Part shown: one piece after another, positions 1 to 64,000 of the stretch | Layout of the letters: the number at the start of each line of letters is the position of its first letter | How positions within the stretch are numbered: the first letter of the stretch is position 1 | Sequence record: NC_024142.2 | Reading direction: 5' to 3' (one strand) | DNA from: Escherichia phage Bp4 | DNA length: 64,000 nucleotides | Position numbers and translations under genes: made by a program | The notes under the pieces: model-generated | The model's input: only the letters and a program-made list of their open reading frames with translations | Told to the model about the DNA's origin: nothing | Database searches by the model: none

Positions 1-268
1 CGTTCTCTGAATCCTTGCAGAATTCCTCGATACTTTTCTTACGCAGAGTCTCAGTCATAGCTGTTTCCTCTGCCAGTTTATTAACAAAGGTATGCATTTC
101 TAATTTAGTACGAATGGCTTGTTTCTCTGCCATAGTACTTACATATGAATTAAGCATACCTACTGCTTTAGTTGCTGTACCGAAGGTATCTGCAACAGTA
201 GTAGCAGCTGAGTTAACAGTACCAAGTAAAGTTCCTGCGGTCATACGTACAGTAGCTTGAGTAGTCAT
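1..268 (-). CDS. hypothetical protein, 3' end truncated by window edge
   Basis: Minus-strand frame opens with ATG at 268-266 (MTTQATVRMTAGTLLG...) and runs past position 1 without a stop; the plus ORF 15..260 is its antisense shadow. Confidence 0.35.
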   Translation of the reverse strand, partial: MTTQATVRMTAGTLLGTVNSAATTVADTFGTATKAVGMLNSYVSTMAEKQAIRTKLEMHTFVNKLAEETAMTETLRKKSIEEFCKDSEN

Positions 269-469
269 GATGATAGCTCCAATAGTTGATGATAGGACGA
301 CATGTCCATAACATGCGGAGCATGTGTAACGTGTAAGGTGGGGTAGGGTAGTGGCTACACCGTCAACATACCGGGGGGGATGGTTGAGTGTAAGGGTGTA
401 GCCCCAGCCACACCACTGTAGCCATACATAACTATGCTACTTTTCATATGCAAAAATATGATAGCTATC

Positions 470-796
470 CTACTTATAAGCAGTTAAATAGGAGGAAGGA
501 ATCTGGGAGAGGATGTAGTCATAGTAATAGCAATATGCTTCACTATTGGTAGAGTTTATAGGCATACCTATGTAGTCAAACACCCATAAACAGAAATGAT
601 TGAGTTCGTGGATGAGTGTATGTAAAGGTTCCTTGAAGATACCAATCAATACACGATTACCAGAGTAAGTAGTATACCCTTTACAACCTTCCAAGTCTGG
701 CTCATACCCTTTAAGTTTCTTGTACTTTTTAATGAAGGTATCCCGGTCGAGTACTACTTCTAACTGCACCGGATAGGGTGATGTGTTTAGTTTCAT
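470..796 (-). CDS. small HExxH-motif (zincin-like) protein; may be the 3' part of a frameshifted gene with 729..1004
   Basis: ORF contains HTLIHELNHF (HExxH); 68-nt overlap with upstream ORF 729..1004 in another frame. Confidence 0.45.
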   Translation of the reverse strand: MKLNTSPYPVQLEVVLDRDTFIKKYKKLKGYEPDLEGCKGYTTYSGNRVLIGIFKEPLHTLIHELNHFCLWVFDYIGMPINSTNSEAYCYYYDYILSQIPSSYLTAYK

Positions 797-1004
797 TGTC
801 TTTCCTTATAGATTGGGGTGTTATCCTCGAAGGATAGGATGTACTTGTCTGTATTGAGATGCCATGGACTGAATCTACCCTGCCAGGACATTGGTGTACC
901 TGGTTCAAGTAGATGTACTTCTGCTTTCTTATTGTGTAAGAAAAGCAATCCTTGTAGTTCATGCAAGGACTGTTCGTCTGGAACCAGGATAAGTATATCA
1001 GCAT
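729..1004 (-). CDS. hypothetical protein or 5' segment of the HExxH gene
   Basis: Only open minus-strand frame filling the gap between 796 and 1076; composition rather low-complexity. Confidence 0.25.
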   Translation of the reverse strand: MLIYLSWFQTNSPCMNYKDCFSYTIRKQKYIYLNQVHQCPGRVDSVHGISIQTSTSYPSRITPQSIRKDNETKHITLSGAVRSSTRPGYLH

Positions 1005-1075
1005 CTAGGTTAGCTACTTTTTATGGTGGGTGTATTCATCCCAAGGTATTTCTGAATAAATTTTACTGATAACCA

Positions 1076-1306
1076 TTAGCAGCTCTCGTCGCTAGATAAA
1101 TATGAGGTAGAAGGATACAGGGTAATTAGTCTACCTGTTAGGGTAGTAACTACCATAGGTTCACAAGAGGAGTAGATGTATACAACTACATTCTCTGGAA
1201 CTTCGATGGAAGTATCTATTTTAATAAAGGTAATAGGTACACCCAACATGAGGCAGGTTCCGATGAACTCATCTGCTTTTTCGCATTGTTCGTAGTACAT
1301 GGTCAT
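1076..1306 (-). CDS. small protein, paralog family member A
   Basis: Shares core motif ADEFIGTCLMLG with three downstream ORFs. Confidence 0.45.
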   Translation of the reverse strand: MTMYYEQCEKADEFIGTCLMLGVPITFIKIDTSIEVPENVVVYIYSSCEPMVVTTLTGRLITLYPSTSYLSSDESC

Positions 1307-1395
1307 AGGCGTGCTTATTCTAATCCAGTGAGATTTACCTACCCCAGATTAAGGGGACTGGTACTACGATAACTCAAACCATAGAAGCGCATACC

Positions 1396-1710
1396 TTACT
1401 TCCTTACATAGTAGTAACGGGATTCACCATCCTCATAGCGACAATCCCATTGGTAATCATCAGACACCATCATGTATGGGATAGGTTCCCCGGAGTTAAA
1501 GTTGGTATAGACAGATGGAGGAACAATACATACAACCTTACGGTCATTACCTGCTAAGAAGAGTTGACCCCTTACCTCATGGTAGTCCTCTAAAGTAGGA
1601 ACCAGGATTACTTGCTGGGGGTTGCTGTCCATGACTTCTTCTAAAGTGAAGTCTCCTGCATACATAGCCCCCCTTCCAGTAAAACTAGGGATGGTCATTA
1701 TGAATTTCAT
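1396..1710 (-). CDS. small protein, paralog family member B
   Basis: Core motif LEDYHEVRGQLFLAG; likely start at the internal Met (MTIPSF, about 1698). Confidence 0.45.
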   Translation of the reverse strand: MKFIMTIPSFTGRGAMYAGDFTLEEVMDSNPQQVILVPTLEDYHEVRGQLFLAGNDRKVVCIVPPSVYTNFNSGEPIPYMMVSDDYQWDCRYEDGESRYYYVRK

Positions 1711-2074
1711 GATTGGTTCTCCTTCCTTTAGGGATAGGTCTGAAGTAAATGGAAAGTGTTTTATTAAAGACGTTACGGGAAGCTATCAATTCCCAACCGG
1801 GTACTTTATAGAAGCGTATACCAGGGAAGAACTCTTTGAACCCGCCATAACGGGTGAGGTCATACACCTTTGGTTCGGTAAGTATCTCAGTATTGAGTTG
1901 TAGGTTTGATAAGAAAAGAGAGCCAACAATCTCATGGGACTCTTCACAGTTAGGTAAGAACACAGATTGCCAGGGAGCAATGAACTTACTTACTGTTTCT
2001 GGTTCCCCAAGTAGATAAGGTTCTTGCTTATGAAGTACTCCGGTAATATCAATATCAAAAGCGTAGATGCTCAT
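1685..2074 (-). CDS. small protein, paralog family member C
   Basis: Core motif CEESHEIVGSLFLSN. Confidence 0.45.
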   Translation of the reverse strand: MSIYAFDIDITGVLHKQEPYLLGEPETVSKFIAPWQSVFLPNCEESHEIVGSLFLSNLQLNTEILTEPKVYDLTRYGGFKEFFPGIRFYKVPGWELIASRNVFNKTLSIYFRPIPKGRRTNHEIHNDHP

Positions 2075-2273
2075 AATTGCATTCCTCCAGAAAAAGAAAT
2101 GGGGTAGAGCCTCTCGACTCTACCCTTACCGTTTTCAATCACGGGTCAGTTCATCACCCTAGATACATGTGTATCGTTAGCCTACTAGGTAGGAAAGGAG
2201 CCGGGCAACCCTGACTGTAGAAGTTATTAACTCTTTACGAGTACCGCCACTGTCTACTAGGCGGCATGACTAA

Positions 2274-2564
2274 TCACATCGTCACCGTCATCCGAACACT
2301 GTCTTTGCTTCGCCTGACGGAGACACTATGAGGTAATTTTGTGAAGAACACAATAGCTGAAGGGCGTTTTTCTAAAGAGTAAGTTTCTCTTGGTTCTAGG
2401 ATTTTAATGCCTGGACGATTCTCTAAAAGCATCATCCCAGCTAATTCATGGTAGGTATCTTCATCATGTGTGATGATAATATCATCTGAAAGGATACCTG
2501 CTTTGGTGTGGTCTATCTCTGCGTATTCATCTTTGGAGTCATGGACTCTCATATAGATTCTCAA
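2274..2564 (-). CDS. small protein, paralog family member D
   Basis: Core motif DEDTYHELAGMMLLEN. Confidence 0.45.
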   Translation of the reverse strand: MRIYMRVHDSKDEYAEIDHTKAGILSDDIIITHDEDTYHELAGMMLLENRPGIKILEPRETYSLEKRPSAIVFFTKLPHSVSVRRSKDSVRMTVTM

Positions 2565-2733
2565 AGGTTACTCCTTTTGGGAATAGGGTCATCGGAACAT
2601 TACATACTATTTAGTATCATGAACTTTTTCTATATCATGACTAAAGTGTAACTGTATGGTATCGTTTCTTCAAGGGTAACTCACCCCAAGAAAGAATCTT
2701 CTTTAATAGACATAACTTTGTAGCGAGATAAGT

Positions 2734-3423
2734 ATGAGTGAACTAACTAAGCAGCAGATTGTTAATGCCTTACCTGCTAACTTCAAAAACAGTGTGACCC
2801 AGGAGTTGGTAGACACGATCAACAACATAACCCAAGACCAACTGGTTGCTGAGTCTTTCCGTGAAAACTTTATCTCCTACTCTGGTGTAATGAAGGAAGG
2901 TAAGTTCAAGACACAGGACTACATGAATGCAGTTCAGTATGTGACTTATAAACACATGGGCTATTCAAATAAGGAAGCCTACTTCAAGACATTCCCTAAC
3001 CGACAAGCAGAACTTGTTGCACGAGGAACCAGCGAGAAAGATATTAGTGCTTATGTATCTGCATATCACAGAGGTAAGTTAGTTAACCTCATCATGGAAC
3101 AAAGTTTGGTTCCAGTGTGGATTGTGAACCAGGACAATTATCAGAAGGCAATCAATGTTCAGGTTGAACTGATGACTTCAGCAGCAAGTGAGAAGGTAAG
3201 ATGTGATGCAGCTAACTCTATCCTTACTCATTTGGCTAAACCAAAGGACCAGGTAACAAATATCAATCTGGATTTAAGAGAGAACTCTGGGTTAACTGAC
3301 CTCAAGGCAACACTTGCTGCATTAGCTGAACAACAAATCAATGCAATCAATAGTGGTGTACCCACCAAAGAGGTTGCTGGTTCTAAACTAGTACGTGCTG
3401 ATGAGGACATTACAGATGTCTGA
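2734..3423 (+). CDS. hypothetical protein, possibly terminase small subunit (position only)
   Basis: 229-aa ORF immediately upstream of and overlapping the large terminase start. Confidence 0.35.
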   Translation: MSELTKQQIVNALPANFKNSVTQELVDTINNITQDQLVAESFRENFISYSGVMKEGKFKTQDYMNAVQYVTYKHMGYSNKEAYFKTFPNRQAELVARGTSEKDISAYVSAYHRGKLVNLIMEQSLVPVWIVNQDNYQKAINVQVELMTSAASEKVRCDAANSILTHLAKPKDQVTNINLDLRENSGLTDLKATLAALAEQQINAINSGVPTKEVAGSKLVRADEDITDV

Positions 3424-5005
3424 GTTAATTAAACAGGAACTGGATGAATGGCTAGACCAGGTGGATTACTCCCACCTAAACTCTTCCAACTATGTTCCCA
3501 GTCAGTTTGCTCTTACCTTTGCCAACTTTATTAAGTTGGTTAATGGCAAAGAAGGTGAATCCAACAAAACACCCCCAGTTCACTTGAAGATGCTTGATAA
3601 GATGATTAGCCCGAACCAGTATGTAGTTAACCTGTGCTTCCGTGGTGCAGGTAAGACTGCTGTGTTTATGGAATACTTTACTTTGTTCCTGGCAGTGTTT
3701 GGTCACTTACCAAGTCTGGGTAAAGTAGAGGGAATGATTTACGTATCTGACTCAATGGATAACGGTGCTAAGTCTGCACGTAAGAACATTGAGTTTCGTT
3801 ATAAGAATAGTGAGTTCCTACAGCAATGGATACCTGAAGCTACTTTTACGGATAACCTACTGGAGTTCCGTAATGTAGAAGGGCATCGTCTTGGTGTTAA
3901 GCTGTTTGGTGCTAAGACAGGTCTTCGTGGTACGAAGATATATGGTAAGCGTCCAACACTCTGTGTACTAGATGACTTGATTAGTGATGGTGATGCTAAC
4001 TCCAAGACTAGCATGGAAGCTATTAAAGACACCGTTTATAAAGGTGTGAACCATGCTCTTGACCCAACTCGTCGTAAAGTAATCTTCAATGGTACTCCTT
4101 TTAATAAGGAAGACATTATCATTGAAGCAGTTGAGTCTGGTGCATGGGATGTCAACGTATGGCCTGTATGTGAGAAGTTCCCTTGTAGTAAAGAAGAATT
4201 TCAGGGTGCATGGGATGACCGTTTCTCTTACGACTACATTAAAGCCCAATATGACATGGCAGTTAAGACTGGTAAGTTGGCTGGCTTCTATCAGGAACTT
4301 ATGCTCCGTATTAGCTCTGAAGATGAGAGACTGGTTCAGGATAGTGAAATTAGATGGTATAGCAGACAGCAACTATTAAGGATGAAGTCCTGCTACAACT
4401 ATTATATTACAACTGACTTTGCTACATCGGAGAAACAGACCAGTGACTATAGTGTCATATCAGTTTGGGCTTATAGTTCTAATGGAGATTGGTTCTGGGT
4501 TGATGGTGTGGCTAATCGTCAGCTTATGGATAAAAACTTTGATGACCTGTTCCGTCTGGTTCAAGAATACCAACCACAAAACGTTGGTGTCGAAATCACA
4601 GGGCAGCAAGGTGGATTCATTTCGCTCCTTCAGAAAGAAATGATTAACCGTAATGTCTTCTTTAACTTTGCATCTTCTGAAGGTGGTAAGCCGGGTATAC
4701 GTCCTGTAACCTCTAAGCTGTCACGCTTTAACCTGGTAGTTCCATGGTTCAAAGCTGGTAAGATGTACTTCCCGGAAGAGTTGAGAGATTCAACTATTAT
4801 GGGTCTGTTCATGGGCCAGATTAAACTAGCTACCATTAATGGAATCAAAGGTAAGGATGACTGTATTGATACTATCTCCATGCTGGGTTATCTCAATCCT
4901 TGGAAACCACAAGCAGGTATGACTCTGGTGGATAACAAAGGTGACCCAATGTGGGATGATGAAGAAGAAGATAGTGTTAACCCACTTCGTTCATACATTG
5001 TGTGA
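3416..5005 (+). CDS. terL: terminase large subunit
   Basis: Walker A-like CFRGAGKTAV near N-terminus, ~530 aa, position at head of the structural module; ATG at 3416 (MSELIKQ). Confidence 0.85.
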   Translation: MSELIKQELDEWLDQVDYSHLNSSNYVPSQFALTFANFIKLVNGKEGESNKTPPVHLKMLDKMISPNQYVVNLCFRGAGKTAVFMEYFTLFLAVFGHLPSLGKVEGMIYVSDSMDNGAKSARKNIEFRYKNSEFLQQWIPEATFTDNLLEFRNVEGHRLGVKLFGAKTGLRGTKIYGKRPTLCVLDDLISDGDANSKTSMEAIKDTVYKGVNHALDPTRRKVIFNGTPFNKEDIIIEAVESGAWDVNVWPVCEKFPCSKEEFQGAWDDRFSYDYIKAQYDMAVKTGKLAGFYQELMLRISSEDERLVQDSEIRWYSRQQLLRMKSCYNYYITTDFATSEKQTSDYSVISVWAYSSNGDWFWVDGVANRQLMDKNFDDLFRLVQEYQPQNVGVEITGQQGGFISLLQKEMINRNVFFNFASSEGGKPGIRPVTSKLSRFNLVVPWFKAGKMYFPEELRDSTIMGLFMGQIKLATINGIKGKDDCIDTISMLGYLNPWKPQAGMTLVDNKGDPMWDDEEEDSVNPLRSYIV

Positions 5006-5011
5006 GGAACC

Positions 5012-5722
5012 ATGCAGAAATTATCGGAAGTATACCGTGGCTTGGCACTAAGTACCTTGAAGGGTACTGGTGCAGTCACTGATGACAAATTAGATATTGA
5101 ACCAGATAGTAAGCCAGAGATATTAGCTGCTATTAATGAAGGGCTGGTACGACTACATAGTCGTTTCCCTCTTAGAACTAATAGCTGCATTGTGGAGATG
5201 AAAGAAGGTCGTACTGATTACCCTCTTCAATCCAAGTATGCTTACTCCAGATTTACTAAGCCTACTCTTGAGATTCAATATCCATACATCATGGATGGGT
5301 TCATGAAACCTTTCCAGGATGACGTTATTAAAATCTTAAATGTGTTTGATAACTCGGGGAATCGCCGTAGACTTAACGACGACTCAGACCCTCATGCAAT
5401 TTTCACCCCTCGGCCTGATACTATTCAGTGTATGCGACCTCGACACTTCGAGGCACTTAACGTAACTTATCAAGCTAAGCACCCAGTACTTACTGGTGAT
5501 GAAGAACAGGAAGTTGACTTAGCAGACACACTAATGACAGCACTTCATAACTGGGTGGGTTATCGTTACCACACTGGTTTGAATACTCCGGAAGCTAATG
5601 CTAAGGCAGCAGAGTATCTGCAAACGTATGAAAGCATCTGTGGTGAGGTTGTTGATTACGACCTGGCTAATGGAAGTATTTCAATTACCGAAACTAAATT
5701 TGAACAACGAGGATGGCGATGA
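5012..5722 (+). CDS. virion structural protein (hypothetical)
   Basis: 236-aa ORF in the structural module, tightly packed. Confidence 0.45.
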   Translation: MQKLSEVYRGLALSTLKGTGAVTDDKLDIEPDSKPEILAAINEGLVRLHSRFPLRTNSCIVEMKEGRTDYPLQSKYAYSRFTKPTLEIQYPYIMDGFMKPFQDDVIKILNVFDNSGNRRRLNDDSDPHAIFTPRPDTIQCMRPRHFEALNVTYQAKHPVLTGDEEQEVDLADTLMTALHNWVGYRYHTGLNTPEANAKAAEYLQTYESICGEVVDYDLANGSISITETKFEQRGWR

Positions 5723-7515
5723 ACGCACACACTCCCTTTGATGCAAAACAGGATTGGACCAATCCATACTGCCAGAATAGTTCCAATGACCCTATGGTAG
5801 ATGCACTACTTGGTAATGCTTACCATGTGGTTCGTACTGTCTACTGTAACCTGGGTAACCTGAAACTTATCTATGACTTCCTTAACCAGTATGGAATGGT
5901 ACTTGGTGTACAGTCTGAAGCAGAACTTAAAGCATTAACTACTAAAGCTAAGTATGCACGTATCTACGGCTTCTCTCGTACAGGTGACCGTCAGGTAACT
6001 GACTACTTATACGTAGAGGGTGACCGTACAGGTATTTTACCCGATGACACTACTGCAACCGGTTCATGGATTACTGTTGCTACTTCTGGCTCTACTGGTG
6101 GTGGTGGTACTTCTTCCAGTGAAGGTGCTTATATTCCTTGGGTATACAGCAATGGTTCCGCTACTGGTGGTGAAACCACAATTAACGTACCTGACGGTAC
6201 TGTGGGTGTACCTTTTATCATTATTAATGGTGACATGCAGTATGTAGGGCGAGGCTTTGAGTTTAACGCAGATAACCTGTCCGTAACTCTGGCTCAGCCT
6301 CTGGAAGAGGGTGATGAAGTAGTATTCCTTCTGACTGGGGTTCCTGCTGTACCAGATAATCCTAACGTTAACGACTGGGTTCAGATTAATTGGTTATACA
6401 ACAATGGTGCTGCTGTAGGAGGTGAGCAGGTTATTGCTATCCCTTATACCTTCCAGTCTATTCCTGCCGTGTATAAGAATGGACTTCGTTTGTATAAAGG
6501 ATTAACTACTGAGTCCTATACTGCTGACCCGGATAGCCAACGTATACTTCTTACTGAACCACTGACAACCAATGACCGGTTGATTGTGCAAATTGGTGGG
6601 GAAGCACAGGTACTGGAAGCATCAGACCATACTCTTCAGGAAGTTGCTCGTGCTGCTAATGTTAAAGATAGTGAAGTAATCCTTAGTACTGATACTTCTC
6701 AGATACTTAATGGTAAAAAGGTAATTTTTGATGTAGCTACCCAACACTGCTATGCCTTACCTACTTTGCCCAGTAATGTTTATATTACGTCTGTTAATGA
6801 AGGTCAGTTAACATTTTCCCCGGGTAATATAACAGTTGATTTGTTACCACTGGTTGACTCAAAGGAAAACATTGTTGCTGTGGTTAAGGATATCTATTCA
6901 CAGTCAACTGGTTCGGTATCCGTTGGGCATGGTTCAAGAACTGTTGCTGACAATCTAGATGATATCAAGCATTCAGCTAACTACCCTGATTTACAAGCTG
7001 CAATTGACGCTACAAATCCACGTGATGATCTGCTCATTACAGCAGGTACATACCCAGGTGGGTATACTTCAGGTAATGCAAACCTAATCGGTGTAGGTTA
7101 TGGTGTCAATTTTACCCCGGGTATTGGTAAAACTTCTCTTACACTTTCCGAGTCTTCTCGTTTATGGCAATACCGCCATGCGGAAAACTTTCTAATAACT
7201 GGGTCAGTAGATGTACCACAGGGCATCGGCATTACTTTTGGTGGTTCGCCTACACCGAACCTGGATGGGCGTTGGAATTTTAAACACATTGCATTTGACG
7301 GGCTTGACATTGGTGTATTTAAACCTAAAGGGAATATTGGTAATACATACCAACACTGCAGCTATTTAGGGTGTAATTACGGGCATAAAACTGAGTCAGA
7401 TCCAAATATGCACGTGGGGCTGATACATGGAGGGATTGCCATTTTGCAGGCATCAATACTTATGGTATTTACCTTAACGGTTCTGTTGGTGGCCCTGCTC
7501 CAGGTGGTGGTCTAG
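5713..7515 (+). CDS. tail/appendage protein, N-terminal segment (frame broken at GGGG 7416-7419)
   Basis: Gly/Thr/Ser-rich beta-type composition; C-terminal ~30 residues are hydrophobic out-of-frame read-through; the protein continues in frame 0 from about 7395. Confidence 0.5.
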   Translation: MAMNAHTPFDAKQDWTNPYCQNSSNDPMVDALLGNAYHVVRTVYCNLGNLKLIYDFLNQYGMVLGVQSEAELKALTTKAKYARIYGFSRTGDRQVTDYLYVEGDRTGILPDDTTATGSWITVATSGSTGGGGTSSSEGAYIPWVYSNGSATGGETTINVPDGTVGVPFIIINGDMQYVGRGFEFNADNLSVTLAQPLEEGDEVVFLLTGVPAVPDNPNVNDWVQINWLYNNGAAVGGEQVIAIPYTFQSIPAVYKNGLRLYKGLTTESYTADPDSQRILLTEPLTTNDRLIVQIGGEAQVLEASDHTLQEVARAANVKDSEVILSTDTSQILNGKKVIFDVATQHCYALPTLPSNVYITSVNEGQLTFSPGNITVDLLPLVDSKENIVAVVKDIYSQSTGSVSVGHGSRTVADNLDDIKHSANYPDLQAAIDATNPRDDLLITAGTYPGGYTSGNANLIGVGYGVNFTPGIGKTSLTLSESSRLWQYRHAENFLITGSVDVPQGIGITFGGSPTPNLDGRWNFKHIAFDGLDIGVFKPKGNIGNTYQHCSYLGCNYGHKTESDPNMHVGLIHGGIAILQASILMVFTLTVLLVALLQVVV

Positions 7516-7520
7516 ATGGA

Positions 7521-8435
7521 TTGGCAATTCGTGATTGCATCATGGAGGCAAGCCCAGGTGGTGGCATTTATTTTAAAGGCAATGGATTAGCTCCTGTAGT
7601 ACCACCTACCATCAGCAATGTATGGTTCGAATTGGTAGCCACTGCAGACACAGTAACTGTTGACGGAGTTCCGCAAGCACCTAGACAGTTGAAACTAGAA
7701 AACGTTCCGGTAACTGTTGCAGAGGGATGCTATTTTAACAATATTGAGTTAATAAACTCTACTCTAGTGGCGAAAAACTGCAGGTTTGATAATGCGTCCG
7801 GTGTGTATGACATTAATGTCAATTCCGGTAGTCAAATCATTGCACATGACCTGATTGTTGGTGGCTCTGTTGGGCCAAAGGTTTTTGTAGAATCTGTATC
7901 GGATGTGTCATTCCCTGTTGCTAATAGTCTGGATTTATCCTTAAGAGGAACCTGTCTGAAAGGACGAATTAAGAGGCTTTCCAATGGTCAGGCAATGCTA
8001 TCTGAATCTTTCGCTGGTGCAGGTCCATGGCAGTTCCTGGGTACTTCTACTGTTGATGCAACTTCCGTAACGGATGGTGTATTGTCAGACACTTGCGGTC
8101 AAATAGTAGTACCAGCAGGAGCTACAGTAATGCTAAATGTACCCGCTAGTTTGGCTCAGTACTACACCCTAGTTTGGGGAGCAAGCCTGAAATTGGTATC
8201 CGGCGATGTAACAGCAACTCTATCGGATAGTATTAATATAGGTAGCTTGTATACCAGTACTGGTGAATGGGTGCACACCTTTGGGGTTGGGCAGTTAGGT
8301 ACTGCTGGTACAGTTAAACTAACCTTTTCCTCCGTGGCAGGTTGCGTTTTACGTATGAGTGATGTGTTTGTTGCTCAGTTTGCTAACAAGTATGATGCAT
8401 ATAATTTTGCTAACTCTCGTATGTCTATTGGCTAA
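7521..8435 (+). CDS. tail/appendage protein, C-terminal segment of the same gene
   Basis: Frame 0 is open from 7395 (…ARGADTWRDCHFAGINTYGIYLNG…); adding one G to the G4 run joins both ORFs into one ~900-aa protein. Confidence 0.5.
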   Translation: MAIRDCIMEASPGGGIYFKGNGLAPVVPPTISNVWFELVATADTVTVDGVPQAPRQLKLENVPVTVAEGCYFNNIELINSTLVAKNCRFDNASGVYDINVNSGSQIIAHDLIVGGSVGPKVFVESVSDVSFPVANSLDLSLRGTCLKGRIKRLSNGQAMLSESFAGAGPWQFLGTSTVDATSVTDGVLSDTCGQIVVPAGATVMLNVPASLAQYYTLVWGASLKLVSGDVTATLSDSINIGSLYTSTGEWVHTFGVGQLGTAGTVKLTFSSVAGCVLRMSDVFVAQFANKYDAYNFANSRMSIG

Positions 8436-8438
8436 ACA

Positions 8439-8456
8439 GACTGCCTTCGGGGCAGT
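8439..8456 (+). terminator. terminator-like hairpin after tail gene
   Basis: CTGCC-TTCG-GGCAG stem-loop followed by a T-rich stretch. Confidence 0.35.
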
Positions 8457-8483
8457 TCCTTATAGAAAAACAATGAGGTTTAT

Positions 8484-10598
8484 ATGAACGAAATGTTCTC
8501 ACAAGGCGGTAAAGGCTCTACTGGTATTCTTACCAATAAGCAAGCCATTGCCCGTAAGTTTGGTGTTAAGCAGAATGAAGTAGTCTATTTTTCTGTAGGT
8601 GTAGACTTGGGTGGATACAAAGTCATTTATGATAAGACTACTCAACGCGCTTACTCATTGCCCGTACTTCCAGTAGGAACCACTGCTGTAAGTCTTAGTG
8701 AACATGCAGTCTTGGTTCATTCGGCAGGTACAGTTGATTTGGGTGAACTGGCTGCTGCACGTAGAGAGTTTGTATGCTTATCTGATTCATTTACTACGGG
8801 CTTAGTAGTAAATACTCGAAATGAGCTTTTGATGCATAATGGTATTGGTTATACCTACTTAGGTTCTCTACCCGTAACTATTGTTGAAGGGGCCAACCCT
8901 GTTGGCAACACGGATTGGAAGTCCCAAACGGATCCTAATTTGCGTGCTCAGTTGGCATCTCAGGATGGTATGACTTTAATTGGTAGTGTACCCGACGTAA
9001 CTGCCCTGGCTTCTGTTGGAGCAACAGTAGGGTCTAGTATAATGCTAGATTCGTACTCAGGCTCTTCCGTTGGTGGGGGTATTATGATTGCGGTTCCTAA
9101 TACTACTCCTGTAGATGAAGTTGTAACTTTCACCGGTGCAGGAGTGGTCTGGAAGCGTAAGTTCTTTGATGGCACTGCTACGGTATACGATGCAGGTTAT
9201 ACTGGTACGGGGGATATTGCCCCATTCATTAACAAGGTAAACTCTGCCGGTTACGATTGTCTTGTACCTACATCAGGGACTATTAGTACACCTATCTTAC
9301 TGGATGTAGCTAAGGGGGCTTTAGTAGGAGCCAATAAGTGTACCCTTACGGAAATGGAAGGTGTAACAGGAGAGTATTATTTAACCGTAATCAATTCTAA
9401 TACAGATTACACAGCCCGTGATGCCATTAATGCTACTGCCCTATTAACAGGTATTTCCTTTGTAGGTAAAGGTACTCGAAAGATGTGCTTGGGCAGTAGT
9501 ACTGGAGGGGAGATAGCAGAATTACGTATATCTAACTGCGGGTTTATATCTACCGCAGGTATTGAGTTTAAAGATAATGCATACCGTATCCTGTTTGATA
9601 AGTGCACCATTTCTCGCAGTTTTACTAACTCTGTAATCTTTAATTCCCCGGTTAATGCTGGTGAGGTTATAAAATTCAACCACTGCTGGATGGTTGATAA
9701 TGGGGGTCCATTTACATTTGAGAATGGGCAGTTCATCTTTGATTCATGCTCATTACCAGCAGGTAAAAAGGCAGGCTACTTCGATCCAGTAGTGGCATTA
9801 AGTGATAATGCTACCTTAGTATTTGCTAACGGTAATATTGAGTATCAACCCGGGCAGAGTTTTGTAGGCTTTACTGTGAGTGGAAGCTCACGCCTCAGTA
9901 TTAAAGATTCTACTATTCTGCTTCCAGAAGGCTACAGTACAGTGCCTATTGTTAGTAATGGTGATGGGGTAGTTAGTTTAAATAACTGCTCATTGCCCCT
10001 CTACGGTAACACAACGATTGCTACTGGATTTGCTACAAGACAGTTGATAGGCGGTGCAAGTAAAAAAGTAATGTCCAGAGGGTGCTTCCCTCGTGCAGGA
10101 TTTATTACAACTAACTGGAATCTAGGGAGCATTGTAAGCCCATATATTAATAGTATTAGCAATGGCTCAGGACAGTTTGGAAATACATCTAACTGGACAC
10201 TCTCGCAAACTGGAACAGGTGCTGTCACTGCTACTACAGCAAATGATGTTCCTAACGATTTAATGTTTACAACTTCTTTTGTTTTATCTGTACCATCAGC
10301 AGATGCAGCAGCTAACTTCACTCAAACAATCATTGATTGTGAACCGGGTCGTTATTTTCAGTTTGGTTTTTGGGCTAAAAATACAACAACCACCTTGGCG
10401 TCAATTAGATTCCTGGACCAGCAAGGAAATGCTGTTGCGGATTCCATAGGATATATCATTCCAGTAGTAAACACGTTCAACTTTTACGCTTTGGTGGATT
10501 GCGTTCCTCCAGGAGCTTACAAAGCTGAAATTAATTTTAATGTTTCTTCAGTTGTTGGAGGCGTCGTAATACACAATGCAGTTTATGGATTGATTTAA
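8484..10598 (+). CDS. tail fiber/spike-like protein
   Basis: 704-aa Gly/Thr/Asn-rich ORF in the tail gene region. Confidence 0.5.
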   Translation: MNEMFSQGGKGSTGILTNKQAIARKFGVKQNEVVYFSVGVDLGGYKVIYDKTTQRAYSLPVLPVGTTAVSLSEHAVLVHSAGTVDLGELAAARREFVCLSDSFTTGLVVNTRNELLMHNGIGYTYLGSLPVTIVEGANPVGNTDWKSQTDPNLRAQLASQDGMTLIGSVPDVTALASVGATVGSSIMLDSYSGSSVGGGIMIAVPNTTPVDEVVTFTGAGVVWKRKFFDGTATVYDAGYTGTGDIAPFINKVNSAGYDCLVPTSGTISTPILLDVAKGALVGANKCTLTEMEGVTGEYYLTVINSNTDYTARDAINATALLTGISFVGKGTRKMCLGSSTGGEIAELRISNCGFISTAGIEFKDNAYRILFDKCTISRSFTNSVIFNSPVNAGEVIKFNHCWMVDNGGPFTFENGQFIFDSCSLPAGKKAGYFDPVVALSDNATLVFANGNIEYQPGQSFVGFTVSGSSRLSIKDSTILLPEGYSTVPIVSNGDGVVSLNNCSLPLYGNTTIATGFATRQLIGGASKKVMSRGCFPRAGFITTNWNLGSIVSPYINSISNGSGQFGNTSNWTLSQTGTGAVTATTANDVPNDLMFTTSFVLSVPSADAAANFTQTIIDCEPGRYFQFGFWAKNTTTTLASIRFLDQQGNAVADSIGYIIPVVNTFNFYALVDCVPPGAYKAEINFNVSSVVGGVVIHNAVYGLI

Positions 10599-10606
10599 TT
10601 AAAACT

Positions 10607-10631
10607 AAGGCCCAAACTGGGCCTTTTCTTA
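10607..10631. terminator. bidirectional intrinsic terminator
   Basis: AGGCCCA-AAC-TGGGCCT stem flanked by A-run upstream and TTTTCTT downstream, between convergent genes. Confidence 0.6.
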
Positions 10632-11282
10632 TATAGAGTTTACTGTTTGCATTACCTCAACCGATACTGCTGTTAGGGTAATTACTTGCCCGGATAAGTT
10701 AAACATACCCAACTGAATACCATCTACCATGAAAGGGTCAGATGAACCAAGTGTGTAAGTAGCTAGTACGTTATCCCTATTAGCTATGTCCGTACCCTGT
10801 ACCTTAACACTAGTGTCTGAACCAACTACTGTAGTTCCATTGGTTCGTCTTGTTTGTGTTCTCCATTCTCTTGCTGTACCAGCACCTCCTGTAATAGTTC
10901 CTGATATACGTACACTGAACATTACCTGGGTATTCCTGGTTCTAATAGGGAATTTAAGATTACCTCCTTCAATTGTTAATGCTGCTGTACCCCCAGGTGA
11001 TTTAGTTATCCATGGTAATGAAAAGTAATTGAGCCAGGACTGGTCATTTACTACCTGGCTCCCGGTCCATGTATACAAGTCCAGAAGGAAAGTATCTTCT
11101 AACTCTGTTGGTGGGATGGGTAGTAGTTCAGGGGGAAGCTCTGAAACGTTATTAGCAGAAACTATTCGTTCCCCATAGCTTCCCACGACCAACAAACCAC
11201 CCTTCATTTTGCACACAACATCCTTACCACTTTGGAAAATATCTTTAATAGACATAGATACCTCGTAGTTGATACCAGACAC
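10629..11282 (-). CDS. hypothetical protein on opposite strand inside the late module
   Basis: 217-aa beta-rich ORF, convergent with tail genes and divergent from the lysis cassette. Confidence 0.5.
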   Translation of the reverse strand: MSGINYEVSMSIKDIFQSGKDVVCKMKGGLLVVGSYGERIVSANNVSELPPELLPIPPTELEDTFLLDLYTWTGSQVVNDQSWLNYFSLPWITKSPGGTAALTIEGGNLKFPIRTRNTQVMFSVRISGTITGGAGTAREWRTQTRRTNGTTVVGSDTSVKVQGTDIANRDNVLATYTLGSSDPFMVDGIQLGMFNLSGQVITLTAVSVEVMQTVNSI

Positions 11283-11379
11283 TATGTCTGGATGTACTCC
11301 ATCATACTAAGTATTATCTAAGAGTCATCTTATGATACGACCCTATTGGGGTTTCTAACTTTACAACTACGGTAATATT

Positions 11380-11709
11380 ATGAATGAATCGGGTGAACTG
11401 CTCCTAGTCAGACTGGAGGAACGATTGAAGACTCTGTTTGAGAACCATACAAGGGAAAGGCAGGACCGTGAGAAACTGGAGGAAACTCTGGTGGAACTAC
11501 GGGATTCAATCAATGACATAGGCAATAGACTGAAAAATGTGGAGGATAGCTTAGCTAAGAATGAACCTACTATTGAAGAGTTCATCACCATTAAGCATAA
11601 AGTTGTTGGTGCTGGAATTTTTGGTAAGTGGGTGTGGGCTGGGGCAGGTGCAATTATTGGTGTATTGGCTGCTGCAAGACGGGAGATATTCGCATGGTTC
11701 GCAGGCTAA
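11380..11709 (+). CDS. membrane protein, holin-like candidate
   Basis: Coiled N-terminal region and a C-terminal hydrophobic segment (GIFGKWVWAGAGAIIGVLAAA); sits just upstream of the endolysin. Confidence 0.4.
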   Translation: MNESGELLLVRLEERLKTLFENHTRERQDREKLEETLVELRDSINDIGNRLKNVEDSLAKNEPTIEEFITIKHKVVGAGIFGKWVWAGAGAIIGVLAAARREIFAWFAG

Positions 11710-11954
11710 AAAGAAAGGTAGAGCTAGTACCTAACTGGAAAAGATGCTGGAAGTGGGCATCCATCCAGATTAGTACGCTCGGGTTAATTATGTTTTCTGC
11801 CATAGATATCATTCAACCAATGCTGACAGGATTACCTCGTCACATCCTGGAAGATATTCCCCATGGCTCCAATATTGTAATCGCACTGTTTGCCTTAAAC
11901 ATCATAGGCAGATTAATACGATTCCGACCAAAGGAAGATTCACATGAAAGCTAA
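11694..11954 (+). CDS. holin-like small membrane protein
   Basis: Two predicted TM segments (ISTLGLIMFSAIDII and IVIALFALNIIGRL); overlaps the endolysin start. Confidence 0.4.
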   Translation: MVRRLKRKVELVPNWKRCWKWASIQISTLGLIMFSAIDIIQPMLTGLPRHILEDIPHGSNIVIALFALNIIGRLIRFRPKEDSHES

Positions 11955-12579
11955 ACAGAAACTTGCTGCGAAAGGTGGTGCAGTGGGAGGGGTTGTCGCT
12001 GCTATCCTGGGGGCAGTGTTTTATATGGAAGGGGGATATGTAAATAATCCTCGTGACCCAGGTGGTGAAACCAATCATGGTATTACCCAAGCTGTAGCTA
12101 AATCTCACAAAGAAGTTCTGGCTACTGAATACGGCTGGGATGGTTCTATGAAGGGTTTATCTAAAGAGATGGCTGCTGAGATATACATTGATGACTACGT
12201 ACTTAAGCCTAACTTCGTAGCCTTCGCTGATATATCTCCTGCTGTAACACATAAGCTGGTAGATGCTGGTGTTAATACGGGTGTAACCCGTCCTGCTAAG
12301 TGGTTACAGTTGTCTCTTAATGAAATGTCACGTAATGGCAAAGACTACCCTAAAATACAGGTTGATGGTAAAGTTGGTACAAGTACTGTTAATGCATATA
12401 AAGCATTACAGAAAAAACGAGGCAAAGTTGCAGCATGTCAGGTAATGATTAAGTTACTCGATGCTAAACAACTGAACCACTACACCTCATTAAACATGCC
12501 AGACTTTACGTATGGTTGGGTAGCTAACCGAATAGGCAATGTGCCACTGGAGGCATGTAATGAAGATGCTAATCTCTAA
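11944..12579 (+). CDS. endolysin, GH108-type N-acetylmuramidase with peptidoglycan-binding region
   Basis: N-terminal EGGYVNNPRDPGGETNHGIT, the hallmark GH108 motif. Confidence 0.8.
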   Translation: MKAKQKLAAKGGAVGGVVAAILGAVFYMEGGYVNNPRDPGGETNHGITQAVAKSHKEVLATEYGWDGSMKGLSKEMAAEIYIDDYVLKPNFVAFADISPAVTHKLVDAGVNTGVTRPAKWLQLSLNEMSRNGKDYPKIQVDGKVGTSTVNAYKALQKKRGKVAACQVMIKLLDAKQLNHYTSLNMPDFTYGWVANRIGNVPLEACNEDANL

Positions 12580-13066
12580 AGGTTGGCCTTATCTTCTGGT
12601 GGTGGTCCTAGGGGCCACCATTTACTTTTGGGGTAATTCCAATGGGCAGTCTACTGTTCAAAAGAAGTGGGATGATCAAAAGGTTGAAGATCAAAAGGCA
12701 ATGCAAAAACTACAGGACAAATACAATGCTCTCCAAAGAAACCATAGTTATGAAGTCGGGTTACTCACTTCCCGGTTGCAGACGGCTGAGAGTAATTACG
12801 CAAGCGAGCTTGCTCGCGTTAGCAGTGATTATGACAGCCGGATGCAACAGTCTGAAAGACGAGCATCGGTATATAAACGTCAAGCCGAAGCCGGAACCTT
12901 TGAGTGCAGAAGTCTTGCAAGCCATGCAGCCAGACTCGACAACAGTCTTGAAGAAGGCAGACGTTTGGTTGAAGAACTCCGGGCAACTGTTAGACTCCGT
13001 GACAGCCAACTAATTGAGTTGGGTAAACAGATTCAGGCTGATCGTAAACTTTTTGAACAGGAATAA
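12560..13066 (+). CDS. i-spanin (Rz-like)
   Basis: N-terminal TM ([14 protein letters not shown]) then coiled-coil; directly after the endolysin. Confidence 0.55.
12750..13013 (+). CDS. o-spanin (Rz1-like) embedded in the i-spanin gene, alternate frame
   Basis: Signal-like [12 protein letters not shown] with Cys lipobox-like site, then Pro-rich KPKPEP; fully nested within Rz. Confidence 0.4.
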   Translation: MKSGYSLPGCRRLRVITQASLLALAVIMTAGCNSLKDEHRYINVKPKPEPLSAEVLQAMQPDSTTVLKKADVWLKNSGQLLDSVTAN

Positions 13067-13068
13067 CT

Positions 13069-15339
13069 ATGGAACACCAAGACACTTTTAAGCCTTTACC
13101 AGACCCGGTTCAATCAGAGAAGTTAACGGACTGGAAGAAGGAACCAAGTATCCAATTACTGAAGGGTGATTTGGAATCTGCTAAACCTGCTCACGATGCA
13201 ATCATGGCTCAGATTCGTGAGTGGAATGACTTGATGGAAGTCAAGGGTAAGGCTAAACCCCCAAAGGTTAAAGGTCGCTCACAAGTCCAACCTAGACTGG
13301 TTCGCCGTCAGGCAGAGTGGCGTTATGCACCATTATCTGAACCATTTCTCTCATCTAATAAACTCTTTAAGGTAACCCCTGTTACTTTTGAGGATGAGTT
13401 AGCTGCACGACAGAATGAATTAGTTCTTAACTACCAATTCCGTACCCAGCTTAATAAAGTAAAACTGGTGGATGATTACGTACATAGTGTCGTAGATGAT
13501 GGTACTGGTATTGCCCGTATTGGTTGGGAACGTAAGACCGTTAAGATTAAAACAGAAACACCAGTCTTCCAGTTGTATCCAATTGAGAACCAGGAACAAG
13601 CAGATATTCTTCAGCAGGCTTTACAGCTTCAGGCAGAAAATCCCCGTGAGTATGACGAAACAATGCCGGAAGATATTAAGGAAGCTGTTAACTACTTCAA
13701 TGAAACTGGAGAAGCTACTTATGCAATCCAGACTGGAGTTACTGAGATAGAGGTAGAGAAGGCACTGGTTAACAGACCTACTGTTGAAATGCTTAATCCT
13801 AATAACGTAGTTATTGACCCGAGTTGTAATGGTGATTTGGACAAGGCTCTGTATGCAGTTATCTCATTTGAGACGTGCAAAGCAGACCTCATGAAGAACA
13901 AAGACCGTTATCACAATTTGGATAAGATTGACTGGGAAAGTTCCAGTCCTATGACTGACCCAGACCATGAAAGTAAAACTCCTGGTGACTTCCAGTTTAA
14001 AGATGCACTACGTAAGAAAGTAGTCGCTTATGAATACTGGGGATTTTACGACATTAATGATGATGGTTCACTGGAACCGATTGTTGCTACCTGGATTGGT
14101 TCTACTCTTATTCGTATGGAGAAGAACCCATTCCCTGATGGTAAGTTACCTTTGGTAGTTGTTCCATACATGCCACGTAAACGTGAACTCTACGGTGAAG
14201 CAGATGCAGAATTGTTAGGAGATAACCAAGCAATTCTTGGTGCAACTATGCGTGGGATGATTGACCTGTTAGGTCGAAGTGCAAACGGGCAGCGTGGTTA
14301 TCCTAAAGGGATGTTAGATACTCTGAACCGACGTCGATATGATGACGGACAAGACTATGAGTATAACCCAATGCAGGGCAACCCTAGTCAGGCCATTATG
14401 GAACATAAGTTCCCTGAGTTACCTCAGTCGGCAATAGTTATGACTCAGATGCAGAACCAGGAAGCAGAAGCACTAACTGGTGTTAAAGCATTCTCTGGAG
14501 GTGTAACTGGTGCAGCTTATGGAGATGTGGCTGCTGGTATTCGTGGTGCACTCGATGCAGCATCCAAACGTGAGATGGCAATCCTTCGTCGATTAGCTAA
14601 GGGTATGGCAGACATTGGTACTAAGATTTGTGCAATGAATGCCGTATTCTTATCTGAGAAGGAAGTAGTACGTATTACCAATGAACAGTACGTAGAAATT
14701 AACCGTGAAGACCTTAAAGGTAATTTCGATATTGAGGTTGATATTAATACTGCTGAAATTGATAACCAGAAATCTCAGGACTTGAGCTTCATGGTTCAAA
14801 CGTTAGGTAATACAGTTGACCAGACTATTACATTATCTCTCGTAGCTAAAATTGCAGAACTTAAGCGTATGCCAGACCTTGCTCATGAATTACGTACCTG
14901 GCGACCACAACCAGACCCTATGGAAGAACAGCTTAAGCAATTGGCAATTCAAAAAGCACAGCTTGAGAATGAAGAGTTGAAAAGTAAGATTGCACTCAAT
15001 AATGCTAAGGCTAAAGAAGCTATTTCTAGTGGTGACCTTAAAGACCTGGATTATCTGGAACAGGAATCTGGTACTAAACATGCTCGTGATATGGAAAAAC
15101 AAAAAGCACAATCTCAAGGAAACCAGAACCTTCAAATAACTAAGGCGTTGACAACACCTACTAAAGAAGGTGAAACTACCCCCAACATATCTGCTGCTGT
15201 CGGATATAACGCTTTGACTAACGGGAACTCTTTACAGGAACGTGACTTAGCTGCACAGCAAGACCCGACTTATTCACTTAGTTCCCAACATTATGACCCT
15301 AGCCAAGACCCAGCATCGGCTCTTGGTATGAACTTATAA
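13069..15339 (+). CDS. portal protein
   Basis: 756 aa, between lysis cassette and scaffold/capsid genes; size and position match N4-type portal. Confidence 0.75.
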
Positions 15340-15352
15340 GGCAGACCTTCAC

Positions 15353-15697
15353 ATGAGTAAAGAATCAACAATCGCAGGACTGGAACATCGACTGGAAGCT
15401 GCTAAAGGTGCAGTTGCACACGCAGAGGATGTACGTAAACTTCTGGAGAATCCACTGTTCCGTAAAGTAATCCTTCGACAGTTCTGTGTAGAAGATTGTG
15501 CACGTTACGTGCAGGAGTCTGGTGACCCACTGCTTGAACCGAATAACCGTGCAGATGCACTTAACATGGCTCAAGCTGCTGGTCACTTACGTCGTTGGCT
15601 CGACCTCGCCATTCGTATGGGTGAAAATGAAGCTGACGTTATTCTTCAGGTAGAAGAAGAACTCGATGCAGTTCGTGCTGAACCCGAAGACGAATAA
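15353..15697 (+). CDS. hypothetical head-module protein
   Basis: 114-aa ORF between portal and scaffold-like gene. Confidence 0.5.
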   Translation: MSKESTIAGLEHRLEAAKGAVAHAEDVRKLLENPLFRKVILRQFCVEDCARYVQESGDPLLEPNNRADALNMAQAAGHLRRWLDLAIRMGENEADVILQVEEELDAVRAEPEDE

Positions 15698-15716
15698 TTA
15701 ACCGGAGATATTTCCT

Positions 15717-16937
15717 ATGACTACGGAAGCTGCAACCACAGCTTCCGACATTCTCGCAATGTCGGATGATGAGATTCTGAATATGGAAGCCCCAGCTATT
15801 ATTGCTGAGGAAGATACTTCCACTCAGAACAACCCAGAAACCAACGGCGTACAGACTCCTGATGAAGAAGTTGACACCCCTGCTGTTGAAGAACTACCAA
15901 CCGAAGAAACCTCCCCCGAAACTGACGCAGATGAAGATGATTCAGCAAATTCTTTAACTTCTGATAAAGTTGATGATAAAGTTGTTGACACAGAAGTTGA
16001 TAGTAACGGTAAGCCGATTACTGAAGCTGAACCTTCTACTGCTGAACCAGGCCAGGAACAGAAAGAAGAAGGCAAACAGTCTGAAGGTCTGCCTGCTGAC
16101 TTCAACTATAAGGAAGGTTATGAGAAGTTGATGGCTCCTTTTAAAGCTAACGGCAAAATGATTACTCCCCGTTCTCCGGAGGAGGCCATTAGCCTGATGC
16201 AGATGGGTGCTAACTATACTCGTAAGATGCAAGAACTTCAGCCGTACCGTAAGGTAATGCTGATGCTACAGAACAACGGTTTAATGGATGAGGAAAAACT
16301 TTCTTTCCTGATTGACCTGGATAAGAAGAATCCTGAAGCCATTAAAAAGTTGTTGAAAGACTCTGGTACAGATCCTCTGGACTTTAATCCAGAAGAGGAA
16401 ATTAACTACCAGGGTGGCAAACACCGTGTTACAGACACCGAAGCAGATTTTGCAACCGAAATTGACGACTTAAAGTCTACTCAAGAAGGACAAGCTACAT
16501 TAGGTGTTATTAGCTCGACATGGGATGCTGCCAGTAAAGATGCTCTTTATCAGAATCGTGGCTTACTCCACACCATTCACGAACAGCGTGAGAATGGTAT
16601 TTATGACACCATTGCTAATGAAGTGAATCGTCTTCAGGTGTTAGGTCAGATTCCGGTAGGTACTCCGTTTATTCAGGCTTATAACTACGTTGGTAACCTT
16701 CTTGCACAACAAGGAGCATTTAACCAAGTAGCTAAGCCTGAACCAGTACAAGCAGTTAAACCAGCAGTTCAGCCGGTAGTGCGTGTAGCACAACCTAAGC
16801 AGACTCTGGCTAACAGTGAGCAAGCTAAAGCAGCTTCCCTTAATCGGGCTGCTACACGTAAAGCAACACCTATTGTAAACCCACTCGCTATGAGTGATGA
16901 AGATTTCGCTAAACTCCCAGTACCGGGTAGTCTTTAA
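15717..16937 (+). CDS. scaffolding-like protein (acidic N-terminus)
   Basis: Asp/Glu/Thr-rich N-terminal ~120 aa, immediately upstream of the capsid gene. Confidence 0.45.
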   Translation: MTTEAATTASDILAMSDDEILNMEAPAIIAEEDTSTQNNPETNGVQTPDEEVDTPAVEELPTEETSPETDADEDDSANSLTSDKVDDKVVDTEVDSNGKPITEAEPSTAEPGQEQKEEGKQSEGLPADFNYKEGYEKLMAPFKANGKMITPRSPEEAISLMQMGANYTRKMQELQPYRKVMLMLQNNGLMDEEKLSFLIDLDKKNPEAIKKLLKDSGTDPLDFNPEEEINYQGGKHRVTDTEADFATEIDDLKSTQEGQATLGVISSTWDAASKDALYQNRGLLHTIHEQRENGIYDTIANEVNRLQVLGQIPVGTPFIQAYNYVGNLLAQQGAFNQVAKPEPVQAVKPAVQPVVRVAQPKQTLANSEQAKAASLNRAATRKATPIVNPLAMSDEDFAKLPVPGSL

Positions 16938-16953
16938 ACAGGAATGAGATGAT

Positions 16954-18156
16954 ATGTTAAACTATAACGCTCCAATTGACGGTCAGAAATCTAGCATTGA
17001 TGGTGCTGGTTCCGACCAGATGAATACCTATTACTGGCTGAAGAAGGCTATTATTCAGTCTCGTAAAGACCAGTATTTTATGCCTCTGGCTAACACCGTT
17101 AACATGCCGAAGAACTACGGTAAGACTGTTAAGGTGTACGAGTATGTTCCTTTGCTCGACGATAAGAACATTAACGACCAGGGTATTGATGCTAATGGTG
17201 CTACCATCGTTAACGGTAACCTTTATGGCTCTTCCAAAGACGTTGGTAACATCACTTCTAAACTGCCTCTGCTGTCAGAGAATGGTGGTCGTGTTAACCG
17301 TGTAGGCTTTACTCGTCTGGCTCGTGAAGGCTCTATTCATAAATTCGGCTTCTTCTACGAATTTACTCAAGAGTCCTTGGACTTTGATTCTGATGACCAA
17401 CTGAAAGAACACCTGTCTCGTGAACTGATGAACGGTGCTGTACAGTTGACTGAAGCTGTTCTCCAGAAAGACCTGCTGGCTGCTGCTGGTACTGTACTGT
17501 ATGCAGGTGCTGCCGTCTCTGATGCTACCATTACTGGTGAAGGTTCTACCCCGTCTGTAGTTTCTTATAAGAACCTGATGCGTCTTGACCAGATTCTTAC
17601 TGAGAACCGTACCCCGACCCAGACTACTATCATCACTGGTTCTAAACTGACAGATACCAAAGTACTCGGTGGTACTCGTGTAATGTACGTTGGTTCTGAA
17701 CTGGTTCCAGAACTGAAAGCGATGAAAGACCTGTTTGGTAATAAAGCATTCATCGAAGTTCAGCACTATGCTGATGCTGGTACTCTGATGAATGGTGAAA
17801 TTGGTTGTATTGATAAGTTCCGTATCATCCAGGTTCCAGAGATGCTGCATTGGGCAGGTGCTGGTGCTCAGGTTACTACTAACCCGGGTTACCGTACCTC
17901 TATGGTATCTGGTCAGGAACACTACGACGTATTCCCGATGCTGGTAGTTGGTGATGACTCCTTCTCTACCATTGGCTTCCAGACTGATGGTAAGTCTGTT
18001 AAGTTCACCATCATGACTAAGATGCCGGGTAAAGAAACTGCTGACCGTAATGACCCGTATGGCGAAACTGGCTTCAGTTCTATCAAGTGGTACTATGGTA
18101 TCCTGGTTAAACGTCCAGAACGTCTGGCTCTGATTAAGACTGTTGCTCCTCTGTAA
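16954..18156 (+). CDS. major capsid protein
   Basis: 400 aa, strong RBS AGGAATGAGAT, followed by a strong hairpin; position after portal and scaffold. Confidence 0.75.
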
Positions 18157-18174
18157 TAGTCCGAAATAAAACAA

Positions 18175-18200
18175 GGGGGACATAAGTCCCCCTCTTAATA
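18175..18200 (+). terminator. terminator hairpin after capsid gene
   Basis: GGGGGAC-ATAA-GTCCCCC then TCTTAATAAAA. Confidence 0.55.
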
Positions 18201-18223
18201 AAACTAAATGAACCACAGGAAAT

Positions 18224-18865
18224 ATGAACATGAGCATTAACGATAAACCGACCACTGACGTAGAAGTGAACGTACAGGGCAACGAAGATACCGTTAACGA
18301 TATTGCAATGCCTAGCGAACTTGAAGTTCTTAAGCAACGTGCAACGTTGATGAATATTAAGTTCTCTAACAACATTTCCGTTGAAAAGCTTCGTGAGAAG
18401 ATTGAAGCTGCACAAGTAAAAGATGAACCAGTAGTAGAAGAAGCTGCTGTTAACCCATTGGGTGCTAAGCAGGAAACTGGTGTTAAGAAGATGACCCTGG
18501 GTCAGAAGATTCGTGCAGAACAGACTCGACTGATTCGTGTACGTATCCAGAACCTTGACCCTAAGAAGAAAGACCTGCCGGGTGAAATTATCACCGTAGC
18601 TAACGAATATATGGGTACTGTACGTAAGTTTGTTCCGTTCGGTGAAGTAACCGACAATGGTTATCATATTCCGTACTGTATCTACGAGTTCCTTAAAGAA
18701 CGTAAGTTCATTAACATTACTACTCGTAAAGGTAAGAATGGCTTACCGGACATTCGTGCAACAGAAGCACGTGAGTTCTCCATTGAAGTACTGCCTCCGT
18801 TGACTGAAGCTGAATTGGCTCAGCTGGCTCAAGCACAGATTGCTGCTGGTAGCCTTAACGATTAA
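18224..18865 (+). CDS. virion structural protein (hypothetical)
   Basis: 213-aa ORF after the capsid gene. Confidence 0.5.
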   Translation: MNMSINDKPTTDVEVNVQGNEDTVNDIAMPSELEVLKQRATLMNIKFSNNISVEKLREKIEAAQVKDEPVVEEAAVNPLGAKQETGVKKMTLGQKIRAEQTRLIRVRIQNLDPKKKDLPGEIITVANEYMGTVRKFVPFGEVTDNGYHIPYCIYEFLKERKFINITTRKGKNGLPDIRATEAREFSIEVLPPLTEAELAQLAQAQIAAGSLND

Positions 18866-18885
18866 CGTATAAGCTACAGTTCAAC

Positions 18886-18924
18886 ACGGCTCACTGGGGT
18901 AACTCCGTGGGCCGTTTCTTTTTG
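18886..18924 (+). terminator. intrinsic terminator
   Basis: 9-bp stem ACGGCTCAC/GTGGGCCGT followed by TTCTTTTTG. Confidence 0.55.
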
Positions 18925-18935
18925 AACCAAGAGGA

Positions 18936-19778
18936 ATGATTATGTCTTGTTCTGCTGAGGTAGAAGCTAACCGACTCCTAGAAGAGTTAACTAAGGGTGA
19001 TGACTTTACCCTTCCTGATATTGATATGTCTGGTCCTGAATGGGATATCCCTGGTGGAGATGATTCTCCAATCTTTGGGGCTATTACTAAAATAACCAAT
19101 GAATCTCTTACTACCCGTGAAGTAGGAGGCAGTGGTACGTTTGATGCATTAATGGAATCTGCTCACAATCACCTTAAAGCTGAGTTTAAAGCTAACCGTA
19201 TTACTGGTGGTGAATATACCAAAGCATACATTGCTATGATGGAATCATGCATGAGTAATGCTGTTCAGTTCTTACTTGGACGTGACCAGGCATACTGGGC
19301 TGCTGCTATGGCACAGATTCAGGCAGTTACTGCTCGTGTTCAACTGGCTACTTCTAAGGCTCAGTTTGTACTGGCTAAGATTCAGGCATTGTCTGCTAAG
19401 AGTGAATACGCTCTTACTAAGATGAAGATTGCTACTGAGTCTGAGACGTATTGTGCTGCATTGTTTAATGCTAATCAGATGTTACCTCAACAGCTTAAGC
19501 TGATTACTGAGCAGACCGAAGCACAGCGTGCACAGACACTAGATACCCGTAGTGATGGTGCTACTGTTACTGGTTCTGTGGGTAAACAGAAAGAGTTGTA
19601 CTCTCAACAGATTACTTCTTACCAACGTGATGCAGAAGTTAAAGCATCTAAGTTGTTTACTGATGCATGGATTACACAGAAGACTATTGATGAAGGCTTG
19701 AATCCTCCTAATGGTTTCACTAACGCAAGTATTGATACCATTTTGACCAAGCTGAAGACTAACAACGGGCTGAACTAA
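18936..19778 (+). CDS. virion structural protein (hypothetical)
   Basis: 280-aa ORF with RBS GAGGAA. Confidence 0.5.
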
Positions 19779-19779
19779 T

Positions 19780-20916
19780 ATGGGCTTATTCAGTGGGAAG
19801 ACTAAAGTATACGTAGCATCCTCTGTCTATAACATGGCAGGGGATATACACAAACGTCCTAACTATATGAAGACTGTAGTCATCGGTAACATTGTTTCCA
19901 ATACAGGATTCACTATGGCAGACACTATCTCTGATAGTTATCTGAATGGACCTGGTATTCGTATGCGATTGTTCTCCAGCTGGAGTAAGAACCACTATGA
20001 TTCAGAAGTTGGTATGGCTGGTTCTTCGTTGGGTGTATTGGCTAAGATTGACCCTACTGTTATAGAGGGTCAAATTACACCACCTGCTGGAGAGTCTGTC
20101 TATGTTCAGGCAGCAGAAATTGGCTTTGCTGACTTTGAGCAATGGTGTGACCAATATCTTTATGAAAATGCTCCTAGTCGAATCATGGAACGATTCGACA
20201 TAGACATCAATGAAGATACTAATGAAATTACTATGACCTCCCTGGATGGTGGTTCTACTATTAAATTCACACCTACTAACTTTGAACCAGGTGCTTTGTA
20301 TCTCTATGCTGATTACTCATTCTATAAGTCCCCGTCTATCAATCCACCGGTAGAGGGACCGACTACTGTCTATGATGATGAGGATGACTTACCTTCTACT
20401 TTGTTATGGACTACTGTTTCAAGTGATACAACAGCTAATACAACTAATCTCACTAAGACTATACAGACTCATTCTGTTTATTCTGATGGTAGACCAGATG
20501 AAGACAGTACTGTCACCGAACCAAGTGTAGATAACTGGAACTCTTACATTAAGGTTTACCGTAGAGGATTCACTGAAAAACCTGATGACGTAACTGTAGT
20601 TGTATCTGACAGGGTAATGACTCATAAAAAGTTTGGTGAGATTCAATCCAGTACTTCTGTAACTACCAATGTAGTTGATATAGGTGGTGGTGTTACTCGT
20701 ACCGATACAATCACTACAACCACAGAGACACTGGTTCGTAAGTATTCCTCCCAGACTACTCGTACAGATACAGAGATGACTGCTGTTGGTACACCTAAGC
20801 TGCTTATCTATAAGCAGAACTCTGGTAACGTTGCACTAGACTCACTGTTCGATACCGAAGCTACTGATAACCGATTCTACCATTCATTCCAATCAGGAAT
20901 GATAAGCAATGGGTAG
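19780..20916 (+). CDS. virion structural protein (hypothetical)
   Basis: 378-aa Ser/Thr-rich ORF. Confidence 0.5.
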   Translation: MGLFSGKTKVYVASSVYNMAGDIHKRPNYMKTVVIGNIVSNTGFTMADTISDSYLNGPGIRMRLFSSWSKNHYDSEVGMAGSSLGVLAKIDPTVIEGQITPPAGESVYVQAAEIGFADFEQWCDQYLYENAPSRIMERFDIDINEDTNEITMTSLDGGSTIKFTPTNFEPGALYLYADYSFYKSPSINPPVEGPTTVYDDEDDLPSTLLWTTVSSDTTANTTNLTKTIQTHSVYSDGRPDEDSTVTEPSVDNWNSYIKVYRRGFTEKPDDVTVVVSDRVMTHKKFGEIQSSTSVTTNVVDIGGGVTRTDTITTTTETLVRKYSSQTTRTDTEMTAVGTPKLLIYKQNSGNVALDSLFDTEATDNRFYHSFQSGMISNG

Positions 20917-21107
20917 AGAATGACCCAATCTATCCATACTGTAAGAAAGCTCTTTATAAAGCTACCGGTGGAAAAATTGATAAGGTAGTAACAGAGCTTA
21001 AGAAGAATGATGATATAGGTGATATTCAGTACATTTATGGCACATTTGGCGTATCTCTTAATACTCCTGAAGATACTGCTAAGGAATACATCTACCGTTT
21101 CTTTCAG

Positions 21108-22433
21108 ATGGCTACTGAAGCATTCCCACCTGACCCAACCTATCCAACCTTGGAGGCAGTGATTGCAGGTTATCAGGCAGCTAATGATGCAGTTGATGCA
21201 TATGTAGAATGGTGGAATAGGACTGAAGGGCACACTATTGGAACTCCTCCACCACTGCCAGAATACCCAGTCATACCTAAGAGAGAATTTAGGGTACATA
21301 GTAATAAGCATTACAAGTATGACATGACCATTGGTTGGAATTACGTATCTGAAACTACCCACTCAGGGCAAGCATGGTCTGGTGCTAAGCAAGGACAACT
21401 TCGAGCCAGGTATGCAGGGGATATAACTCTTACTCGCAAGAACATACGAACTGCTAGTAACTCCGGTTCAGCTAAGAAGTTAGAGGTTACCACTACATTC
21501 TATTCTATGCAGGAGTATGAACTGCTTTGGCAGGATGGTAATAACACTTACCGTAAACTCAGAGTACTGGGTCTAAATCACAATAACAGGGTATATAAGA
21601 ATAAGTCAGTGCATATTGATGTTGCCGAAGCAATGGGTGATGCAGAGGAGAGTGGGTTCATTATTCCACTACATACTAACATCTATCGTTCAATGTCACT
21701 GATTCGAAGTACTCAGCTATCCACTGCCTGCTCCTACTTAGTGATGAACTCATATAAGAAGGTTAAGCAGAAGTGGTATCAAACATCTGCCTTTAAGATT
21801 GTGGTTGTTGTGGTTGCTGTCGTTGTATCCGTATTCACTATGGGTACTGGTGGTGCAGGTATACTTGGGGCATATGGAGCAGTTGGGGCGTCACTCGGTT
21901 TTGTTGGATTAGCTGCTGTAATAGTAGGTGCTGTAGCAAACGCCATTGCTGCAATGATTCTGGTATCTATTATCACTAAAGTATCCACTTCACTCTTTGG
22001 TGATAAGCTAGGTTTTATCATTGCTGCTGTTGCTTCAATGGTAGCTATGAATGTTGGTACTGCTCTATCTACTGGTTCATCCTTATCTACCTTAGCCAGT
22101 GAAATGATGAATGCTCAGAACATCATGCAGCTTACCAGTTCAGTAGGTAATGGTATTAGCCAGTATATTAATGCATCTACGGCTGCTACTATTCAGAAAG
22201 CAGAGAAAGTAATGCAGCAGTACAATACTGATATGATGGCAATCAATAAGCAGTATGAAGAGATGTTTGGTACTGCTGGGCAGGGTGTAATTGACCCTAT
22301 GCAATTTGTGTCAATGGAGTCGATGGATTCTTTCCTCTCACGTACTCTCATGACTGGTTCGGATATAGCTGACATGTCTTTAAACATGATTGGAAGCTAC
22401 TCTGATATGACTCTTAATACTGACCTTGTTTAA
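21108..22433 (+). CDS. virion protein with central multi-TM/Gly-Ala-rich region (ejection-protein candidate)
   Basis: ~100-aa hydrophobic block VVVVAVVVSVFTMGTGGAGILGAYGAVGASLGFVGLAAVIVGAV…. Confidence 0.5.
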   Translation: MATEAFPPDPTYPTLEAVIAGYQAANDAVDAYVEWWNRTEGHTIGTPPPLPEYPVIPKREFRVHSNKHYKYDMTIGWNYVSETTHSGQAWSGAKQGQLRARYAGDITLTRKNIRTASNSGSAKKLEVTTTFYSMQEYELLWQDGNNTYRKLRVLGLNHNNRVYKNKSVHIDVAEAMGDAEESGFIIPLHTNIYRSMSLIRSTQLSTACSYLVMNSYKKVKQKWYQTSAFKIVVVVVAVVVSVFTMGTGGAGILGAYGAVGASLGFVGLAAVIVGAVANAIAAMILVSIITKVSTSLFGDKLGFIIAAVASMVAMNVGTALSTGSSLSTLASEMMNAQNIMQLTSSVGNGISQYINASTAATIQKAEKVMQQYNTDMMAINKQYEEMFGTAGQGVIDPMQFVSMESMDSFLSRTLMTGSDIADMSLNMIGSYSDMTLNTDLV

Positions 22434-22446
22434 CAGGAGAATCCCT

Positions 22447-22890
22447 ATGGATTTGTCATTCTTAACAGGCAACCAAACCCCACAGCCAGCTGCTATGTCT
22501 TGGATGTCTAATAACAATCAGAATTTTAATACCCCAGCTATGAACTACAATCCGGGTGCAGCTATTGGTATGAATGCAGGTACAGGAGTAGCCTCCCCTA
22601 CTTCCTTCTTGTCTGGTTCAGCTAATCAGTTGGGTATGAATGTACCCACCTTCCAACTAGGACTCGGTGCACTTGGTTCCTTAGCTGGTATCTATAGTGG
22701 TTTCCAGGCTAACAAGTTAGCCAAAGACCAGCTGAACTTTACTAAGAGTGTTACTAACACTAACCTGAATAACCAGATTAAGTCTTATAACACTGCACTG
22801 GAAGACCGTGCTCGTAGCCGTGCTACAGCAGAAAATCGTGACCAGTCTTCGGCTGATGCTTATATTGCAGCCAATAAACTAACCCGTTAA
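22447..22890 (+). CDS. virion protein (hypothetical)
   Basis: ATG at 22447 preceded by AACAGGAGAA. Confidence 0.5.
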   Translation: MDLSFLTGNQTPQPAAMSWMSNNNQNFNTPAMNYNPGAAIGMNAGTGVASPTSFLSGSANQLGMNVPTFQLGLGALGSLAGIYSGFQANKLAKDQLNFTKSVTNTNLNNQIKSYNTALEDRARSRATAENRDQSSADAYIAANKLTR

Positions 22891-22902
22891 TAGGAAACCA
22901 CC

Positions 22903-23769
22903 ATGGCTCAGATAACGTGGAGAAATGTTGATGCACCTAACTTCTCTGGAGTTGGTGACAGCATTCGCACATTTGGTAGCATGATTGGTAACGCCACCTC
23001 CGGCTTAAGTGATGCACTGGGTAATTTCCAGAACGCTGCCAAGCAGGAGGCTGGCAATGCCGTCATGATGAATGCTATGCAGTACCAAGACCCGAATGAG
23101 TACCGTAATGCTTTGGCATCTGGTGCACTGTTTCAGGGGGTTGATCCTTCACTGGTAAATCAGCGTACCCTCCAAAACCTGGATGAACGAGCAGGTACAT
23201 TACTGACACAACAAGGACAGCAGGGAACCAATGACTACATTGCTTATCGCTTTGGTCGTTTACAGGATACTAACACTGCATTAGATAATGCTTCCCCGGC
23301 TATTCGTTTACTGTCTGAGGCTTATCAGTCCGGTGACCAGAACCGTATTAATGCTGCATTAAGTCAGACCCGTGATGCACTGTCTGCACTCCCTGCTGAC
23401 CAACAACTGGAGATGATGGGTCGTCTACAAGGTCAGGGTGGTCAGGCTATTAATCAGGCACAGAATCGTTTTGATTTAGGTGTTGCTCAACGTAATGATG
23501 CTGACAGTCAGGCAGCTATGGGTGTAATGTCACAGATTACCCGTGGTGCTGAGAACCTAATGATGCCCGTCTGTTGGCAGAAGCATACAGTAAGAACTTG
23601 TCCCCAGTTGCACAGGCACGTTTACAGAGTTTACTGGCTAGTACTTACCGGTGTATACGGCAATGGCGTAGGTGCTGCGTCTGCTCCTGGTACTGCTGGT
23701 ACTCGTCAGGGTTCCCCTTACGATGTTACTTACCAGTTTGCCGGTACATCTACCCTATTACTCAAATGA
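22903..23769 (+). CDS. internal virion protein (hypothetical); about 30 codons read out of frame between 23555 and 23650
   Basis: Open frame, but an alternate frame reads protein-like (EPNDARLLAEAYSKNLSPVAQARLQSLLASTY) where the annotated frame reads Cys/Trp/His-rich. Confidence 0.45.
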   Translation: MAQITWRNVDAPNFSGVGDSIRTFGSMIGNATSGLSDALGNFQNAAKQEAGNAVMMNAMQYQDPNEYRNALASGALFQGVDPSLVNQRTLQNLDERAGTLLTQQGQQGTNDYIAYRFGRLQDTNTALDNASPAIRLLSEAYQSGDQNRINAALSQTRDALSALPADQQLEMMGRLQGQGGQAINQAQNRFDLGVAQRNDADSQAAMGVMSQITRGAENLMMPVCWQKHTVRTCPQLHRHVYRVYWLVLTGVYGNGVGAASAPGTAGTRQGSPYDVTYQFAGTSTLLLK

Positions 23770-24029
23770 GTATTGGTGATGTAATTAAACACCAGGATGG
23801 TATGAAGTCGAATCAAGGTGCTTCACCTGTTGGTGCATTCCAGATTAACCAAGCTACTCTGAAAGACTTCGCTCCCAAAGTTCTTGGTTCAGATTGGCAA
23901 AGCCAGCCTCTTTCTCCTGAGAACCAGGATAAGATTGGTAAGGCTATCTTCGAGTCTCGTAAGAACGGTAACCTTAAAGATACTTGGGCTGCTCTGCCTA
24001 ACTCTACCCAGGTGCTTATAAGGATATGA
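23766..24029 (+). CDS. hypothetical protein, ATGA-coupled to neighbours
   Basis: ATG overlaps the upstream stop (ATGA); 87 aa. Confidence 0.4.
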   Translation: MSIGDVIKHQDGMKSNQGASPVGAFQINQATLKDFAPKVLGSDWQSQPLSPENQDKIGKAIFESRKNGNLKDTWAALPNSTQVLIRI

Positions 24030-24862
24030 CTTGGGAACAGATTAAACCTGTTATTGCTCAAGCTGAAGTAGGGGCTGACCCACTTGCTATGGTTCAGAAT
24101 AATCAAGGTAATCAGGCAGTATCTACTCTGGCTCAGGGTATGATTGGTACTCGTTCTATGCAGGATAACACTGGTAGTCTTAACACAGACTTCCTTGGTA
24201 CTGTCACTGATAATACCCCAGTAGGTGAGATTGCTAATCGTTTGCTGGAGGGTGATTTTAAAGGTGCTGACCGTAACTGGGTACTGAATCGACTGAACGA
24301 TATTTCTCAACGTGGGAATATGTCACCTGCTATGGCTGCTGCTGTTATGCAACGTGCACAGACTGGTGTACCAGAGGGTTATATTAGTCGTGCTATTGAT
24401 GCAGTTAATCCATTCATTACCAATGAAGCAGGTAATGGTATGCGTCTTAATGACCGTCAGGTAGAACAGTTAATCGAGGGTGTGAAACGGGGTGAACCAC
24501 TGGAAGGTAGTGTTCGTAACCTTGGTCGTGCTCAAGCTATGCAGAATATTCAGGCGGCACAGACTGCATATGATGCTGCTGTAGCTGCACTGGCAAATAC
24601 CCAGAATAAGATTAACACCGGACAAAGCGGTCTTACTGCTCTTTTACCTGCACGTCAGGAGGCTGTTACTAAAGCTGCTGCAATGCTCCAAGCTGCACAG
24701 GCACAAGTACAGGCTGACCCAGCTAACCTGGCTCCAAGAGGTTTCCAGTCACAGGCTAGTGTGGATAGAGCACGAGCCAAGGAAGATGAAGAACGTGCTG
24801 CACGGTACTTACGTCAGGCACAAGGACTGCCTGAGTATATGCAACCCAGACAAAATCGGTAA
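24026..24862 (+). CDS. internal virion protein (hypothetical)
   Basis: 278-aa Ala/Gln-rich ORF, ATGA-coupled. Confidence 0.5.
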   Translation: MTWEQIKPVIAQAEVGADPLAMVQNNQGNQAVSTLAQGMIGTRSMQDNTGSLNTDFLGTVTDNTPVGEIANRLLEGDFKGADRNWVLNRLNDISQRGNMSPAMAAAVMQRAQTGVPEGYISRAIDAVNPFITNEAGNGMRLNDRQVEQLIEGVKRGEPLEGSVRNLGRAQAMQNIQAAQTAYDAAVAALANTQNKINTGQSGLTALLPARQEAVTKAAAMLQAAQAQVQADPANLAPRGFQSQASVDRARAKEDEERAARYLRQAQGLPEYMQPRQNR

Positions 24863-24872
24863 TACTAATAAA

Positions 24873-24895
24873 AGCCCTACGGGGCTTTTTCTTTA
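24873..24895 (+). terminator. intrinsic terminator upstream of the giant ORF
   Basis: AGCCC-TACG-GGGCT followed by TTTTTCTTT. Confidence 0.6.
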
Positions 24896-24955
24896 ACTGG
24901 CTTACTGTAGAGTAAGTTACCTATATACGATATAAGTTTGAACAGGAAACATGCT

Positions 24956-27900
24956 ATGTCAACATTTGACCGTCTGGCAGGTTTCGCAGACAGCATCACT
25001 AATGCTAAGCAAGTCGATGTCTCTACTGCAACCTCTCAGAAGCAAGCTGCACAAGGGCAAAGCCCTTTCCAATTAACCCCAGAGAATGCTTACAATCTCC
25101 AGACTGGACGAGTAGGTAATCTTGGAATCGGTGCATTCGAACCAGGTTCACTTCAGGCAGATTTCACTCAAGCCTCCCCATTAGAAATCATTAATAAGTA
25201 CGGTAATGAGCAAGGTTTACAAATTCTTAATAGCCGAGCTAATGCTGCTGATGTTGTACGTCAGGACTTATCTAAACAACGTACTAACGCAGAAGCATTT
25301 GGCGATACTCTTTCTGGTGTTGGTCTTGGTGTTGCTAATACCCTTGGGGGCATTGCTGCTCTTGGTACAGGCTTGGTCAATGATAATGCCGGGGCATCCA
25401 TTGCTTCCGGTCTTGACTGGTTGAATAAAGGTGTACACAACCTACAGTCTGATGCACTGAATGCTCGTCGTAATGTAGTACAGAACCAGAACGTAATATC
25501 TGCTCAAGAGAATGAGAAACTCTATAAGCAAGATATTGCTAAAGGAGAAAGTGAACTCGTTGCTTCTCTGTCTCGTATTGGACGAGATGCCTATGATTCT
25601 GTTGCTAACACCCTGTCTAATGACATGGCTGCTACAGATGGCCTGGCTGAAGGTGTTGGTTCATTCTTTACTGGCGGTCCACTTATCCGTGGTGTATCTG
25701 CACTTGGTAAAGTAATGGTAGGTGGTGATAAAGCTGTTAAGGGTATTACCTTAGCTGCTGAATTAGGTTATCGTCCTGCACGTATTGCACAGACTGCTGG
25801 TCGTGTTGCTGCACCTGCTATAGCAATTGGTGGTATGGAAGCTGGTGGTGCATACCAACAGACTGCTAATGAAATTATGGAAATGCCATTCAGTGAACTG
25901 GCTGCTAAATCTCCTGTATACCAACAGCATATTAAAGACGGTCTGTCTCCTGAAGAAGCACGTCGCCAGACTGCATCTGAAACAGGTATCACTGCTGCTG
26001 GCTTAACTGCTCCAGTTGCTGCTCTTACTGCTCCACTGGTATCCAAGTTTGAACTTAACCCACTTAAGGTAGGTTCACTGGCTGGTGCTGGTTCTAACAT
26101 GCTGCGTGAGACTGTAGAAGAAGGTATCCAGTCTGGTACAAGTCAGTTTGCACAAAACAAGGCAATTCAGGGCAATGTAGATGCTGAGCGTGATTTGCTT
26201 AAAGGTGTGGGTGAACAAACTGGTCTGGGTGCATTGTATGGCTTCGGTTCTGCTGGAGTTGCTCAAGCTCCTGGTGCAACTGTTAAGGCTGCTGGTGCTG
26301 CCGTTGGTCCTGCTGTACGTACTACCCTGGCTGGTGCTTCTTTGGCTGGTAAGGCACTAGCAAAAGTAGCTTCACCTATTACTAACATCCTGGTTCAACG
26401 TGGGGAAGAAGTTGCTAAGCGTAATGAACAAGCATCCCCCGTATCTGATGCTACGGTTAACGCTGCTGCACAAGAAGCTACTGCTCAGGCAGAACAAGCT
26501 CAAGCAACTGTTCAGGAAGCAGTGGATGCAATGGATATTTCTCCAGAAGAGAAAGCTGCTGCTACCCAGTATGCTGCTGACTTAACTCAGGCAATGAAGT
26601 TTGACCCGGTAGAATTGGAACAAACTAACCCAGCAATCCGTGAAGCTGTTTCTGGTTCCACTAACCGTGTAGAAGCTATTCAGAAGATGGCTGACTTGGT
26701 TAATACTGCCGAAGACCCTAACGTTCAAATGGAAGCTGCAATCCAGATGTATGACAATATCATGTCTATGGATAGCTTCATTAACCGTGACCCGGGTGCT
26801 TTGGCTAATCTGGAACAAGGTTCCCCTGCTGCTGCAATCGTAGACCAATTCTCCGGCCTGATGGCTAACGTACAGAATACCCCTAAAGTACTCCGTGCAT
26901 TTCGTGCCATCCATTCCATGATTCAGGAACAGGCTGAAGCGGGTAAGCTGAAAGCTACTGAAGAAGCTAATCAAGCCCAAGCAAACAACATTGCTATGGC
27001 TGCTGATGTATCTCCAGAAGTGCTGGATGCAGATTCAGTGAACATGGTTCTGAAACATGCAAGTGAAGGTAAGATTACACTGGGGAATCGTCAACGTGCT
27101 GCCCTGCAATCTGCTGCTGCCTTATTACAGGGTGCACGAGAGTTCGACGCTAAAGCAGAAGAACTAGGCTTACGTCCTCAAGATATTGTTAGTAAACAGA
27201 TTAAAACCGATGAGTCTCGTTCTAATGAAGGACAGTACTCTGCGTTGCAACATGCGAAACGCATTCGTTCTGCGTATAACTCTGGTAACTTCGATTTGGC
27301 CTCCGCTTATCTGAGCGATTTTATGAAGTTCGCCCAGCACATGCAGAATAAGGTCGGAGCGTTGAATGAGCATCTGATTTCGGGGAATGCGGATAAGAAT
27401 AAGTCTGTTCATTATCAGGCTCTCTCGCCTTCCCGTGAATGGGTACGTAGTCGTACTGGCCTCGGTGTCAATCCTTACGATACCAAGTCTGTTAAGTTTG
27501 CCCAGCAAGTAGCACTGGAAGCTAAGACCGTAGCTGACATTGCTAACGCACTTGCTACGGCTTACCCGGAGCTTAATGTTTCTCATGTGAAAGTTACCTC
27601 GTTGGATTCACGTCTGAACAAGCCAGCTGCCCAGGTAGTTAAAGAGTTCCGTCAAGGTGGTCTTGATGCCACTCAGTCTCAACAGACTAATGAACCAGTG
27701 AATCAGGTTGATGAAACTCCTGCACTAGTGCAAGAGGACACCACTACTGTACAGCCTAAAGATAAACTAGTGGTAGAAAATAAGACTGCTCCTACTAAAG
27801 AGACTAGTCCAAAAGCAGAAGAAGTCTCTACTACTGAATCTGAAAGAGATGCTTATGTGAAAGAAAATACTATTTCACAGGAAATTCTTAATAAGAATGG

Positions 27901-30900
27901 TGACCGTAGAGAAAGCCCTTGGTTGTTTGCTGATGGTACTGTGGTTGGTTCTAATGGCGACCATATCAGCCTGTCCGACGTATTTGGGCATGATGGTTAT
28001 CGTGATATGTCTCTGGATACTGGTGCTATTCGCTCTACCTTCTATAAAGGTAGTGAGCAACCATTTGTATCTCTGCAACTGTTTGATAATCAGAAACTGA
28101 CTGCTGAACAATTCAATACTGTTCAATCTTTCGTTGAAGCAAACAATGCACTGATTCAGGTTGGTGTAGATACGTCTGGGCGTAATACCAATAATGTTGA
28201 GAAGGAAGAAGTATCACTAGCTCAACTGAAAGCAGACTATACCGTCGGTGGTAAACCTCTATCGGAAATGGAAACAGTGTTCCCTGTTTATAACAATGAC
28301 AAGACACCGAACCAGTTCATTAAATCATTCTCTCTTCCAGAAGAACCTAAGTCTCGTACCATTGGTTCCGAATCTCCTTTGACTGATGTTAAGAAAGCAC
28401 TGTCTTCTGCTGCTCGCTTTGAAGCATTTACTCAAAAAGAAAATAACGCTCTCACAAGTGATGTGATTAAGCGTTACCAGGACTTATTTGAGTTTGGTGA
28501 AACTCTGAAGACTACTCTGTCTGACCGTCTGGCTAAGTTCCTTGCTAACAAGAACGTTGGTAAACGTTTTGCGGAAGGTACTGAGGCTAACCGTTGGGTA
28601 GGTGGTAAGTTACTTAACATCGTAGAGAAAGATGGTGACACCTTTAAGTTCAATGACCAGCTATTAGAAACTGCTGTACTTGCTGGTCTGCAATGGCGAT
28701 TGACTGCTACACAGAATGCTGCTGTTAAAGACATGAAAGACGTAGCTGCTATTACTGGTGTGGAAGCATCTCTGCTACCAGAAGGTATTCTGGCTGACTT
28801 CGAGAATGCTCAGACCCTGGTTGAAGCTACTAACTCACTAGCTCAAAAGATTGAATCCTATTGGGGTTTGAATCGTAATCCTAATGCACCTTTGGGGTAT
28901 ACCAAGGGTATCCCAATGGCAATGGCTACAGAGATTCTGTCTTCCCTTATTGAGATGGGTGAAGTTAAAGAGTCCATGTTAGATGTGTCTGAGATTGACC
29001 CAGAATCTAATAAGACTGTTGGTCTGTATACCATTGAGAAGCTGGATGATAACGATGCCATTAATAAATTCCCTACTGCTATTGAGGAAACTGTCCTTTT
29101 AGAACCAGTAGAGAAATTGTATCTGGGTGATGACATTCCTTCCGTGGCTCAAACTCAGTTACGTAACCCGGCTGTTAAGAATACCCCGGAACAGAAAGCT
29201 GCTCTCAAAGCAGAACAAGCTACTGAGTTTCGTGTACATATGCCGATGGTTAATTTCTATGAAGCATTGGGTCGTGACAACATTCTGGAGTTAATGGGTG
29301 CTGGTGCTCTTAATCCAGAATTGCTGAATGTGAATACTGCTAAGTCTCTGGAAGGTAAAAACCTGTCCGTGTCCATGGCGTATGATTCCTTGTTTGGTGT
29401 AATCAATCAAATTAAGGAACAGGAGAATGGACTGGATACACCTATTCACTATGGCTACAACATGACCCGTGTAGGTCGTATGCAGATGCTTGGTAAGAAC
29501 AACCCACAGTCCAGCAAACTGGTACGTGAAGCAATCTTACCAACCTTCTCTACCATCGACTTGAGTAATGAAAACAGTCAAACGTTCTCTGACTTCCAGT
29601 TAGGTCTGGCTCAGGCATTGGGCATCAAAGTTCATAAAATGTCCCGTGAAGTTATGTCGGATGAGCTGACTAAAGCTCTGGAAGGTAAATTGAAACCTGC
29701 CGTTGATATGATGGTCGAGTTTGATAAGTCTGGTCACTTACCTGCTGATGCAGTGGATATTCTGAAGACTTCCTTGGGGAATGATAAATCATTCGTAGCT
29801 CTTATGGCCCTGATGGAATATGCCCGTTACCTGAATAGTGATGATCGTGCCAACTTTAATACCCCACTGTACGTTGAAGCCGATGGTGTAACCAATGGAC
29901 CAATTAACGCAATGGTATTAATGACTGGTGGTAAGTTTACTTCAGACTGGATTAAGAATACTGCTAAGGGTGGTTTGTTCTTTGGTAAAGCTGGCAAGAC
30001 TATGAACGAACACCATTCGCACGAGGATAGTGTTGACCTGTATGAAGCATCCACTAATAGTCTGCAACAGGCACTGAATGAATTACGTAATAATTACCGT
30101 AACAACGTTCCTGTTACGAATCAGATGAAGCATCTTCAGAAGTTAATGGACCTGTTCATTAAAGACTTCAATCTTAATGAAGATGGTACTCTGGACCTGA
30201 AACGTGGTATCGCTAAAAACCCACTGACCATTACCATCTATGGTTCTGGTGCTCGTGGTATTGCTGGCAAAATGGTAAGTGCAATTACTGATACCATCTA
30301 CGAACGCTTCAGTGACGTTCTACAAGCCCGTGCTGCTGACCCTAGCATTTCCCCAGCTATGGCTATGTTTGGTAAGGAGGCTGCGTCTGAGGCTGATGCT
30401 CAGGCTATGCTGGATACTTTCCTTACTTCTATGGAAGCACTAACTGGTAATGTTCCGGTTATGCGTAAAGGTGAGTTGTCTATTCAGCAGGTAGATGGTG
30501 CTCTGACTGGTAAGTTAGACCCTCAGAAGTTTACTGTATCCGGTAATGCTCTGAAGAACTTACAAGAGAACATGCTTCATCTGTTCGTTGAACCAATGCG
30601 TACTGGTATCCGAAATACCGTGGGTGAAGGTCTGATGTACTCTACTGAGAACTTGCAGAAAGCTACCCAGATTCAATCTCTGGTTCTGCAAGACATGTTC
30701 CAGCAACGTGTTCAGGAGAAACTGGCAGAAAAAGAAAAAGACCCAACATGGAAGAAGGGTGATTTCTTAACACAGAAAGAACTGAATGAAATCCAGGCTT
30801 CATTATCTCCACTGGCTCCAATGATTGAGACTGGTTCACAGACTTTCTACATTGCTGGTAGTGAGAATACTGATGTTGCTAACCAAGTATTGGCTACCAA

Positions 30901-33900
30901 CTTAGATGACCGTATGCGTGTGCCAATGAGCATCTATGCTCCTTCACAGGCAGGTGTAGCAGGTATTCCATTTATGACCATCGGTACAGGTGATGGCATG
31001 ATGATGCAGACCCTTTCTACTATGAAAGGTGCTCCGAAGAATACCCTGAAAATCTTTGATGGTATGAACATTGGTATTAATGACATTACTGATGCAAGCC
31101 GTAAAGCTAATGAGGCTGTATATACTTCCTGGCAGGGTAACCCTATCAAGAATGTTTATGACTCCTTTGCTAAGTTCATGAAGAACGTAGACTTCAGCAA
31201 ACTGTCTGATGAAACCAAACAAGCTATCGCTAAATCTGCACTGGAATACGACCAACGTGAGGGTGCTACTGATGACCTGTTACGTGTTGGTGCTGAACAG
31301 ATTGAACGTAATCTGCGTAACATTGCTCTGGGTGTGGATATTCGTCATAAGGTAATGGACCAGGTACAGGTCACTGTTGACCAGATGGCTGCTGTTGGTG
31401 CTCCTTATGTGAACAACGGTAAAATCTCTCTGGAAGGTCTGACTGTAGACCAGCAAGTAGCTAAGCTGAACGAACTGTTTGATGCTGAATTAAACAAGCG
31501 TCGTGATGCAGTACGTGCTGCTAAAGCAGAACCAGTGAAAGAAGTGCCAGCAATGGAACAGGTCGGTCGTGTACTGAAGTCTGGTGTACGTCTGCTGTCT
31601 AATGCTGCCATTACTAAACTGGCTAAAGAGATGTCCCCTGAACAACAAGCAGTACTGAAAGAAATACAGAAATCTCTTGCTGCTAAAGACTATAAGGTTG
31701 TTTATGGTACGCCTTCTCAACTGGATGCCTATGCTATTGAGAAGAACATTACTCGTCCAGCACCGGAAGATATTGAAGCTGCTGAAGCAGGTAATGCATA
31801 TGGCTGGACTAACTTTGAAGATAAAACCATCTACTTAGTTACCCCTTCCTTAGAGACTCTGGTTCATGAATTGGTACATGCCTCTACTTTTGAATCTGTA
31901 CTAGCTCACTACGAGGGTACTCCTAACGAAGCAGTCCAGAATATTGAAGACCTGATGAACCAGTTCCGTGCTCTTGATGTTAAGAATGAATCTCCGGCAG
32001 TACGTGAAGCATATGCCGATGCACTCAATACCATTAATGGCCACTTGTCCAATGGCTTTATTGAACCAGCAATGGCTAAAGCTGCTGCACTGAATGAGTA
32101 CATGGCTTGGGGTTTAACTAACCGTGAACTTATAAGTAAGCAGAAGAAAACCACTGCACTTAAAACTATGGTTCAGGCTGTATATGAAGCAATCAAACGT
32201 CTGGTATTCGGACGTAAGAAAGCTCCTGCTAATGCAGATGATATGTTCTCTGGCTTACTGTTTAACTCTGCTGTAGTAATGCGTGGGCAGGCTCCTACTG
32301 CTGCTGTAGCCAAAGATACTACCTTGTTCCATAACAAAGCATACGGTGACAATACTCGTCTGGAAGAGCTAGGGAAAACCTTCGATAAGCTGATTACTAA
32401 CTACATTGGTTCAGAACCAGTACAGCAAGTAATTCGTAAAGGTAAGTTCTCTGATGCAGTAGTAAAAGCAACTAAAGTAACTCGTGATGTTCAGGCTCAT
32501 GGCTTCACCATGAATATGCAGGAACAGCGTCTCTTCACTAACATTGTTGCTGCACTAGCTACTGAGGCTGCTATTAACCCTGCTGCTATGGCTCGTGCAC
32601 AGGAATACTACACGCATGTTACTAAGAACCTGACTGTTGAAGCGTTCATGGCTGACCCGGATAGTACTAACCCTGCTGACCGTTACTATGCACAGCAGAA
32701 GTTCGATACCATCATGGGTGCTAATAACATTGAGTTTGATGCACAGGGTCGTTCTTCCTTACTACCTACCTTTGTTGGTCTGGTAATGGTAAGTGAAGAA
32801 GTACGTAAGGTGCTGGCTGATATTTCTGTTATGAAAGCAGATAAAAAATCTGGCAATACTGTTGATGCAATGCTGACTAACATCGGTACTGCTGCAATGG
32901 CTAGTCTGAATGCTCGTGTAGCAGGTGATACTAAAGCCACTAACGTACAGGAAGGTATGGATGCACTGGCTCAGACAATCATGCAGACCAGTCTTAACGC
33001 AGAATCCTTCTATGATTCCGTTGCTACTCCTACCGGTAATGCTATCGACCGTGCTAACCAGTATTTGGTGGACTCTATTGATGCATTGTCTACCCGTGCT
33101 TTAGAAGGTGCTCGTGAAGTTGCAGCTAATACCAAGAATCCATTGGTCAAAGGTGCTGCTCATGCTGCACAACTGGTAGCTGCTATTGCTACAGAGAAGA
33201 ATGGTGCAATCGTAGCCGAAGGTGTTATGGCTGCAATGAACCAGGGTAAAGTATGGCAACCTTTCCATGACCTGGTTAATGACATAATTGGACGTACTAA
33301 GAGCAATGCTTCTGTATATGATTTGATTAAAGCAGTACGAGCACAAGTGCAGGCTGACCGTCAACAGTTCCGTGAACACTTGCCTACCACTATCGCATCC
33401 AAGTTCAGCCGTAAACTGACTAATGATGAGTGGAAAGCAATGCATACCGGTATGGGTAAAACTGACTTAGCTGTTCTGCGTGACACTATGTCTTTGGATG
33501 AAATCCGTGACCTGCTGACTGACCAGAAGAATGTTGACCGTGAGGTTAATAAACTGGAAGCAGATTTGCAGAAACAAGCAGGACGTAACTGGCCCCTGAT
33601 TAACCGTAAATCTAAGCAACTGGCTCAGTATATGATTAACGGTACAGTCGGTAATAACCTGCTGCGTAATGCTACTGCAATTTCTCGTTTACTGGGTGAA
33701 CGTAAGACTACACGTTCTGTTGTAGATGTAGCTCAGCTGGATAAACTGATTACCCTGTATGCACTGGAAGCAATGAGTAAGACTGACCGTGAGGTGTTAT
33801 CTTCACTGGCTCAGACAGAAGTTGAAGGCATGGACTTTGCTACTTCTTACCTGGTTGGTCAGCGTAAAGACGAAATGGCTAAAGCCAAGTCTGATAGCCG

Positions 33901-35668
33901 TGCAACCTTGAACCAGTACAAAGGATACATCCCAACTGAGAACAAACAGGGTGTTAACCTGATTGTTGCTGAAGATAATCAGTTTGCTGATTTGATTGAG
34001 AAATCCTATGTACGTCTTGGTACTTATCAGGGTAGCTCTGCTAACCGGGGTCCAGCACGTAGTTACTACTTTGCACCGGTACAGGCACAGGCTCCGTTCT
34101 CACAAGGTATCCTACAGAACGTTCGAAATACTGCTGGTGGTGTAGACCTTGGTACAGGCTTTACGATGGGAACCATGGTAGCTGGTCGTATTACTGACAA
34201 GCCTTCCGTAGACCGTATCACTAAAGCACTGGCTCGTGGTGAACGTGGCAATGAACCACTGCTGCCTGTATATGATGCTAATGGTAATGTAGTTGCTTAT
34301 GAGCAATCTATTGACCCTAACATGCTGAAGCACATTGAGGGTGAGAATCATCTTGCTCGTGCAATCGGTGTATGGCGTGGTCGTCAGGTGGAAGAAGCTA
34401 AGGCTCAGCGTTTCAACGATATGCTAATTGAGAACCTGCATAGCATGTATGAGAACGACATTAAGATGTCTGCTTCTAATAAGTCCCAGTACGTTAACCT
34501 TCTTGGTTCTAAACTGGACCCAGTAACTGCCGATGCCCTTAAGCTGATGAACAGTGAAACTCGTCAGAAAGCAGAAAGTCTCTTTGGTCCAGGTGAATTG
34601 TGGGTGCGTCGTGACATGCTTAATGATGCTCTGGGTTATCGTGCAGCTTCTGTAGGAGATGCCTGGTCTGGTAATTCTCGTTGGTCACCAGAAACACTGG
34701 ATACCTTCAAGAAAGCTATGTTGGGTGTATTCGGCAACCGTGCCTATAAGTATGTAATGGGTGGTGAGAACCTGGTTCAGAACTTAGTTAAAGAAGCTAA
34801 GACCCTGATTGTAGTTAAGTCAGTAGTTGTACCTGCTGTTAACTTCCTGGCTAACCTTTACCAGATGGTTGCTCGTGGTGTACCTGTTAAGAACATTGCT
34901 AAGAGCATCCCACAAAAAACTGCTGAGATTAACCAGTATCTGAAATCTCGTCTGCGTCAGGTAGATGCAGAAGCAGAATTACGTGCAGCTACTAACCCGA
35001 ACCAGATTCGTAAACTCAAGGCTGAGATTCAGTCCATCTCTGATAGCCATAAACGTTTGAGTATCTGGCCTCTGTTGGAAGCTGGTGAGTTCTCTTCAAT
35101 TGCAGATGCTGGTATTGGCCGTGATGACATCCTGATTACTGAAGGTAAACTCCACGAATACATGGAAAAGCTGGCTGATAAGCTGCCTAAGTCTGTTCGT
35201 AACGCAGGTCGCTATGCACTTATCACTAAGGATACTGCTCTCTTCCAGGGTATTCAGAAGACGGTTGAGTACTCTGACTTTATTGCTAAAGCAATCATCT
35301 ATGATGAACTGACTCAGCGTAAAGGTAAGACTCGTGAAGAAGCACTGGGGCGTGTAACGGAAGAGTTCATTAACTATGACCGTCTGCCTGGTCGATTCCG
35401 TGGGTATATGGAAAGTGTTGGTTTGATGTGGTTCTACAACTTTAAGATTCGTTCTGCAAAAGTTGCAGTGTCCATGATTCGTAATAACCCAGTACATGCT
35501 GCTATGGCTATGTTGGCTCCAACCCCTACCATGTTTGGTAACGTTGGTCTTCCTATTCAGGACAACATCTTTAGTATTGCTGCACAAGGCAATCTTGGTT
35601 ACTCCTTTGGTTTCGGTCAAGGCTTACGTGCCCACAACCTGAACCCTTGGCTCAACCTTACTAACTAA
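24956..35668 (+). CDS. giant virion-encapsidated RNA polymerase (N4 vRNAP-like)
   Basis: Single uninterrupted ~3570-aa ORF in the virion module; size and position are diagnostic of N4-like phages; ATG at 24956 with RBS AGGAAAC. Confidence 0.8.
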   Translation: MSTFDRLAGFADSITNAKQVDVSTATSQKQAAQGQSPFQLTPENAYNLQTGRVGNLGIGAFEPGSLQADFTQASPLEIINKYGNEQGLQILNSRANAADVVRQDLSKQRTNAEAFGDTLSGVGLGVANTLGGIAALGTGLVNDNAGASIASGLDWLNKGVHNLQSDALNARRNVVQNQNVISAQENEKLYKQDIAKGESELVASLSRIGRDAYDSVANTLSNDMAATDGLAEGVGSFFTGGPLIRGVSALGKVMVGGDKAVKGITLAAELGYRPARIAQTAGRVAAPAIAIGGMEAGGAYQQTANEIMEMPFSELAAKSPVYQQHIKDGLSPEEARRQTASETGITAAGLTAPVAALTAPLVSKFELNPLKVGSLAGAGSNMLRETVEEGIQSGTSQFAQNKAIQGNVDAERDLLKGVGEQTGLGALYGFGSAGVAQAPGATVKAAGAAVGPAVRTTLAGASLAGKALAKVASPITNILVQRGEEVAKRNEQASPVSDATVNAAAQEATAQAEQAQATVQEAVDAMDISPEEKAAATQYAADLTQAMKFDPVELEQTNPAIREAVSGSTNRVEAIQKMADLVNTAEDPNVQMEAAIQMYDNIMSMDSFINRDPGALANLEQGSPAAAIVDQFSGLMANVQNTPKVLRAFRAIHSMIQEQAEAGKLKATEEANQAQANNIAMAADVSPEVLDADSVNMVLKHASEGKITLGNRQRAALQSAAALLQGAREFDAKAEELGLRPQDIVSKQIKTDESRSNEGQYSALQHAKRIRSAYNSGNFDLASAYLSDFMKFAQHMQNKVGALNEHLISGNADKNKSVHYQALSPSREWVRSRTGLGVNPYDTKSVKFAQQVALEAKTVADIANALATAYPELNVSHVKVTSLDSRLNKPAAQVVKEFRQGGLDATQSQQTNEPVNQVDETPALVQEDTTTVQPKDKLVVENKTAPTKETSPKAEEVSTTESERDAYVKENTISQEILNKNGDRRESPWLFADGTVVGSNGDHISLSDVFGHDGYRDMSLDTGAIRSTFYKGSEQPFVSLQLFDNQKLTAEQFNTVQSFVEANNALIQVGVDTSGRNTNNVEKEEVSLAQLKADYTVGGKPLSEMETVFPVYNNDKTPNQFIKSFSLPEEPKSRTIGSESPLTDVKKALSSAARFEAFTQKENNALTSDVIKRYQDLFEFGETLKTTLSDRLAKFLANKNVGKRFAEGTEANRWVGGKLLNIVEKDGDTFKFNDQLLETAVLAGLQWRLTATQNAAVKDMKDVAAITGVEASLLPEGILADFENAQTLVEATNSLAQKIESYWGLNRNPNAPLGYTKGIPMAMATEILSSLIEMGEVKESMLDVSEIDPESNKTVGLYTIEKLDDNDAINKFPTAIEETVLLEPVEKLYLGDDIPSVAQTQLRNPAVKNTPEQKAALKAEQATEFRVHMPMVNFYEALGRDNILELMGAGALNPELLNVNTAKSLEGKNLSVSMAYDSLFGVINQIKEQENGLDTPIHYGYNMTRVGRMQMLGKNNPQSSKLVREAILPTFSTIDLSNENSQTFSDFQLGLAQALGIKVHKMSREVMSDELTKALEGKLKPAVDMMVEFDKSGHLPADAVDILKTSLGNDKSFVALMALMEYARYLNSDDRANFNTPLYVEADGVTNGPINAMVLMTGGKFTSDWIKNTAKGGLFFGKAGKTMNEHHSHEDSVDLYEASTNSLQQALNELRNNYRNNVPVTNQMKHLQKLMDLFIKDFNLNEDGTLDLKRGIAKNPLTITIYGSGARGIAGKMVSAITDTIYERFSDVLQARAADPSISPAMAMFGKEAASEADAQAMLDTFLTSMEALTGNVPVMRKGELSIQQVDGALTGKLDPQKFTVSGNALKNLQENMLHLFVEPMRTGIRNTVGEGLMYSTENLQKATQIQSLVLQDMFQQRVQEKLAEKEKDPTWKKGDFLTQKELNEIQASLSPLAPMIETGSQTFYIAGSENTDVANQVLATNLDDRMRVPMSIYAPSQAGVAGIPFMTIGTGDGMMMQTLSTMKGAPKNTLKIFDGMNIGINDITDASRKANEAVYTSWQGNPIKNVYDSFAKFMKNVDFSKLSDETKQAIAKSALEYDQREGATDDLLRVGAEQIERNLRNIALGVDIRHKVMDQVQVTVDQMAAVGAPYVNNGKISLEGLTVDQQVAKLNELFDAELNKRRDAVRAAKAEPVKEVPAMEQVGRVLKSGVRLLSNAAITKLAKEMSPEQQAVLKEIQKSLAAKDYKVVYGTPSQLDAYAIEKNITRPAPEDIEAAEAGNAYGWTNFEDKTIYLVTPSLETLVHELVHASTFESVLAHYEGTPNEAVQNIEDLMNQFRALDVKNESPAVREAYADALNTINGHLSNGFIEPAMAKAAALNEYMAWGLTNRELISKQKKTTALKTMVQAVYEAIKRLVFGRKKAPANADDMFSGLLFNSAVVMRGQAPTAAVAKDTTLFHNKAYGDNTRLEELGKTFDKLITNYIGSEPVQQVIRKGKFSDAVVKATKVTRDVQAHGFTMNMQEQRLFTNIVAALATEAAINPAAMARAQEYYTHVTKNLTVEAFMADPDSTNPADRYYAQQKFDTIMGANNIEFDAQGRSSLLPTFVGLVMVSEEVRKVLADISVMKADKKSGNTVDAMLTNIGTAAMASLNARVAGDTKATNVQEGMDALAQTIMQTSLNAESFYDSVATPTGNAIDRANQYLVDSIDALSTRALEGAREVAANTKNPLVKGAAHAAQLVAAIATEKNGAIVAEGVMAAMNQGKVWQPFHDLVNDIIGRTKSNASVYDLIKAVRAQVQADRQQFREHLPTTIASKFSRKLTNDEWKAMHTGMGKTDLAVLRDTMSLDEIRDLLTDQKNVDREVNKLEADLQKQAGRNWPLINRKSKQLAQYMINGTVGNNLLRNATAISRLLGERKTTRSVVDVAQLDKLITLYALEAMSKTDREVLSSLAQTEVEGMDFATSYLVGQRKDEMAKAKSDSRATLNQYKGYIPTENKQGVNLIVAEDNQFADLIEKSYVRLGTYQGSSANRGPARSYYFAPVQAQAPFSQGILQNVRNTAGGVDLGTGFTMGTMVAGRITDKPSVDRITKALARGERGNEPLLPVYDANGNVVAYEQSIDPNMLKHIEGENHLARAIGVWRGRQVEEAKAQRFNDMLIENLHSMYENDIKMSASNKSQYVNLLGSKLDPVTADALKLMNSETRQKAESLFGPGELWVRRDMLNDALGYRAASVGDAWSGNSRWSPETLDTFKKAMLGVFGNRAYKYVMGGENLVQNLVKEAKTLIVVKSVVVPAVNFLANLYQMVARGVPVKNIAKSIPQKTAEINQYLKSRLRQVDAEAELRAATNPNQIRKLKAEIQSISDSHKRLSIWPLLEAGEFSSIADAGIGRDDILITEGKLHEYMEKLADKLPKSVRNAGRYALITKDTALFQGIQKTVEYSDFIAKAIIYDELTQRKGKTREEALGRVTEEFINYDRLPGRFRGYMESVGLMWFYNFKIRSAKVAVSMIRNNPVHAAMAMLAPTPTMFGNVGLPIQDNIFSIAAQGNLGYSFGFGQGLRAHNLNPWLNLTN

Positions 35669-35675
35669 ATGAAAA

Positions 35676-35705
35676 AGCCCCTCTAATGAGGGGCTTTTAT
35701 TTTTA
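35676..35705. terminator. bidirectional intrinsic terminator
   Basis: 8-bp stem AGCCCCTC/GAGGGGCT, loop TAAT, A-run upstream and TTTTATTTTT downstream; between convergent genes. Confidence 0.75.
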
Positions 35706-36194
35706 CTGAGCTAACACCCAATCTTCTGCTAATACATCTGATTGAGATGGAACCCATGGCATAAACTGGTTATCAACGGTTTTAATACCCAGCCAATCCC
35801 GTTTCTCACAAACGGTATTTTCATGTTTATCCATGGCCCAATTTTCACCAGATACTAAGGTGATATACATTCCTTTTCCGTTCCAACCTTTACGGGTCAT
35901 TCTAAAGCCTGATTTGAGAATCTCTACTGCATGACCAAAGGTACAACCTTTTTCTACGTCACGGTATGCAGCTTCGAATGTAGCTTTAGGTGACCAGCTA
36001 ATATAGCCACGGAATTGGGGATGGTTGGACTTAGAGTCTGGATACTCGACTAAGTAGCCTTCTTCTAGCGGGTCTTCATCTGCTGGTACATCCCAACCAC
36101 GAAGTTTGCAGTATGTTTCTTTGCTCATCGGGAAACCATTTACACACTTGGTTCCAATGTAGTTGGTGAAATGGACTTTAATTTCTTCTGACAT
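35703..36194 (-). CDS. DUF2829/Tad2-like domain protein (candidate anti-Thoeris sponge) with N-terminal extension
   Basis: C-terminal ~80 aa: AVEILKSGFRMTRKGWNGKGMYITL … PWVPSQSDVLAEDWVL matches my recollection of the DUF2829 motif; start taken at MSEEIKV with GAGG RBS. Confidence 0.45.
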   Translation of the reverse strand: MSEEIKVHFTNYIGTKCVNGFPMSKETYCKLRGWDVPADEDPLEEGYLVEYPDSKSNHPQFRGYISWSPKATFEAAYRDVEKGCTFGHAVEILKSGFRMTRKGWNGKGMYITLVSGENWAMDKHENTVCEKRDWLGIKTVDNQFMPWVPSQSDVLAEDWVLAQ

Positions 36195-36211
36195 AACTAC
36201 CTCAAATGAGA

Positions 36212-36240
36212 AAGCCCTCACTAGGAGGGCTTGTTTTGTT
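36212..36240. terminator. terminator-like hairpin between two minus-strand accessory genes
   Basis: AGCCCTC-ACTAG-GAGGGCT followed by TGTTTTGTTTT on plus and TTTCTCATTT on minus. Confidence 0.4.
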
Positions 36241-36312
36241 TTGGCTTCATGAGCTTACTACTTTGTCGGGTAGTTCAGTACCTTTCGGTAAAAACTACCA
36301 TACACCTTTGAA

Positions 36313-36693
36313 TCAAATTGTACAACCACCACCATCACAGGTATTGTTTTCTGCAAAGGAAGCCAAAGCTTTAGCAGTCTCTTCCTTCTCATGCAGTGCC
36401 TGACGTAGTAGGTAGCCCTCTAATTCCCAAATCTTATTGAATGCATTTTCATATGCATACTGGCGACCTAACTGCTCATCATAGATAGTTGGGTCTACGC
36501 AAGCAGATACACCTTCAACTTTAAAATTGTTTTCCAGAATGATAACACAATAGGTTACCAGACCCAGGTTAGCCAAATCATCTGCCGGGAGTGCAGAAGG
36601 ATCAACGAATGCAGATTTCACTGCATCAGCACCATTAAAATAGTAAACGCTCTTAATCTTAGCTTCGATTGCTTCTTTACTTACTGTTGCCAT
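36313..36693 (-). CDS. hypothetical accessory protein
   Basis: ORF with start at MATVSKEA; contains YYFNGADAV … ENAFNKIWELEGY; no confident family. Confidence 0.5.
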   Translation of the reverse strand: MATVSKEAIEAKIKSVYYFNGADAVKSAFVDPSALPADDLANLGLVTYCVIILENNFKVEGVSACVDPTIYDEQLGRQYAYENAFNKIWELEGYLLRQALHEKEETAKALASFAENNTCDGGGCTI

Positions 36694-36751
36694 TATTAGC
36701 CTCATAGAGTGGTTTGAATTTGTACTTAAGCATGATTGCGTTCATCAATAC

Positions 36752-36783
36752 TCAAATAAAAAAGTCCCTCCGAAGAGGGACTT
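36752..36783 (-). terminator. intrinsic terminator ending the tRNA-region transcript
   Basis: Minus strand stem GTCCCTC-TTCG-GAGGGAC followed by TTTTTTATTTG. Confidence 0.7.
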
Positions 36784-37009
36784 AGTAGCTTTAACGCAGC
36801 TAACGAGGCTAGGCCAGTTAACTATTACCACCGGTGCTTGTACCAGCAAACAGGATTGATAGTCCGATAATAGTTAACTGTAATTGAGCATTATAGTCTG
36901 CTCATACTCACACCGTTAGGTATGTTTTCAATAATTAGAGTGCCGGACTGTCTCACCGGCATTGTCTTTAGAGTGCAATGCAATCAGGACTATGTTCTCT
37001 ATTAATAAG

Positions 37010-37083
37010 TACCCACTACTGGATTTGAACCAGTGACCTTCCGATTATTAGTCGGTTGCTTTCCCCGTCTAAGCTAAGTGGGC
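37010..37083 (-). tRNA. tRNA, canonical cloverleaf; anticodon loop CUAAUAA, isotype uncertain
   Basis: Hand fold: acceptor GCCCACU/AGUGGGU, D-arm GCUU/AAGC, anticodon stem with one mismatch, T-arm ACUGG-UUCAAAU-CCAGU; no encoded CCA. Confidence 0.5.
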
Positions 37084-37457
37084 ATAAATGAGTGAGTCAT
37101 GCCAGACTTTAACTGGCTCCTTCTTCGCAATCCTTACATACCCCTACATAATTATTGCGTTAAGCTTATATTGTTTAAGTTTAAGTGAAGGCGTTCTTGC
37201 TGACTCATAATAGGGTGGGCGTTTGACGAATGACTAGTTCGTTACTACCCGTTTGCCATAAGTACCTGGCGACTTTGGTTTGAGGCGGGAGTCCGAGTCC
37301 TGTACAGCCTTACCGTTCACACATTGGCAGCGTATCTAGAATAGCACTTCCGGCAACTGGATTTAACTGTTACACCCCAAATCTGGTAGGGGCGTCCAGA
37401 AGTCTCATCTGGTACTTACGCCGTCGTATGGTTACGACTTACCCCCATAATCTTTCT

Positions 37458-37529
37458 AATTCAAAGTAGCACTGCTCCATGTTTGGCCTTTGAACTCCGG
37501 GATGGATTAGTGCAATGCTACTTTGAATT
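37458..37529. repeat. 14-bp perfect inverted repeat with 44-nt spacer
   Basis: AATTCAAAGTAGCA at 37458-37471 and TGCTACTTTGAATT at 37516-37529, abutting a tRNA-like 3' end. Confidence 0.6.
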
Positions 37530-37615
37530 GGTTACCAGTGAGGGATTCGAACCCCCGGTTGGAGTCTATAGCTTACCGCAGCAGCTCTCCAATCTAGCGG
37601 TGTCACACTTAGTCC
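37529..37615 (-). tRNA. tRNA-like element (T-arm, 3' acceptor strand and encoded CCA; no canonical 5' half found by eye)
   Basis: GGGGG-UUCGAAU-CCCUC then ACUGGUA-A-CCA; upstream region does not fold into D or anticodon arms. Confidence 0.3.
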
Positions 37616-37653
37616 AAACTTGAACATATCAAGCTATCTCGTGCAACTGATAA

Positions 37654-37719
37654 TTGGTTCCGGCGTCTGGACTCGAACCAGAACACTTATGCCGTGCACG
37701 ACACTAGTACCTACACCGG
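37654..37719 (-). tRNA. tRNA-like minihelix (7-bp acceptor, T-arm, CCA; about 10 nt too short for a cloverleaf)
   Basis: Acceptor UCCGGUG/CGCCGGA, T-arm UCUGG-UUCGAGU-CCAGA, A-CCA; internal 29 nt have no stems. Confidence 0.3.
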
Positions 37720-37795
37720 AATTAATTGCCAGGGATTCCACCTGGTCCATCTGTTTTTATAGTCACTCAGATATCGTCTGGACTGTAGGCATGGG

Positions 37796-37871
37796 TGGGA
37801 ATCGAACCCACAAACCATTCAGCACTGTAGCCTCACGCTCTACCTATTTGAGCTATCACACACCATTGATT
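37796..37871 (-). tRNA. tRNA-like element (canonical D-arm and T-arm; acceptor and anticodon stems not pairable)
   Basis: D-arm UAGCUCAAAUAGGUAGAGC and T-arm GUGGG-UUCGAUU-CCCAC present. Confidence 0.3.
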
Positions 37872-38156
37872 AACTCCCCGTTTCTAATACACGGACGAGG
37901 ACACTCCATGGTCGTTTGATAATCAGGACGACTCACTCCCGACTGACGCTTGGCTTATTAGGCTGCCATCAGAACAACATCATCGTTTGCATTTATGTTA
38001 TTGGTTCGTTTCTAAAAAACCGCATAATCGCTTACGAAAACTATCAAAGAGTACACTAAGCACAGGTAGCTACCCTGCCGTCTTCTCCACCTACACCGGC
38101 TACAGTGTAAACCTCCGCACGTTAGCTTAATGTACTCATTGATAGGATGTCAGTAG

Positions 38157-38226
38157 GTCGGGGGCTGGATTCGAACCAGCGAGAGAAGTAGCGACCATCT
38201 GCACATGCCTACGTGCTACCTCGACC
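38157..38226 (-). tRNA. tRNA-like element (acceptor with one mismatch, D-arm, T-arm; anticodon region 2-3 nt short)
   Basis: GUCGAGG/CCCCGAC, D-arm GCAC-GUAGGCAU-GUGC, T-arm GCUGG-UUCGAAU-CCAGC. Confidence 0.3.
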
Positions 38227-38401
38227 ATTATAATAGGAGGGAGGGGACGAGTCCTCCCTTTATACCCTATATTGCATGTAAGACCTAACAATTCGATGCT
38301 GTAGGTAGCTATGCTATCCGACATTTAACCCAGCCATATAGGGCTTATGTGATTAAAATGCTCAACATTGAGCGGTTAGTTTGATAAGGGATCTGAAGCC
38401 T

Positions 38402-38429
38402 TATCCCAAAGATACTAACCTTTGGGATA
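38402..38429. other. 10-bp stem hairpin in non-coding region
   Basis: TATCCCAAAG-ATACTAAC-CTTTGGGATA. Confidence 0.5.
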
Positions 38430-38610
38430 TAGCCTATCATTCAGAAATGGCCCCTATAGGGAGAGGCCATTGATTAACCCGAATGTTGCTTTACATTTTC
38501 TGTGATAACCCATTCTTAAAATAGTTTACCTGACGGATGGGGGCCACCCCTAGCGTCAGTGCCATACGGCAAAGATTAAGTTAAGAAAGGTTATGATAGG
38601 AGTTCCTATC

Positions 38611-38811
38611 TCAAAGGATTCTAACAGAACCCTTCACGATATTAACTACTCTTTTTAATGCTTCTACTTCACCCTCTCTATACCAAGCATATGGTACTAA
38701 GATTTTGCAGCCTTCTGATTCAATGTGAAATGCTTTCTTTCCTTCAACGGGTTCTCCACCCATGAAAGAACTAACCTTTCCATTGAGCCAGTGAATAGTA
38801 AATTTGTTCAT
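38611..38811 (-). CDS. hypothetical small protein
   Basis: 66-aa ORF (MNKFTIHWLNGK…) with upstream GAGA RBS-like element. Confidence 0.45.
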   Translation of the reverse strand: MNKFTIHWLNGKVSSFMGGEPVEGKKAFHIESEGCKILVPYAWYREGEVEALKRVVNIVKGSVRIL

Positions 38812-39045
38812 ATTAGTCTCAGTTGAACCAATGGACTTCGGAGAGTATTAAAGTCCACTGGTTCGGTTGTTGTTGTTACTCTGGCGGCTTGTCACCACCG
38901 TGTTTACCACTGCATTTCCACAGGATAATGACAGTGATGATAAAAGCTATGTATGGAGCCGACACGTCTATAATCCTGACCAGTAGTAGCATTAGGACTA
39001 TAAACACTACCACACCTAGCAGCAGCTTCTGAGCCACCTACCAGA

Positions 39046-39486
39046 TTAACTACGTTTAAGGCCAGCGAACAGTGAAGGCTTAGTAGCAGGTTTCTCTGCT
39101 GGTTCTTCAGCCTTAGCCTCTTCCTGCACAACTTCTTCTTGTGCTTCTGGTTCAGATACTGCTTCTTCTTCAGGTTCCGGCGTAGAACTCTCGTTCTGAC
39201 CACCAGTAGAGGTCTGGGTTTCTTCTACCTTTACCTCTTCAACTACTTCTTCCGGCTCTGGTTCTACCGGACGATGTTTAGCTTCCTGTGGGTTCTTACG
39301 AGAACGACGAGTTTTCTTCTCTACTCCCACGGGTGGAGTATCTTCATGAACCTCTTCGTTGATACCAACGGAAGCTGTACCGTCTGCATTGATGACAATA
39401 TTGATGTCACCAGCAAGATTGATTTGATCATCGACATAAGCCTGTACAGCAGCTTCTACTTCGGACTGGTTCAAAATGATTTGCAT
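39046..39486 (-). CDS. acidic protein with Glu/Pro-rich tail
   Basis: C-terminal ~70 aa are E/P/V-rich (EPEPEEVVEEVKVEETQ…). Confidence 0.5.
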   Translation of the reverse strand: MQIILNQSEVEAAVQAYVDDQINLAGDINIVINADGTASVGINEEVHEDTPPVGVEKKTRRSRKNPQEAKHRPVEPEPEEVVEEVKVEETQTSTGGQNESSTPEPEEEAVSEPEAQEEVVQEEAKAEEPAEKPATKPSLFAGLKRS

Positions 39487-39487
39487 G

Positions 39488-40042
39488 TTACGCCTTTATT
39501 AAATTAAGGAGGTTTTGGAAAGCTGGGAGATTTACACCAGCATGGATTGCACCGATTGCATCAGCTAAGTGCTCATTCTTATTCAGAAGTTTGCCCTTCT
39601 TATCTGTGAGCCAGTTGGCTTCAGGATAGATGGCATGAGCAGCACGAATCATCGTGTCCTTAGATGCAGTTTTATCACCGACCAGTGCAAGTTTGTTTTC
39701 AATTGGGGATACTTCAAAGATTGGACAACCCAATGCACGAAATGCACCTATTAATCCTACGCATACGCCATAGGATTTCATACCGTTAGCAGACTGAGAG
39801 CCTACTGGTACTTCTACGAATACTGCTTTAGCAGACCGTAACCATTCCTCACAACCAAGAAACAAATCGTGAGCGGCTTGTATATCTTTGGAGTTGGTTC
39901 GAACTTGTTTGTTGTGGTCAACTTCAGTTTGAACCAGTTTAAGTTCGACCTGCTCGAAGACGCCGGACTCAATGTCCAGCATCCCACGAGCTAAACCCCA
40001 ATTGCGGAGACTAATGTCTGCACCGACAATTGGGATTTTCAT
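39488..40042 (-). CDS. RuvC-like Holliday junction resolvase
   Basis: N-terminal IVGADISLRNWGLA, FVEVP, C-terminal HLADAIGAIHAG, paralleling RuvC catalytic motifs. Confidence 0.7.
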   Translation of the reverse strand: MKIPIVGADISLRNWGLARGMLDIESGVFEQVELKLVQTEVDHNKQVRTNSKDIQAAHDLFLGCEEWLRSAKAVFVEVPVGSQSANGMKSYGVCVGLIGAFRALGCPIFEVSPIENKLALVGDKTASKDTMIRAAHAIYPEANWLTDKKGKLLNKNEHLADAIGAIHAGVNLPAFQNLLNLIKA

Positions 40043-40845
40043 TAACGTTTACCGAACAGTGATTTACCACTAGCAGGAGTAGTACCAGTGCCAGCACCTG
40101 CACCTGGTTTAGGAGGCAAGCCACCTTTACCATTACCACCAGCAGAACTCTTAGTCTTGTCACGAGTTTTGCCTTTGTTCTTTTCCAGCCATGCTGCATA
40201 GAATACAGCCAGTTCTGGGGTTAGTTCTTTTTCAGCCTTCTCTGCTTCCTGAGCCTCGACGACTGTGACCAGCAGTTCCGGGTGAAACACTTTCTGAATC
40301 TCGTTTACTTCACGAGTTTCGTCAGAGTCTACATAACCGTTGTCGCCTTTAACCTGCTTGTTTTCCAGAACTTTTTCCAGAGCGAAGGTAACAGTCTGGC
40401 CTACCAGGTCAACTGGAACCATGACAGATTTATTAACTTCTGCTTTAGCGTCGTAGTCGTAGACTTTAACAATCTTCTCTTCGAAGTCTGCTTCAGGCAG
40501 TTCAGTACCAGTAGCCATCAGCATCATGTCGTTAATGACAGTGTAGCCAGGCAGGAAGTACTCTTTACCATTTTTCTCGTAAGTCGGCTTGTTGCCTTTA
40601 GCATTACCAGAAGTGAAGTACACCTGAGCACGGAACTCGCCAGCAGGCACGCCATCAGAGTTTTTCAGGTCTTCAATAATTAACTGCATCCAGTCTGCAC
40701 CAGAATCAGCTTTGCCTACGTAAGCTACTTTTACAGTACCAGTGTAGATATCGGTTTCTTTTGCACCGAAGCCACCACCACCCAGAGAGTCTTTAGCAGC
40801 TTCAACGTTTTTGGTTTTTTCTTTCAGATTACTGAACAATGACAT
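40042..40845 (-). CDS. single-stranded DNA-binding protein (N4 SSB-like, by size and position)
   Basis: 267 aa with Gly-rich C-terminal tail, next to resolvase and ATPase. Confidence 0.45.
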   Translation of the reverse strand: MSLFSNLKEKTKNVEAAKDSLGGGGFGAKETDIYTGTVKVAYVGKADSGADWMQLIIEDLKNSDGVPAGEFRAQVYFTSGNAKGNKPTYEKNGKEYFLPGYTVINDMMLMATGTELPEADFEEKIVKVYDYDAKAEVNKSVMVPVDLVGQTVTFALEKVLENKQVKGDNGYVDSDETREVNEIQKVFHPELLVTVVEAQEAEKAEKELTPELAVFYAAWLEKNKGKTRDKTKSSAGGNGKGGLPPKPGAGAGTGTTPASGKSLFGKR

Positions 40846-40884
40846 ATGATTTTCCTAATAAGTGATTAACAACCAGACAAACGC

Positions 40885-41637
40885 TTAAGCGTAGTATTCA
40901 GCCAGGTGGTCTAAGAGTTTCTGGGCATCGTTATCAATGTAAGTCTCGGACTTATCGAACATACCCATAGGAGAACGAAGTCGTTTACCAACAGACTTCT
41001 TGGTTGGACGGGTCTGGAATACATGTTTATAGCCTAAATCACGTTCTTCCTCCGTAATTTCAAGCATCTTGTTTCCATACTTCTCCAGTTCTTTAATGTC
41101 TACACGTTCTGCGTAAACCACTGTAGAGAAGTAGGCTTCAAGCCCGTTATTCTTCAGAGAGCCTTTCACTGGGATGAACGTTTTCATCACACCAGCAGCT
41201 TCATCCAGTTCGTCTTTAGCATGAGCAGTAATGATTACTGGCTTACCAAACTTAACGACTTTTTGTTGCAGCAGTATCTTAAAGAACTGTGCAAAATCCC
41301 CCCATGCCTTTTGCGTGTTTGCAGAAGGCAGAACATACTGGGATTCCAGCATATCCATCATAAAAGTTGCTGAGTCAATGATGATACCATCAACATCATC
41401 TGCCATTTCTCCACCAGGAGATGCAACATCAAATGCTTCCCAGATTTGGTATGGGTCTTCGATGTTGTAGGTATTGAACTTGTTACGGAAAGGTAGACGT
41501 TTACCTGCCTCAGTGTTCAGATAGAGCCAGCGTTCCTGGTTCCTGATGTTACGCAGTGATGCTGATTTACCACTCGCTGAGAATCCTGCAATCAGGATTA
41601 GCTGAGTGTTCATATCATTGGGAATTACTTCGGACAT
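40885..41637 (-). CDS. P-loop ATPase (RecA/Sak4-like core)
   Basis: Walker A LILIAGFSASGKS and Walker B-like IIIDSATFMMD. Confidence 0.55.
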   Translation of the reverse strand: MSEVIPNDMNTQLILIAGFSASGKSASLRNIRNQERWLYLNTEAGKRLPFRNKFNTYNIEDPYQIWEAFDVASPGGEMADDVDGIIIDSATFMMDMLESQYVLPSANTQKAWGDFAQFFKILLQQKVVKFGKPVIITAHAKDELDEAAGVMKTFIPVKGSLKNNGLEAYFSTVVYAERVDIKELEKYGNKMLEITEEERDLGYKHVFQTRPTKKSVGKRLRSPMGMFDKSETYIDNDAQKLLDHLAEYYA

Positions 41638-41693
41638 TATTTTTCCTCATTTAATTTAGGAGTCCTTCAAACCAAAGAAAGACTCCTGTTTGC

Positions 41694-43586
41694 TTATTTG
41701 CCAGCGAAGCGTTTAGCCACGGTGACCATTACGGTTGCATTCAATTCATCATCTGGTAATGGATTAGCCAGTTTCTTATTGAATGAGTGGACGGCTTGCT
41801 GTACTTGGGCAAAATCCCAACCACTGTCAACCAATGCCAGTGCGTACTTAATCATTTGATTATTACGATTACCGGTAGCAATACGACTAGCGAACCAACG
41901 CTCCAGATTATCCAACGACTGTACTTCCTTCATCTGGTTCTGGAACTGCTCGTTCTTACTAGTACGAGGAATAAAGTCACGCACGTCCAACAGATTTGCT
42001 TCAAGATTGTAATGATAGGAACCAGTCTCACAGGACATCCATTTCTTGGCTCGCTGGTTAGCAGATTCATCCGTTTCGAACGGTAGCCAAGACATAACGT
42101 TATTCATAAACTCTTTGTATTCCTCAGTGTCGAGGTGTAACTCATAGTTCATTGGAATAATCAGTCGGAAGCGGTTCTCTTCATCAGAATGACGTTTAGT
42201 GGTATAGGTCATGAACTTATATTCCTTCATCAGTTCATGGCACGTATGCAGTGGTACTCCACCATCACAGTCAATAACAATCATGTTAAATCCTGGAATA
42301 ACGTTCTCTTCAGAACGATGTCCATTCTTCATGTGATGGTTTACCCAGTGCATACCGGGAGCTTGGGTTAATACATGCAACTGGTCGAACGGTACACGTT
42401 CACCAATGTAGTCATAAGCAAAGCTATCACTATATGCCACTATCATCTCATTGATGTCAGTTTCTTTCAGAGTCTCACCACGGAAGAACTCAATACCTTC
42501 ATTAAAAGTCTTCTTAATGATGATGTGCTGTTTGTAGCCCCATGCTGTAGCAAGAGTCATCATCTCATTACGAGCTGCATTGCCACTCTTATAGAATGGC
42601 AATGACTCCACCAAGTCAGCATGAGTTACTTCTTTACCTACAGAAGCAATGTATTTAGCCAGCTTCACATAAGCCTTCTCACGATTGAGGATTGTCTGGA
42701 ATGCTGCTCCAGATTCTTCTACAAGCAGAATTGCTTGTTTAAGGTGAGTCATCTCAATGAATGAACTCTGGTCAACAAACGCCAGTGCTCCTGCCAGTTT
42801 AAGTGCTTTGAAATAACGGTGGGAAATTTCAGCTTTACGAATTTCTTCGTGGTCAGCCATAGCTTCTGCTTGTTTCTCACAATCAATTTTGTAAGCAATC
42901 AGAGCAATACCCACTGCATCTTCCACAACCATCTTAAAACCAAACAGGTTTGGATCAGCCAGACTATGGAAATGGTTAGCCCACTTACCAAGAGTCTGTA
43001 CGTTATCTTGTTTAATCAAGTTACGGTAGATTTCTTCCGGGGTTAGTGTTGCATGTGCTCTTTTGTCTAAGTGACCAGTGGCAAACAGACAGCGACGTGC
43101 ATACCCTATATCAAGAAAGCCATAGAACTGGTCTTCAGTCTGACCACCATCCAGTAGCTTACTTGGTGTACCAAACAGCAGCAGGTTAGTTGGAGTTTTG
43201 CCATCCAATTCTTCACCACGAACGCTTTCAGCAGTATTCTTGGTTAGCTTCTGTTTTACTTTTCCCTGGTCATATAACTCCAGGAACAGGGTTAGTACAT
43301 CCATGTTAGCCAACAGGTTCGAACCAATTTCATCAATCTGAAGATTGATTGAACCACATCCAGCCATTAATAGTTTATGGCGTAGTTGTTTAACTGCTGG
43401 TGGAGTACCTGAGTCAAACGTAAACGGATATGCCCCTGCACGTTTATACTCTGCCTCAACTTTATCAAACTCTTCCTGCTGGTCAGTACCCTGCCGTGCA
43501 GAGCGTTCGTTAGCAATCTTCCATAGACGATCATTTGCAATGACGGGCATGGTGTCTTCCATAAAGCGTTTACGGAAGCCAGTCAT
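41694..43586 (-). CDS. primase-like replication protein (DxD motif)
   Basis: 630 aa, MIVIDCDGG resembles the hhhDhD primase motif; position in the replication module. Confidence 0.4.
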   Translation of the reverse strand: MTGFRKRFMEDTMPVIANDRLWKIANERSARQGTDQQEEFDKVEAEYKRAGAYPFTFDSGTPPAVKQLRHKLLMAGCGSINLQIDEIGSNLLANMDVLTLFLELYDQGKVKQKLTKNTAESVRGEELDGKTPTNLLLFGTPSKLLDGGQTEDQFYGFLDIGYARRCLFATGHLDKRAHATLTPEEIYRNLIKQDNVQTLGKWANHFHSLADPNLFGFKMVVEDAVGIALIAYKIDCEKQAEAMADHEEIRKAEISHRYFKALKLAGALAFVDQSSFIEMTHLKQAILLVEESGAAFQTILNREKAYVKLAKYIASVGKEVTHADLVESLPFYKSGNAARNEMMTLATAWGYKQHIIIKKTFNEGIEFFRGETLKETDINEMIVAYSDSFAYDYIGERVPFDQLHVLTQAPGMHWVNHHMKNGHRSEENVIPGFNMIVIDCDGGVPLHTCHELMKEYKFMTYTTKRHSDEENRFRLIIPMNYELHLDTEEYKEFMNNVMSWLPFETDESANQRAKKWMSCETGSYHYNLEANLLDVRDFIPRTSKNEQFQNQMKEVQSLDNLERWFASRIATGNRNNQMIKYALALVDSGWDFAQVQQAVHSFNKKLANPLPDDELNATVMVTVAKRFAGK

Positions 43587-43846
43587 GAACCCGTCTTCAA
43601 TGATATTACTGAGTGACCTTTACCGAAACCAGATGTAGCCAACGCTATAGCGTAGATGTTTACCGGCAGGTCACCACGATCTTTAGTTACGATGGTTGCA
43701 CCCATGCAGGATGCCATTTTAGCCAAGAAGTAGGCTACTTCGACACGGAAAAATCCCCGGTCATTATTCTGGGTTTTATTGCAGAGCACATCTACGATTT
43801 CTTCAATCGCCGGATGATGCACTACTCCGGTAAGGTCAATACTCAT
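43583..43846 (-). CDS. hypothetical small protein
   Basis: Start at MSIDLTG overlaps the upstream stop; end overlaps the next start. Confidence 0.3.
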   Translation of the reverse strand: MSIDLTGVVHHPAIEEIVDVLCNKTQNNDRGFFRVEVAYFLAKMASCMGATIVTKDRGDLPVNIYAIALATSGFGKGHSVISLKTGS

Positions 43847-44823
43847 GATGGAAAATATCTCTCTCTTTGTTTGCAAATGGACGCGACAGGGCAGTATAGA
43901 CAACGCTTAACCTGCCCCTCCACGACCTTGATAGCACCCTTGCCACCTTTTTCAGCCATGAAGATACGAGCAGATGCCATATCGTCAAATTTTTTGGTAC
44001 TTCTGGCTCCAGGTACATCTACCTTAGAAGCATCAGAGAAGTATTTGAACTGTGGCTCTGTTCGCCACAACTCCTCATCAGTACATTCAGGAATTTCCTC
44101 TTCTGGTGCATTCCAGTACTTCTCAATGAGGTGAATCTTCTCTTCTACCCAACGTTCAGTCTTCTCAACAGATAGCAACGGAATATCCTTATGCATAATA
44201 CGATTAGCAGGATAGTTTGGATTGCTATTAGCCATATGCTTCATGAAGTCAGTGAAGATGTAGTTAATACGGATTACATCCTCGGTAATGATGTCGTTGT
44301 GAATCCAACGGTACAAGCTGCCTTGCATCTTGTGTTCATCATCACGGGAACCAGCAACCCAGGAATAGGTTGAGGTAGACTTAAAGTCCTGCAACAGACC
44401 TTCTGTTACGATGTCGAACTTACCACCGATAGTCCAACCCTTAACTACCCTGGTTCCACGCTGTTCAATGTAGATTGGGATAAGGTCAGGGTTAGCATCA
44501 AAGTCTGCTTTGGTTGGGTTAATAACTACTGCATCAATTACTCGTTGAGGATAACCCAACTTCTTCAATGCAGTCTTATGACCCAGCTTCCAGGCTTTCT
44601 CGATAGAATCATGTAAACCAGTACCCATTGATGTGGAGACGAAATCCATAACATCAATTGACTGATCACTTAAATCTACACGATGCTTCATGACGATTTG
44701 CTTAATGGGCTTAAGCAATGTGGTAACAGACAGATACTTAGGGTTATCTACATAGTCATAATCATCCGTTACAAGCCATACAGCTAGTGCAAGACTAACG
44801 TCGTGTTTGTTGGTAAGTTTCAT
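43843..44823 (-). CDS. PD-(D/E)xK family nuclease with C-terminal Cys cluster
   Basis: GKFDIVTEGLLQDFK (D…E…K arrangement) and C-terminal CLYCPVASIC. Confidence 0.45.
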   Translation of the reverse strand: MKLTNKHDVSLALAVWLVTDDYDYVDNPKYLSVTTLLKPIKQIVMKHRVDLSDQSIDVMDFVSTSMGTGLHDSIEKAWKLGHKTALKKLGYPQRVIDAVVINPTKADFDANPDLIPIYIEQRGTRVVKGWTIGGKFDIVTEGLLQDFKSTSTYSWVAGSRDDEHKMQGSLYRWIHNDIITEDVIRINYIFTDFMKHMANSNPNYPANRIMHKDIPLLSVEKTERWVEEKIHLIEKYWNAPEEEIPECTDEELWRTEPQFKYFSDASKVDVPGARSTKKFDDMASARIFMAEKGGKGAIKVVEGQVKRCLYCPVASICKQRERYFPS

Positions 44824-45317
44824 AACAGTCCCAATTGCTTATTAGTTTTAGCAAACTCACCATAATGAGTTATAGCAGCTTCATCATAGAGAACAGCAGC
44901 TTCTCTTGGGTCATCTGTAAAACCTAATGTAATTGGTTTACTGTTAACCCAAATAGTTGCTCTGTATTTACCTAAATTCTTTGAAAAGGATACCCCCTTA
45001 AATCCAGATGTGTTTGTTTTAGATAAAACAGCACTCTGGTTATTCTGCTTGTGGGTCGCTTCTCTGAGGTTATCTATCCAGTTGTGATGGCGAATATTGT
45101 CCTTATGGTCAATCCTATCCGTAGGCCATACACCGTGCACATAGAACCATGCAAGGATATGCCCATAGTACAACACACTATCTACACGGAGTTGAACGTA
45201 ACCACTCTTCATTAGGTAACCAGATACCTTTCCGGTATTCCTACGAGTAAAAATCCCGGAAATAGGGTCATAACTAACAAGCTGTAAAAGCCTGTCATGG
45301 GCAATCCTCTGTTTCAT
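44820..45317 (-). CDS. HNH homing endonuclease with AP2 DNA-binding domain
   Basis: HNH core RIDHKDNIRHHNWIDNLREATHKQNN, then AP2-like SGFKGVSFSKNLGKYRATIWVNSKPITLGFTDD. Confidence 0.8.
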   Translation of the reverse strand: MKQRIAHDRLLQLVSYDPISGIFTRRNTGKVSGYLMKSGYVQLRVDSVLYYGHILAWFYVHGVWPTDRIDHKDNIRHHNWIDNLREATHKQNNQSAVLSKTNTSGFKGVSFSKNLGKYRATIWVNSKPITLGFTDDPREAAVLYDEAAITHYGEFAKTNKQLGLL

Positions 45318-45388
45318 AATTAGTTACTCGTCATGCAATAGCCATACAGCCAGGGCCAGTGATACATCATGGTTGTTGGTTATCTTCA

Positions 45389-45865
45389 TTAGTAAGTAAT
45401 CCTGTATCTGTGAACCCAGTTCCACTTAATTTCACTTAGCTGATTGAAGTTATACGAGTAAATTTCATCTCGTTCATCTTTATAAACAATCTCAATGAAT
45501 GAAAATTCTTTAGTGAAGTGAGGTTTACCATTGTTTGTATGGTGCCAATAACTACCAACGGTATTTACATTCGTAGCAGGATCCGGAAATAACTCACTAG
45601 CTAACTTCTCCTTAGCAAGAATACGATTAGCATAATGAACCAGCTTCTCTGCATCGTAAACAGCAGTGTTTCCAGGTTTACCATTACCCATACGGGCAGC
45701 AGCATTTCGCCATAGAGCTTTAAAGGCACAACCTTCATCGAAGGTCATGCCCAGTGCTTGGATAATATCCTCACACTCTGCTTGGTATGGCTCTTGCTCT
45801 TTCCGTTGAGGGTGCTTAACTGGTACTACATACCAGTTATTCAATCCACCGGAGAGCTTAGCCAT
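45389..45865 (-). CDS. hypothetical protein
   Basis: 158-aa ORF in the replication module. Confidence 0.45.
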   Translation of the reverse strand: MAKLSGGLNNWYVVPVKHPQRKEQEPYQAECEDIIQALGMTFDEGCAFKALWRNAAARMGNGKPGNTAVYDAEKLVHYANRILAKEKLASELFPDPATNVNTVGSYWHHTNNGKPHFTKEFSFIEIVYKDERDEIYSYNFNQLSEIKWNWVHRYRITY

Positions 45866-46170
45866 TATTTCTCCTTGGGAATCATGTTTGCCTGGAACTC
45901 TGGTTCAGACATCAGACCCAGGTTGCTAAGAGACAGATAAACGATGTCTTTCAAGTCAACTGAAGTGTCGAAACGCTGGTCCAGACTGATTTTCAGAGAG
46001 TGATTGGCACGAGCCAAATCTTTATAGGTCACGTAAGGTTCATCTGTGAGCAACATTGTGTTCATGGTAAGCAGGGAACCATCATCCACTTTAGGGAGTT
46101 GGAAGACTACCTGTGCTGCTACCATCCAATGATATTTTCTGACTACAGTTTCTTTAGTACTTTTGGTCAT
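45865..46170 (-). CDS. hypothetical protein
   Basis: 101-aa ORF, start overlaps upstream stop. Confidence 0.4.
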   Translation of the reverse strand: MTKSTKETVVRKYHWMVAAQVVFQLPKVDDGSLLTMNTMLLTDEPYVTYKDLARANHSLKISLDQRFDTSVDLKDIVYLSLSNLGLMSEPEFQANMIPKEK

Positions 46171-46661
46171 GCGAATGCCTTTTGAATTATTTGATGAACT
46201 TCTTCTGGGGTAGCGTGATTTGGAATTTCAATCTCGTTAGCCCACGTTGGGTAAAACAAGGATAGTTCCCCACCCAAACCAACTTCTGGGTGAGCAATAT
46301 CAGGATGGTCTTGCCAGTTAACGGCTTCAACCAAGTGCTTGTTCGTGAATTGCAAAGTATCCATGTTGTCACGAATCATGAAGTACTGAGCATCATGAAT
46401 ATGAATACTAGGACGAATATCTAACCTGAACTCACTGGCTCTGACTTTACGCATAAACTCTGAACCAGCACGGTTATTTAGTAGACACCAGCTTTGCCCT
46501 AAAGCATTACCAGCAGTTCTGCCTTCTGCTTCTGCTTCATACGGAGTCTTACATGTCCCACGTAATACTTGAGCCAGTAAAGGAGTACGCACTCTCAAAC
46601 CGAATGCGGCAGTAACATAACCAGTTTTGGCAGCTTCGTCTAGCTTAGCCTGAACCCACAT
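46167..46661 (-). CDS. DNA polymerase, family A, C-terminal segment (motif C)
   Basis: Frame continues upstream as …YGLMENCGFSEEKAKTTEKRYHDLYVVSDMWVQ…; contains HIHDAQYF; separated from the middle segment by a T4/A4 indel at 46732-46735. Confidence 0.75.
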   Translation of the reverse strand: MWVQAKLDEAAKTGYVTAAFGLRVRTPLLAQVLRGTCKTPYEAEAEGRTAGNALGQSWCLLNNRAGSEFMRKVRASEFRLDIRPSIHIHDAQYFMIRDNMDTLQFTNKHLVEAVNWQDHPDIAHPEVGLGGELSLFYPTWANEIEIPNHATPEEVHQIIQKAFA

Positions 46662-46669
46662 GTCGCTAA

Positions 46670-47143
46670 CTACATAGAGGTCGTGATAACGTTTCTCTGT
46701 AGTCTTAGCCTTCTCTTCTGAGAAGCCACAGTTTTCATTAAGCCCATATATGTACCACCATAGGTAAGCAGGAAGGTTGGAGCCTTCGAGTCACTACGCA
46801 ATGATTTGTACTTATGCTGAATGGAGTTAATGGATTCTACCGTGTCTTCTATGTCCGGCATCTGCTCACCAAAGTAAGCATATGCACGAAGACTGTGACC
46901 ATCATAACCATCGGTATATACCTTGAGCTTCTGCGGATCTTTAGTAGTTAAAGCTGAGATACGGTCTTCAAGGCTTGCAAAGTCCAGTCCACAAAAGATC
47001 CAACCCGGTGGTGCTTCGAAGCATTTCTTAATCTTCTTGGCGTATTTGGAACCAGATGGAATGGTTTGCAGGTTTGGCTCAGAGGCAGATAATCTACCAG
47101 AAACCGTTCCCCCAAATTGAGGTTGCCGAATAGGTAGTGCCAT
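46670..47143 (-). CDS. DNA polymerase, family A, middle segment (motifs A and B)
   Basis: GRLSASEPNLQTIP and GLDFASLEDRI correspond to Pol A motifs. Confidence 0.75.
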   Translation of the reverse strand: MALPIRQPQFGGTVSGRLSASEPNLQTIPSGSKYAKKIKKCFEAPPGWIFCGLDFASLEDRISALTTKDPQKLKVYTDGYDGHSLRAYAYFGEQMPDIEDTVESINSIQHKYKSLRSDSKAPTFLLTYGGTYMGLMKTVASQKRRLRLQRNVITTSM

Positions 47144-48633
47144 CCATCCGGACCAGGTTGGGCATTTCTAAAGGCCGGGATGAAGCTAGTGATAATCTTA
47201 TCCACAAGCTTATAGTCGATAAGCGCATTGAGCAGTTCCTTAACATCTTCGCTCTGCGTATGTGTACGCAGTGCTTTAATGGTGTCACCATCAGTAGCAG
47301 GTTGCTTACTCTTAGTAAGACCAAGAACCGGTAAGCCAATATAGTCAAATAACAGCTTCTGTAATTGTGGACCGGAGTTAGGATTAAACTCGATGTCACA
47401 ATCAGCAAGCGTTACCTGTTTCTTCTTGAGCTTAGCATTCTTATCATCTACCCATTCCTGACGAAGCATCAGGGTGAAGTTCTTCATGAGCTTAGACTCA
47501 CGAATAGTTTTCAGAGCCTGGTTCCTGTCAGTTTCCATCTCCTTAGCTACTTGGTTAACGGTATCCATATTCATGGGCATACCGGTTAACTGCATCTGGA
47601 TTATGTCTTCACATGCTGGTTTAAAGATGTTGTTGTAAACATCTAATTGGTCATCAGCAATGAGAGTATCCCAGTGCTTCTCATAGGTGTACCAGGTACA
47701 CAAACCGTCAATGAGGTTGTAGCGTAACAGTTGCTCATTAGGAATAAGACGAATGTCTTTAATGTCATCCTGAGCATAGTTACCAGCATACTCCTGAGCC
47801 TGGTCTTTTAGACTAAGGTGATTACCAGCACAACTGTTAGTAGCCAGGTAGGTGATTAACTTAGTACAGTCCCAGTTGCGTAGCATGATTTCCATACCAT
47901 GCAGTAAGCCTTCTGTATCAATCAGGTTATCCATGAATAACTGATAGATAAGCACATACACGTCGTAGCTAATGTTGTGATACATCTGCCGTTGAGTGTA
48001 CTTAATGAAGAACTCACGAAGAAGATTTCGAACAACATCATTTCTGTTGATACGCCCGTATGGTGCTTCAGTAGCTCCAGGAATCGGCTCGTAGTCCACA
48101 TTAAAGGCTATGCCTTGTGTCTTACTCCAACAGAACGTAATTGTTCCTATACCTGCGTTATAGTGCTTTAAACCGAATGCCTCGATGTCTATAGCCAGTG
48201 GCTTATTCATCTCAAGCAGTTGGTCTAGCCAGGCTTTAATCTTCTCTGGGGTATCTGGATAAGCCTCAAACTCAATGATTCCCTGACCTGGTTCTGCATA
48301 CTGCCCACGTATGTGGTTAAGTAATGCATCCATACCCTGAGCAATCTTAGATTTCACTACAGGAGGGTCATAAAAGACCTGTCTGTAGCTAGGTGCATAG
48401 ATAACCTTCTGCTTACCCCATACTGAATCACAAACGTAGCCGAGGTTAGCCTCTGCTTTTGCTTCTTTAGTCAGTATTTTGAAGTAGTCAGAATCGGTAC
48501 AGATAATGTATTGAGTCTCTGCATCGTCCAGTACTTGTTGCAACTCCTGCTGTATGAACTCCTTAATCTCCCTTGCAGGAGTCTTCTTCTTGCCGGGGGC
48601 AGAATGAAGTTCGATGAAGATGAAATCTTCCAT
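46948..48633 (-). CDS. DNA polymerase, family A, N-terminal segment with 3'-5' exonuclease domain
   Basis: Exo I-like LAIDIEAFGL; true frame ends near 47110, where a C5/G5 run shifts into the middle segment. Confidence 0.8.
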   Translation of the reverse strand: MEDFIFIELHSAPGKKKTPAREIKEFIQQELQQVLDDAETQYIICTDSDYFKILTKEAKAEANLGYVCDSVWGKQKVIYAPSYRQVFYDPPVVKSKIAQGMDALLNHIRGQYAEPGQGIIEFEAYPDTPEKIKAWLDQLLEMNKPLAIDIEAFGLKHYNAGIGTITFCWSKTQGIAFNVDYEPIPGATEAPYGRINRNDVVRNLLREFFIKYTQRQMYHNISYDVYVLIYQLFMDNLIDTEGLLHGMEIMLRNWDCTKLITYLATNSCAGNHLSLKDQAQEYAGNYAQDDIKDIRLIPNEQLLRYNLIDGLCTWYTYEKHWDTLIADDQLDVYNNIFKPACEDIIQMQLTGMPMNMDTVNQVAKEMETDRNQALKTIRESKLMKNFTLMLRQEWVDDKNAKLKKKQVTLADCDIEFNPNSGPQLQKLLFDYIGLPVLGLTKSKQPATDGDTIKALRTHTQSEDVKELLNALIDYKLVDKIITSFIPAFRNAQPGPDGWHYLFGNLNLGERFLVDYLPLSQTCKPFHLVPNTPRRLRNASKHHRVGSFVDWTLQALKTVSQL

Positions 48634-48705
48634 GCTTAGGTCATTAGGCAGCAGGTAGGTTTAATCATCTCCTCCCTTCGGATTTGATGACCGAGGATAG
48701 CAATA

Positions 48706-48723
48706 GGATACTTACCCGTATCC
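48706..48723. promoter_or_regulatory. hairpin in the DNA polymerase upstream region
   Basis: GGATAC-TTACCC-GTATCC in the 120-nt gap upstream of the pol start. Confidence 0.3.
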
Positions 48724-48752
48724 TGAGAGGTGATGTAACGCATAGCCTTACC

Positions 48753-49283
48753 TTAGAAAATCAGATGGGAAGCTGCATAGTACTCAATAGAGGGAAGAAT
48801 CTTCTCATACTGTTTTATTGCCATAGGATCACCAGCAAGTGTCCAGGCTGCTTCACGAGTACGTGGCAGTTCCTTGTACTTACCAGTCTGGTCCTGGGCT
48901 ACCAGGCATTCAGGTAAAGCATCACGTACATCCTGATAGGACATACAACCACGAACCAGGCGATATACAGTCTGGTTCACAAGGTGTACTTCCATAATCA
49001 GGCGACTGGAGGCTTTCAGATACTTGTCCATTGCAGGCCAAAGTTCTGGATTAAGTGTTAATCGTTCACCGTAGGTTGGAGGTCTGGCAGCATTAGAACG
49101 CTGATAGAACTCCCCTTGATAAAGAAATCCAGCCGATATATCAATACCATTGATACGGTCGTTCTTATCAATGATACCGTTTAACACACTATCAAGACGA
49201 ACCAGTTCTGCTAAGAACAGGTGTTTGACTATCTCACTGCTATTGGCAACCTGACCAATAGTCGCTGAACCAATCTGAGGCAT
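48753..49283 (-). CDS. hypothetical protein
   Basis: 176-aa ORF between helicase and polymerase. Confidence 0.45.
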   Translation of the reverse strand: MPQIGSATIGQVANSSEIVKHLFLAELVRLDSVLNGIIDKNDRINGIDISAGFLYQGEFYQRSNAARPPTYGERLTLNPELWPAMDKYLKASSRLIMEVHLVNQTVYRLVRGCMSYQDVRDALPECLVAQDQTGKYKELPRTREAAWTLAGDPMAIKQYEKILPSIEYYAASHLIF

Positions 49284-49293
49284 ATATCCTCCC

Positions 49294-50604
49294 TTAGAAA
49301 GTTAGACCACCATACTTACTGGCAAGATTGCCATAAAACACTACTCGCTTACGGGCACGAGACACAGCGACGTAAAGCAGACGAGCAACCATATCCGGTT
49401 GGCGACAGCTTGAGAGGTCATCTGCATCAATGAAGATTGTGTCGTAAGTAGAGCCTTGTGATTTATGGACAGTACATGCATGAGTAGCACGTAGGTCTGG
49501 AATGGTTTCTTTAAGACGGAAGTAAGGTTCCCAGTTCTTCTCCTTACCTAGCCACTTAACCAAACGGTTGAAGTATTCTGGGTCGGTAGGTACTGGGACT
49601 TCACTTACAATACCACCATAGCCAAGGTCCAGAGTACTATCACGGACTTCCAGTTCCAGGTCACCTGTAACCTGAATCATGCGAGTACTGCTATCCTGGT
49701 CGATGAGTTTTACGTCTTGCTCGATAGACAGACGGTCTTCCACACCTAAGCGAACAGCAGAGTTAGAAACTAACTGTTCACCGATGGAGTACTCACCCAC
49801 GTAACCATTGGCTTCACGAATGTAGTTATTGTAATTAATAACCTGGTCATTTGTGTAAGCAACAATACGGCTGTTGGTGGGTTGAGTGAAGTGACTGAGA
49901 ACCAGTTTCTCCATCTCTTCTCCCTGTACCCAGTCAATAATGCCTGGAATACACTTAATAGGCAGGAAACCTGTCTTACCTTCCACCGTATCACGTAATT
50001 GTTGGTTCAATGCTTTGAGTTCAGGTACATCGGTACGCATCTGTTCAGTCAGATAGTGTGTTGGGATATTACCTGCATATACCGGAGACTTATTCTCTTT
50101 AACAGGCAGAAGCTGAGAAGCATCACCTACGAATACCAGCTTACACTGGTGAGTACCTTCACGAGCATACTTAAGTAACTGACGGTCAATCATGGATGCT
50201 TCGTCTACGAAGATGATTTTGTTCTTCTTAATATTGAATGATTTGGACGGTACGACATTAGCCTCACCAGTCTTAAAGTCATTCTTAACAATCAATCCCT
50301 GGAAGGAATGATAGGTAGATGTTGGACGCCCAGTAGCTTGAGCCAGAACTTCAGCAGCCTTGTTCGTGGTCGCAGTCATAACGACTTCGTTATACAGGGG
50401 CTTGGTTCCCATAAGGGAGCAAGTTTCCATATATGCAGGCATAGTGTCATCAATGAGGTGCGACATCAGGAATGTCTTGCCAGTTCCCCCTGGGCCACTA
50501 ATATTGAATTCGGTAGCATTAGGGTCGAGCAGGAAGTCGAAGAACTTCTTCGCAACCGCTTCTTGCCCCTTGTTCAGTGGGGCTTTGGTAGGTTTGGAAA
50601 ACAT
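49294..50604 (-). CDS. Dda/RecD-like SF1 DNA helicase
   Basis: Walker A GPGGTGKT, Walker B FVDEASM, HKSQGST and VAVSRAR. Confidence 0.8.
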   Translation of the reverse strand: MFSKPTKAPLNKGQEAVAKKFFDFLLDPNATEFNISGPGGTGKTFLMSHLIDDTMPAYMETCSLMGTKPLYNEVVMTATTNKAAEVLAQATGRPTSTYHSFQGLIVKNDFKTGEANVVPSKSFNIKKNKIIFVDEASMIDRQLLKYAREGTHQCKLVFVGDASQLLPVKENKSPVYAGNIPTHYLTEQMRTDVPELKALNQQLRDTVEGKTGFLPIKCIPGIIDWVQGEEMEKLVLSHFTQPTNSRIVAYTNDQVINYNNYIREANGYVGEYSIGEQLVSNSAVRLGVEDRLSIEQDVKLIDQDSSTRMIQVTGDLELEVRDSTLDLGYGGIVSEVPVPTDPEYFNRLVKWLGKEKNWEPYFRLKETIPDLRATHACTVHKSQGSTYDTIFIDADDLSSCRQPDMVARLLYVAVSRARKRVVFYGNLASKYGGLTF

Positions 50605-50615
50605 TAAAATCTCCA

Positions 50616-50639
50616 GTAAAAAACCCTCCGTAGAGGGTT
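50616..50639 (-). terminator. intrinsic terminator
   Basis: Minus strand AACCCTC-TACG-GAGGGTT followed by TTTTTTACT. Confidence 0.5.
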
Positions 50640-51105
50640 AGATGTAAGGGGTTAAATCCGGGGGAGTGTAGTCTTTCCCTTTCATAACTTTCTTATTCTC
50701 ATTGAAGACAGGTTCACCATCTTCAAACTTAGAATAGTTTGAGCGATTGACTTCAGCCAATGCTCCAGGGACATTCATCCCAAGGAAAGTACCGACGCCA
50801 GTTGCTGTAACAATCTGGTCTGCCAGTGAATCCAGCAAAGCCAAGCGATTGCTATTTGCTGGGAAGATAGCCATGTGGTCTGCTTTCATCAGCAGAGATA
50901 ATTTACCCAAAGCAGCCTGTGCATCGGCTAACACTTGCATACTATCCTCGCAGGATGGGGTCAACTCATCTAACATTTCACATACTTCTTCCAGATGACA
51001 ACCAATCTGGGTACTAATGTTCTTACTTGTTGGATTTGCTACTGCTTTCCGGAACCAGGCTTCCGTATTTGCCAGCGTACAAACGGATGAACTTGTCATG
51101 CTCAC
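50638..51105 (-). CDS. MazG-like nucleotide pyrophosphohydrolase candidate
   Basis: HLEEVCEMLDEL and DSLADQIV acidic helix pair; 83-nt overlap with the upstream ORF. Confidence 0.35.
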   Translation of the reverse strand: MSMTSSSVCTLANTEAWFRKAVANPTSKNISTQIGCHLEEVCEMLDELTPSCEDSMQVLADAQAALGKLSLLMKADHMAIFPANSNRLALLDSLADQIVTATGVGTFLGMNVPGALAEVNRSNYSKFEDGEPVFNENKKVMKGKDYTPPDLTPYI

Positions 51106-51418
51106 TCTCTTGGTTAAGGTGGCGATTATTATATGCCTCCAGAATCAAGTCTCTTACATATGAGCGAATCTCATAAGCAGGACCAACTTGTTCTGACAGC
51201 CAATCAGCCACATGGGTTGGTAAAGGTCGTAATACGTTTTCCATGAACGTCCGACGTGTGTCGGCTGGTTCAATGTTTAGAGAACGCAATCGCAAAGTGA
51301 CTGTGGTTGGGTGAACCCCCAACGTCTTAGCGATAGTTGCGAGGGACAGACCAACAGCATTCATACGAATGATGTCTTCATCAGTTGCTTTGCGATTACT
51401 TCTGAATACTTTAGACAT
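51023..51418 (-). CDS. helix-turn-helix DNA-binding protein
   Basis: GLSLATIAKTLGVHPTTV HTH-like segment. Confidence 0.45.
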   Translation of the reverse strand: MSKVFRSNRKATDEDIIRMNAVGLSLATIAKTLGVHPTTVTLRLRSLNIEPADTRRTFMENVLRPLPTHVADWLSEQVGPAYEIRSYVRDLILEAYNNRHLNQESEHDKFIRLYAGKYGSLVPESSSKSNK

Positions 51419-51436
51419 AGCTTATTTCCTCTTCAA

Positions 51437-51470
51437 AGATAGCCTCACTTTATTATAAGTGAGGCTATTT
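51437..51470. promoter_or_regulatory. 12-14 bp perfect hairpin between rIIB-like and HTH genes
   Basis: ATAGCCTCACTT-TATTAT-AAGTGAGGCTAT. Confidence 0.5.
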
Positions 51471-51480
51471 GAACAGGCTA

Positions 51481-53529
51481 TTACTTAAGGTGGTGCTTCA
51501 GCTTATCAATGGCTTTGCACTCTTCTTCAGTAAGACCCATAGCAGCATAAGACTTCTTAGCTGCATGTTTCAGGTCATGAATGGAGTGGGCTTTCTGATA
51601 ATCAGACATACCACTATCTGCTAGATAACCTCTGATGATGTTGGCATTAGTACTATTAATAGCAGGCTTAGATTTAGTAGGTTTAACTGTCTTATCCTGC
51701 TTAACAGCTTTAGGTTTACCAATAGGCTTAGCTGTATAGGTAGCACGTACATCAGCAATCTTAGCTACTACATCATTACCCACATCGAATGCAGCCCAAG
51801 GCTTACGAGCTTTACCACGCAGTTCTACCAGAAGGTCAGCAGCAGCTAACTTATCTTCTGGGGTTGTTGCAGTAAGGAACTCTTTGACCAGTTCCTGGAT
51901 TTGTTCTTTCACAGTAGGAGCCTTCTTAATAACAGGTTTAAGGTCAGTAGCCTTCACTGGTTCAGCAGCTACAGCTTCATTCAGTGACTCTTCCATGTTC
52001 AGTGCTTCTTTGCTAGCAACTGTACGGAATTGTTCTACAGAACCAGATGTGAGATTAGTGTATTTGAGGTTAGTACCATAATGACCCCCAACCATAATAA
52101 GTGTGGTAGGTGAGCTATGGTTCCCAACGATGGCATCATTAAGCAATTTCTTACCTACTTCTGTCTTAGACAGGTAGATACCATTATTAACATTATTACG
52201 TTCCTCTTCCGGTAGTTCAGCAATAATATGATATGCAGATACACGCATTTTATTGGTGCTGTACTGAGGAACAGCAAATACATCTTCCGGTGCTACTTTA
52301 CCAAGGATGGTCACATTACCACCGAAGCCACGTAGATAGCTCATGGATGCTACGTGCAGACCGTTAGAGCAATCCTGACGACGGTCAGGGTCTACCAGGT
52401 CTTCACGTACCTGCACTTTACAGCCTACCCATTGACGAATGTTACCCGAGTGACAGTCAACGAATACACGTTTACCGTTTTCTATACCACTAGACTTAAG
52501 GCGTTTGAGGAACAGGATTGAACCATCATCGGCAATAGGCAGTTCAGCAGTTTCCATGAACTTCATCAGGTCTTCTACTGAGTGCAGACGGTCTTTAATA
52601 ACCGGAGCCAGACGTTCAAGGAACTTAGTAAAGCCCTTGTAGTCTTTCAGCTTGGCAGACTGACGTAAGTGACGTTGCAGGTTCTCAACTCCGGGGATAA
52701 CCCCATTGTTGGTAACAGCAACAACCACTTCATCTTCCTTCACATCGGTGTGGAAGTTAGCGTTATCAGTACTAATAGCACCCAATGCAGCTAGTTTCTC
52801 CGAGGCAGCAGCCAGCTTATCCTGGTTCGTAACTTTAGTTACTTCAATGTAAGGTGGTGGGGTATGTTTACGACTGGTGAATACAACATGAACCCCTTTG
52901 ATGTGTTCGGCTTGTTTAGCAAACTCACCCATTTCATCATCAGATACTGCACGAACTGCAACAGGCCATTCTTGTTTGAGCATGGTGTTAGTATGTTCAT
53001 ACCCACAACCCATTACGTCGTTAATAAAACGAACCAGTGCAGGATGGTTATGGTCTTTGTCCCAGCCAGTAACCCACATCAGGTTGTCACGTTTGTCGTA
53101 ATAACCATCTGTTACAGTTACTTCTGGTTCATTAGCCTGTACAGCCAGGAAGGTATCCATAGCTTTAGACACTAATGTTTTGGTTGGATTGCCTAGCTTA
53201 ATATCAGAAATGATACGGTCAGGTTGAGTACCTGTACCATCCTGGAAGAACTCTTTCAGTTTAGCTTTAGCTACCTTGAAGAAACGGACGAATCCGTTAG
53301 TGTTCTTCTCTGCTTCCAGATATTCAGTACGCAGGTTTACTTCTGGTGCAATGTTTACTTCTATCTGGTCTTTGGTAGTTCCCAGACCTTTGGTTTGTGC
53401 TTCAGATACAATACGAGCAACCCGTGGGTCGCTCTGAGGATATACAATCGTGGAGCCATCAGGCTTCCACAGTGTAAGGTTACGACTGTCAACTGCCAGT
53501 GCGATGATAGAAATCAGTTCGATTTTCAT
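51481..53529 (-). CDS. large hypothetical protein, possibly rIIB-like (position only)
   Basis: 682-aa ORF downstream of the rIIA-like gene. Confidence 0.3.
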   Translation of the reverse strand: MKIELISIIALAVDSRNLTLWKPDGSTIVYPQSDPRVARIVSEAQTKGLGTTKDQIEVNIAPEVNLRTEYLEAEKNTNGFVRFFKVAKAKLKEFFQDGTGTQPDRIISDIKLGNPTKTLVSKAMDTFLAVQANEPEVTVTDGYYDKRDNLMWVTGWDKDHNHPALVRFINDVMGCGYEHTNTMLKQEWPVAVRAVSDDEMGEFAKQAEHIKGVHVVFTSRKHTPPPYIEVTKVTNQDKLAAASEKLAALGAISTDNANFHTDVKEDEVVVAVTNNGVIPGVENLQRHLRQSAKLKDYKGFTKFLERLAPVIKDRLHSVEDLMKFMETAELPIADDGSILFLKRLKSSGIENGKRVFVDCHSGNIRQWVGCKVQVREDLVDPDRRQDCSNGLHVASMSYLRGFGGNVTILGKVAPEDVFAVPQYSTNKMRVSAYHIIAELPEEERNNVNNGIYLSKTEVGKKLLNDAIVGNHSSPTTLIMVGGHYGTNLKYTNLTSGSVEQFRTVASKEALNMEESLNEAVAAEPVKATDLKPVIKKAPTVKEQIQELVKEFLTATTPEDKLAAADLLVELRGKARKPWAAFDVGNDVVAKIADVRATYTAKPIGKPKAVKQDKTVKPTKSKPAINSTNANIIRGYLADSGMSDYQKAHSIHDLKHAAKKSYAAMGLTEEECKAIDKLKHHLK

Positions 53530-53533
53530 CAGA

Positions 53534-53779
53534 TTAGTTACCTTTCAGTTTATTTAGACGATTACGGTAGAGGGACTTAAACCCAGGAATATCCTCTGGA
53601 TTCTTCTTAAGGTGTTTGACCAAACTACCTAAGTCCAGCGTCTGTAGGATGTCATTTTTATTCCAGCTATAACTGAATAATTCTTTGTAATCATTAAGTA
53701 TTTTAAAGTACTTATGATTACGCGGATTAGTCATTATTGCATATGGCTCTAAGTCATCCACTGACTTAATACAACCCAT
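53534..53779 (-). CDS. hypothetical small protein
   Basis: 81-aa ORF. Confidence 0.4.
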   Translation of the reverse strand: MGCIKSVDDLEPYAIMTNPRNHKYFKILNDYKELFSYSWNKNDILQTLDLGSLVKHLKKNPEDIPGFKSLYRNRLNKLKGN

Positions 53780-53880
53780 TTCAACAAGTTTTTCTTTGTT
53801 GTCGTGTGGTCGATTCCGTAGAAAGTCATATGCCCATTCATATTCTGGTTTAAAAATCAGATTCTGTAATGGTTTGAAGG

Positions 53881-55263
53881 TTAGACCAGTATGTCTAGGA
53901 TTTCCCAGTATTCCCTGTCATCCAGTCCTACGTATTCCAGAATACCAATACGGTGTTCAGTAACATATTTCTTGAAGCCTTTACTGGTAATAACTGGCAT
54001 CAGCTCCATAAAGCGAACATCATCAATGTGGATAGCACCTCTCCGTTTGGCCTTGTTAGCTTCGATTTGATTACGGCAGACAACAGTCTCTGCTCTCATC
54101 TCATCAGATAACTCATACCATTTCCACATGGTTCCAATTCGAGCAGTTACTGGGCTACCTGAACCAACCTGATTGGCTAGTACGTAGTACTTAGGTTGCT
54201 CTACTTCAACGAAACCAGACTTATCATGGCGACTTGGGTCTGCAAATTCCTTCTGAATATAAGGCTTTGGTTCCCAATCCCCATTTTTATTCCGTATTTG
54301 GGTAGCACCAAGAACTGCATTCAATGAAATCAGAGAATTAGTTTTACCTCCTGCCTTGGTTTTATTGGCAGCGATTGTCTTAGACCGTTTCTCAGCAGCT
54401 ATCTTAGCTTTCTCTCTACGGAAGTTAGTTGGTTTGTCCCACTCATTATATTGAGTAAGGTCGATTACCCGATAACCCATAGCAGTGAACTTAGCCACAG
54501 CTTCTTCTGCTGCACCCTTCTTAGGTCCAACGACGTGAACAAAAGCTGTACGCTCCAGGTCACCTCGATCGTACTCAGGGAAGTACGAGAAAGAGTCTGC
54601 ACAGTCAGACAAACGTCGGGTAACTACAACGTTTTTGGTAGTGAATATGCCAATACTTTGGTGGGAGTTATTGTATATCCTAAAGTAGTCAGTAAGTTTA
54701 CCTTTTACCAAGTCAACACGGTTACCTTGATTCATTATGTAACCAGACCACTTAATACCAGAGGTTTTCAAAGCAGCCAGCTGAGGTAAGTGCAGATGGC
54801 GATATACTAATTCCGAGAATGGGGAGTATGTACTTTCTTCACGAGTATCCTTAAGAGCACGCATAGCCTTACCATACAGTTTCTTAAGACCTGCGTATTC
54901 AGGACGAGCTAATAATGCCTTATTGGATAAATTACGCCAGTGCTTGATGTAATGCTTACGTTGCTTAGCCCACAAACTAGAGGACATATAGCGTTGAACA
55001 GTTCTGTCTGTAACAGCACCCAGGAATGATGGATACTCCCAGAAGCGAGTAGAGGATTTAGAAGCATATTCTTCAACCTGCTTAATGGCTTCAGGAATCT
55101 TAGCCTTAATCTCTTTCTCCATACGGTCTACTAAATCTACACATAGAGTAGTAATACCATCGTCGGTTAACTTCTGGTTAGACAGCGTTTCTCGACTAGG
55201 AGCAATAGCTAAAGTGTCTGGTGCAGCCTGAACTACTAGATTAGAAGCACCAATAATATTCAT
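53881..55263 (-). CDS. rIIA-like protein, C-terminal segment
   Basis: Frame is open upstream of the ATG and joins the N-terminal segment once one TACAT unit is removed. Confidence 0.5.
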   Translation of the reverse strand: MNIIGASNLVVQAAPDTLAIAPSRETLSNQKLTDDGITTLCVDLVDRMEKEIKAKIPEAIKQVEEYASKSSTRFWEYPSFLGAVTDRTVQRYMSSSLWAKQRKHYIKHWRNLSNKALLARPEYAGLKKLYGKAMRALKDTREESTYSPFSELVYRHLHLPQLAALKTSGIKWSGYIMNQGNRVDLVKGKLTDYFRIYNNSHQSIGIFTTKNVVVTRRLSDCADSFSYFPEYDRGDLERTAFVHVVGPKKGAAEEAVAKFTAMGYRVIDLTQYNEWDKPTNFRREKAKIAAEKRSKTIAANKTKAGGKTNSLISLNAVLGATQIRNKNGDWEPKPYIQKEFADPSRHDKSGFVEVEQPKYYVLANQVGSGSPVTARIGTMWKWYELSDEMRAETVVCRNQIEANKAKRRGAIHIDDVRFMELMPVITSKGFKKYVTEHRIGILEYVGLDDREYWEILDILV

Positions 55264-55280
55264 GAAGTTGAGGATAAGGC

Positions 55281-56099
55281 CTACAGCTTCTTCACTAGCT
55301 GGGCTGGATACAATTGGTACATTACATTACCGTAGCGAACGTATATGTTACTGCTACCCATATAGCCTTGATACCATCTATCAGACATATCATATGAACC
55401 AGGTTCAAATGGCATGCCTAGTGTATCCAGTAGAGTGTAGTCGCCTTGTTGAATACTATTACTCTCGTCTGTTCTAATGAGTTTGGGAGTACTTAGCTCA
55501 GCTTTAATTTCACCGTTAAACACAATTGATTTGATGTAATGAATAAAGGTATTTAAATCATGTTTGCCTAACTGGAATTTAACTTCCAGACCAGATTCCT
55601 CAGTAGGAATACCAGTAATAATAGGAACAATACCAGGCTTACCATCATTCTCAATTGCAGCCTTAGCTACGTTATATACCGACATCTTCCCCTGGTTCCA
55701 TGAAGTAACCTGGAAGCTATCTGTATAAGCGAATGGAGATTTACATCCCAGACCAAAGCCACCAGTAGCACTACTGTTGGCTTTCTTAGTAGATGCACCA
55801 TAGACACCATAAATGGAACCAATGAGTTCATCTGGAATACCACTACCGTAATCACGGAAGGTAATAAAGTTGTCTGTATCAATGGTGATACGAATAGGGG
55901 TATCAGTTTTACCTGCCTCAATATGAGCATCCCAGCTGTTACATATAGTCTCACGAACTACTGCCAGAGTAGGATTGTTATACAGGGAAGTACTTAATAC
56001 ATGGAAGAATGCCGGGTCATCAGAGATGCCAAAGGCAATTGTTTCTTTGCCACCCAGTGTCGCTGAGGTAGCTATTTCGTTGGTATCTGCAACTAACAT
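55281..56099 (-). CDS. rIIA-like protein, N-terminal GHKL-type ATPase segment
   Basis: ICNSWDAH, FRDYGSGIPDE and GGFGLGCKS match the histidine-kinase-like ATPase fold found in rIIA. Confidence 0.55.
   Translation of the reverse strand: MLVADTNEIATSATLGGKETIAFGISDDPAFFHVLSTSLYNNPTLAVVRETICNSWDAHIEAGKTDTPIRITIDTDNFITFRDYGSGIPDELIGSIYGVYGASTKKANSSATGGFGLGCKSPFAYTDSFQVTSWNQGKMSVYNVAKAAIENDGKPGIVPIITGIPTEESGLEVKFQLGKHDLNTFIHYIKSIVFNGEIKAELSTPKLIRTDESNSIQQGDYTLLDTLGMPFEPGSYDMSDRWYQGYMGSSNIYVRYGNVMYQLYPAQLVKKL
55318..55327. repeat. 5-bp tandem duplication (TACAT x2) that frameshifts the rIIA-like gene
   Basis: Plus strand TACATTACAT; removing one unit gives a continuous …RYGNVPIVSSPASEEAVGLILNFMNIIGAS… frame. 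Confidence 0.6.
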
Positions 56100-56126
56100 T
56101 TATTTACTCTCCAGATTAAATGTTGC

Positions 56127-56375
56127 TTACATTAGAACTTGTTTACACTTATCAAAAATAGCTTTACGAAGTTCAGCTTCTTCCCGTGGTTCATCATTAG
56201 GATGGTGACCTACAGGACTATTTTGAAAAGCATTCATTAGGAATAAGACCTGATACTCGGTTAAACCATTAATCTGAATGCTATACGTTTTCTCTGAGGC
56301 GATATTTACATTAGCCATTGCGTTTACCTGCCATTGCTTGTAATACAAACACAGCCATATCTGATGCCATGTCAT
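56127..56375 (-). CDS. hypothetical small protein
   Basis: Likely start at MANVNIASEK. Confidence 0.35.
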   Translation of the reverse strand: MTWHQIWLCLYYKQWQVNAMANVNIASEKTYSIQINGLTEYQVLFLMNAFQNSPVGHHPNDEPREEAELRKAIFDKCKQVLM

Positions 56376-56685
56376 CTGTTATATCGTTGACCGTTCCATA
56401 TGGTAGTGGGCCGTTCTCTTCCCAGTTATCTAACGTGTTTTGTACTTCAGCTAAACCAGCCTGAATCATTTCCTTGCTTGGTTCCAGCCATAACTTACGT
56501 TCCTCTGCTAGTGCAGCGATGCATATGCATAGAGAGGCAATGTTAGCTGGACAAGCAGCAATATCACCAGTTACTGCAATCTCACTGAGTGGGACAGCCT
56601 TACCGGTTTTACTATGAATTACTTCAGGGTTAATCATGAATTTGCTCCAGGTTATGGGCAGGAATAGGGAAGCATGGATAGTCAC
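56311..56685 (-). CDS. hypothetical small protein
   Basis: Tightly packed minus-strand ORF. Confidence 0.4.
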   Translation of the reverse strand: MTIHASLFLPITWSKFMINPEVIHSKTGKAVPLSEIAVTGDIAACPANIASLCICIAALAEERKLWLEPSKEMIQAGLAEVQNTLDNWEENGPLPYGTVNDITDDMASDMAVFVLQAMAGKRNG

Positions 56686-56842
56686 CGGTAGGGTCCAGTG
56701 TTACTGACACATGCAGTGTATTTGTCATTTGGGTTAGCATCTGAGCAGCATTGAAATCATCCTGGATACAGGCATATACAATGTCGCCCTTCTCACCCTC
56801 ACACATTACGGGTGTGTCTTTGATACGGTATTTAGCAGGCAT
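56630..56842 (-). CDS. hypothetical small protein
   Basis: 70-aa ORF. Confidence 0.35.
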   Translation of the reverse strand: MPAKYRIKDTPVMCEGEKGDIVYACIQDDFNAAQMLTQMTNTLHVSVTLDPTGDYPCFPIPAHNLEQIHD

Positions 56843-56870
56843 ATGCCCTCCTGAAAGAGTTAATTGAAAC

Positions 56871-56896
56871 CAAAAAAGACCTCCCGGAGGAGGTCT
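56871..56896 (-). terminator. intrinsic terminator
   Basis: Minus strand AGACCTCC-loop-GGAGGTCT followed by TTTTTTGG. Confidence 0.55.
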
Positions 56897-56901
56897 TAGG
56901 T

Positions 56902-57156
56902 TTACTTACGATTTTGTTCTACAAATCGTATCATTTGTTTTTTCACTTCTTCTTGCTCACGAATTGCTTCGTAGTCACGAGCAAAGTAGTAAACACACCA
57001 TAAACCAATCTCGCTTACAAAGAACAGAATACTAGCTCGAATGAACTGCATATCTGTTTCTACGACAAAGGCAACTTTGTATGCGTAGGTCAGTGTTAGT
57101 AGGGTACTAATTAGCATTGCGTATAGAGCTAGTTTTTCATTCAGTAATAGTCTCAC
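56902..57156 (-). CDS. small membrane protein
   Basis: Two hydrophobic segments (LALYAMLISTLLTLTYAY and ILFFVSEIGLWCVYYF). Confidence 0.4.
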   Translation of the reverse strand: MRLLLNEKLALYAMLISTLLTLTYAYKVAFVVETDMQFIRASILFFVSEIGLWCVYYFARDYEAIREQEEVKKQMIRFVEQNRK

Positions 57157-58081
57157 CAGGAATTAATTTACGGAATTGGATAAAGTGGAGCAGGTTACCT
57201 GAGTACAGATTCCCTTCTTTATCCATGGATGTAACACCTTGTTCCCAGGTAACTGGGTTCATGTTATTCACATACTTCTCACCAAGGTTCATAGGCGTAG
57301 CTTGATGTTCCGTTGGGGAAGCATGAATAGGTTGGTTTTCCACTAACTTAGCAAATAAGCCAAGGTCTTCCTCAATAGTAGAGGGACGTCCCTCAAAGTT
57401 GTTATAGGAAGCACGAGCACAGCGTGCAGCACTTACCTTGAGAAGTAGTCCATGCACTTCTGCATCACTTGGTTCATCGCGTGTAATTCGATTACGTTTG
57501 CAGAAATTGTAAGCCCCAACACGGTCAATATGAGCAATATATGGCAAATGCCATTGCCCATACGGTAATGCTCTTGGTGTGCTTTCTTCGTGTGCCTTAC
57601 GCATTGCTTGAGCCAGTTCACGAATCTCCGGTTGTGCATCTTTGTGGTCACGCAGTCCATAGAAATTAGCCCAGCTAGTTGAAGTTACCACTACACGGAT
57701 ATGTGTGAATGGTTCCAGAATACGGTTAACAATTTGCTTATGTACTTGCCCACGACGAAGGATTTCAGCATAGATAGCTGCACTTGTGGCAGCTTGTTGC
57801 CATGCAAATGTAGCGTCTACAATCTCCAAAGGGGTGAGTTCTTCCTCTGCTTGCATACCTTTCTGGTTCTTACCCCAGTGACTTGGCATCACTGGTTCAT
57901 TACGAACCTGTTCGATGAACTTAGCGGTAGGGATAGCACGACTACTTGAAGCATTGCGGTTGAATACACGGTGAGTCATAAACTCACTGTGAATGAATCG
58001 GGGATAAACCAATTCAAAAGTTGTGATACGAGTTCCTGTTTCTGGATGAACGGAATCTGCAATTACTGATGCCTTAATCAT
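57137..58081 (-). CDS. thyX: flavin-dependent thymidylate synthase (ThyX-like)
   Basis: THRVFNRNASSSRA resembles the ThyX RHR…S…R signature; sits in a nucleotide-metabolism cluster. Confidence 0.5.
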   Translation of the reverse strand: MIKASVIADSVHPETGTRITTFELVYPRFIHSEFMTHRVFNRNASSSRAIPTAKFIEQVRNEPVMPSHWGKNQKGMQAEEELTPLEIVDATFAWQQAATSAAIYAEILRRGQVHKQIVNRILEPFTHIRVVVTSTSWANFYGLRDHKDAQPEIRELAQAMRKAHEESTPRALPYGQWHLPYIAHIDRVGAYNFCKRNRITRDEPSDAEVHGLLLKVSAARCARASYNNFEGRPSTIEEDLGLFAKLVENQPIHASPTEHQATPMNLGEKYVNNMNPVTWEQGVTSMDKEGNLYSGNLLHFIQFRKLIPGETITE

Positions 58082-58524
58082 TAGAATGACCTTAGATAGT
58101 TGGTGATACCACTTCTCGTCTCTGTGATTCTCTTAACCTGAACATATACCAGCTTAAACTCACTACGAGGTAGTTCTTGTAATACTGCTACACCTTCAGT
58201 AAGAGCCACAGAACACGCTACAGCGGTTTCTTCTTTAAAGGAGTACAAGTCTTCATACATGAGGGCTTCATACTCTTTACGGAGCATACAGAGAGCATTT
58301 CTTGCTTTATCACTTACTTCTTGTGAACCAGCAGACATAGCTAAGCTGTATATGATAAAGACTTGTTCAAAAACAAAGTCCAGTAATCTATCAGGGTTGT
58401 TAGCCCCCATAAATAATTTTGTTGTGTAGGAACGAGCTTTACGGTTGAGTTCATACTCATCCTCTATGCCTTTATTATACAGAACAGGATTTCGTTTCCT
58501 TTTTCTTAGGAATGGGATACGCAT
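58081..58524 (-). CDS. hypothetical protein
   Basis: 147-aa ORF, start overlaps upstream stop. Confidence 0.45.
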   Translation of the reverse strand: MRIPFLRKRKRNPVLYNKGIEDEYELNRKARSYTTKLFMGANNPDRLLDFVFEQVFIIYSLAMSAGSQEVSDKARNALCMLRKEYEALMYEDLYSFKEETAVACSVALTEGVAVLQELPRSEFKLVYVQVKRITETRSGITNYLRSF

Positions 58525-58904
58525 TAGTATTTACTACCTCTTCTATACCAGGGGTAGTGATGAGTAGTGCTCTTACCTTTGAACACATCCTTGGTATAAG
58601 GATTCTTTTGTATTTGAGCCAAGTAAAGATGCATTTCGTCATAACACGGGCTAAGCCAGAACTTATCTATGATTCGGTCTACCTTAGATTTCAGATGGGG
58701 TTCTGGAGGAATGTATGAATGAAAAGGTCTGCTAGTAACCCATCCTTTCTGAACAAGAGCCTGCATTGTTGTGTAAAGATCTAATTCAATTTCATTATCT
58801 ACTTGATCATGTACAGCTTTACCTAAGGTGAGCATTGCAGTTTGTTCCAGCTTACCGAAGTCCAGTCCTTGTAGGATAGACTTACCATTTCGTCTGTTTG
58901 ACAT
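58524..58904 (-). CDS. hypothetical protein
   Basis: 126-aa ORF. Confidence 0.45.
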   Translation of the reverse strand: MSNRRNGKSILQGLDFGKLEQTAMLTLGKAVHDQVDNEIELDLYTTMQALVQKGWVTSRPFHSYIPPEPHLKSKVDRIIDKFWLSPCYDEMHLYLAQIQKNPYTKDVFKGKSTTHHYPWYRRGSKY

Positions 58905-58916
58905 AAGAGTACCTAT

Positions 58917-58946
58917 AATTAAAAAAGCCCACGGGTTAGGTGGGCT
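58917..58946 (-). terminator. intrinsic terminator
   Basis: Minus strand GCCCAC-CTAACCC-GTGGGC followed by TTTTTTAATT. Confidence 0.55.
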
Positions 58947-59059
58947 TGGGTTAGGAGATGGATAAGCAATGAGCTGGAAGCAACTTCCACAAGCATCACT
59001 ATGTAATGATGCTTAGGTTAGTTACTCTGCTTTACTACCACCGTTGGTTTGTACAACAG

Positions 59060-59263
59060 TTACATTTGTAACCTGGTTCTGCCTTTGTTGGACAGTGACC
59101 AAATCAGTGCTACTACCCAGAATACCAGTGACCAGCCTAATACTATATTAAGCACGCCAATGCCCCACTTAGAGGCATGGCCTCGTGCAAAAGCAATGAT
59201 AGTAGGGATAAGGTATACAGCTAATATAAACAACATAACAAGGATTGCTGCTAAAGATTCCAT
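59060..59263 (-). CDS. superinfection immunity (Imm-like) small membrane protein
   Basis: YLIPTIIAFARGH … VLNIVLGWSLVFWVVALIWS matches the Imm-type two-TM motif; likely start at MESLAAIL. Confidence 0.55.
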   Translation of the reverse strand: MESLAAILVMLFILAVYLIPTIIAFARGHASKWGIGVLNIVLGWSLVFWVVALIWSLSNKGRTRLQM

Positions 59264-59336
59264 GATGGTTCCTATGTGGGGTTGAGTTAGTTTCTTCACA
59301 AATAGCCCAACAATGCTGGGCTATTTAGGCAGCTAC

Positions 59337-59546
59337 TTACTCAGCGTCTTTGCTTGCAGGAGCAAGAGCTTTCTTCAGGTAATTACGTACTGAACGATAG
59401 GTTTCTTTGGTATCCATAGTACTATCATTTACGAATGTGATACGTGCACAATCAGACAGTGGAATTTGTTCCACTCCTACTACATTTGCAGCATTAATGG
59501 TTACACGTACATCTGAGGTTGCATGAGTTACTTGAAATACTGACAT
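59337..59546 (-). CDS. hypothetical small protein
   Basis: 69-aa ORF. Confidence 0.4.
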   Translation of the reverse strand: MSVFQVTHATSDVRVTINAANVVGVEQIPLSDCARITFVNDSTMDTKETYRSVRNYLKKALAPASKDAE

Positions 59547-59555
59547 GTTGTTTCC

Positions 59556-60062
59556 TTATTTACTGCTTCTTGCAGCTACTGGTTTGTTTTCCTGGTTCTG
59601 ATACTTGCCATTGTAATTAGCAGGTTCCTGAACCAGATGAAATAATACTTGAGCTATCCCAGAACCAGCCGGGATATGCAGTTTCTTACGACCGTGATAG
59701 ACAAGTTCGAGGGTAAGATACCCTTTCCATCCTGGTTCTATTACGGTATTGAACACAGATAATGCACGTCTTGCCCAGGTAGACTTATCGTGAACGATGG
59801 CTACACAGGAAGGAGACATGTTGAACTTCTCAATTGCTGAAGCCAATGTGAACTTACCGAGATGGCGTGATACTTGATTTCCATCAACGACTTTCACCAT
59901 TGGAATCAACCCAAATAAGCGATAGAAGGTAATATCTTGTTTGATACGAATATCATAACCAGCTTCACCCAATCCATAGCTTACACCATGCTCGGATACC
60001 TTACGGTCTGGGACATCCAGCAACTGAGATGAACGATAAAGAGAATTACCATTAACAACCAT
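59556..60062 (-). CDS. dcd: dCTP deaminase (Dcd/dUTPase superfamily)
   Basis: GYDIRI and STWARRALSVFNTVIEPGWKGYLTLELVYHG … AQVLF parallel E. coli Dcd motifs. Confidence 0.7.
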   Translation of the reverse strand: MVVNGNSLYRSSQLLDVPDRKVSEHGVSYGLGEAGYDIRIKQDITFYRLFGLIPMVKVVDGNQVSRHLGKFTLASAIEKFNMSPSCVAIVHDKSTWARRALSVFNTVIEPGWKGYLTLELVYHGRKKLHIPAGSGIAQVLFHLVQEPANYNGKYQNQENKPVAARSSK

Positions 60063-60580
60063 TATTTCATTCCTTTAGGGATATGAACTACCTCCCCAAA
60101 AGGTACGGTAGCATTAGGATTATTCAGAACACACCAGATGATAGGAATATCAAATGGTAATTCTTTCATTGGGCGAACATACATATCGGAGAATATGATT
60201 GCAGCGGTTGGCTTATTCTTAATAATCCAATCACGTACTGGTTCAAGGCTTGTACCACCACGACCAGTAATCTTAATCTCTTCAAAAGTATCTTCTTCAG
60301 TGATGTCTATTTCTTCCTGGATAATATCGTCGAAGGTAATTAGTGACATCTTCTTAGGATTGAACTGACTTTTAACGTAGGCGACTTCTGAGTTAAAACG
60401 CAGAGAGTCAGCACTACTAATAGAACCAGATACATCCTCAAAGTAGGCTAAGTGACGTAGACGTCCTTCATCATCTTCTAAGGAAGGTAGATAGATGTCA
60501 GTGTAACGACGGTTGGGTCTGGCCCACGTATAATGTGTGTCATCAATGTCGGTAAAAAGTTCATCAGAACTTCCTGCCAT
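60062..60580 (-). CDS. vWA-domain protein, C-terminal segment
   Basis: MIDAS-like DVSGSIS…TGRGGTS; upstream part of the gene lies in other frames. Confidence 0.55.
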   Translation of the reverse strand: MAGSSDELFTDIDDTHYTWARPNRRYTDIYLPSLEDDEGRLRHLAYFEDVSGSISSADSLRFNSEVAYVKSQFNPKKMSLITFDDIIQEEIDITEEDTFEEIKITGRGGTSLEPVRDWIIKNKPTAAIIFSDMYVRPMKELPFDIPIIWCVLNNPNATVPFGEVVHIPKGMK

Positions 60581-60675
60581 GGAACCACTGGTTTAAGGAA
60601 TTGGGTAATAACCTCTTCCATACGACCAGCACCTTTACCAGGCATCTGTCCACCAGCCATTTTCTGGCTCTGCAT
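60478..60675 (-). CDS. vWA-domain protein, middle segment (frame-shifted)
   Basis: Frame open upstream: HFGQSQGAVVNNVVRAMQSQKMAGGQMPGKGAGRMEEVITQF. Confidence 0.45.
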   Translation of the reverse strand: MQSQKMAGGQMPGKGAGRMEEVITQFLKPVVPWQEVLMNFLPTLMTHIIRGPDPTVVTLTSIYLP

Positions 60676-61234
60676 TGCACGTACTACGTTGTTGACAACA
60701 GCACCCTGGGACTGCCCGAAGTGGGGATTTCATGTCGCCAGCAAGACCTGCTCCAGCACCCCCTGACGGCTTCTGCCTTTTCTGAGGGTTCTTCATCAGG
60801 TCATCGTAGATGTCTTCTTCGACCCATCCTTTATATTGAGGGTCTTTGCAAATGCCTTCATCAATGCCAGTGAACTTGTAACCATCTTCTTCTAACTGAA
60901 GGTTAATGAAGTGGTCACAAGCCTGGTTCCAGACTTCTGGGTCACGGCTTCCACGTCGGATGTCGTGTAGATATGCCACATGCCATAATTCATGCATAAG
61001 CACTGTTTCTCTTACATCTGGACACATCCAGATAAAGAAATCTGGGTTGAAATGGAGTTCTATCCCATCAGTACATGCAGTGGGACAATCCTCACGTTTC
61101 CATGAGAATTTAAGACTACACAGTAATGAACCAAAGAAGGCTGCGCTGCGACCTAAAAAAGCCTGCGCTTGGATTCTATCGTACTCCCTCATTAGCTGCT
61201 CATCTGTGAGACTATGCGTAGGTATACTGTTCAT
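60635..61234 (-). CDS. vWA-domain protein, N-terminal metallopeptidase-like segment
   Basis: HELWHVAYLH motif; C-terminal ~30 residues Cys-rich out-of-frame; removing one C from the CCCC run (plus GGGG 60723-60726) restores the frame. Confidence 0.55.
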   Translation of the reverse strand: MNSIPTHSLTDEQLMREYDRIQAQAFLGRSAAFFGSLLCSLKFSWKREDCPTACTDGIELHFNPDFFIWMCPDVRETVLMHELWHVAYLHDIRRGSRDPEVWNQACDHFINLQLEEDGYKFTGIDEGICKDPQYKGWVEEDIYDDLMKNPQKRQKPSGGAGAGLAGDMKSPLRAVPGCCCQQRSTCNAEPENGWWTDAW

Positions 61235-61566
61235 TAGGGTGCTCCATGATTGGGGTGATAGCCATACAGTTTTTCAGCCGCTTTTCTGGCGTCTATGGCA
61301 TCTTGCTTGTCTGCAAAAGTGCCCAAACTTACCAGACGTGTTCCATCAGATATAGCTGCATACCAGATGGAATCACGCTTGTGCCAGTACACACCAGTAA
61401 CACCACTGGAATTAGTTACCCGTTTCTTTTGGTTTCTGGTGTTAGTTCTGCTGTCTACTAATCTAAAGTTACTTAGAAGGTTATTAACCCTATTGTGGTC
61501 TAGGTGATCAATCTGCATACCTTTCGGGATAGGTCCATTGTGCATTTCCCATATGACACGGTGCAC
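61234..61566 (-). CDS. HNH homing endonuclease with AP2 domain (annotated ORF is the 3' two-thirds; gene likely 61234..61713)
   Basis: IDHLDHNRVNN HNH core and SGVTGVYWHKRDSIWYAAISDG AP2-like; the N-terminus (MNWNDILVYINGELFW) lies in another frame, rejoined by adding one T to the T5 run at 61628-61632. Confidence 0.75.
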   Translation of the reverse strand: MHRVIWEMHNGPIPKGMQIDHLDHNRVNNLLSNFRLVDSRTNTRNQKKRVTNSSGVTGVYWHKRDSIWYAAISDGTRLVSLGTFADKQDAIDARKAAEKLYGYHPNHGAP

Positions 61567-61719
61567 TTTGTAACTTTTGCCCTTATAGTTGAAGCATAAA
61601 TAACCATCGCTATTTAGATTACCTACCTTTTTCCAGCAATGCCTCTGGAGGCTACTGTAACTTTCCAGAATAGCTCCCCATTTATGTAAACGAGTATGTC
61701 ATTCCAGTTCATGTTGTGA

Positions 61720-62220
61720 TTACCCGTGAATGTAGCGAGAGATATTAGCAGCAGCCTTACGCCATTCAGGGGTAGCCTGAAGATCTGGTAATGCATTGCC
61801 TACTGTACGGAAGTACAGAATCTTATGGGTGAACGTTTTAAAGCGTTCAATATACTGAAGAACATCAGCAAAGTTTTCTTCAGTAGTTTTGTTAGCCAGA
61901 TGGTTAACGGTAGCCCAACACAGGTTGTTATCTTCTGGTAGTGCACAACCCATAGGGTCTTTGACTACTTTTTCAATCGTAATGATACGATTGTATACCT
62001 GAGTGAACTGAACAAACTCTGTAGCCTTACCAGCAGTAACGTGACCTGAATAGTAGATAGAATCTTCATCAGGAAGAGCACCTTCTGGTAAGTTCTTGAG
62101 GTCTTTATTAACAAAGTCCCAAGTACGAGGGCAACAGAACGTTTTGTTCTTATGTGCTGGGTCGAAGTCATGCAGATAACCAGGGTTAGCATGTAAGAAT
62201 GCAACCAGACGTTCATCCAT
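61720..62220 (-). CDS. MoxR-like AAA+ ATPase, C-terminal segment
   Basis: In-frame continuation of the upstream ATPase after a 1-nt frameshift near 62225-62245. Confidence 0.55.
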   Translation of the reverse strand: MDERLVAFLHANPGYLHDFDPAHKNKTFCCPRTWDFVNKDLKNLPEGALPDEDSIYYSGHVTAGKATEFVQFTQVYNRIITIEKVVKDPMGCALPEDNNLCWATVNHLANKTTEENFADVLQYIERFKTFTHKILYFRTVGNALPDLQATPEWRKAAANISRYIHG

Positions 62221-62771
62221 TGCTGAGGAATCATTACATCTTCAACAAAGATGTCGAAGTTAAGTTCCATTTCAAAGTGAACCACACGAGACTGCATTGC
62301 AGTACCCAGTGGGTTAACAATGGCACGGTCAGTAGCTTTGTTACCAGCACAGACAATCATCACATTAGGATGAAGTTTTTTCTGACCAGTCATACGGTCT
62401 AGAATCAGTTTATATGCAGCAGCTACTACTTCTTTCTTAGCTGAGTTGAACTCATCAAGGAATAAGAGCCAGCCATTATACCCTTCTGGTAATTCATCTC
62501 CCTCAATTGGGAATAAGTCAGCGAATGGAATAAACTCTGCACGGTCACCATTACGGAATGGTAAGCCAGAAAGGTCTTCCGGGGCAGAAGTTGACAGACG
62601 ATGGTCTATCAACTTCATACCAAATTCTTCTGCAATAGAACGAATGATTGCAGATTTACCCATGCCAGGTGATGAAGTCAGGAACGGTACGTTACCTGCT
62701 TTCAAAGCACGGATAATAAAGTTACGAGCTTGACGTGAATTACATACGGTCAAGGAGTCAATGCTTGCCAT
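61965..62771 (-). CDS. MoxR-like AAA+ ATPase, N-terminal segment
   Basis: Walker A SSPGMGKS, Walker B LLFLDEFNSA; last ~80 residues are out-of-frame read-through. Confidence 0.65.
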   Translation of the reverse strand: MASIDSLTVCNSRQARNFIIRALKAGNVPFLTSSPGMGKSAIIRSIAEEFGMKLIDHRLSTSAPEDLSGLPFRNGDRAEFIPFADLFPIEGDELPEGYNGWLLFLDEFNSAKKEVVAAAYKLILDRMTGQKKLHPNVMIVCAGNKATDRAIVNPLGTAMQSRVVHFEMELNFDIFVEDVMIPQQWMNVWLHSYMLTLVICMTSTQHIRTKRSVALVLGTLLIKTSRTYQKVLFLMKILSTIQVTLLLVRLQSLFSSLRYTIVSLRLKK

Positions 62772-62805
62772 TTACTTACTCTCCTAAAGCTAATGGAATT
62801 ACTGA

Positions 62806-63135
62806 TTAAGATTTAGTGCAGGGATAGGCCTTGTGTACTGAGTACACAACAATTTGAGATGTATTCTTCATCTTGAGGATTGCAGAGTCATAAATAACCA
62901 CTTTGGCAATCTTAGGCAGAATGACCGAATATTTAATACCTTCTGGAACACAGTTATCTGTGCTCTCGATGTAAGAGATCATACTGCCCATGAAGAAACC
63001 TTGTCCGAACGCATCACGAGTGTCATCCAGGTAAGCCTGAGCACCTTCCAGAATTGGTTCTGGTTCAATTGCTTGTGCACTTGGGGCTAAAGCTATCAGT
63101 GCAGCTACTGCAATACCTTTAAGTAAAGTTTTCAT
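62806..63135 (-). CDS. secreted/periplasmic small protein
   Basis: Sec-type signal peptide MKTLLKGIAVAALIALAPSAQA with AQA cleavage site. Confidence 0.5.
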   Translation of the reverse strand: MKTLLKGIAVAALIALAPSAQAIEPEPILEGAQAYLDDTRDAFGQGFFMGSMISYIESTDNCVPEGIKYSVILPKIAKVVIYDSAILKMKNTSQIVVYSVHKAYPCTKS

Positions 63136-63321
63136 TTAGTTACCTTTCATTTCATTGAGTTTAAGTACACCGATAGGGGTTAATGACCACCCAAGACCAG
63201 CATTGAACTGAACTAAGCCCAGCTTCTTAAGAGACTGTGCGGTTTTGTTATTACGGTTGCTGGTGGCAGAACCACCTTGAACCATACGAAGGAAGATTGC
63301 TTGGGACTGAGTTAATTTCAA
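63136..63321 (-). CDS. hypothetical small protein
   Basis: 61-aa ORF abutting neighbours. Confidence 0.35.
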   Translation of the reverse strand: MKLTQSQAIFLRMVQGGSATSNRNNKTAQSLKKLGLVQFNAGLGWSLTPIGVLKLNEMKGN

Positions 63322-63527
63322 AGGTAATATCCTTCCAGGTTTATTGGTGTTACAAATGTATTTGCTGATAGATAGAATGATTTACCAGTTTCTACAGCAA
63401 CAGCAGCAGGTTTGCCTTCAGGTAGGTGAATCTTTAAACACACTGTCTGGTTATAAATAAAACCATTAGCAGGCTCTACATCACCGAAAGTTACTTCATT
63501 GTTCTCAGAACGATTTGTTACTTTCAC
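63318..63527 (-). CDS. hypothetical small protein
   Basis: 69-aa ORF, overlapping stop/start. Confidence 0.35.
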   Translation of the reverse strand: MKVTNRSENNEVTFGDVEPANGFIYNQTVCLKIHLPEGKPAAVAVETGKSFYLSANTFVTPINLEGYYL

Positions 63528-63784
63528 TCATCTTCTCCTTCATCCGGTAGCGGTGATAAATCTACACCTAAATGCTTCAGGCGTTTCTCTAAGTCATCTA
63601 CCTTATTTTGATAAAATGACAGTAGCTCAGGTAGTATTCTTGTACGAGCTTGCGGTCCTAAATCCTTATCGTAAAAGGATACTTTCACCATATGTGGAGC
63701 TTTCTTCAAACTAGCTAATTGCTGTCGGTTGTCGTTGTATTCTTCATACAATTTCTCAACCAAATGTAGATTGTGGATATTCAT
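63524..63784 (-). CDS. hypothetical small protein
   Basis: 86-aa ORF with acidic C-terminus. Confidence 0.4.
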   Translation of the reverse strand: MNIHNLHLVEKLYEEYNDNRQQLASLKKAPHMVKVSFYDKDLGPQARTRILPELLSFYQNKVDDLEKRLKHLGVDLSPLPDEGEDE

Positions 63785-63969
63785 TTCTTCTCCGGTACGA
63801 ACTGCATTACACAGCTTTGATTACGAGGGATATTAAGTTCACATTCATGCTTGAGGGTTTGTGTTACAGAGTTTGGAGTAGAACCAAAATAGGTATTGGA
63901 GATAGCTACGAATCCTGCACCTATTAAACCACCTAGTAAGAATGAGAAGAATGCAATCTCTTTATACAT
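63781..63969 (-). CDS. small membrane protein
   Basis: Single TM segment FFSFLLGGLIGAGFVAI. Confidence 0.4.
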   Translation of the reverse strand: MYKEIAFFSFLLGGLIGAGFVAISNTYFGSTPNSVTQTLKHECELNIPRNQSCVMQFVPEKK

Positions 63970-64000
63970 TTCCTGGCTCCAGATGTAGAAAACCCAGTCA

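What the first reader, a model, noticed from the sequence alone, without database searches (positions are those of the whole stretch)
59060..59263. Imm-like superinfection immunity protein in the middle-gene region
The small two-TM protein (…YLIPTIIAFARGH…LGWSLVFWVVALIWS…) matches the motif of T4 Imm-type superinfection immunity proteins, which block DNA entry of secondary phages. It is flanked by terminators and small ORFs, forming a candidate exclusion module.
Basis: partly seen in the sequence, partly recalled or inferred. Interest (0 to 1): 0.5.

Follow-up and report, generated by a model that had tools for sequence, protein, structure and literature searches.

The report
T4 Imm-family membrane protein, already annotated
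The small two-helix membrane protein is a genuine relative of phage T4's Imm superinfection-exclusion protein, but public records of this phage group (G7C/Bp4-like, N4-related coliphages) already name it so, its exclusion activity has never been tested, and this copy has a frameshifted tail that is probably a sequencing error.

Summary
The ORF is real: minus strand, 59263..59060, 67 aa, with an AGGA ribosome-binding site. It matches Pfam PF14373 (Imm_superinfect) over the whole model at 62 bits against a cutoff of 27.9. It matches PHROG 1039 at 2.7e-28 and aligns with T4 Imm itself (30% identity, E=3e-10).

The window is phage Bp4 (Gamaleyavirus, N4-like). The exact 67-aa protein is RefSeq YP_009113230.1, "immunity to superinfection". 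G7C gp27.1 has carried the same label in its record.

- **Truncated tail:** a 1-nt loss in a G-run at 59082 replaces the conserved 19-26-residue polar tail with RTRLQM. All relatives have 80-86 aa. Nine similar homopolymer losses nearby split rIIA and gp25, so this is probably sequencing error.
- **Single-gene insertion:** the gene sits between core genes gp27 and gp28 and is absent from N4. It is bracketed by conserved hairpins and a canonical terminator. The neighbours are not an exclusion module.
- **Function is inferred only:** PF14373 is a very large family (13,218 cluster representatives). It also occurs in bacterial housekeeping contexts and fused to unrelated domains.

The family assignment is supported, the gene is ordinary and already known, and the exclusion function is plausible but untested.

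The parts
59060..59263 (-). imm-like CDS as it reads in the window: 67 aa plus a TAA stop. The PF14373 domain covers residues 16-57.
   Evidence: ORF. Pfam 62.4 bits. PHROG 1039 at 2.7e-28. Identical to YP_009113230.1, 'immunity to superinfection [Escherichia phage Bp4]'.
59022..59059 (-). Out-of-frame remnant of the conserved C-terminal tail (...QNQVTNVTVVQTNGGSKAE*). It comes back into frame if one G is restored at 59082-59083.
   Evidence: The PD38 record CDS AXY81314.1 is 80 aa and ends here. All eight relatives keep the longer frame. The ancestral stop GCAGAGTAA is at 59030..59022.
59082..59083 (.). Site of the 1-nt homopolymer loss that frameshifts codon 62 onward. It reads CC on the + strand where relatives have three bases (CCC in the near-identical PD38 record).
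   Evidence: It is one of 10 window-shorter homopolymer indels in 10 kb.
59270..59273 (-). Ribosome-binding site AGGA, 6 nt upstream of the ATG.
   Evidence: Conserved in all relatives; Moo19 has AGGAG.
59299..59327 (-). Upstream hairpin between the gp27 stop and imm: a 13-bp stem with a 3-nt loop. It is a terminator-like or unit-boundary element. The U-run lies partly inside the stem, so it is a weak terminator by consensus.
   Evidence: dG -17.4 kcal/mol, z -3.5. The AU to UA compensatory pair is in Moo19. The G7C record annotates the equivalent as stem_loop. The terminator scan did not flag it.
58991..59014 (-). 3'-UTR hairpin 1, AAGCATCA-loop-TGATGCTT.
   Evidence: Three double-sided compensatory pairs in St11Ph5 and IME11. 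The 148-nt 3' region folds with z -5.8.
58976..58988 (-). 3'-UTR hairpin 2, GGAAG-TTG-CTTCC. The stem is 5-7 bp with a 3-nt loop whose third base varies. An equivalent GGAAATTCC is present in the N4 gp27-gp28 spacer.
58921..58947 (-). Canonical intrinsic terminator, AAGCCCAC-7nt-GTGGGCTT followed by TTTT.
   Evidence: Terminator scan. Its stem is invariant across relatives. The PhAPEC5 record annotates the equivalent as a terminator. The N4 spacer has the same element.

Best explanation
This is the imm gene of a Gamaleyavirus, an N4-related podovirus. The source is phage Bp4.

**What it encodes.** A small helical-hairpin protein of the T4 Imm / PF14373 family, predicted to sit in the inner membrane. 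In the lineage it is 80-86 aa. It has two transmembrane helices joined by a short basic loop (RGHASK). By the positive-inside rule that loop faces the cytoplasm, which places the N-terminus and the polar Q/N/S/T/V-rich C-terminal tail in the periplasm.

**How it is arranged.** It is a single-gene accessory insertion between the conserved pre-replicative genes gp27 and gp28. It has its own ribosome-binding site, an upstream boundary hairpin and a downstream terminator.

**Most likely function.** By homology with T4 Imm, the protein is made before replication and inserts into the inner membrane of the infected cell. There it prevents the genome of later-adsorbing phages from crossing that membrane, which protects the ongoing infection from superinfection and from envelope damage caused by secondary adsorption.

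**Shown.** The ORF, its family membership, the two-helix hairpin (prediction only; membrane insertion not tested), purifying selection, the insertion anatomy and the flanking structures.

**Inferred.** Membrane topology, expression class, and the exclusion activity and its targets.

**The window copy.** It ends in a frameshifted tail (RTRLQM). This is most probably a homopolymer sequencing error in the source record.
For: **Family membership**
- PF14373 is matched over the full model at 61.8-62.4 bits against a cutoff of 27.9.
- PHROG 1039 'immunity to superinfection' is matched at 2.7e-28.
- T4 Imm belongs to the same Pfam family (58.2 bits) and aligns at 30% identity over 61 aa, E=3e-10. It hits the window only at this locus by tblastn, E=3.9e-7.
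- T4-like phage Imm proteins are hit directly at up to 44% identity and E=2e-9. One of them lies at the syntenic 43-imm.1-imm-42 position.

**What T4 imm does**
- The T4 RefSeq note says imm leaves superinfecting DNA in the periplasm.
- Imm together with Spackle confers superinfection exclusion (PMC7677548).
- Imm is a plasma-membrane protein involved in exclusion and in resistance to secondary-adsorption damage (PMC6832632).

**Architecture and conservation**
- Two uncharged stretches with a basic loop, the same layout as T4 Imm residues 3-32 and 37-65.
- AlphaFold2 hairpin with pLDDT 83.
- dN/dS of 0.06-0.19.
- The gene is present in every Gamaleyavirus record found and in Moovirus. It is absent from N4, whose gp27-gp28 spacer keeps the same flanking elements.

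**Lysis and annotation**
- A dedicated holin, endolysin and spanin cassette lies elsewhere, at 11380-13066 on the + strand.
- The exact protein is already named 'immunity to superinfection' in RefSeq.

**Frameshift as artefact**
- Ten window-shorter homopolymer indels occur in 10 kb. They also split rIIA and gp25.
- The 67-aa form is on record from one contig only, whereas hundreds of copies are 80 or 86 aa.
Against: - No exclusion phenotype has been reported for this protein or for any Imm homologue outside the T-even phages in the searchable literature.
- Identity to T4 Imm is only 30%.
- PF14373 is a very large and functionally heterogeneous family, with 13,218 cluster representatives at E<=1e-3.
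- Family members sit in non-prophage housekeeping contexts: between gyrB and plsY in Helicobacter cholecystus, and between a LysR regulator and satP/dnaK in an Orbaceae genome.
- The domain is fused to TPM/LemA, SHOCT, Mrr-type nuclease and zinc-ribbon domains. It may therefore be a generic membrane hairpin.
- T4's partner Spackle has no homologue in the window.
- N4-like phages inject a virion RNA polymerase together with the DNA. A mechanism tuned to T-even tails need not transfer to them.
- PADLOC and NCBIfam have no model that matches.
- Expression timing and topology were not measured.
Confidence: 0.55

Rival explanations
1. The protein is a PF14373 membrane hairpin with a job other than blocking DNA entry. 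It might modulate a host inner-membrane protein or envelope integrity, or tune lysis timing in a holin- or antiholin-like way. On this reading the 'superinfection immunity' name is only inherited from T4.
For: The family is very large. It occurs in bacterial housekeeping neighbourhoods and in fusions with unrelated domains. A review notes that T4 Imm 'reportedly molecularly resembles a holin' and mainly delays collapse of lysis inhibition and resists secondary traumatization. rIIA and rIIB homologues lie about 3-8 kb further along in the same minus-strand gene block. In Mangalitsa the homologue sits about 0.5 kb upstream of the spanin genes.
Against: The only characterised member, T4 Imm, does exclude superinfecting phage. 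The closest non-Schitoviridae relatives are phage genes, including syntenic imm genes of T4-like phages. The phage has its own holin, endolysin and spanin cassette in the late region. G7C is reported not to show lysis inhibition.
Confidence: 0.25
2. The truncation is real. In Bp4 the imm gene carries a genuine frameshift that removes the periplasmic tail, giving a tail-less and possibly crippled or altered-specificity allele.
For: The 67-aa sequence is what the deposited Bp4 record encodes. The transmembrane core, which is the Pfam domain, is intact. The tail is the most variable part of the protein and comes in two exchangeable alleles.
Against: The change is a 1-nt loss in a homopolymer run. 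It is one of ten such losses in 10 kb, all in the same direction, and others break rIIA and gp25, which are intact in relatives. The near-identical phage PD38 has the full 80-aa gene. Hundreds of other copies on record keep a full-length 80- or 86-aa tail.
Confidence: 0.1
3. The protein excludes competitors rather than kin. It targets heterologous phages that share the gut niche, such as T-even-like myoviruses or small siphoviruses that carry related imm genes, and not Gamaleyavirus itself.
For: Close homologues are shared horizontally among unrelated phage families: Chaseviridae Mangalitsa at 62% identity, Acinetobacter myoviruses at 54% and Klebsiella T4-like phages at 44%. N4, which has the same virion and entry design, does without the gene.
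Against: To my knowledge T4 Imm acts on T-even-type phages, that is on kin; the primary papers could not be read. Nothing in the sequence identifies a target.
Confidence: 0.1

Closest known systems
Bacteriophage T4 Imm (NP_049660.1, 83 aa)
   Same: It belongs to the same Pfam family, PF14373, at 58.2 versus 62 bits, both over the full model. The two align at 30% identity with E=3e-10. Size is similar, the N-terminus starts ME in both, and both have two long uncharged segments with a short basic loop and a polar, beta-prone C-terminal tail. Both are pre-replicative genes of virulent coliphages lying among nucleotide-metabolism genes.
   Different: The host phage here is an N4-like podovirus that injects a virion RNA polymerase, not a contractile-tail myovirus. 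There is no Spackle partner. T4's first hydrophobic segment is six residues longer. The exclusion activity is demonstrated only for T4.
G7C gp27.1 and other Gamaleyavirus or Moovirus 'immunity to superinfection' proteins
   Same: These are orthologues in the same gp27-imm-gp28/gp29 position with the same flanking hairpins and terminator. Identity is 93-98% within Gamaleyavirus and 70% in Moo19 over residues 1-60. The exact window protein is the RefSeq entry for phage Bp4.
   Different: The window copy has a frameshifted 6-residue tail instead of the 19-26-residue tail. None of these proteins has been tested experimentally, as far as the searchable literature shows.
Imm of T4-like phages such as Jiaodavirus (JD18, vB_KpnM-JEC), JS98 and JS10
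   Same: The Klebsiella Jiaodavirus proteins (JD18, vB_KpnM-JEC) are 44% identical to the window protein with E=2e-9; the JS10 hit is weaker (E=9e-5). The vB_KpnM-JEC gene lies at the syntenic T4 imm locus. This bridges the window protein to T4 Imm.
   Different: The genomic context is that of a myovirus, between DNA polymerase and dCMP hydroxymethylase.
Bacterial and plasmid PF14373 proteins and fusions
   Same: They carry the same 42-residue two-helix hairpin domain.
   Different: They are chromosomal and not in prophages, for example between gyrB and plsY, sometimes in tandem. Some are fused to TPM/LemA, SHOCT, Mrr_cat or zinc-ribbon domains. Their function is unknown and probably not phage exclusion.
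Other phage-encoded exclusion proteins: T4 Spackle, T5 Llp, P22 SieA
   Same: The biological role is analogous: protection of an infected or lysogenic cell from secondary infection at the envelope.
   Different: They are unrelated proteins with different mechanisms. Spackle is a periplasmic inhibitor of the gp5 lysozyme. Llp is a receptor-blocking lipoprotein. No sequence relationship was found here (for Sp).

Membership tests
T4 Imm / Pfam PF14373 (Imm_superinfect) | Profile HMM match above the curated gathering score, covering the whole domain | tested here: met
   61.8-62.4 bits against a gathering score of 27.9. Model positions 1-42 of 42 match residues 16-57. PHROG 1039 is matched at 2.7e-28.
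T4 Imm / Pfam PF14373 (Imm_superinfect) | Direct similarity to the founding, experimentally characterised member (T4 Imm) | tested here: met
   BLASTP gives 30% identity over 61 aa with E=3e-10. T4 Imm scores 58.2 bits on PF14373. A bridging homologue at 44% identity lies at the syntenic imm locus of a T4-like phage.
T4 Imm / Pfam PF14373 (Imm_superinfect) | A protein of about 60-90 aa with two hydrophobic helices separated by a short basic loop | tested here: met
   Uncharged stretches at 3-26 and 33-59 with the loop R27-G-H-A-S-K32. T4 Imm has stretches 3-32 and 37-65 with the loop R33-G-S-K36. The AlphaFold2 hairpin has helices at 2-26 and 32-65 and pLDDT 83.
T4 Imm / Pfam PF14373 (Imm_superinfect) | A polar C-terminal tail after the second helix | tested here: not met
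   In the window the tail is replaced by RTRLQM because of a 1-nt deletion at 59082. All relatives have a tail of 14-26 residues. The Pfam domain does not include the tail, so family membership is unaffected.
T4 Imm / Pfam PF14373 (Imm_superinfect) | Inner-membrane location and defined topology | not testable with these tools
   Only a positive-inside inference is available: loop in the cytoplasm, both termini in the periplasm. The T4 topology paper could not be retrieved.
T4 Imm / Pfam PF14373 (Imm_superinfect) | Early or pre-replicative expression | not tested
   Inferred from position among N4 gp25-gp30 homologues, on the strand and in the block of N4 middle genes. No transcript data were available.
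T4 Imm / Pfam PF14373 (Imm_superinfect) | Blocks genome entry of secondarily adsorbing phage (exclusion phenotype) | not testable with these tools
   No experimental report was found for any homologue outside the T-even phages.
T4 two-component exclusion system (Imm + Spackle) | Presence of a Spackle (gp61.3) homologue | tested here: not met
   tblastn of T4 Sp against the 64-kb window gives no hit at E<=1. About 8.6 kb of the genome lies outside the window and was not searched.
   The neighbours are homologues of N4 gp27 and gp28. N4 has them without imm. G7C has imm without gp28. Neither neighbour has a hydrophobic segment in its translation.
Holin | Small two-TM protein encoded in the lysis cassette next to the endolysin | tested here: not met
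   The holin (phrog_1356), endolysin (phrog_315) and Rz-like spanin lie at 11380-13066 on the + strand, about 46 kb away. No holin PHROG was among the three PHROG families matched at E<=0.01.
Moron-type accessory insertion | A single gene inserted between conserved genes, with its own terminator and promoter | tested here: inconclusive
   The insertion between gp27 and gp28 relative to N4, and the terminator, are met. An own promoter is not demonstrated. No sigma-70-like site lies upstream, and I could not retrieve the N4 RNAPII promoter consensus.

The most novel reading that the evidence does not exclude
The transmembrane hairpin may be only a generic anchor, and the periplasmic Q/N/S/T/V-rich C-terminal tail may be the specificity determinant that engages the ejection machinery of incoming phages.

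The tail comes in two exchangeable alleles plus a chimera. One allele is shared with Moovirus and a Chaseviridae phage.

In an N4-like phage this would mean Imm blocks the passage of both the virion RNA polymerase and the DNA across the inner membrane. That would give a genetic handle on a still-unknown entry step. The Bp4 allele would then be a natural tail-less variant.
Probability: 0.12. Interest if true: 0.5.

Novelty: already known. Interest (0 to 1): 0.15.

Why it matters
It matters little beyond correct annotation. The gene is already labelled "immunity to superinfection" in the RefSeq records of this phage and its relatives.

Three points have practical value:
- **The label is homology-only.** It rests on a very broad two-helix membrane-hairpin family, so it should not be read as demonstrated exclusion.
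- **The source sequence has errors.** It carries homopolymer errors that truncate this protein and split rIIA and gp25.
- **It is a candidate worth testing.** No superinfection-exclusion system has been characterised for N4-like phages (PMC12642591), and this gene is testable in Gamaleyavirus. It cannot explain N4 itself, which lacks it.

Tried and rejected
- **Rfam** on 58500-59700 at E<=1 gave only a chance snoRNA hit at 18.7 bits against a gathering score of 49. The flanking hairpins belong to no curated RNA family.
- **PADLOC and NCBIfam** gave no hit for imm or its three neighbours.
- **Foldseek** of the AlphaFold2 model against the PDB found nothing below E=6. The fold is a plain helical hairpin and is uninformative.
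- **E. coli complete genomes**, searched by blastn in distant mode with the locus, gave no match. The gene is not borrowed from a resident E. coli prophage at the DNA level.
- **Literature:** 'PF14373' returned 0 papers. Searches for Imm homologues in N4-like or Gamaleyavirus phages returned annotation-level mentions only. The primary T4 Imm papers (PMC250924, PMC237878) are not held, so T4 topology and host-range details are not cited from them. One further search failed on a term that was too short.
- **Hairpin 2 as a virion-RNAP promoter.** I considered whether hairpin 2 (58988..58976; 5-7 bp stem, 3-nt loop) could be an N4-type virion-RNAP promoter. I rejected this for three reasons. The loop centre is T in all relatives, whereas, to my knowledge, N4 promoters need a purine there. 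Such promoters are confined to the genome's left end. This site also lies about 30 nt upstream of a strong terminator.
- **The 79-aa GTG-start ORF** (59299) was rejected. The GTG lies in the hairpin's 3' arm, and all relatives and the family start at the conserved ME.
- **E. coli YmgF.** A remembered possible link between this family and YmgF was not tested and is not claimed.
- **Middle promoter.** I could not establish the N4 RNAPII middle-promoter consensus from the held review. Whether imm has its own promoter is left open.

Full report
**1. What is there**

On the minus strand an ORF runs from the ATG at 59263 to a TAA at 59062-59060. It encodes 67 aa: MESLAAILVMLFILAVYLIPTIIAFARGHASKWGIGVLNIVLGWSLVFWVVALIWSLSNKGRTRLQM.

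An AGGA lies 6 nt upstream of the ATG, at 59273..59270. The mechanical ORF list also offers a 79-aa GTG start at 59299. That GTG lies in the 3' arm of a hairpin. The seven relatives whose feature tables were read start at the ATG, and the N-terminal ME is invariant in the subfamily and shared with T4 Imm.

The protein has two uncharged stretches, 3-26 and 33-59, separated by R27-G-H-A-S-K32. AlphaFold2, run with a 15-sequence alignment, gives a helical hairpin with helices at 2-26 (kinked at P20) and 32-65 and mean pLDDT 83.

Against eight relatives, dN/dS over codons 1-61 is 0.06-0.19. This is a real gene under selection.

**2. Where the window comes from**

A 2.2-kb stretch of the window around the gene (58000-60200) is about 100% identical to Escherichia phage PD38 and 89-95% identical to the other listed G7C-like phages. 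PD38 is MH669274, classified as Schitoviridae, Enquatrovirinae, Gamaleyavirus Bp4.

The exact 67-aa protein is AJB43753.1 / YP_009113230.1, "immunity to superinfection [Escherichia phage Bp4]", named "Membrane immunity protein" in UniRef. It comes from a 72,583-nt contig.

The G7C record calls the orthologue gp27.1, "similar to Imm of phage JS98". Dozens of related records use "superinfection immunity protein" or "putative membrane immunity protein".

**3. Family membership**

- Pfam PF14373 (Imm_superinfect) is matched over the entire 42-position model at 61.8-62.4 bits, against a gathering score of 27.9.
- PHROG 1039, "immunity to superinfection", is matched at 2.7e-28.
- I fetched T4 imm from NC_000866. 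It scores 58.2 bits on the same Pfam model and aligns with the phage protein at 30% identity over 61 residues, E=3e-10.
- T4 Imm used as a tblastn query hits the window only here, at E=3.9e-7.
- tblastn against 50,697 phage records finds 935 records. They include annotated Imm genes of T4-like phages (JS10, SP18, VR7, JD18) at up to 44% identity and E=2e-9.
- In the Jiaodavirus vB_KpnM-JEC the homologue lies in the order regA - 43 - imm.1-like - imm - 42 - beta-gt - uvsX - 40 - 41. This is the T4 imm locus.

The chain from this protein to T4 Imm is therefore solid at the sequence level.

**4. The 3' end is frameshifted in this copy**

Compared with PD38, the window lacks one base of a three-base run at 59082-59083. 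All eight relatives I aligned keep the frame. They continue after ...SLSNKG into a polar tail of 19-26 residues and stop at the position equivalent to window 59022.

The tail comes in two alleles:
- QNQVTNVTVVQTNGGSKAE, giving an 80-aa protein.
- QSQTTIVNVGSGNQYNVSQTSQSDK, giving an 86-aa protein.

St11Ph5 is a chimera of the two. The window instead reads RTRLQM* and stops at 59060.

In the 10 kb compared there are ten indel events. All lie in homopolymer runs, and in every case the window is the shorter sequence. Others split rIIA into 55281..56099 and 53881..55263, which match PHROG 2979 positions 1-249 and 266-733. They also split gp25 into 60635..61234 and 60062..60580, which match PHROG 1314 positions 7-164 and 230-392.

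The 67-aa form is on record from a single contig. The 80- and 86-aa forms are seen in hundreds of copies. I conclude the truncation is most probably a sequencing artefact of the Bp4 record. A real tail-less allele cannot be excluded without resequencing. The Pfam domain, residues 16-57, is untouched.

**5. Anatomy of the locus**

The gene order is:
- gp25 (VWA/metallopeptidase);
- gp26 (dCTP deaminase, 59556..60062);
- gp27-like (59337..59546);
- imm;
- gp28-like (58524..58904);
- gp29-like (58081..58524);
- ThyX (57137..58081).

This order is supported.

N4 has gp27 and gp28 separated by only 113 bp, with no imm there or anywhere else in its genome (tblastn E>1). That N4 spacer contains a hairpin followed by ATTTATGGAAA. 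It then has GGAAATTCC, CATTGCTTA, and the terminator GCCCAC-5 nt-GTGGGCTTTTTTAATTA.

In the window the same elements bracket imm:
- an upstream hairpin at 59327..59299;
- after the gene, hairpin 1 at 59014..58991;
- hairpin 2 (GGAAG-TTG-CTTCC) at 58988..58976;
- CATTGCTTA at 58971..58963;
- the terminator at 58947..58921.

The upstream hairpin folds at -17.4 kcal/mol with z -3.5. It shows an AU to UA compensatory pair in Moo19. Hairpin 1 shows three double-sided compensatory pairs in St11Ph5 and IME11. The terminator stem is invariant.

The claim "flanked by terminators" is essentially right for the downstream side. The scan flags that element, and the PhAPEC5 record annotates its equivalent as a terminator. 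On the upstream side there is a conserved hairpin whose U-run lies partly inside the stem, and the scan did not flag it.

A very similar element is found at about 51470: AAATAGCC...GGCTATCTTTGAAGAGG. This suggests a recurrent unit-boundary signal in this block.

**6. The "exclusion module" idea**

The two flanking small ORFs are soluble proteins of unknown function, PHROGs 7594 and 12812. They are homologous to N4 gp27 and gp28. N4 has both without imm, and G7C has imm without gp28. They are not co-inherited with imm, and nothing links them to the envelope.

No T4 Spackle homologue is present in the window.

imm is a single-gene accessory insertion. It is present in Gamaleyavirus and Moovirus. 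Its closest homologues outside these N4-like genera are in phages of unrelated families: Chaseviridae Mangalitsa at 62% identity and Acinetobacter myoviruses at 54%.

**7. How far function can be transferred**

T4 Imm is described as a plasma-membrane protein. Together with Spackle it excludes secondarily adsorbing phage: the superinfecting DNA stays in the periplasm. It also limits damage from secondary adsorption (annotation note, PMC7677548, PMC6832632).

I found no experimental test of any homologue outside the T-even phages. A recent N4 preprint states that no superinfection-exclusion system is characterised for N4 and that G7C does not show lysis inhibition (PMC12642591).

The family is very large. 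A profile built from this subfamily finds 13,218 cluster representatives at E<=1e-3 among 1.84 billion, and 1,296 at E<=1e-10.

Family members occur in bacterial chromosomes in plainly non-prophage settings:
- two tandem copies between gyrB and plsY/folB in Helicobacter cholecystus;
- one copy between a LysR regulator and satP/dnaK in an Orbaceae genome.

They also occur on plasmids. The domain is found fused to TPM/LemA, SHOCT, Mrr-type nuclease and zinc-ribbon domains. The domain therefore behaves as a general two-helix membrane module. Membership alone does not prove exclusion activity.

I put the Imm-type exclusion mechanism at about 0.55, a different membrane role at about 0.25, and smaller weights on the variants listed as rivals. 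A holin role is unlikely because a complete holin, endolysin and spanin cassette lies at 11380-13066.

**8. Topology (inference)**

The only strongly basic segment is the inter-helix loop (R27, H29, K32). The N-terminus carries E2. By the positive-inside rule the loop is cytoplasmic, and both termini, including the variable polar tail, are periplasmic.

The segment SLSNKG after helix 2 is invariant in the subfamily, and the tail is always present but variable. These features are compatible with a periplasmic interaction surface, but this is speculation.

**9. Verdict**

- The family assignment is supported.
- The module idea is not supported.
- The function remains an inference from homology.
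- The gene is already annotated as such in this very phage, so novelty is nil and interest is low.
- The useful by-products are the frameshift and sequencing-error diagnosis, the insertion anatomy relative to N4, and the caution about the breadth of PF14373.

Noticed in passing
window 55316, 56872, 57133, 59082, 60554, 60718, 60723, 61628, 62217, 63996: There are ten indel events relative to the near-identical PD38 record. All lie in homopolymer runs, and the window is always the shorter sequence. They split rIIA (55281..56099 plus 53881..55263) and gp25 (60635..61234 plus 60062..60580), and they truncate imm. This is the signature of homopolymer sequencing error in the source genome.
   Followed up: partly
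window 58921-59030, minus strand: The roughly 100-nt 3' UTR of imm is more conserved than the coding tail. It holds two hairpins, hp1 with three double-sided compensatory pairs and hp2 with a 3-nt loop. It also holds an invariant CATTGCTTATCC box and the terminator. Parts of it (GGAAATTCC, CATTGCTTA and the terminator) are also in the N4 gp27-gp28 spacer. No Rfam family matches.
   Followed up: partly
window 59299-59327 and about 51420-51475 (also weaker at about 61600-61620), minus strand: A recurrent element, AAATAGCC-hairpin-GGCTAT(T/C)TTG(T)GAAGA, lies upstream of genes in the pre-replicative block. It may be a terminator/promoter boundary signal for the phage RNA polymerase II. The N4 spacer has an analogous hairpin followed by ATTTATGGAAA.
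   Followed up: no
L018 3974-4376 (Helicobacter cholecystus); L024 3950-4156 (Orbaceae): PF14373 genes occur in housekeeping neighbourhoods. Two tandem copies lie between gyrB and plsY/folB in Helicobacter cholecystus. One copy lies between a LysR regulator and satP/dnaK in an Orbaceae genome. These are not prophage contexts.
   Followed up: partly
proteins P0141, P0142, P0241, P0204, P0138 (one search hits): The PF14373 hairpin is found fused to LemA plus TPM phosphatase, SHOCT, an Mrr-type restriction endonuclease domain and zinc ribbons. The membrane-anchored Mrr nuclease fusion is a curious possible DNA-entry defence.
   Followed up: no
L003-L010, imm C-terminal tails; L006 (Mangalitsa): Two exchangeable C-terminal tail alleles exist within Gamaleyavirus, and St11Ph5 is a chimera of them. 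The 86-aa-type tail is shared with Moovirus Moo19, and the Chaseviridae phage Mangalitsa carries a close variant of it (84-aa protein). This suggests horizontal exchange of the gene or of its tail.
   Followed up: partly
window 58524-58904 (gp28-like slot); L003 1761-1885; L004 1937-2080: The slot between imm and gp29 is variable. The window, IME11, EC1-UPM, Bas96 and PhAPEC5 have a 126-128-aa gp28-like gene there. G7C has nothing, and St11Ph5 has only a 47-aa ORF.
   Followed up: no
window 36706-38135, minus strand: A 1.4-kb stretch has no ORF of 45 aa or more on the minus strand and is predicted to fold into extensive secondary structure, so it may hold tRNA genes; none was identified. It was not scanned with ARAGORN.
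   Followed up: no
hit H5 (OP312987.1, phage vB_EcoS_Uz-1): The Uz-1 record has the same length (72,583 nt) as the Bp4 contig. It matches the query at identical coordinates (58000-60200) although it is only 93% identical. This could mean a reference-guided assembly or a shared start point.
   Followed up: no

What the first reader, a model, noticed from the sequence alone, without database searches (positions are those of the whole stretch)
60062..62771. MoxR AAA+ ATPase and vWA/metallopeptidase-like partner, split by a homing endonuclease and multiple frameshifts
A MoxR-type ATPase (Walker A GMGKS, Walker B LLFLDEFN) lies upstream of a protein with an HExxH-like N-terminal domain (HELWHVAYLH) and a C-terminal vWA/MIDAS domain (DVSGSIS). 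The function of this pair in phages is not established. Here an HNH-AP2 gene is inserted between them, and both partners are broken (ATPase once, vWA twice).
Basis: partly seen in the sequence, partly recalled or inferred. Interest (0 to 1): 0.55.

Follow-up and report, generated by a model that had tools for sequence, protein, structure and literature searches.

The report
Known phage gene pair, sequencing-error frameshifts
This is the ordinary, well-conserved ATPase/vWA gene pair of N4-like coliphages with a mobile HNH endonuclease gene parked between them, and the "frameshifts" are almost certainly single-base homopolymer errors in the deposited phage Bp4 genome, not biology.

Summary
They are homologues of N4 gp24 (AAA+ ATPase) and gp25 (zincin-like HExxH domain plus vWA/MIDAS domain), with a free-standing HNH endonuclease gene between them.

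The window is the public genome of Escherichia phage Bp4; its broken ORF products match Bp4 proteins exactly. Phage PD38 (same species) differs from the window over 64 kb by only 3 substitutions but by 34 deletions. All 34 are in the window, and 32 lie in homopolymer runs of 3 or more. Restoring them gives intact proteins of 350, 159 and 391 aa. The same kind of deletion also breaks DNA polymerase three times, the primase, rIIA and structural genes, which no viable phage could tolerate.

So the frameshifts are sequencing or assembly artefacts. The Uz-1 record shares them only because it is colinear with Bp4.

The pair is one of the published core gene pairs of N4-like phages, function still unknown. 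The HNH gene sits between the two genes and interrupts neither. Interest is low.

The parts
61720..62771 (-). gp24 homologue, an AAA+ ATPase. It is 350 aa when repaired. In the window it is split into ORFs 61965-62771 and 61720-62220.
   Evidence: phrog_1297 'ATPase', E=1.3e-133; 1794 homologues; the cluster of 685 members is almost all 350 aa. Walker A lies at 62652-62669 and Walker B at 62445-62468. G38, K39, S40, D106, E107, N144 and R162 are invariant in 30 homologues.
62217..62218 (.). Shortened homopolymer that breaks gp24: CC here, CCC in PD38, G7C and IME11.
61235..61712 (-). Free-standing HNH (HNH_3, with sub-threshold AP2) homing endonuclease gene. It is 159 aa when repaired. It starts 8 nt after the gp24 stop, and its stop overlaps the gp25 ATG (TAATG).
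   Evidence: The intact 159-aa form is seen in PD38 and in independent Logan/ENA assemblies.
61628..61632 (.). Shortened homopolymer that breaks the HNH gene: T5 here, T6 in PD38.
60062..61234 (-). gp25 homologue, with an N-terminal zincin-like domain (DUF2201_N) and a C-terminal vWA/MIDAS domain (DUF2201). It is 391 aa when repaired. In the window it is split into ORFs 60635-61234, 60478-60675 and 60062-60580.
60715..60726 (.). Two shortened homopolymers in the gp25 interdomain linker: CCC (C4 in relatives) and GGGG (G5 in PD38). Together they give a -2 shift.
60554..60558 (.). Shortened homopolymer in gp25: A5 here, A6 in PD38 and AAAGAA in G7C and IME11. It brings the reading frame back, so 55 codons in between are read out of frame.
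61145..61234 (-). First ~90 nt of gp25, largely synonymously recoded in HNH-carrying genomes. Identity to HNH-less IME11, pSb-1 and U1G is 57-73% here, against 83-100% further into the gene. This is the probable former target or co-conversion tract of the endonuclease.

Best explanation
The region is the normal gp24 - HNH - gp25 module of a Gamaleyavirus (an N4-like, G7C-like coliphage). The window is the deposited genome of Escherichia phage Bp4.

The five frame breaks are single-base under-calls of homopolymer runs in that deposit. In the real phage all three genes are most probably intact, at 350, 159 and 391 aa.

The HNH gene is a free-standing homing endonuclease. It inserted exactly at the gp25 start codon, taking over its ATGAAC, so it separates the two genes without interrupting either.

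Inferred function of the pair, not shown here:
- gp24 is a MoxR-class (AAA_5/midasin/NorQ-like) AAA+ ATPase.
- gp25 acts as its adaptor. The vWA/MIDAS site would hold an acidic residue of a protein substrate while the ATPase remodels it.
- The fused HExxH zincin-like domain would cleave the substrate.
- The pair would thus act as a remodelling and processing machine, expressed with the middle (replication-phase) genes. The substrate, whether a phage or a host protein, is unknown.
For: Identity of the window:
- The window's three broken ORF products are exactly Bp4 proteins AHN83418.1, AJB43755.1 and AJB43754.1, on a 72,583-bp contig.

Artefact:
- Against PD38, the window has 3 substitutions and 34 deletions over 64 kb, with no insertions.
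- 32 of the 34 lie in runs of 3 or more (P about 4e-26, given that 13% of bases lie in such runs). One-directionality has P about 1e-10.
- There are 0 substitutions in 59400-63400.
- The outgroups G7C and IME11 have the PD38 length at the gp24 site and the three gp25 sites. At the HNH site only PD38 could be compared.
- The other deletions break DNA polymerase I three times, the gp43-like primase, rIIA twice, the tail fibre and two large structural genes (with the annotations).
- Repaired ORFs are full length. They match clusters of hundreds of intact 350-aa and 391-aa proteins.
- Uz-1 has the same breaks but is position-for-position colinear with the window: 3822 substitutions, no indel and the same length. 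It is therefore not independent evidence.

HNH:
- Pfam HNH_3 E=1.4e-17.
- This allele occurs only in PD38, Uz-1 and Moonfish. A 58%-identical allele sits at the same site in G7C, UE-* and Mimir124. The gene is absent in IME11, pSb-1 and U1G (read here) and, judging by query coverage in the searches, in most other relatives.
- The 5' end of gp25 is recoded next to it.

Pair:
- Pfam hits and invariant catalytic, MIDAS and Walker residues.
- The best ATPase sequence match in the PDB is midasin. The best TM-scores are to NorQ and CbbQ2.
- The genes are core genes of N4-like phages and, per that paper citing earlier work, middle-phase transcripts in N4 (PMC4193335; PMC7650795).
- The same architecture is described in jumbo phages, with a proposed assembly-chaperone and peptidase role (PMC7824862).
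Against: - No reads of Bp4 could be examined, so the artefact verdict rests on comparison, not on raw data.
- pSb-1 and U1G each also have a 1-nt homopolymer difference in the same G/C-rich gp25 linker. Separate C-terminal gp25 ORFs occur in some metagenome assemblies. A natural split there is therefore not excluded in principle.
- The functional model is inference from homology. AAA_5 and AAA_3 do not reach Pfam thresholds. The Foldseek ranking does not separate MoxR-class from RFC, dynein or Lon. The zincin fold of the N-domain was not confirmed by structure search, because the listed hits were all, or nearly all, vWA/I-domain matches.
Confidence: 0.9

Rival explanations
1. The frameshifts are real. 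The Bp4 lineage has pseudogenised gp24, gp25 and the HNH gene, making it a natural knockout of the core pair.
For: The breaks are present in two public records, Bp4 (the window) and Uz-1.
Against: - Uz-1 is colinear with Bp4, with no indel in 64 kb despite 6% substitutions and the same total length. It evidently inherited the indels from a shared template.
- The same class of deletion breaks DNA polymerase, primase and structural genes.
- There are 0 substitutions against PD38 in this 4-kb region.
- All 34 events are deletions, and 32 are in homopolymer runs.
Confidence: 0.03
2. Only the two deletions in the gp25 interdomain linker (60715-60726) are real. They would reflect a recurrent natural split of gp25 into separate zincin and vWA polypeptides. 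The other breaks are errors.
For: - pSb-1 and U1G have independent 1-nt differences in the same linker and are annotated as two ORFs. In U1G the two ORFs overlap by 4 nt and restart at the natural Met of 'GDMKSP'.
- 224-aa C-terminal ORFs also occur on two Logan contigs.
Against: - In the window the frame is only restored 55 codons later, by a third homopolymer deletion (60554-60558). The conserved segment VVNNVVRAMQ...PWQEVLMNFF would therefore be lost.
- PD38, identical in every substituted position here, has the full runs.
- The linker is simply rich in C4, G4 and G5 runs, where such errors are expected.
Confidence: 0.05
3. The breaks are bypassed by programmed ribosomal frameshifting or transcriptional slippage, so full-length proteins are still made.
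For: Three of the five sites are A/T runs of five (60554-60558 and 61628-61632) or G/C runs of four.
Against: - Of the relatives read at these sites, PD38, G7C and IME11 encode the proteins in one frame. Only pSb-1 and U1G differ, each by 1 nt in the gp25 linker. Most database homologues are full length.
- The gp24 site (CC in CATCCATTG) is not slippery.
- The mechanism would have to operate at 20 or more sites genome-wide, including DNA polymerase.
Confidence: 0.01

Closest known systems
Escherichia phage N4 gp24 (AAA+ ATPase) and gp25 (vWFA-domain protein), core genes of N4-like phages (Schitoviridae)
   Same: Orthologous. N4 gp25 is 61% identical over 98% of the query. The genes are adjacent and upstream of dCTP deaminase and ThyX. 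They are listed as conserved core genes and, in N4, as middle transcripts, with function unknown (PMC4193335; PMC2784036; PMC7650795).
   Different: Nothing beyond species-level divergence. This copy has an HNH gene between the two genes and carries sequencing-type frame breaks.
MoxR AAA+ ATPase - vWA pair with an N-terminal metallopeptidase on the vWA protein, in group 2.2 jumbo phages (Iyer et al. 2021, PMC7824862)
   Same: Same two-gene architecture. Homologues of both proteins were found here in jumbo phages (PA5oct, K64-1, CMSTMSU, slurp01, fHe-Yen9-04) and in rV5-like phages.
   Different: The published role, as a virion-assembly chaperone with peptidolytic processing, is a proposal and has not been tested. 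Identity to the jumbo-phage proteins is only 24-36%.
Cellular MoxR-class AAA+/vWA systems: NorQ/NorD, CbbQ/CbbO, RavA/ViaA, midasin (Rea1) with its MIDAS domain; and the Acidianus two-tailed virus MoxR-vWA pair
   Same: An AAA+ ATPase is paired with a MIDAS-bearing vWA partner. The best ATPase sequence hit in the PDB is midasin AAA domains. The best TM-scores are to NorQ (NorQD complex) and CbbQ2. The vWA model also matches the MDN1/Rea1 MIDAS domains and the NorD vWA domain. These systems are reviewed in PMC7159879.
   Different: - None of the named cellular systems is described here as having a fused HExxH domain on the vWA partner.
- Pfam AAA_5 is below threshold and AAA_3 is not hit.
- gp24 has a roughly 160-residue helical C-terminal extension.
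CLCA1 (calcium-activated chloride channel regulator), a zincin metalloprotease plus vWA protein
   Same: It is the top Foldseek PDB hit of the gp25 model (CLCA1 VWA domain, E=5.4e-4). From my own knowledge, CLCA proteins also combine an N-terminal HExxH protease domain with a MIDAS-bearing vWA domain.
   Different: CLCA1 is a eukaryotic secreted protein with no AAA+ partner. The similarity shown here covers the vWA domain only.
Free-standing HNH homing endonucleases of phages, e.g. G7C gp24.1 (annotated 'similar to EndZ of phage TLS') and, from my own knowledge, the T4 seg/mob genes
   Same: The gene occupies an intergenic position between conserved genes. Its distribution among close relatives is sporadic. 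Different alleles occur at the same site, and the flank of the neighbouring gene is recoded.
   Different: The Bp4/PD38 allele is only 58% identical to G7C gp24.1. Cleavage specificity is untested.

Membership tests
MoxR-class AAA+ ATPase (Pfam AAA_3/AAA_5; MoxR, CbbQ/NorQ, midasin) | Walker A, Walker B, sensor-1 and arginine residues of an AAA+ core | tested here: met
   PGMGKS and LLFLDEFN are present. G38, K39, S40, D106, E107, N144 and R162 are invariant in 30 homologues. Pfam AAA scores 27.2 bits against a cut-off of 21.2.
MoxR-class AAA+ ATPase (Pfam AAA_3/AAA_5; MoxR, CbbQ/NorQ, midasin) | Scores above the curated threshold of a MoxR-class family model | tested here: not met
   AAA_5 scores 16.9 bits against a cut-off of 22. 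AAA_3 is not hit, and NCBIfam gives no hit.
MoxR-class AAA+ ATPase (Pfam AAA_3/AAA_5; MoxR, CbbQ/NorQ, midasin) | Closest solved relatives are MoxR-class rather than other AAA+ clades | tested here: inconclusive
   By sequence, only midasin is hit (E=2.9e-4 single sequence, 7e-4 profile). By Foldseek, dynein, RFC, NorQ, Lon and CbbQ2 all fall at E of about 1e-6. The best TM-scores (0.56-0.61) are to NorQ and CbbQ2.
MoxR-class AAA+ ATPase (Pfam AAA_3/AAA_5; MoxR, CbbQ/NorQ, midasin) | Genomic pairing with a vWA/MIDAS protein | tested here: met
   The two genes are adjacent in every relative whose region was fetched here (G7C, IME11, PD38, pSb-1, U1G). Both are listed as core genes across N4-like phages.
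MoxR-class AAA+ ATPase (Pfam AAA_3/AAA_5; MoxR, CbbQ/NorQ, midasin) | Hexameric assembly and ATP hydrolysis | not testable with these tools
   Needs biochemistry.
vWA domain with MIDAS | vWA (Rossmann-like alpha/beta) fold | tested here: met
vWA domain with MIDAS | Complete MIDAS motif DxSxS...T...D | tested here: met
   D268, S270, S272, T329 and D351 are invariant in 30 homologues of 48-86% identity.
Zincin-type metallopeptidase | HExxH on a helix, plus a third ligand | tested here: met
   H81, E82 and H85 are invariant, and H90 is nearly invariant. D107, invariant on the next long helix, is the candidate third ligand. HExxH lies in predicted helix 72-87, after a three-stranded sheet. Pfam DUF2201_N 'putative metallopeptidase' E=1.8e-56.
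Zincin-type metallopeptidase | Fold similarity to a solved zincin | tested here: inconclusive
Zincin-type metallopeptidase | Peptidase activity | not testable with these tools
   Needs biochemistry.
Free-standing HNH homing endonuclease | HNH nuclease domain | tested here: met
   HNH_3 scores 63.5 bits against a cut-off of 24.8. phrog_99 E=4.5e-56. PADLOC 'HEase' E=8.7e-10. The AP2 DNA-binding domain is only sub-threshold, at 23.3 against 33.3 bits.
Free-standing HNH homing endonuclease | Sporadic presence at one locus among close relatives, with an intact empty site in others | tested here: met
   Present in PD38, Uz-1 and Moonfish. A different allele is present in G7C, UE-* and Mimir124. Empty in IME11, which has a 7-nt gap, and in pSb-1 and U1G; by query coverage also in ECBP1 and others.
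Free-standing HNH homing endonuclease | Cleavage of the empty allele and biased inheritance in co-infection | not testable with these tools
   The only indirect sign is the 57-73% identity of the first 90 nt of gp25 between HNH+ and HNH- genomes.
Genuine frameshift mutations / pseudogenes | Indels accompanied by substitutions, in both directions, and sparing essential genes | tested here: not met
   34 deletions, 0 insertions and 3 substitutions. DNA polymerase, primase and structural genes are hit.
Genuine frameshift mutations / pseudogenes | Independent confirmation in another isolate | tested here: not met
   The only other record with the breaks, Uz-1, is indel-free colinear with the window and has the same length.

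The most novel reading that the evidence does not exclude
The interdomain linker of gp25 may be a genuine, recurrent break point. Some Gamaleyaviruses (U1G, pSb-1, a few metagenome contigs and possibly Bp4) would then really express the zincin-like and vWA/MIDAS halves as two separate proteins. That would show the two modules work in trans with the gp24 ATPase.
Probability: 0.05. Interest if true: 0.3.

Novelty: already known. Interest (0 to 1): 0.08.

Why it matters
It matters mainly as a caution.

- The Bp4 record, the exemplar of species Gamaleyavirus Bp4, carries at least 34 homopolymer deletions in these 64 kb.
- These fragment about a dozen genes, including gp24, gp25 and DNA polymerase.
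- Uz-1 appears to have inherited them.
- The fragments have entered protein databases as separate proteins. The N-terminal gp25 fragment is even named 'HNH endonuclease'.

The biological question behind the finding is real and still open: what the universally conserved gp24/gp25 AAA+ and vWA-peptidase pair does in N4-like phages. It is already recognised in the literature, and this window adds no new handle on it.

Tried and rejected
- **Homing scar in gp24.** I asked whether the gp24 break coincides with the site where an HNH-containing, intron-like insert interrupts gp24 in pSb-1, U1G and VCO139. It does not. That insert lies after about codon 107, near Walker B, whereas the window's break is at about codon 185.
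- **Uz-1 as independent confirmation.** Rejected. Uz-1 is position-for-position colinear with the window over 64 kb and has the same total length as Bp4. About half of its substitutions are natural alleles also seen in IME11 or G7C.
- **PD38 as the faulty genome.** Rejected. G7C and IME11 share PD38's run lengths at the gp24 and gp25 sites, and PD38's ORFs are full length.
- **Anti-phage defence role.** PADLOC gave only a marginal DolB hit for the ATPase (E=0.006) and nothing for gp25.
- **NCBIfam.** No hits.
- **Exact-pattern scans of IMG/VR.** Scans for the window-type and PD38-type gp24 junction both returned nothing, so they were uninformative.
- **Bp4 genome paper.** Zhang et al. 2016, Virol Sin 31:353, cited in PMC7650795, is not held, so the sequencing platform could not be checked.
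- **Zincin fold.** The structure search could not test the fold of the gp25 N-domain, because vWA hits filled the lists.


Full report
**What is in the sequence**

On the minus strand of 60062-62771 there are seven ORF fragments. They belong to three genes.

- An AAA+ ATPase, with Walker A PGMGKS at 62652-62669 and Walker B LLFLDEFN at 62445-62468.
- An HNH endonuclease.
- A protein with HELWH at 60980-60994 and a MIDAS-type DVSGS at 60422-60436.

The frame breaks are also physically present. The ATPase changes frame once. The vWA protein changes frame twice.

**Where the window comes from**

Megablast against phage genomes places the region in Gamaleyavirus, the N4-like, G7C-like coliphages. 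It is 99.8% identical to phage PD38 and 95.3% identical to phage Uz-1, the latter at identical coordinates.

An exact-sequence look-up shows that the three largest broken ORF products are database proteins of Escherichia phage Bp4: AHN83418.1, AJB43755.1 and AJB43754.1, on a contig of 72,583 bp. The window is therefore the deposited Bp4 genome. That record is not itself in the phage collection searched.

**Why the frameshifts are artefacts**

Aligned with PD38 (same species, Gamaleyavirus Bp4), the 64-kb window shows 3 substitutions and 34 deletion events.

- All 34 are deletions in the window; there are no insertions.
- 32 of the 34 lie in homopolymer runs of 3 or more, and 23 in runs of 4 or more. 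Only 13% and 3.4% of bases lie in such runs (P about 4e-26 and 3e-26).
- The one-sidedness alone has P about 1e-10.

In 59400-63400 there are no substitutions at all and exactly five 1-nt deletions:

| Window position | Run in window | Run in PD38 | Gene |
|---|---|---|---|
| 60554-60558 | A5 | A6 | gp25 |
| 60715-60717 | C3 | C4 | gp25 |
| 60723-60726 | G4 | G5 | gp25 |
| 61628-61632 | T5 | T6 | HNH |
| 62217-62218 | C2 | C3 | gp24 |

The outgroups G7C and IME11 agree with PD38 in length at the gp24 site and the three gp25 sites, so the window is the odd one out. With the bases restored, the ORFs are 350, 159 and 391 aa. These are the lengths seen in hundreds of independent genomes and assemblies.

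The remaining 29 deletions include the following (compare the annotations):

- three in DNA polymerase I;
- one in the gp43-like primase;
- two in rIIA;
- one in the tail fibre;
- five in two large structural genes.

A phage that was isolated and propagated cannot carry all of these. An excess of indels over substitutions, all in one direction and all in homopolymers, is the signature of homopolymer under-calling. This interpretation rests on my general knowledge of sequencing error modes. The Bp4 paper was not available, so the platform could not be checked.

**Uz-1 is not independent support**

Uz-1 has the same ORF coordinates. It is position-for-position colinear with the window across 64 kb, with 3822 substitutions, no indel and the same total length of 72,583 bp. 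About half of its differing bases are natural alleles also present in IME11 or G7C. By contrast, IME11 at similar divergence shows several natural indels within 4 kb. The simplest reading is that the Uz-1 consensus was threaded on the Bp4 record and inherited its indels.

**What the genes are**

The pair is orthologous to N4 gp24 and gp25 (G7C annotation; N4 gp25 is 61% identical).

*gp25.* It matches DUF2201_N ('putative metallopeptidase', E=1.8e-56) and DUF2201 ('VWA-like', E=1.2e-33). In 30 homologues of 48-86% identity, these residues are invariant:

- the HExxH residues H81, E82 and H85;
- the full MIDAS set D268, S270, S272, T329 and D351.

*gp24.* It passes Pfam AAA but not AAA_5 or AAA_3. 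Its only PDB sequence match is to the AAA domains of midasin. Its model (pLDDT 84) matches many AAA+ clades at similar E-values, with the best TM-scores to NorQ and CbbQ2, which are MoxR-class. 'MoxR-class' is therefore reasonable but not proven.

**What is known about the pair**

- gp24 ('Unknown') and gp25 ('vWFA domain') are two of the 14 core genes of N4-like phages. In N4 they are middle transcripts (PMC4193335; see also PMC2784036, and PMC7650795).
- Homologues of both occur in about 700-800 phage records. These include rV5-like and jumbo phages.
- The same architecture, a MoxR ATPase with a vWA partner carrying an N-terminal metallopeptidase, was described in jumbo phages. A virion-assembly chaperone and processing role was proposed there, by analogy with the MoxR-vWA pair needed for tail development in Acidianus two-tailed virus (PMC7824862; PMC7159879).
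- No experimental function was found in the literature held here.

My working model is inference only. A gp24 hexamer would use the gp25 MIDAS site to grip an acidic residue of a protein substrate and remodel it, and the fused zincin domain would cleave it. The target is unknown.

**The HNH gene**

It is a free-standing homing endonuclease (HNH_3 E=1.4e-17; AP2 only sub-threshold).

In IME11, gp24 and gp25 are 7 nt apart. In the window the HNH ORF starts at the ATGAAC that serves as the gp25 start in HNH-less phages. It ends in TAATG, which overlaps the gp25 start. It therefore separates the genes without interrupting either.

Its distribution among relatives is sporadic:

- This allele occurs only in PD38, Uz-1 and Moonfish.
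- A 58%-identical allele sits at the same site in G7C, UE-* and Mimir124.
- Most other Gamaleyaviruses appear, from query coverage in the searches, to have none at this site.

The first 90 nt of gp25 are 57-73% identical between HNH+ and HNH- genomes, against 83-100% further in. The protein sequence there is nearly unchanged. This is the pattern expected of a recoded, cleavage-resistant target or co-conversion tract.

**Verdict**

The gene pair and the HNH insertion are real but already annotated and published. Novelty: already known. Interest: low.

The only residual oddity concerns the gp25 linker. Independent records (pSb-1, U1G) also differ by 1 nt in its G/C runs. This is probably the same kind of error, but it was not checked at read level.

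Noticed in passing
window 1017, 1341, 2122, 2673, 2690, 7415, 8443, 20879, 23555, 23649, 23752, 24006, 24885, 36253, 37745, 38335, 38340, 38538, 38651, 43605, 46731, 47108, 48659, 53885, 55315, 56871, 57132, 59081, 63995: There are 29 further 1-2-nt deletions relative to PD38, nearly all in homopolymer runs. They split DNA polymerase I (three sites), the gp43-like primase, rIIA (two sites), the tail fibre, an 884-aa protein and a 654-aa structural protein (four sites). Any other 'broken gene' finding from this window should be read in this light.
   Followed up: yes
whole window vs OP312987.1 (L005/L006): The Uz-1 record is the same length as Bp4 (72,583 bp). It is colinear with the window, with 3822 substitutions and no indel in 64 kb, and it has stretches of zero difference (6-10 kb and the HNH gene). 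It looks like a reference-threaded consensus that inherited Bp4's frameshifts.
   Followed up: partly
window 60635-61234; phrog_1314; NC_008720.1 and many RefSeq records: The gp25 family (DUF2201_N + DUF2201) is labelled 'HNH endonuclease' in PHROGs (phrog_1314) and in many RefSeq phage records. These include N4 itself and the Bp4 N-terminal fragment YP_009113232.1. This appears to be a propagated misannotation.
   Followed up: partly
L009 (pSb-1) 2319-3358; L010 (U1G) 2320-3258; also VCO139 (H132): In some relatives the gp24 ATPase gene is interrupted after about codon 107, near Walker B, by a roughly 0.9-kb insert carrying another HNH ORF. U1G annotates it as 'Phage intron'. A genuine split of this gene by a homing element therefore exists, but not in this window.
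   Followed up: partly
L009 1077-1133; L010 1134-1137; proteins P0257-P0270: gp25 is annotated as two ORFs in pSb-1 and U1G, because of 1-nt differences in the same G/C-rich interdomain linker. C-terminal gp25 ORFs of 95-245 aa starting at internal Met residues occur in several ENA/Logan assemblies. I could not tell whether these are errors, contig ends or a natural split.
   Followed up: partly
window 62806-63135 (-): A 109-aa protein with a signal peptide lies just upstream of gp24. Its counterparts in related phage records are annotated Tai4 or Rap1a (type VI amidase-effector immunity-like). I did not examine it.
   Followed up: no
window 44820-45317 (-): A second HNH homing endonuclease gene lies in the replication module, according to the Uz-1 and PD38 annotations, next to the gp42-like gene. 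It shows that free-standing endonuclease genes occur at several sites in this genome.
   Followed up: no

What the first reader, a model, noticed from the sequence alone, without database searches (positions are those of the whole stretch)
61234..61713. Second HNH-AP2 homing endonuclease with a poly-T frameshift at 61628..61632
The annotated ORF begins with GTG and lacks the usual N-terminal region. That region (MNWNDILVYINGELFW) is present upstream in another frame and joins when the T5 run is read as T6 (…GIAGKKVGNLNSDGYLCFNYKGKSYKVHRVIW…). So the endonuclease is probably intact and ~160 aa, sitting between the MoxR and vWA genes.
Basis: seen in the sequence. Interest (0 to 1): 0.45.

Follow-up and report, generated by a model that had tools for sequence, protein, structure and literature searches.

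The report
Homing endonuclease gene split by likely sequencing error
This is an ordinary, already catalogued selfish "homing endonuclease" gene in an N4-like coliphage, and the one-base frameshift that splits it is most likely one of 36 homopolymer miscalls in this assembly, although the same broken allele also occurs in an independent metagenome.

Summary
On the minus strand an ATG at 61712 opens 29 codons (MNWNDILVYINGELFWKVTVASRGIAGKR*). These join the 61234..61627 frame if the run at 61628..61632 is T6 instead of T5. The repaired 159-aa protein is identical to AXY81310.1 of phage PD38. It has an I-HmuI-like HNH nuclease domain and a C-terminal AP2 fold. It sits in the 7-nt spacer between N4-type gp24 (AAA ATPase) and gp25 (VWA-like), where phage G7C annotates HNH gp24.1.

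The window is a Gamaleyavirus of the Bp4 species. Over 64 kb it differs from PD38 by 3 substitutions and 36 single-base deletions, with no insertions. Almost all deletions lie in homopolymers, and 8 of 23 six-base runs are contracted. They break DNA polymerase, primase, rIIA, tail fibre, gp24 and gp25. The T5 is therefore most likely an assembly artefact (about 80%).

One caveat remains. An independent Illumina metagenome contig carries the same T5, and a clean 71-kb contig carries T7, so frameshifted alleles of this gene do exist in nature (about 15% that T5 is real here). I found no signal for a programmed frameshift. Overall this is a known kind of element and of low interest.

The parts
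61234..61712 (-). Free-standing HNH + AP2 homing-endonuclease gene. It is 479 nt here and 480 nt (159 aa) when the run is T6. It corresponds to PD38 AXY81310.1 and occupies the same position as G7C gp24.1.
61623..61712 (-). N-terminal fragment: 29 codons, MNWNDILVYINGELFWKVTVASRGIAGKR, followed by TAG at 61625-61623.
   Evidence: homology to the G7C gp24.1 N-terminus; consensus of 60 homologues
61628..61632 (.). T5 homopolymer (A5 on the coding strand), the frameshift point. It is T6 in PD38 and four other independent assemblies, T5 in metagenome contig L017, and T7 in contig L022.
61234..61627 (-). C-terminal part in the second frame. It carries the HNH core (H70, N82, N94 in full-length numbering) and the AP2-like beta-beta-beta-alpha domain (residues 103-151). 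The GTG-started 110-aa ORF 61234..61566 and the 103-aa ORF annotated in Bp4 and Uz-1 lie within it.
61713..61719 (-). 7-nt spacer (TCACAAC) between the gp24 stop (TAA 61722-61720) and the endonuclease ATG. In genomes without the endonuclease, the same spacer precedes the gp25 ATG.
61229..61234 (-). The ATGAAC that starts gp25. The same hexamer starts the endonuclease gene at 61707-61712, so the insert is bounded by a 6-nt direct repeat. The endonuclease stop TAA (61236-61234) overlaps the gp25 ATG (TAATG).
61169..61228 (-). Tract within the first 66 nt of gp25 that is recoded in every endonuclease-bearing genome examined, with 22 differences that are mostly synonymous. It is the likely protected or co-converted target region (inferred).
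61720..62771 (-). gp24 AAA ATPase, 350 aa in PD38. Here it is split into ORFs 61965..62771 and 61720..62220 by a C3-to-C2 contraction at about 62216-62218.
60062..61234 (-). gp25 (DUF2201_N + VWA-like DUF2201), 391 aa in PD38. Here it is split into three frames by contractions at about 60722 (G5 to G4), 60717 (C4 to C3) and 60558 (A6 to A5).
44820..45317 (-). Paralogous intact HNH_3 + weak AP2 endonuclease gene, 165 aa and 28% identical.

Best explanation
The region holds a free-standing homing-endonuclease gene. It encodes an I-HmuI-like HNH nuclease with an N-terminal beta-sheet subdomain and a C-terminal AP2 DNA-binding domain. The gene is inserted precisely in the 7-nt spacer between N4-type gp24 and gp25 of a Bp4-species Gamaleyavirus. 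It takes over the former gp25 start context (ATGAAC) and hands translation on to gp25 through a TAATG overlap. By analogy with characterised phage homing endonucleases, it probably cuts or nicks the gp24/gp25 junction or the gp25 5' end of co-infecting relatives that lack it, and is then copied in by repair. Carrier genomes are probably protected by the recoded first 66 nt of gp25 (inferred, not tested). The split into two frames at T5 is most probably not biological. It is one of 36 homopolymer under-calls in this assembly, the true run is T6, and the protein is the intact 159-aa PD38 AXY81310.1.
For: Gene identity:
- The repaired ORF equals the PD38 protein.
- Pfam HNH_3 matches at E 1.4e-17 and AP2 at E 7.8e-5.
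- The best PDB sequence hit is I-HmuI 1U3E, E 7e-7.
- The AlphaFold2 model has mean pLDDT 87.9. Foldseek puts I-HmuI on top (E 1.5e-4), followed by AP2/ERF domains 1gcc, 7et4 and 7wq5 at probability 0.98-1.0.
- H70, N82 and N94 are invariant in 60 homologues.

Mobility:
- The gene is present in 10 of the 40 listed related records and absent, with a 7-nt spacer, in most others.
- Two divergent alleles (58% aa identity) sit at the identical site.
- All 13 endonuclease-bearing sequences share a recoded gp25 5' tract that all 5 endonuclease-free genomes lack.

Artefact:
- The window differs from PD38 over 64 kb by 3 substitutions, 36 deletions and 0 insertions.
- The contraction rate rises steeply with run length: 0.5% for 3-mers, 2.4% for 4-mers, 4.3% for 5-mers, 35% (8 of 23) for 6-mers, and 5 of 9 for T6 runs.
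- The deletions break DNA polymerase (3 sites), primase, rIIA (2 sites), tail fibre, virion proteins, gp24 and gp25. A plaque-forming phage could not carry these.
- All three genes are intact in PD38 and in independent contigs L019-L021.
- The exact intact 159-aa protein or variants at 90% identity or more occur on about 20 contigs.
Against: - An independent de novo contig carries the same A5. L017 comes from ERR1950668, Ugandan cattle faeces, sequenced on Illumina HiSeq X according to PMC11044882. Its endonuclease gene is 479/479 identical to the window, but its gp25 background differs by 8%.
- A clean 70.9-kb contig (L022) carries A7, with gp24 and gp25 intact.
- The Moonfish copy has a 31-nt internal deletion.
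- So natural decay of this gene, and slippage at exactly this run, do occur, and T5 could be genuine in this phage.
- No reads were available.
- Endonuclease activity, the target site and homing were not tested for this protein.
Confidence: 0.8

Rival explanations
1. The T5 run is real. This phage carries a decaying, frameshift-inactivated copy of the homing endonuclease gene, the usual fate of such genes once they are fixed in a lineage. The loss came from replication slippage at the A6 run. The loss would be neutral because gp25 has its own GGAG Shine-Dalgarno sequence 7 nt before its ATG.
For: - A5 occurs in the independent Illumina contig L017.
- A7 occurs in the otherwise clean contig L022.
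- The Moonfish copy carries a 31-nt deletion.
- A frameshift-split HNH-AP2 endonuclease is also described in ICP1 phages (PMC10448857).
- GGAG lies upstream of the gp25 ATG.
Against: - The assembly's error profile alone predicts contraction of about 35-55% of 6-base runs.
- The nearest relative, 3 substitutions away in 64 kb, has T6.
- Only 1 of about 24 independent contigs of this allele has A5.
- A rough Bayesian estimate from these numbers gives about 10-15%.
- The T5 in Uz-1 is not independent evidence, because that record is indel-for-indel colinear with the window.
Confidence: 0.15
2. The T5 allele is expressed through recoding. This could be a -1 P-site slip of tRNA-Lys on A_AAA_AGG (rare AGG followed by a UAG stop) or RNA-polymerase slippage on the A run. 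Either would yield low levels of full-length endonuclease, so the run would act as a dosage or contingency switch.
For: - The sequence context permits it: GGA AAA AGG TAG, where a -1 re-pairing AAA to AAA is perfect and the new A-site codon is AAG (mechanism from general knowledge of hungry-codon frameshifting).
- A5, A6 and A7 alleles all occur in public assemblies.
Against: - The A run is absent from alleles that are 88-96% identical (P0002 GGK, P0003 GGR, P0004 GDR) and from the G7C-type genes.
- There is no stimulatory RNA structure downstream (z = -0.21).
- Most natural copies are simply in frame.
- A +1 allele (A7) would need the opposite shift.
Confidence: 0.03

Closest known systems
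G7C gp24.1 (YP_004782150.1) and PD38 AXY81310.1, the HNH endonucleases between gp24 and gp25 of Gamaleyavirus phages
   Same: The insertion point is the same and the 6-nt ATGAAC borders are the same, as is the TAATG overlap with gp25. The PD38 protein is identical once the run is T6. G7C gp24.1 is 58% identical over its full length.
   Different: Here the ORF is interrupted at a T5 run. The G7C-type allele has no homopolymer at that position.
I-HmuI (PDB 1U3E), the HNH homing (nicking) endonuclease of Bacillus phage SPO1
   Same: It is the best sequence hit (E 7e-7) and the best fold hit (E 1.5e-4, 94 columns, 30% identity). The match covers the N-terminal subdomain and the beta-beta-alpha-metal core.
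   Different: I-HmuI is encoded inside a group I intron and has a helix-turn-helix type C-terminal DNA-binding region (established knowledge). This gene is free-standing and intergenic, and it has an AP2 domain instead.
HNH-AP2 homing endonucleases of phages, cyanobacteria and protists (Magnani et al. 2004, PMC520932, as cited in PMC10448857)
   Same: The architecture is an N-terminal HNH followed by a C-terminal AP2 DNA-binding domain.
   Different: The Pfam AP2 score (23.3 bits) is below the curated cut-off (33.3 bits), so AP2 is supported here mainly by the predicted fold. No biochemical data exist for this protein.
T4 free-standing homing endonucleases (Seg and Mob proteins, for example SegG and MobE) and 'intronless homing'
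   Same: The gene is intergenic, patchily distributed among close relatives, and flanked by a tract of clustered silent differences in the neighbouring gene.
   Different: Seg proteins are GIY-YIG enzymes. MobE is an HNH enzyme but lacks AP2. Homing has not been demonstrated for the present gene.

Membership tests
HNH (His-Me finger) endonuclease, Pfam HNH_3 / I-HmuI-like | Significant match to the HNH_3 profile above the curated cut-off | tested here: met
   PF13392 matches at E 1.4e-17 with 63.5 bits against a cut-off of 24.8, over residues 48-93.
HNH (His-Me finger) endonuclease, Pfam HNH_3 / I-HmuI-like | Conserved catalytic and structural His...Asn...Asn residues on a beta-beta-alpha core | tested here: met
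   H70, N82 and N94 are invariant in 60 homologues. The model shows strands 66-70 and 83-87 and helix 88-92. The fold matches 1u3e.
HNH (His-Me finger) endonuclease, Pfam HNH_3 / I-HmuI-like | Metal-dependent DNA cleavage or nicking activity | not testable with these tools
   This needs purified protein and a substrate.
HNH-AP2 homing endonucleases | C-terminal AP2 DNA-binding domain (three-stranded sheet plus helix) | tested here: met
   The Pfam AP2 hit is sub-threshold (E 7.8e-5, 23.3 bits against 33.3). The AlphaFold2 model has strands at 108-111, 116-123 and 126-133 and a helix at 136-150. Foldseek hits AtERF1, TEM1, WRINKLED1 and Plasmodium AP2 domains at probability 0.84-1.0.
Homing endonuclease gene (mobile, selfish) | Presence/absence polymorphism at one precise site among close relatives | tested here: met
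   The site is occupied in 10 of the 40 listed records. In IME11, U1G, PhAPEC7, St11Ph5, ECBP1 and others it is empty, with only the 7-nt spacer.
Homing endonuclease gene (mobile, selfish) | Flanking co-conversion or target-immunity tract linked to presence of the gene | tested here: met
   There are 22 differences in the first 66 nt of gp25, mostly synonymous. They are shared by all 13 endonuclease-bearing sequences and absent from all 5 endonuclease-free genomes. This is correlative evidence only.
Homing endonuclease gene (mobile, selfish) | Cleavage of the empty allele and super-Mendelian inheritance in co-infection | not testable with these tools
   This needs in vitro cleavage mapping and mixed-infection crosses.
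Programmed ribosomal frameshift site | Slippery sequence conserved among homologues, with a stimulatory element | tested here: not met
   The run is absent in alleles that are 88-96% identical and in the G7C type. Downstream RNA folds no better than shuffled sequence (z = -0.21).

The most novel reading that the evidence does not exclude
The A run near the 5' end of this homing-endonuclease gene is a natural contingency tract. A5, A6 and A7 alleles all circulate, and off-frame alleles persist and spread into different phage backgrounds. The A5 allele, for example, is 100% identical in two gp25 backgrounds that differ by 8%. Persistence would be explained either by low-level ribosomal or transcriptional slippage at A_AAA_AGG that still supplies enough nuclease, or by mobilisation in trans by intact copies.
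Probability: 0.05. Interest if true: 0.45.

Novelty: already known. Interest (0 to 1): 0.12.

Why it matters
It matters mainly for annotation quality. This genome, apparently phage Bp4, the exemplar of its species, carries about 36 homopolymer under-calls. These fragment at least 13 genes, including DNA polymerase, primase, gp24, gp25 and this endonuclease. The same errors appear to have been passed on to a second GenBank record, Uz-1. Biologically, the locus is a tidy but conventional example of a free-standing HNH-AP2 homing endonuclease. It has a precise insertion site, a recoded flanking tract, and naturally occurring decay alleles at one homopolymer.

Tried and rejected
- **Pattern scans.** I scanned for the run with both lengths (GCATTGCTGGAAAAAN{0,1}GGTAGGTAATCT) in IMG/VR viral contigs and in JGI metagenome contigs. 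Both gave 0 hits, so the allele census rests on Logan, ENA and NCBI contigs only.\n- **Exact-protein look-ups.** The 110-aa GTG-started ORF and the 57-aa upstream ORF are not on record.\n- **Bp4 records.** Fetching KJ135004 and NC_024142 failed because they are not in the 'phages' collection. That the window is Bp4 is therefore inferred. The grounds are the shared 103-aa protein accessions and colinearity with Uz-1.\n- **Uz-1 as independent confirmation of T5.** I rejected this. Uz-1 has 0 indels but 3822 substitutions against the window over 64 kb, and it shares every homopolymer deletion checked. Its announcement reports use of the Genome Detective tool.\n- **Programmed frameshift.** I rejected this because the run is not conserved and no RNA structure follows it.\n- **PD38 as the erroneous sequence.** I rejected this because G7C and independent contigs agree with PD38 at the indel sites, and the genes are intact only with the PD38 lengths.

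Full report
**1. What is in the sequence**

All coordinates below refer to the minus strand as the coding strand.
- The gp24 ORF ends with TAA at 61722-61720.
- After a 7-nt spacer (TCACAAC), an ATG at 61712-61710 opens MNWNDILVYINGELFWKVTVASRGIAGKR. This frame stops at TAG 61625-61623.
- A second frame is open from 61698 down to TAA 61236-61234.
- The two frames overlap at GCTGG-AAAAA-GGTAGG. This is the T5 run at 61628..61632 on the + strand.
- One extra base fuses the frames into a 159-aa ORF.

The gene start is 61712, not 61713.

**2. What the gene is**

- The fused protein is identical to AXY81310.1 of Escherichia phage PD38.
- It is 58% identical over its whole length, including the N-terminal 47 residues, to gp24.1 of phage G7C. 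That protein is annotated as an HNH endonuclease at the same position.
- Pfam gives HNH_3 at residues 48-93 (E 1.4e-17, above the cut-off). It also gives a sub-threshold AP2 match at 103-151 (E 7.8e-5, 23.3 bits against a cut-off of 33.3).
- The best solved relative by sequence is the SPO1 homing endonuclease I-HmuI (1U3E, E 7e-7).
- An AlphaFold2 model built on 60 homologues has mean pLDDT 87.9. The N-terminal 50 residues score 91-95. The C-terminal part has a beta-beta-beta-alpha unit.
- Foldseek against the PDB ranks I-HmuI first (E 1.5e-4). It then lists AP2/ERF domains: AtERF1 1gcc, TEM1 7et4 and WRINKLED1 7wq5, at probability 0.98-1.0.
- H70, N82 and N94 are invariant in the family.

'HNH-AP2' is a described architecture of homing endonucleases in phages, cyanobacteria and protists (Magnani et al. 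2004, as cited in PMC10448857).

The truncated 103-aa and 110-aa ORFs would keep the HNH core and the AP2 domain. They would lose four N-terminal strands that belong to the fold.

The paralogue at 44820..45317 has the same domain pattern and is 28% identical.

**3. Genomic setting and mobility**

The window is a Gamaleyavirus (N4-like, Schitoviridae).
- In endonuclease-free relatives (IME11, U1G, PhAPEC7, St11Ph5, ECBP1), the gp24 stop is followed by a few bases (7 nt in IME11, U1G, PhAPEC7 and St11Ph5) and then ATGAAC-CAG, the start of gp25.
- In occupied genomes, the same spacer is followed by ATGAAC-TGG, the endonuclease start. The gene ends ...CCCTA-ATGAAC-AGT.
- The insert is therefore bounded by a 6-nt repeat. 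The endonuclease uses the former gp25 initiation context, and gp25 restarts on a TAATG overlap with its own GGAG upstream.
- Judging by the span of the matched region, 10 of the 40 listed related records are occupied.
- Two allele types (Bp4/PD38 type and G7C type) sit at exactly the same point.

The first 66 nt of gp25 carry 22 differences between occupied and empty genomes, and most are synonymous. For example, ATG AGG GAG TAC GAT AGA ATC and ATG CGT GAG TAT GAC CGT ATT both encode MREYDRI. All 13 occupied sequences share one version and all 5 empty genomes share the other.

This is the pattern expected of a free-standing homing endonuclease with a protected or co-converted target next to its insertion point. 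Cleavage and homing themselves are inferred, not shown.

**4. Is the T5 real?**

The window aligns end to end with PD38. The differences are 3 substitutions, 36 single-base gaps that are all deletions in the window, and no insertions. The probability that a PD38 run is contracted rises steeply with its length:

| Run length in PD38 | Contracted in the window |
|---|---|
| 3 bases | 0.5% |
| 4 bases | 2.4% |
| 5 bases | 4.3% |
| 6 bases | 35% (8 of 23) |
| T6 on the + strand | 5 of 9 |
| 8 bases (one run) | shortened by 2 |

This is a typical signature of homopolymer under-calling.

Twenty-four of the deletions fall in PD38 coding regions. The genes hit are:
- DNA polymerase (3 sites)
- primase
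- rIIA (2 sites)
- tail fibre
- two large virion proteins
- thymidylate synthase end
- the Imm-like gene
- gp24 (1 site)
- gp25 (3 sites)
- the endonuclease

In PD38 and in independent contigs L019-L021, gp24 (350 aa), the endonuclease (159 aa) and gp25 (391 aa) are all intact. At the local indel sites G7C agrees with PD38. A viable phage cannot carry three frameshifts in its DNA polymerase. The simplest reading is that T5 is one more miscall.

**5. The caveat**

- The 103-aa truncated product (P0006) is the protein annotated in phage Bp4 (AHN83416.1, YP_009032030.1) and in Uz-1 (UWJ04357.1).
- It is also encoded on a 918-bp ENA contig, L017.
- L017 comes from run ERR1950668 of PRJEB20456. PMC11044882 describes this run as Ugandan cattle faeces sequenced on Illumina HiSeq X.
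- L017 has A5. Its endonuclease gene is 479/479 identical to the window. Its gp25 differs at 17 of about 200 positions beyond nt 143, so it comes from a different phage.
- A Logan contig of 70.9 kb (L022, ERR1301374) has A7 at the same run. Its gp24 and gp25 are intact, and there are no other frameshifting indels in those genes.
- The Moonfish copy has a 31-nt internal deletion.

Off-frame alleles of this gene therefore exist in nature, as expected for the decay phase of a homing endonuclease gene. The run is a mutational hot spot.

I weighed two quantities: the roughly 1-in-24 natural frequency of A5 and the 35-55% error rate for 6-base runs in this assembly. My estimates are:
- about 80% that the true run is T6
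- about 15% that T5 is genuine
- under 5% for any programmed recoding

**6. Programmed frameshift considered**

With A5 the mRNA reads GGA AAA AGG UAG. A -1 slip of tRNA-Lys (AAA to AAA) would put AAG in the A site and restore the frame. The rare AGG codon and the following stop could favour this (general knowledge of hungry-codon frameshifting).

Several results argue against it:
- The run is not conserved in alleles that are 88-96% identical (GGK, GGR, GDR) or in the G7C type.
- The downstream RNA folds no better than shuffled sequence (z = -0.21).
- Most copies are simply in frame.
- The A7 allele would need the opposite shift.

**7. Provenance of the window**

The window has the same coordinates and ORF boundaries as Uz-1 (OP312987.1). 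It differs from that record by 3822 substitutions and no indels over 64 kb. There are no differences at all in 6001-10000 or in the endonuclease gene.

The Bp4 records are absent from the searchable collection. The Uz-1 announcement reports MiSeq data processed with the Genome Detective tool and SPAdes, gives a length of 72,583 bp, and names Bp4 as the closest relative.

I infer that the window is Bp4. I also infer that the Uz-1 record was built in Bp4 coordinates and inherited Bp4's indels, and possibly its sequence where Uz-1 reads did not align. For that reason I did not count Uz-1's T5 as independent evidence.

**8. Verdict**

This is a real, conventional and already annotated HNH-AP2 free-standing homing endonuclease gene. 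The frameshift is most likely an assembly artefact, with a modest chance of being a natural decay allele. Novelty: already known. Interest: low.

Noticed in passing
window 1-64000 (sites listed): There are 36 single-base deletions relative to PD38, no insertions and only 3 substitutions. Almost all deletions lie in homopolymers and the rate depends on run length. They fragment DNA polymerase (46735, 47113, 48662), primase (43607), rIIA (53887, 55317), tail fibre (7419), virion proteins (20881; 23557-24009, five bases) and others.
   Followed up: yes
window 24956-35668 and 8446-20880: The deletions are unevenly spread. The 10.7-kb virion RNA polymerase gene has none (4.1 expected). The tail-spike to capsid block has at most one (6.2 expected). 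This suggests coverage differences or manual correction of recognisable genes.
   Followed up: partly
window 1-64000 versus OP312987.1 (L006, L007): The Uz-1 GenBank record is colinear with the window base for base: 0 indels and 3822 substitutions, with none in 6001-10000 or in the endonuclease gene. It shares the homopolymer deletions. It looks like a consensus built in the coordinates of this genome. At the gp25 5' end, Uz-1 switches from window-like to empty-site-like sequence 33 nt after the ATG, so the real Uz-1 phage may lack the endonuclease gene.
   Followed up: partly
window 61720-62771 and 60062-61234: Both neighbours of the endonuclease gene are also split. gp24 ATPase is broken at about 62216-62218 (C3 to C2). 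gp25 is broken at about 60722, 60717 and 60558. With the PD38 run lengths they are intact at 350 aa and 391 aa.
   Followed up: yes
L022 3001-3020 (Logan ERR1301374) and L017 138-160 (ENA ERZ928961): The same homopolymer occurs as A7 in a clean 70.9-kb contig and as A5 in an Illumina metagenome contig. The run is therefore a natural slippage hot spot in this gene.
   Followed up: yes
L009 (Shigella phage Moonfish) 1533-1886: The Moonfish copy of the endonuclease gene (80% nt identity) has a 31-nt deletion inside the AP2 part that creates a stop. It is annotated as 117 aa and is a degenerate copy.
   Followed up: partly
L011 (phage U1G) 1445-3379; also pSb-1 and PW8: A different HNH endonuclease gene, noted in the record as a 'Phage intron', sits inside the gp24 ATPase gene and splits it in two. 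The gp24-gp25 region is a hot spot for endonuclease insertions. L012 and L013 also show a NUMOD4 + HNH_3 gene upstream.
   Followed up: no
L023 63-1238, L010 263-1438, L009 263-1201: gp25 is labelled 'HNH endonuclease' in several RefSeq or Pharokka-type annotations (St11Ph5, Mimir124 phrog:1314, Moonfish_47). Pfam shows DUF2201_N (putative metallopeptidase) plus the VWA-like DUF2201 domain and no HNH. This looks like a propagated mis-annotation.
   Followed up: partly
L001 2501-2738 / L018 3480-3716 (PD38): PD38 annotates gp25 from an internal start (312 aa), leaving 237 nt unannotated. The full 391-aa ORF is open from the TAATG overlap.
   Followed up: yes
PD38 and other intact alleles, equivalent to window 61625-61634: In the intact A6 allele the run forms A_AAA_AAG in the zero frame, the dnaX-type -1 slippery heptamer. 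A -1 shift there would terminate two codons later. The heptamer is not conserved in related alleles, so it is probably incidental.
   Followed up: partly
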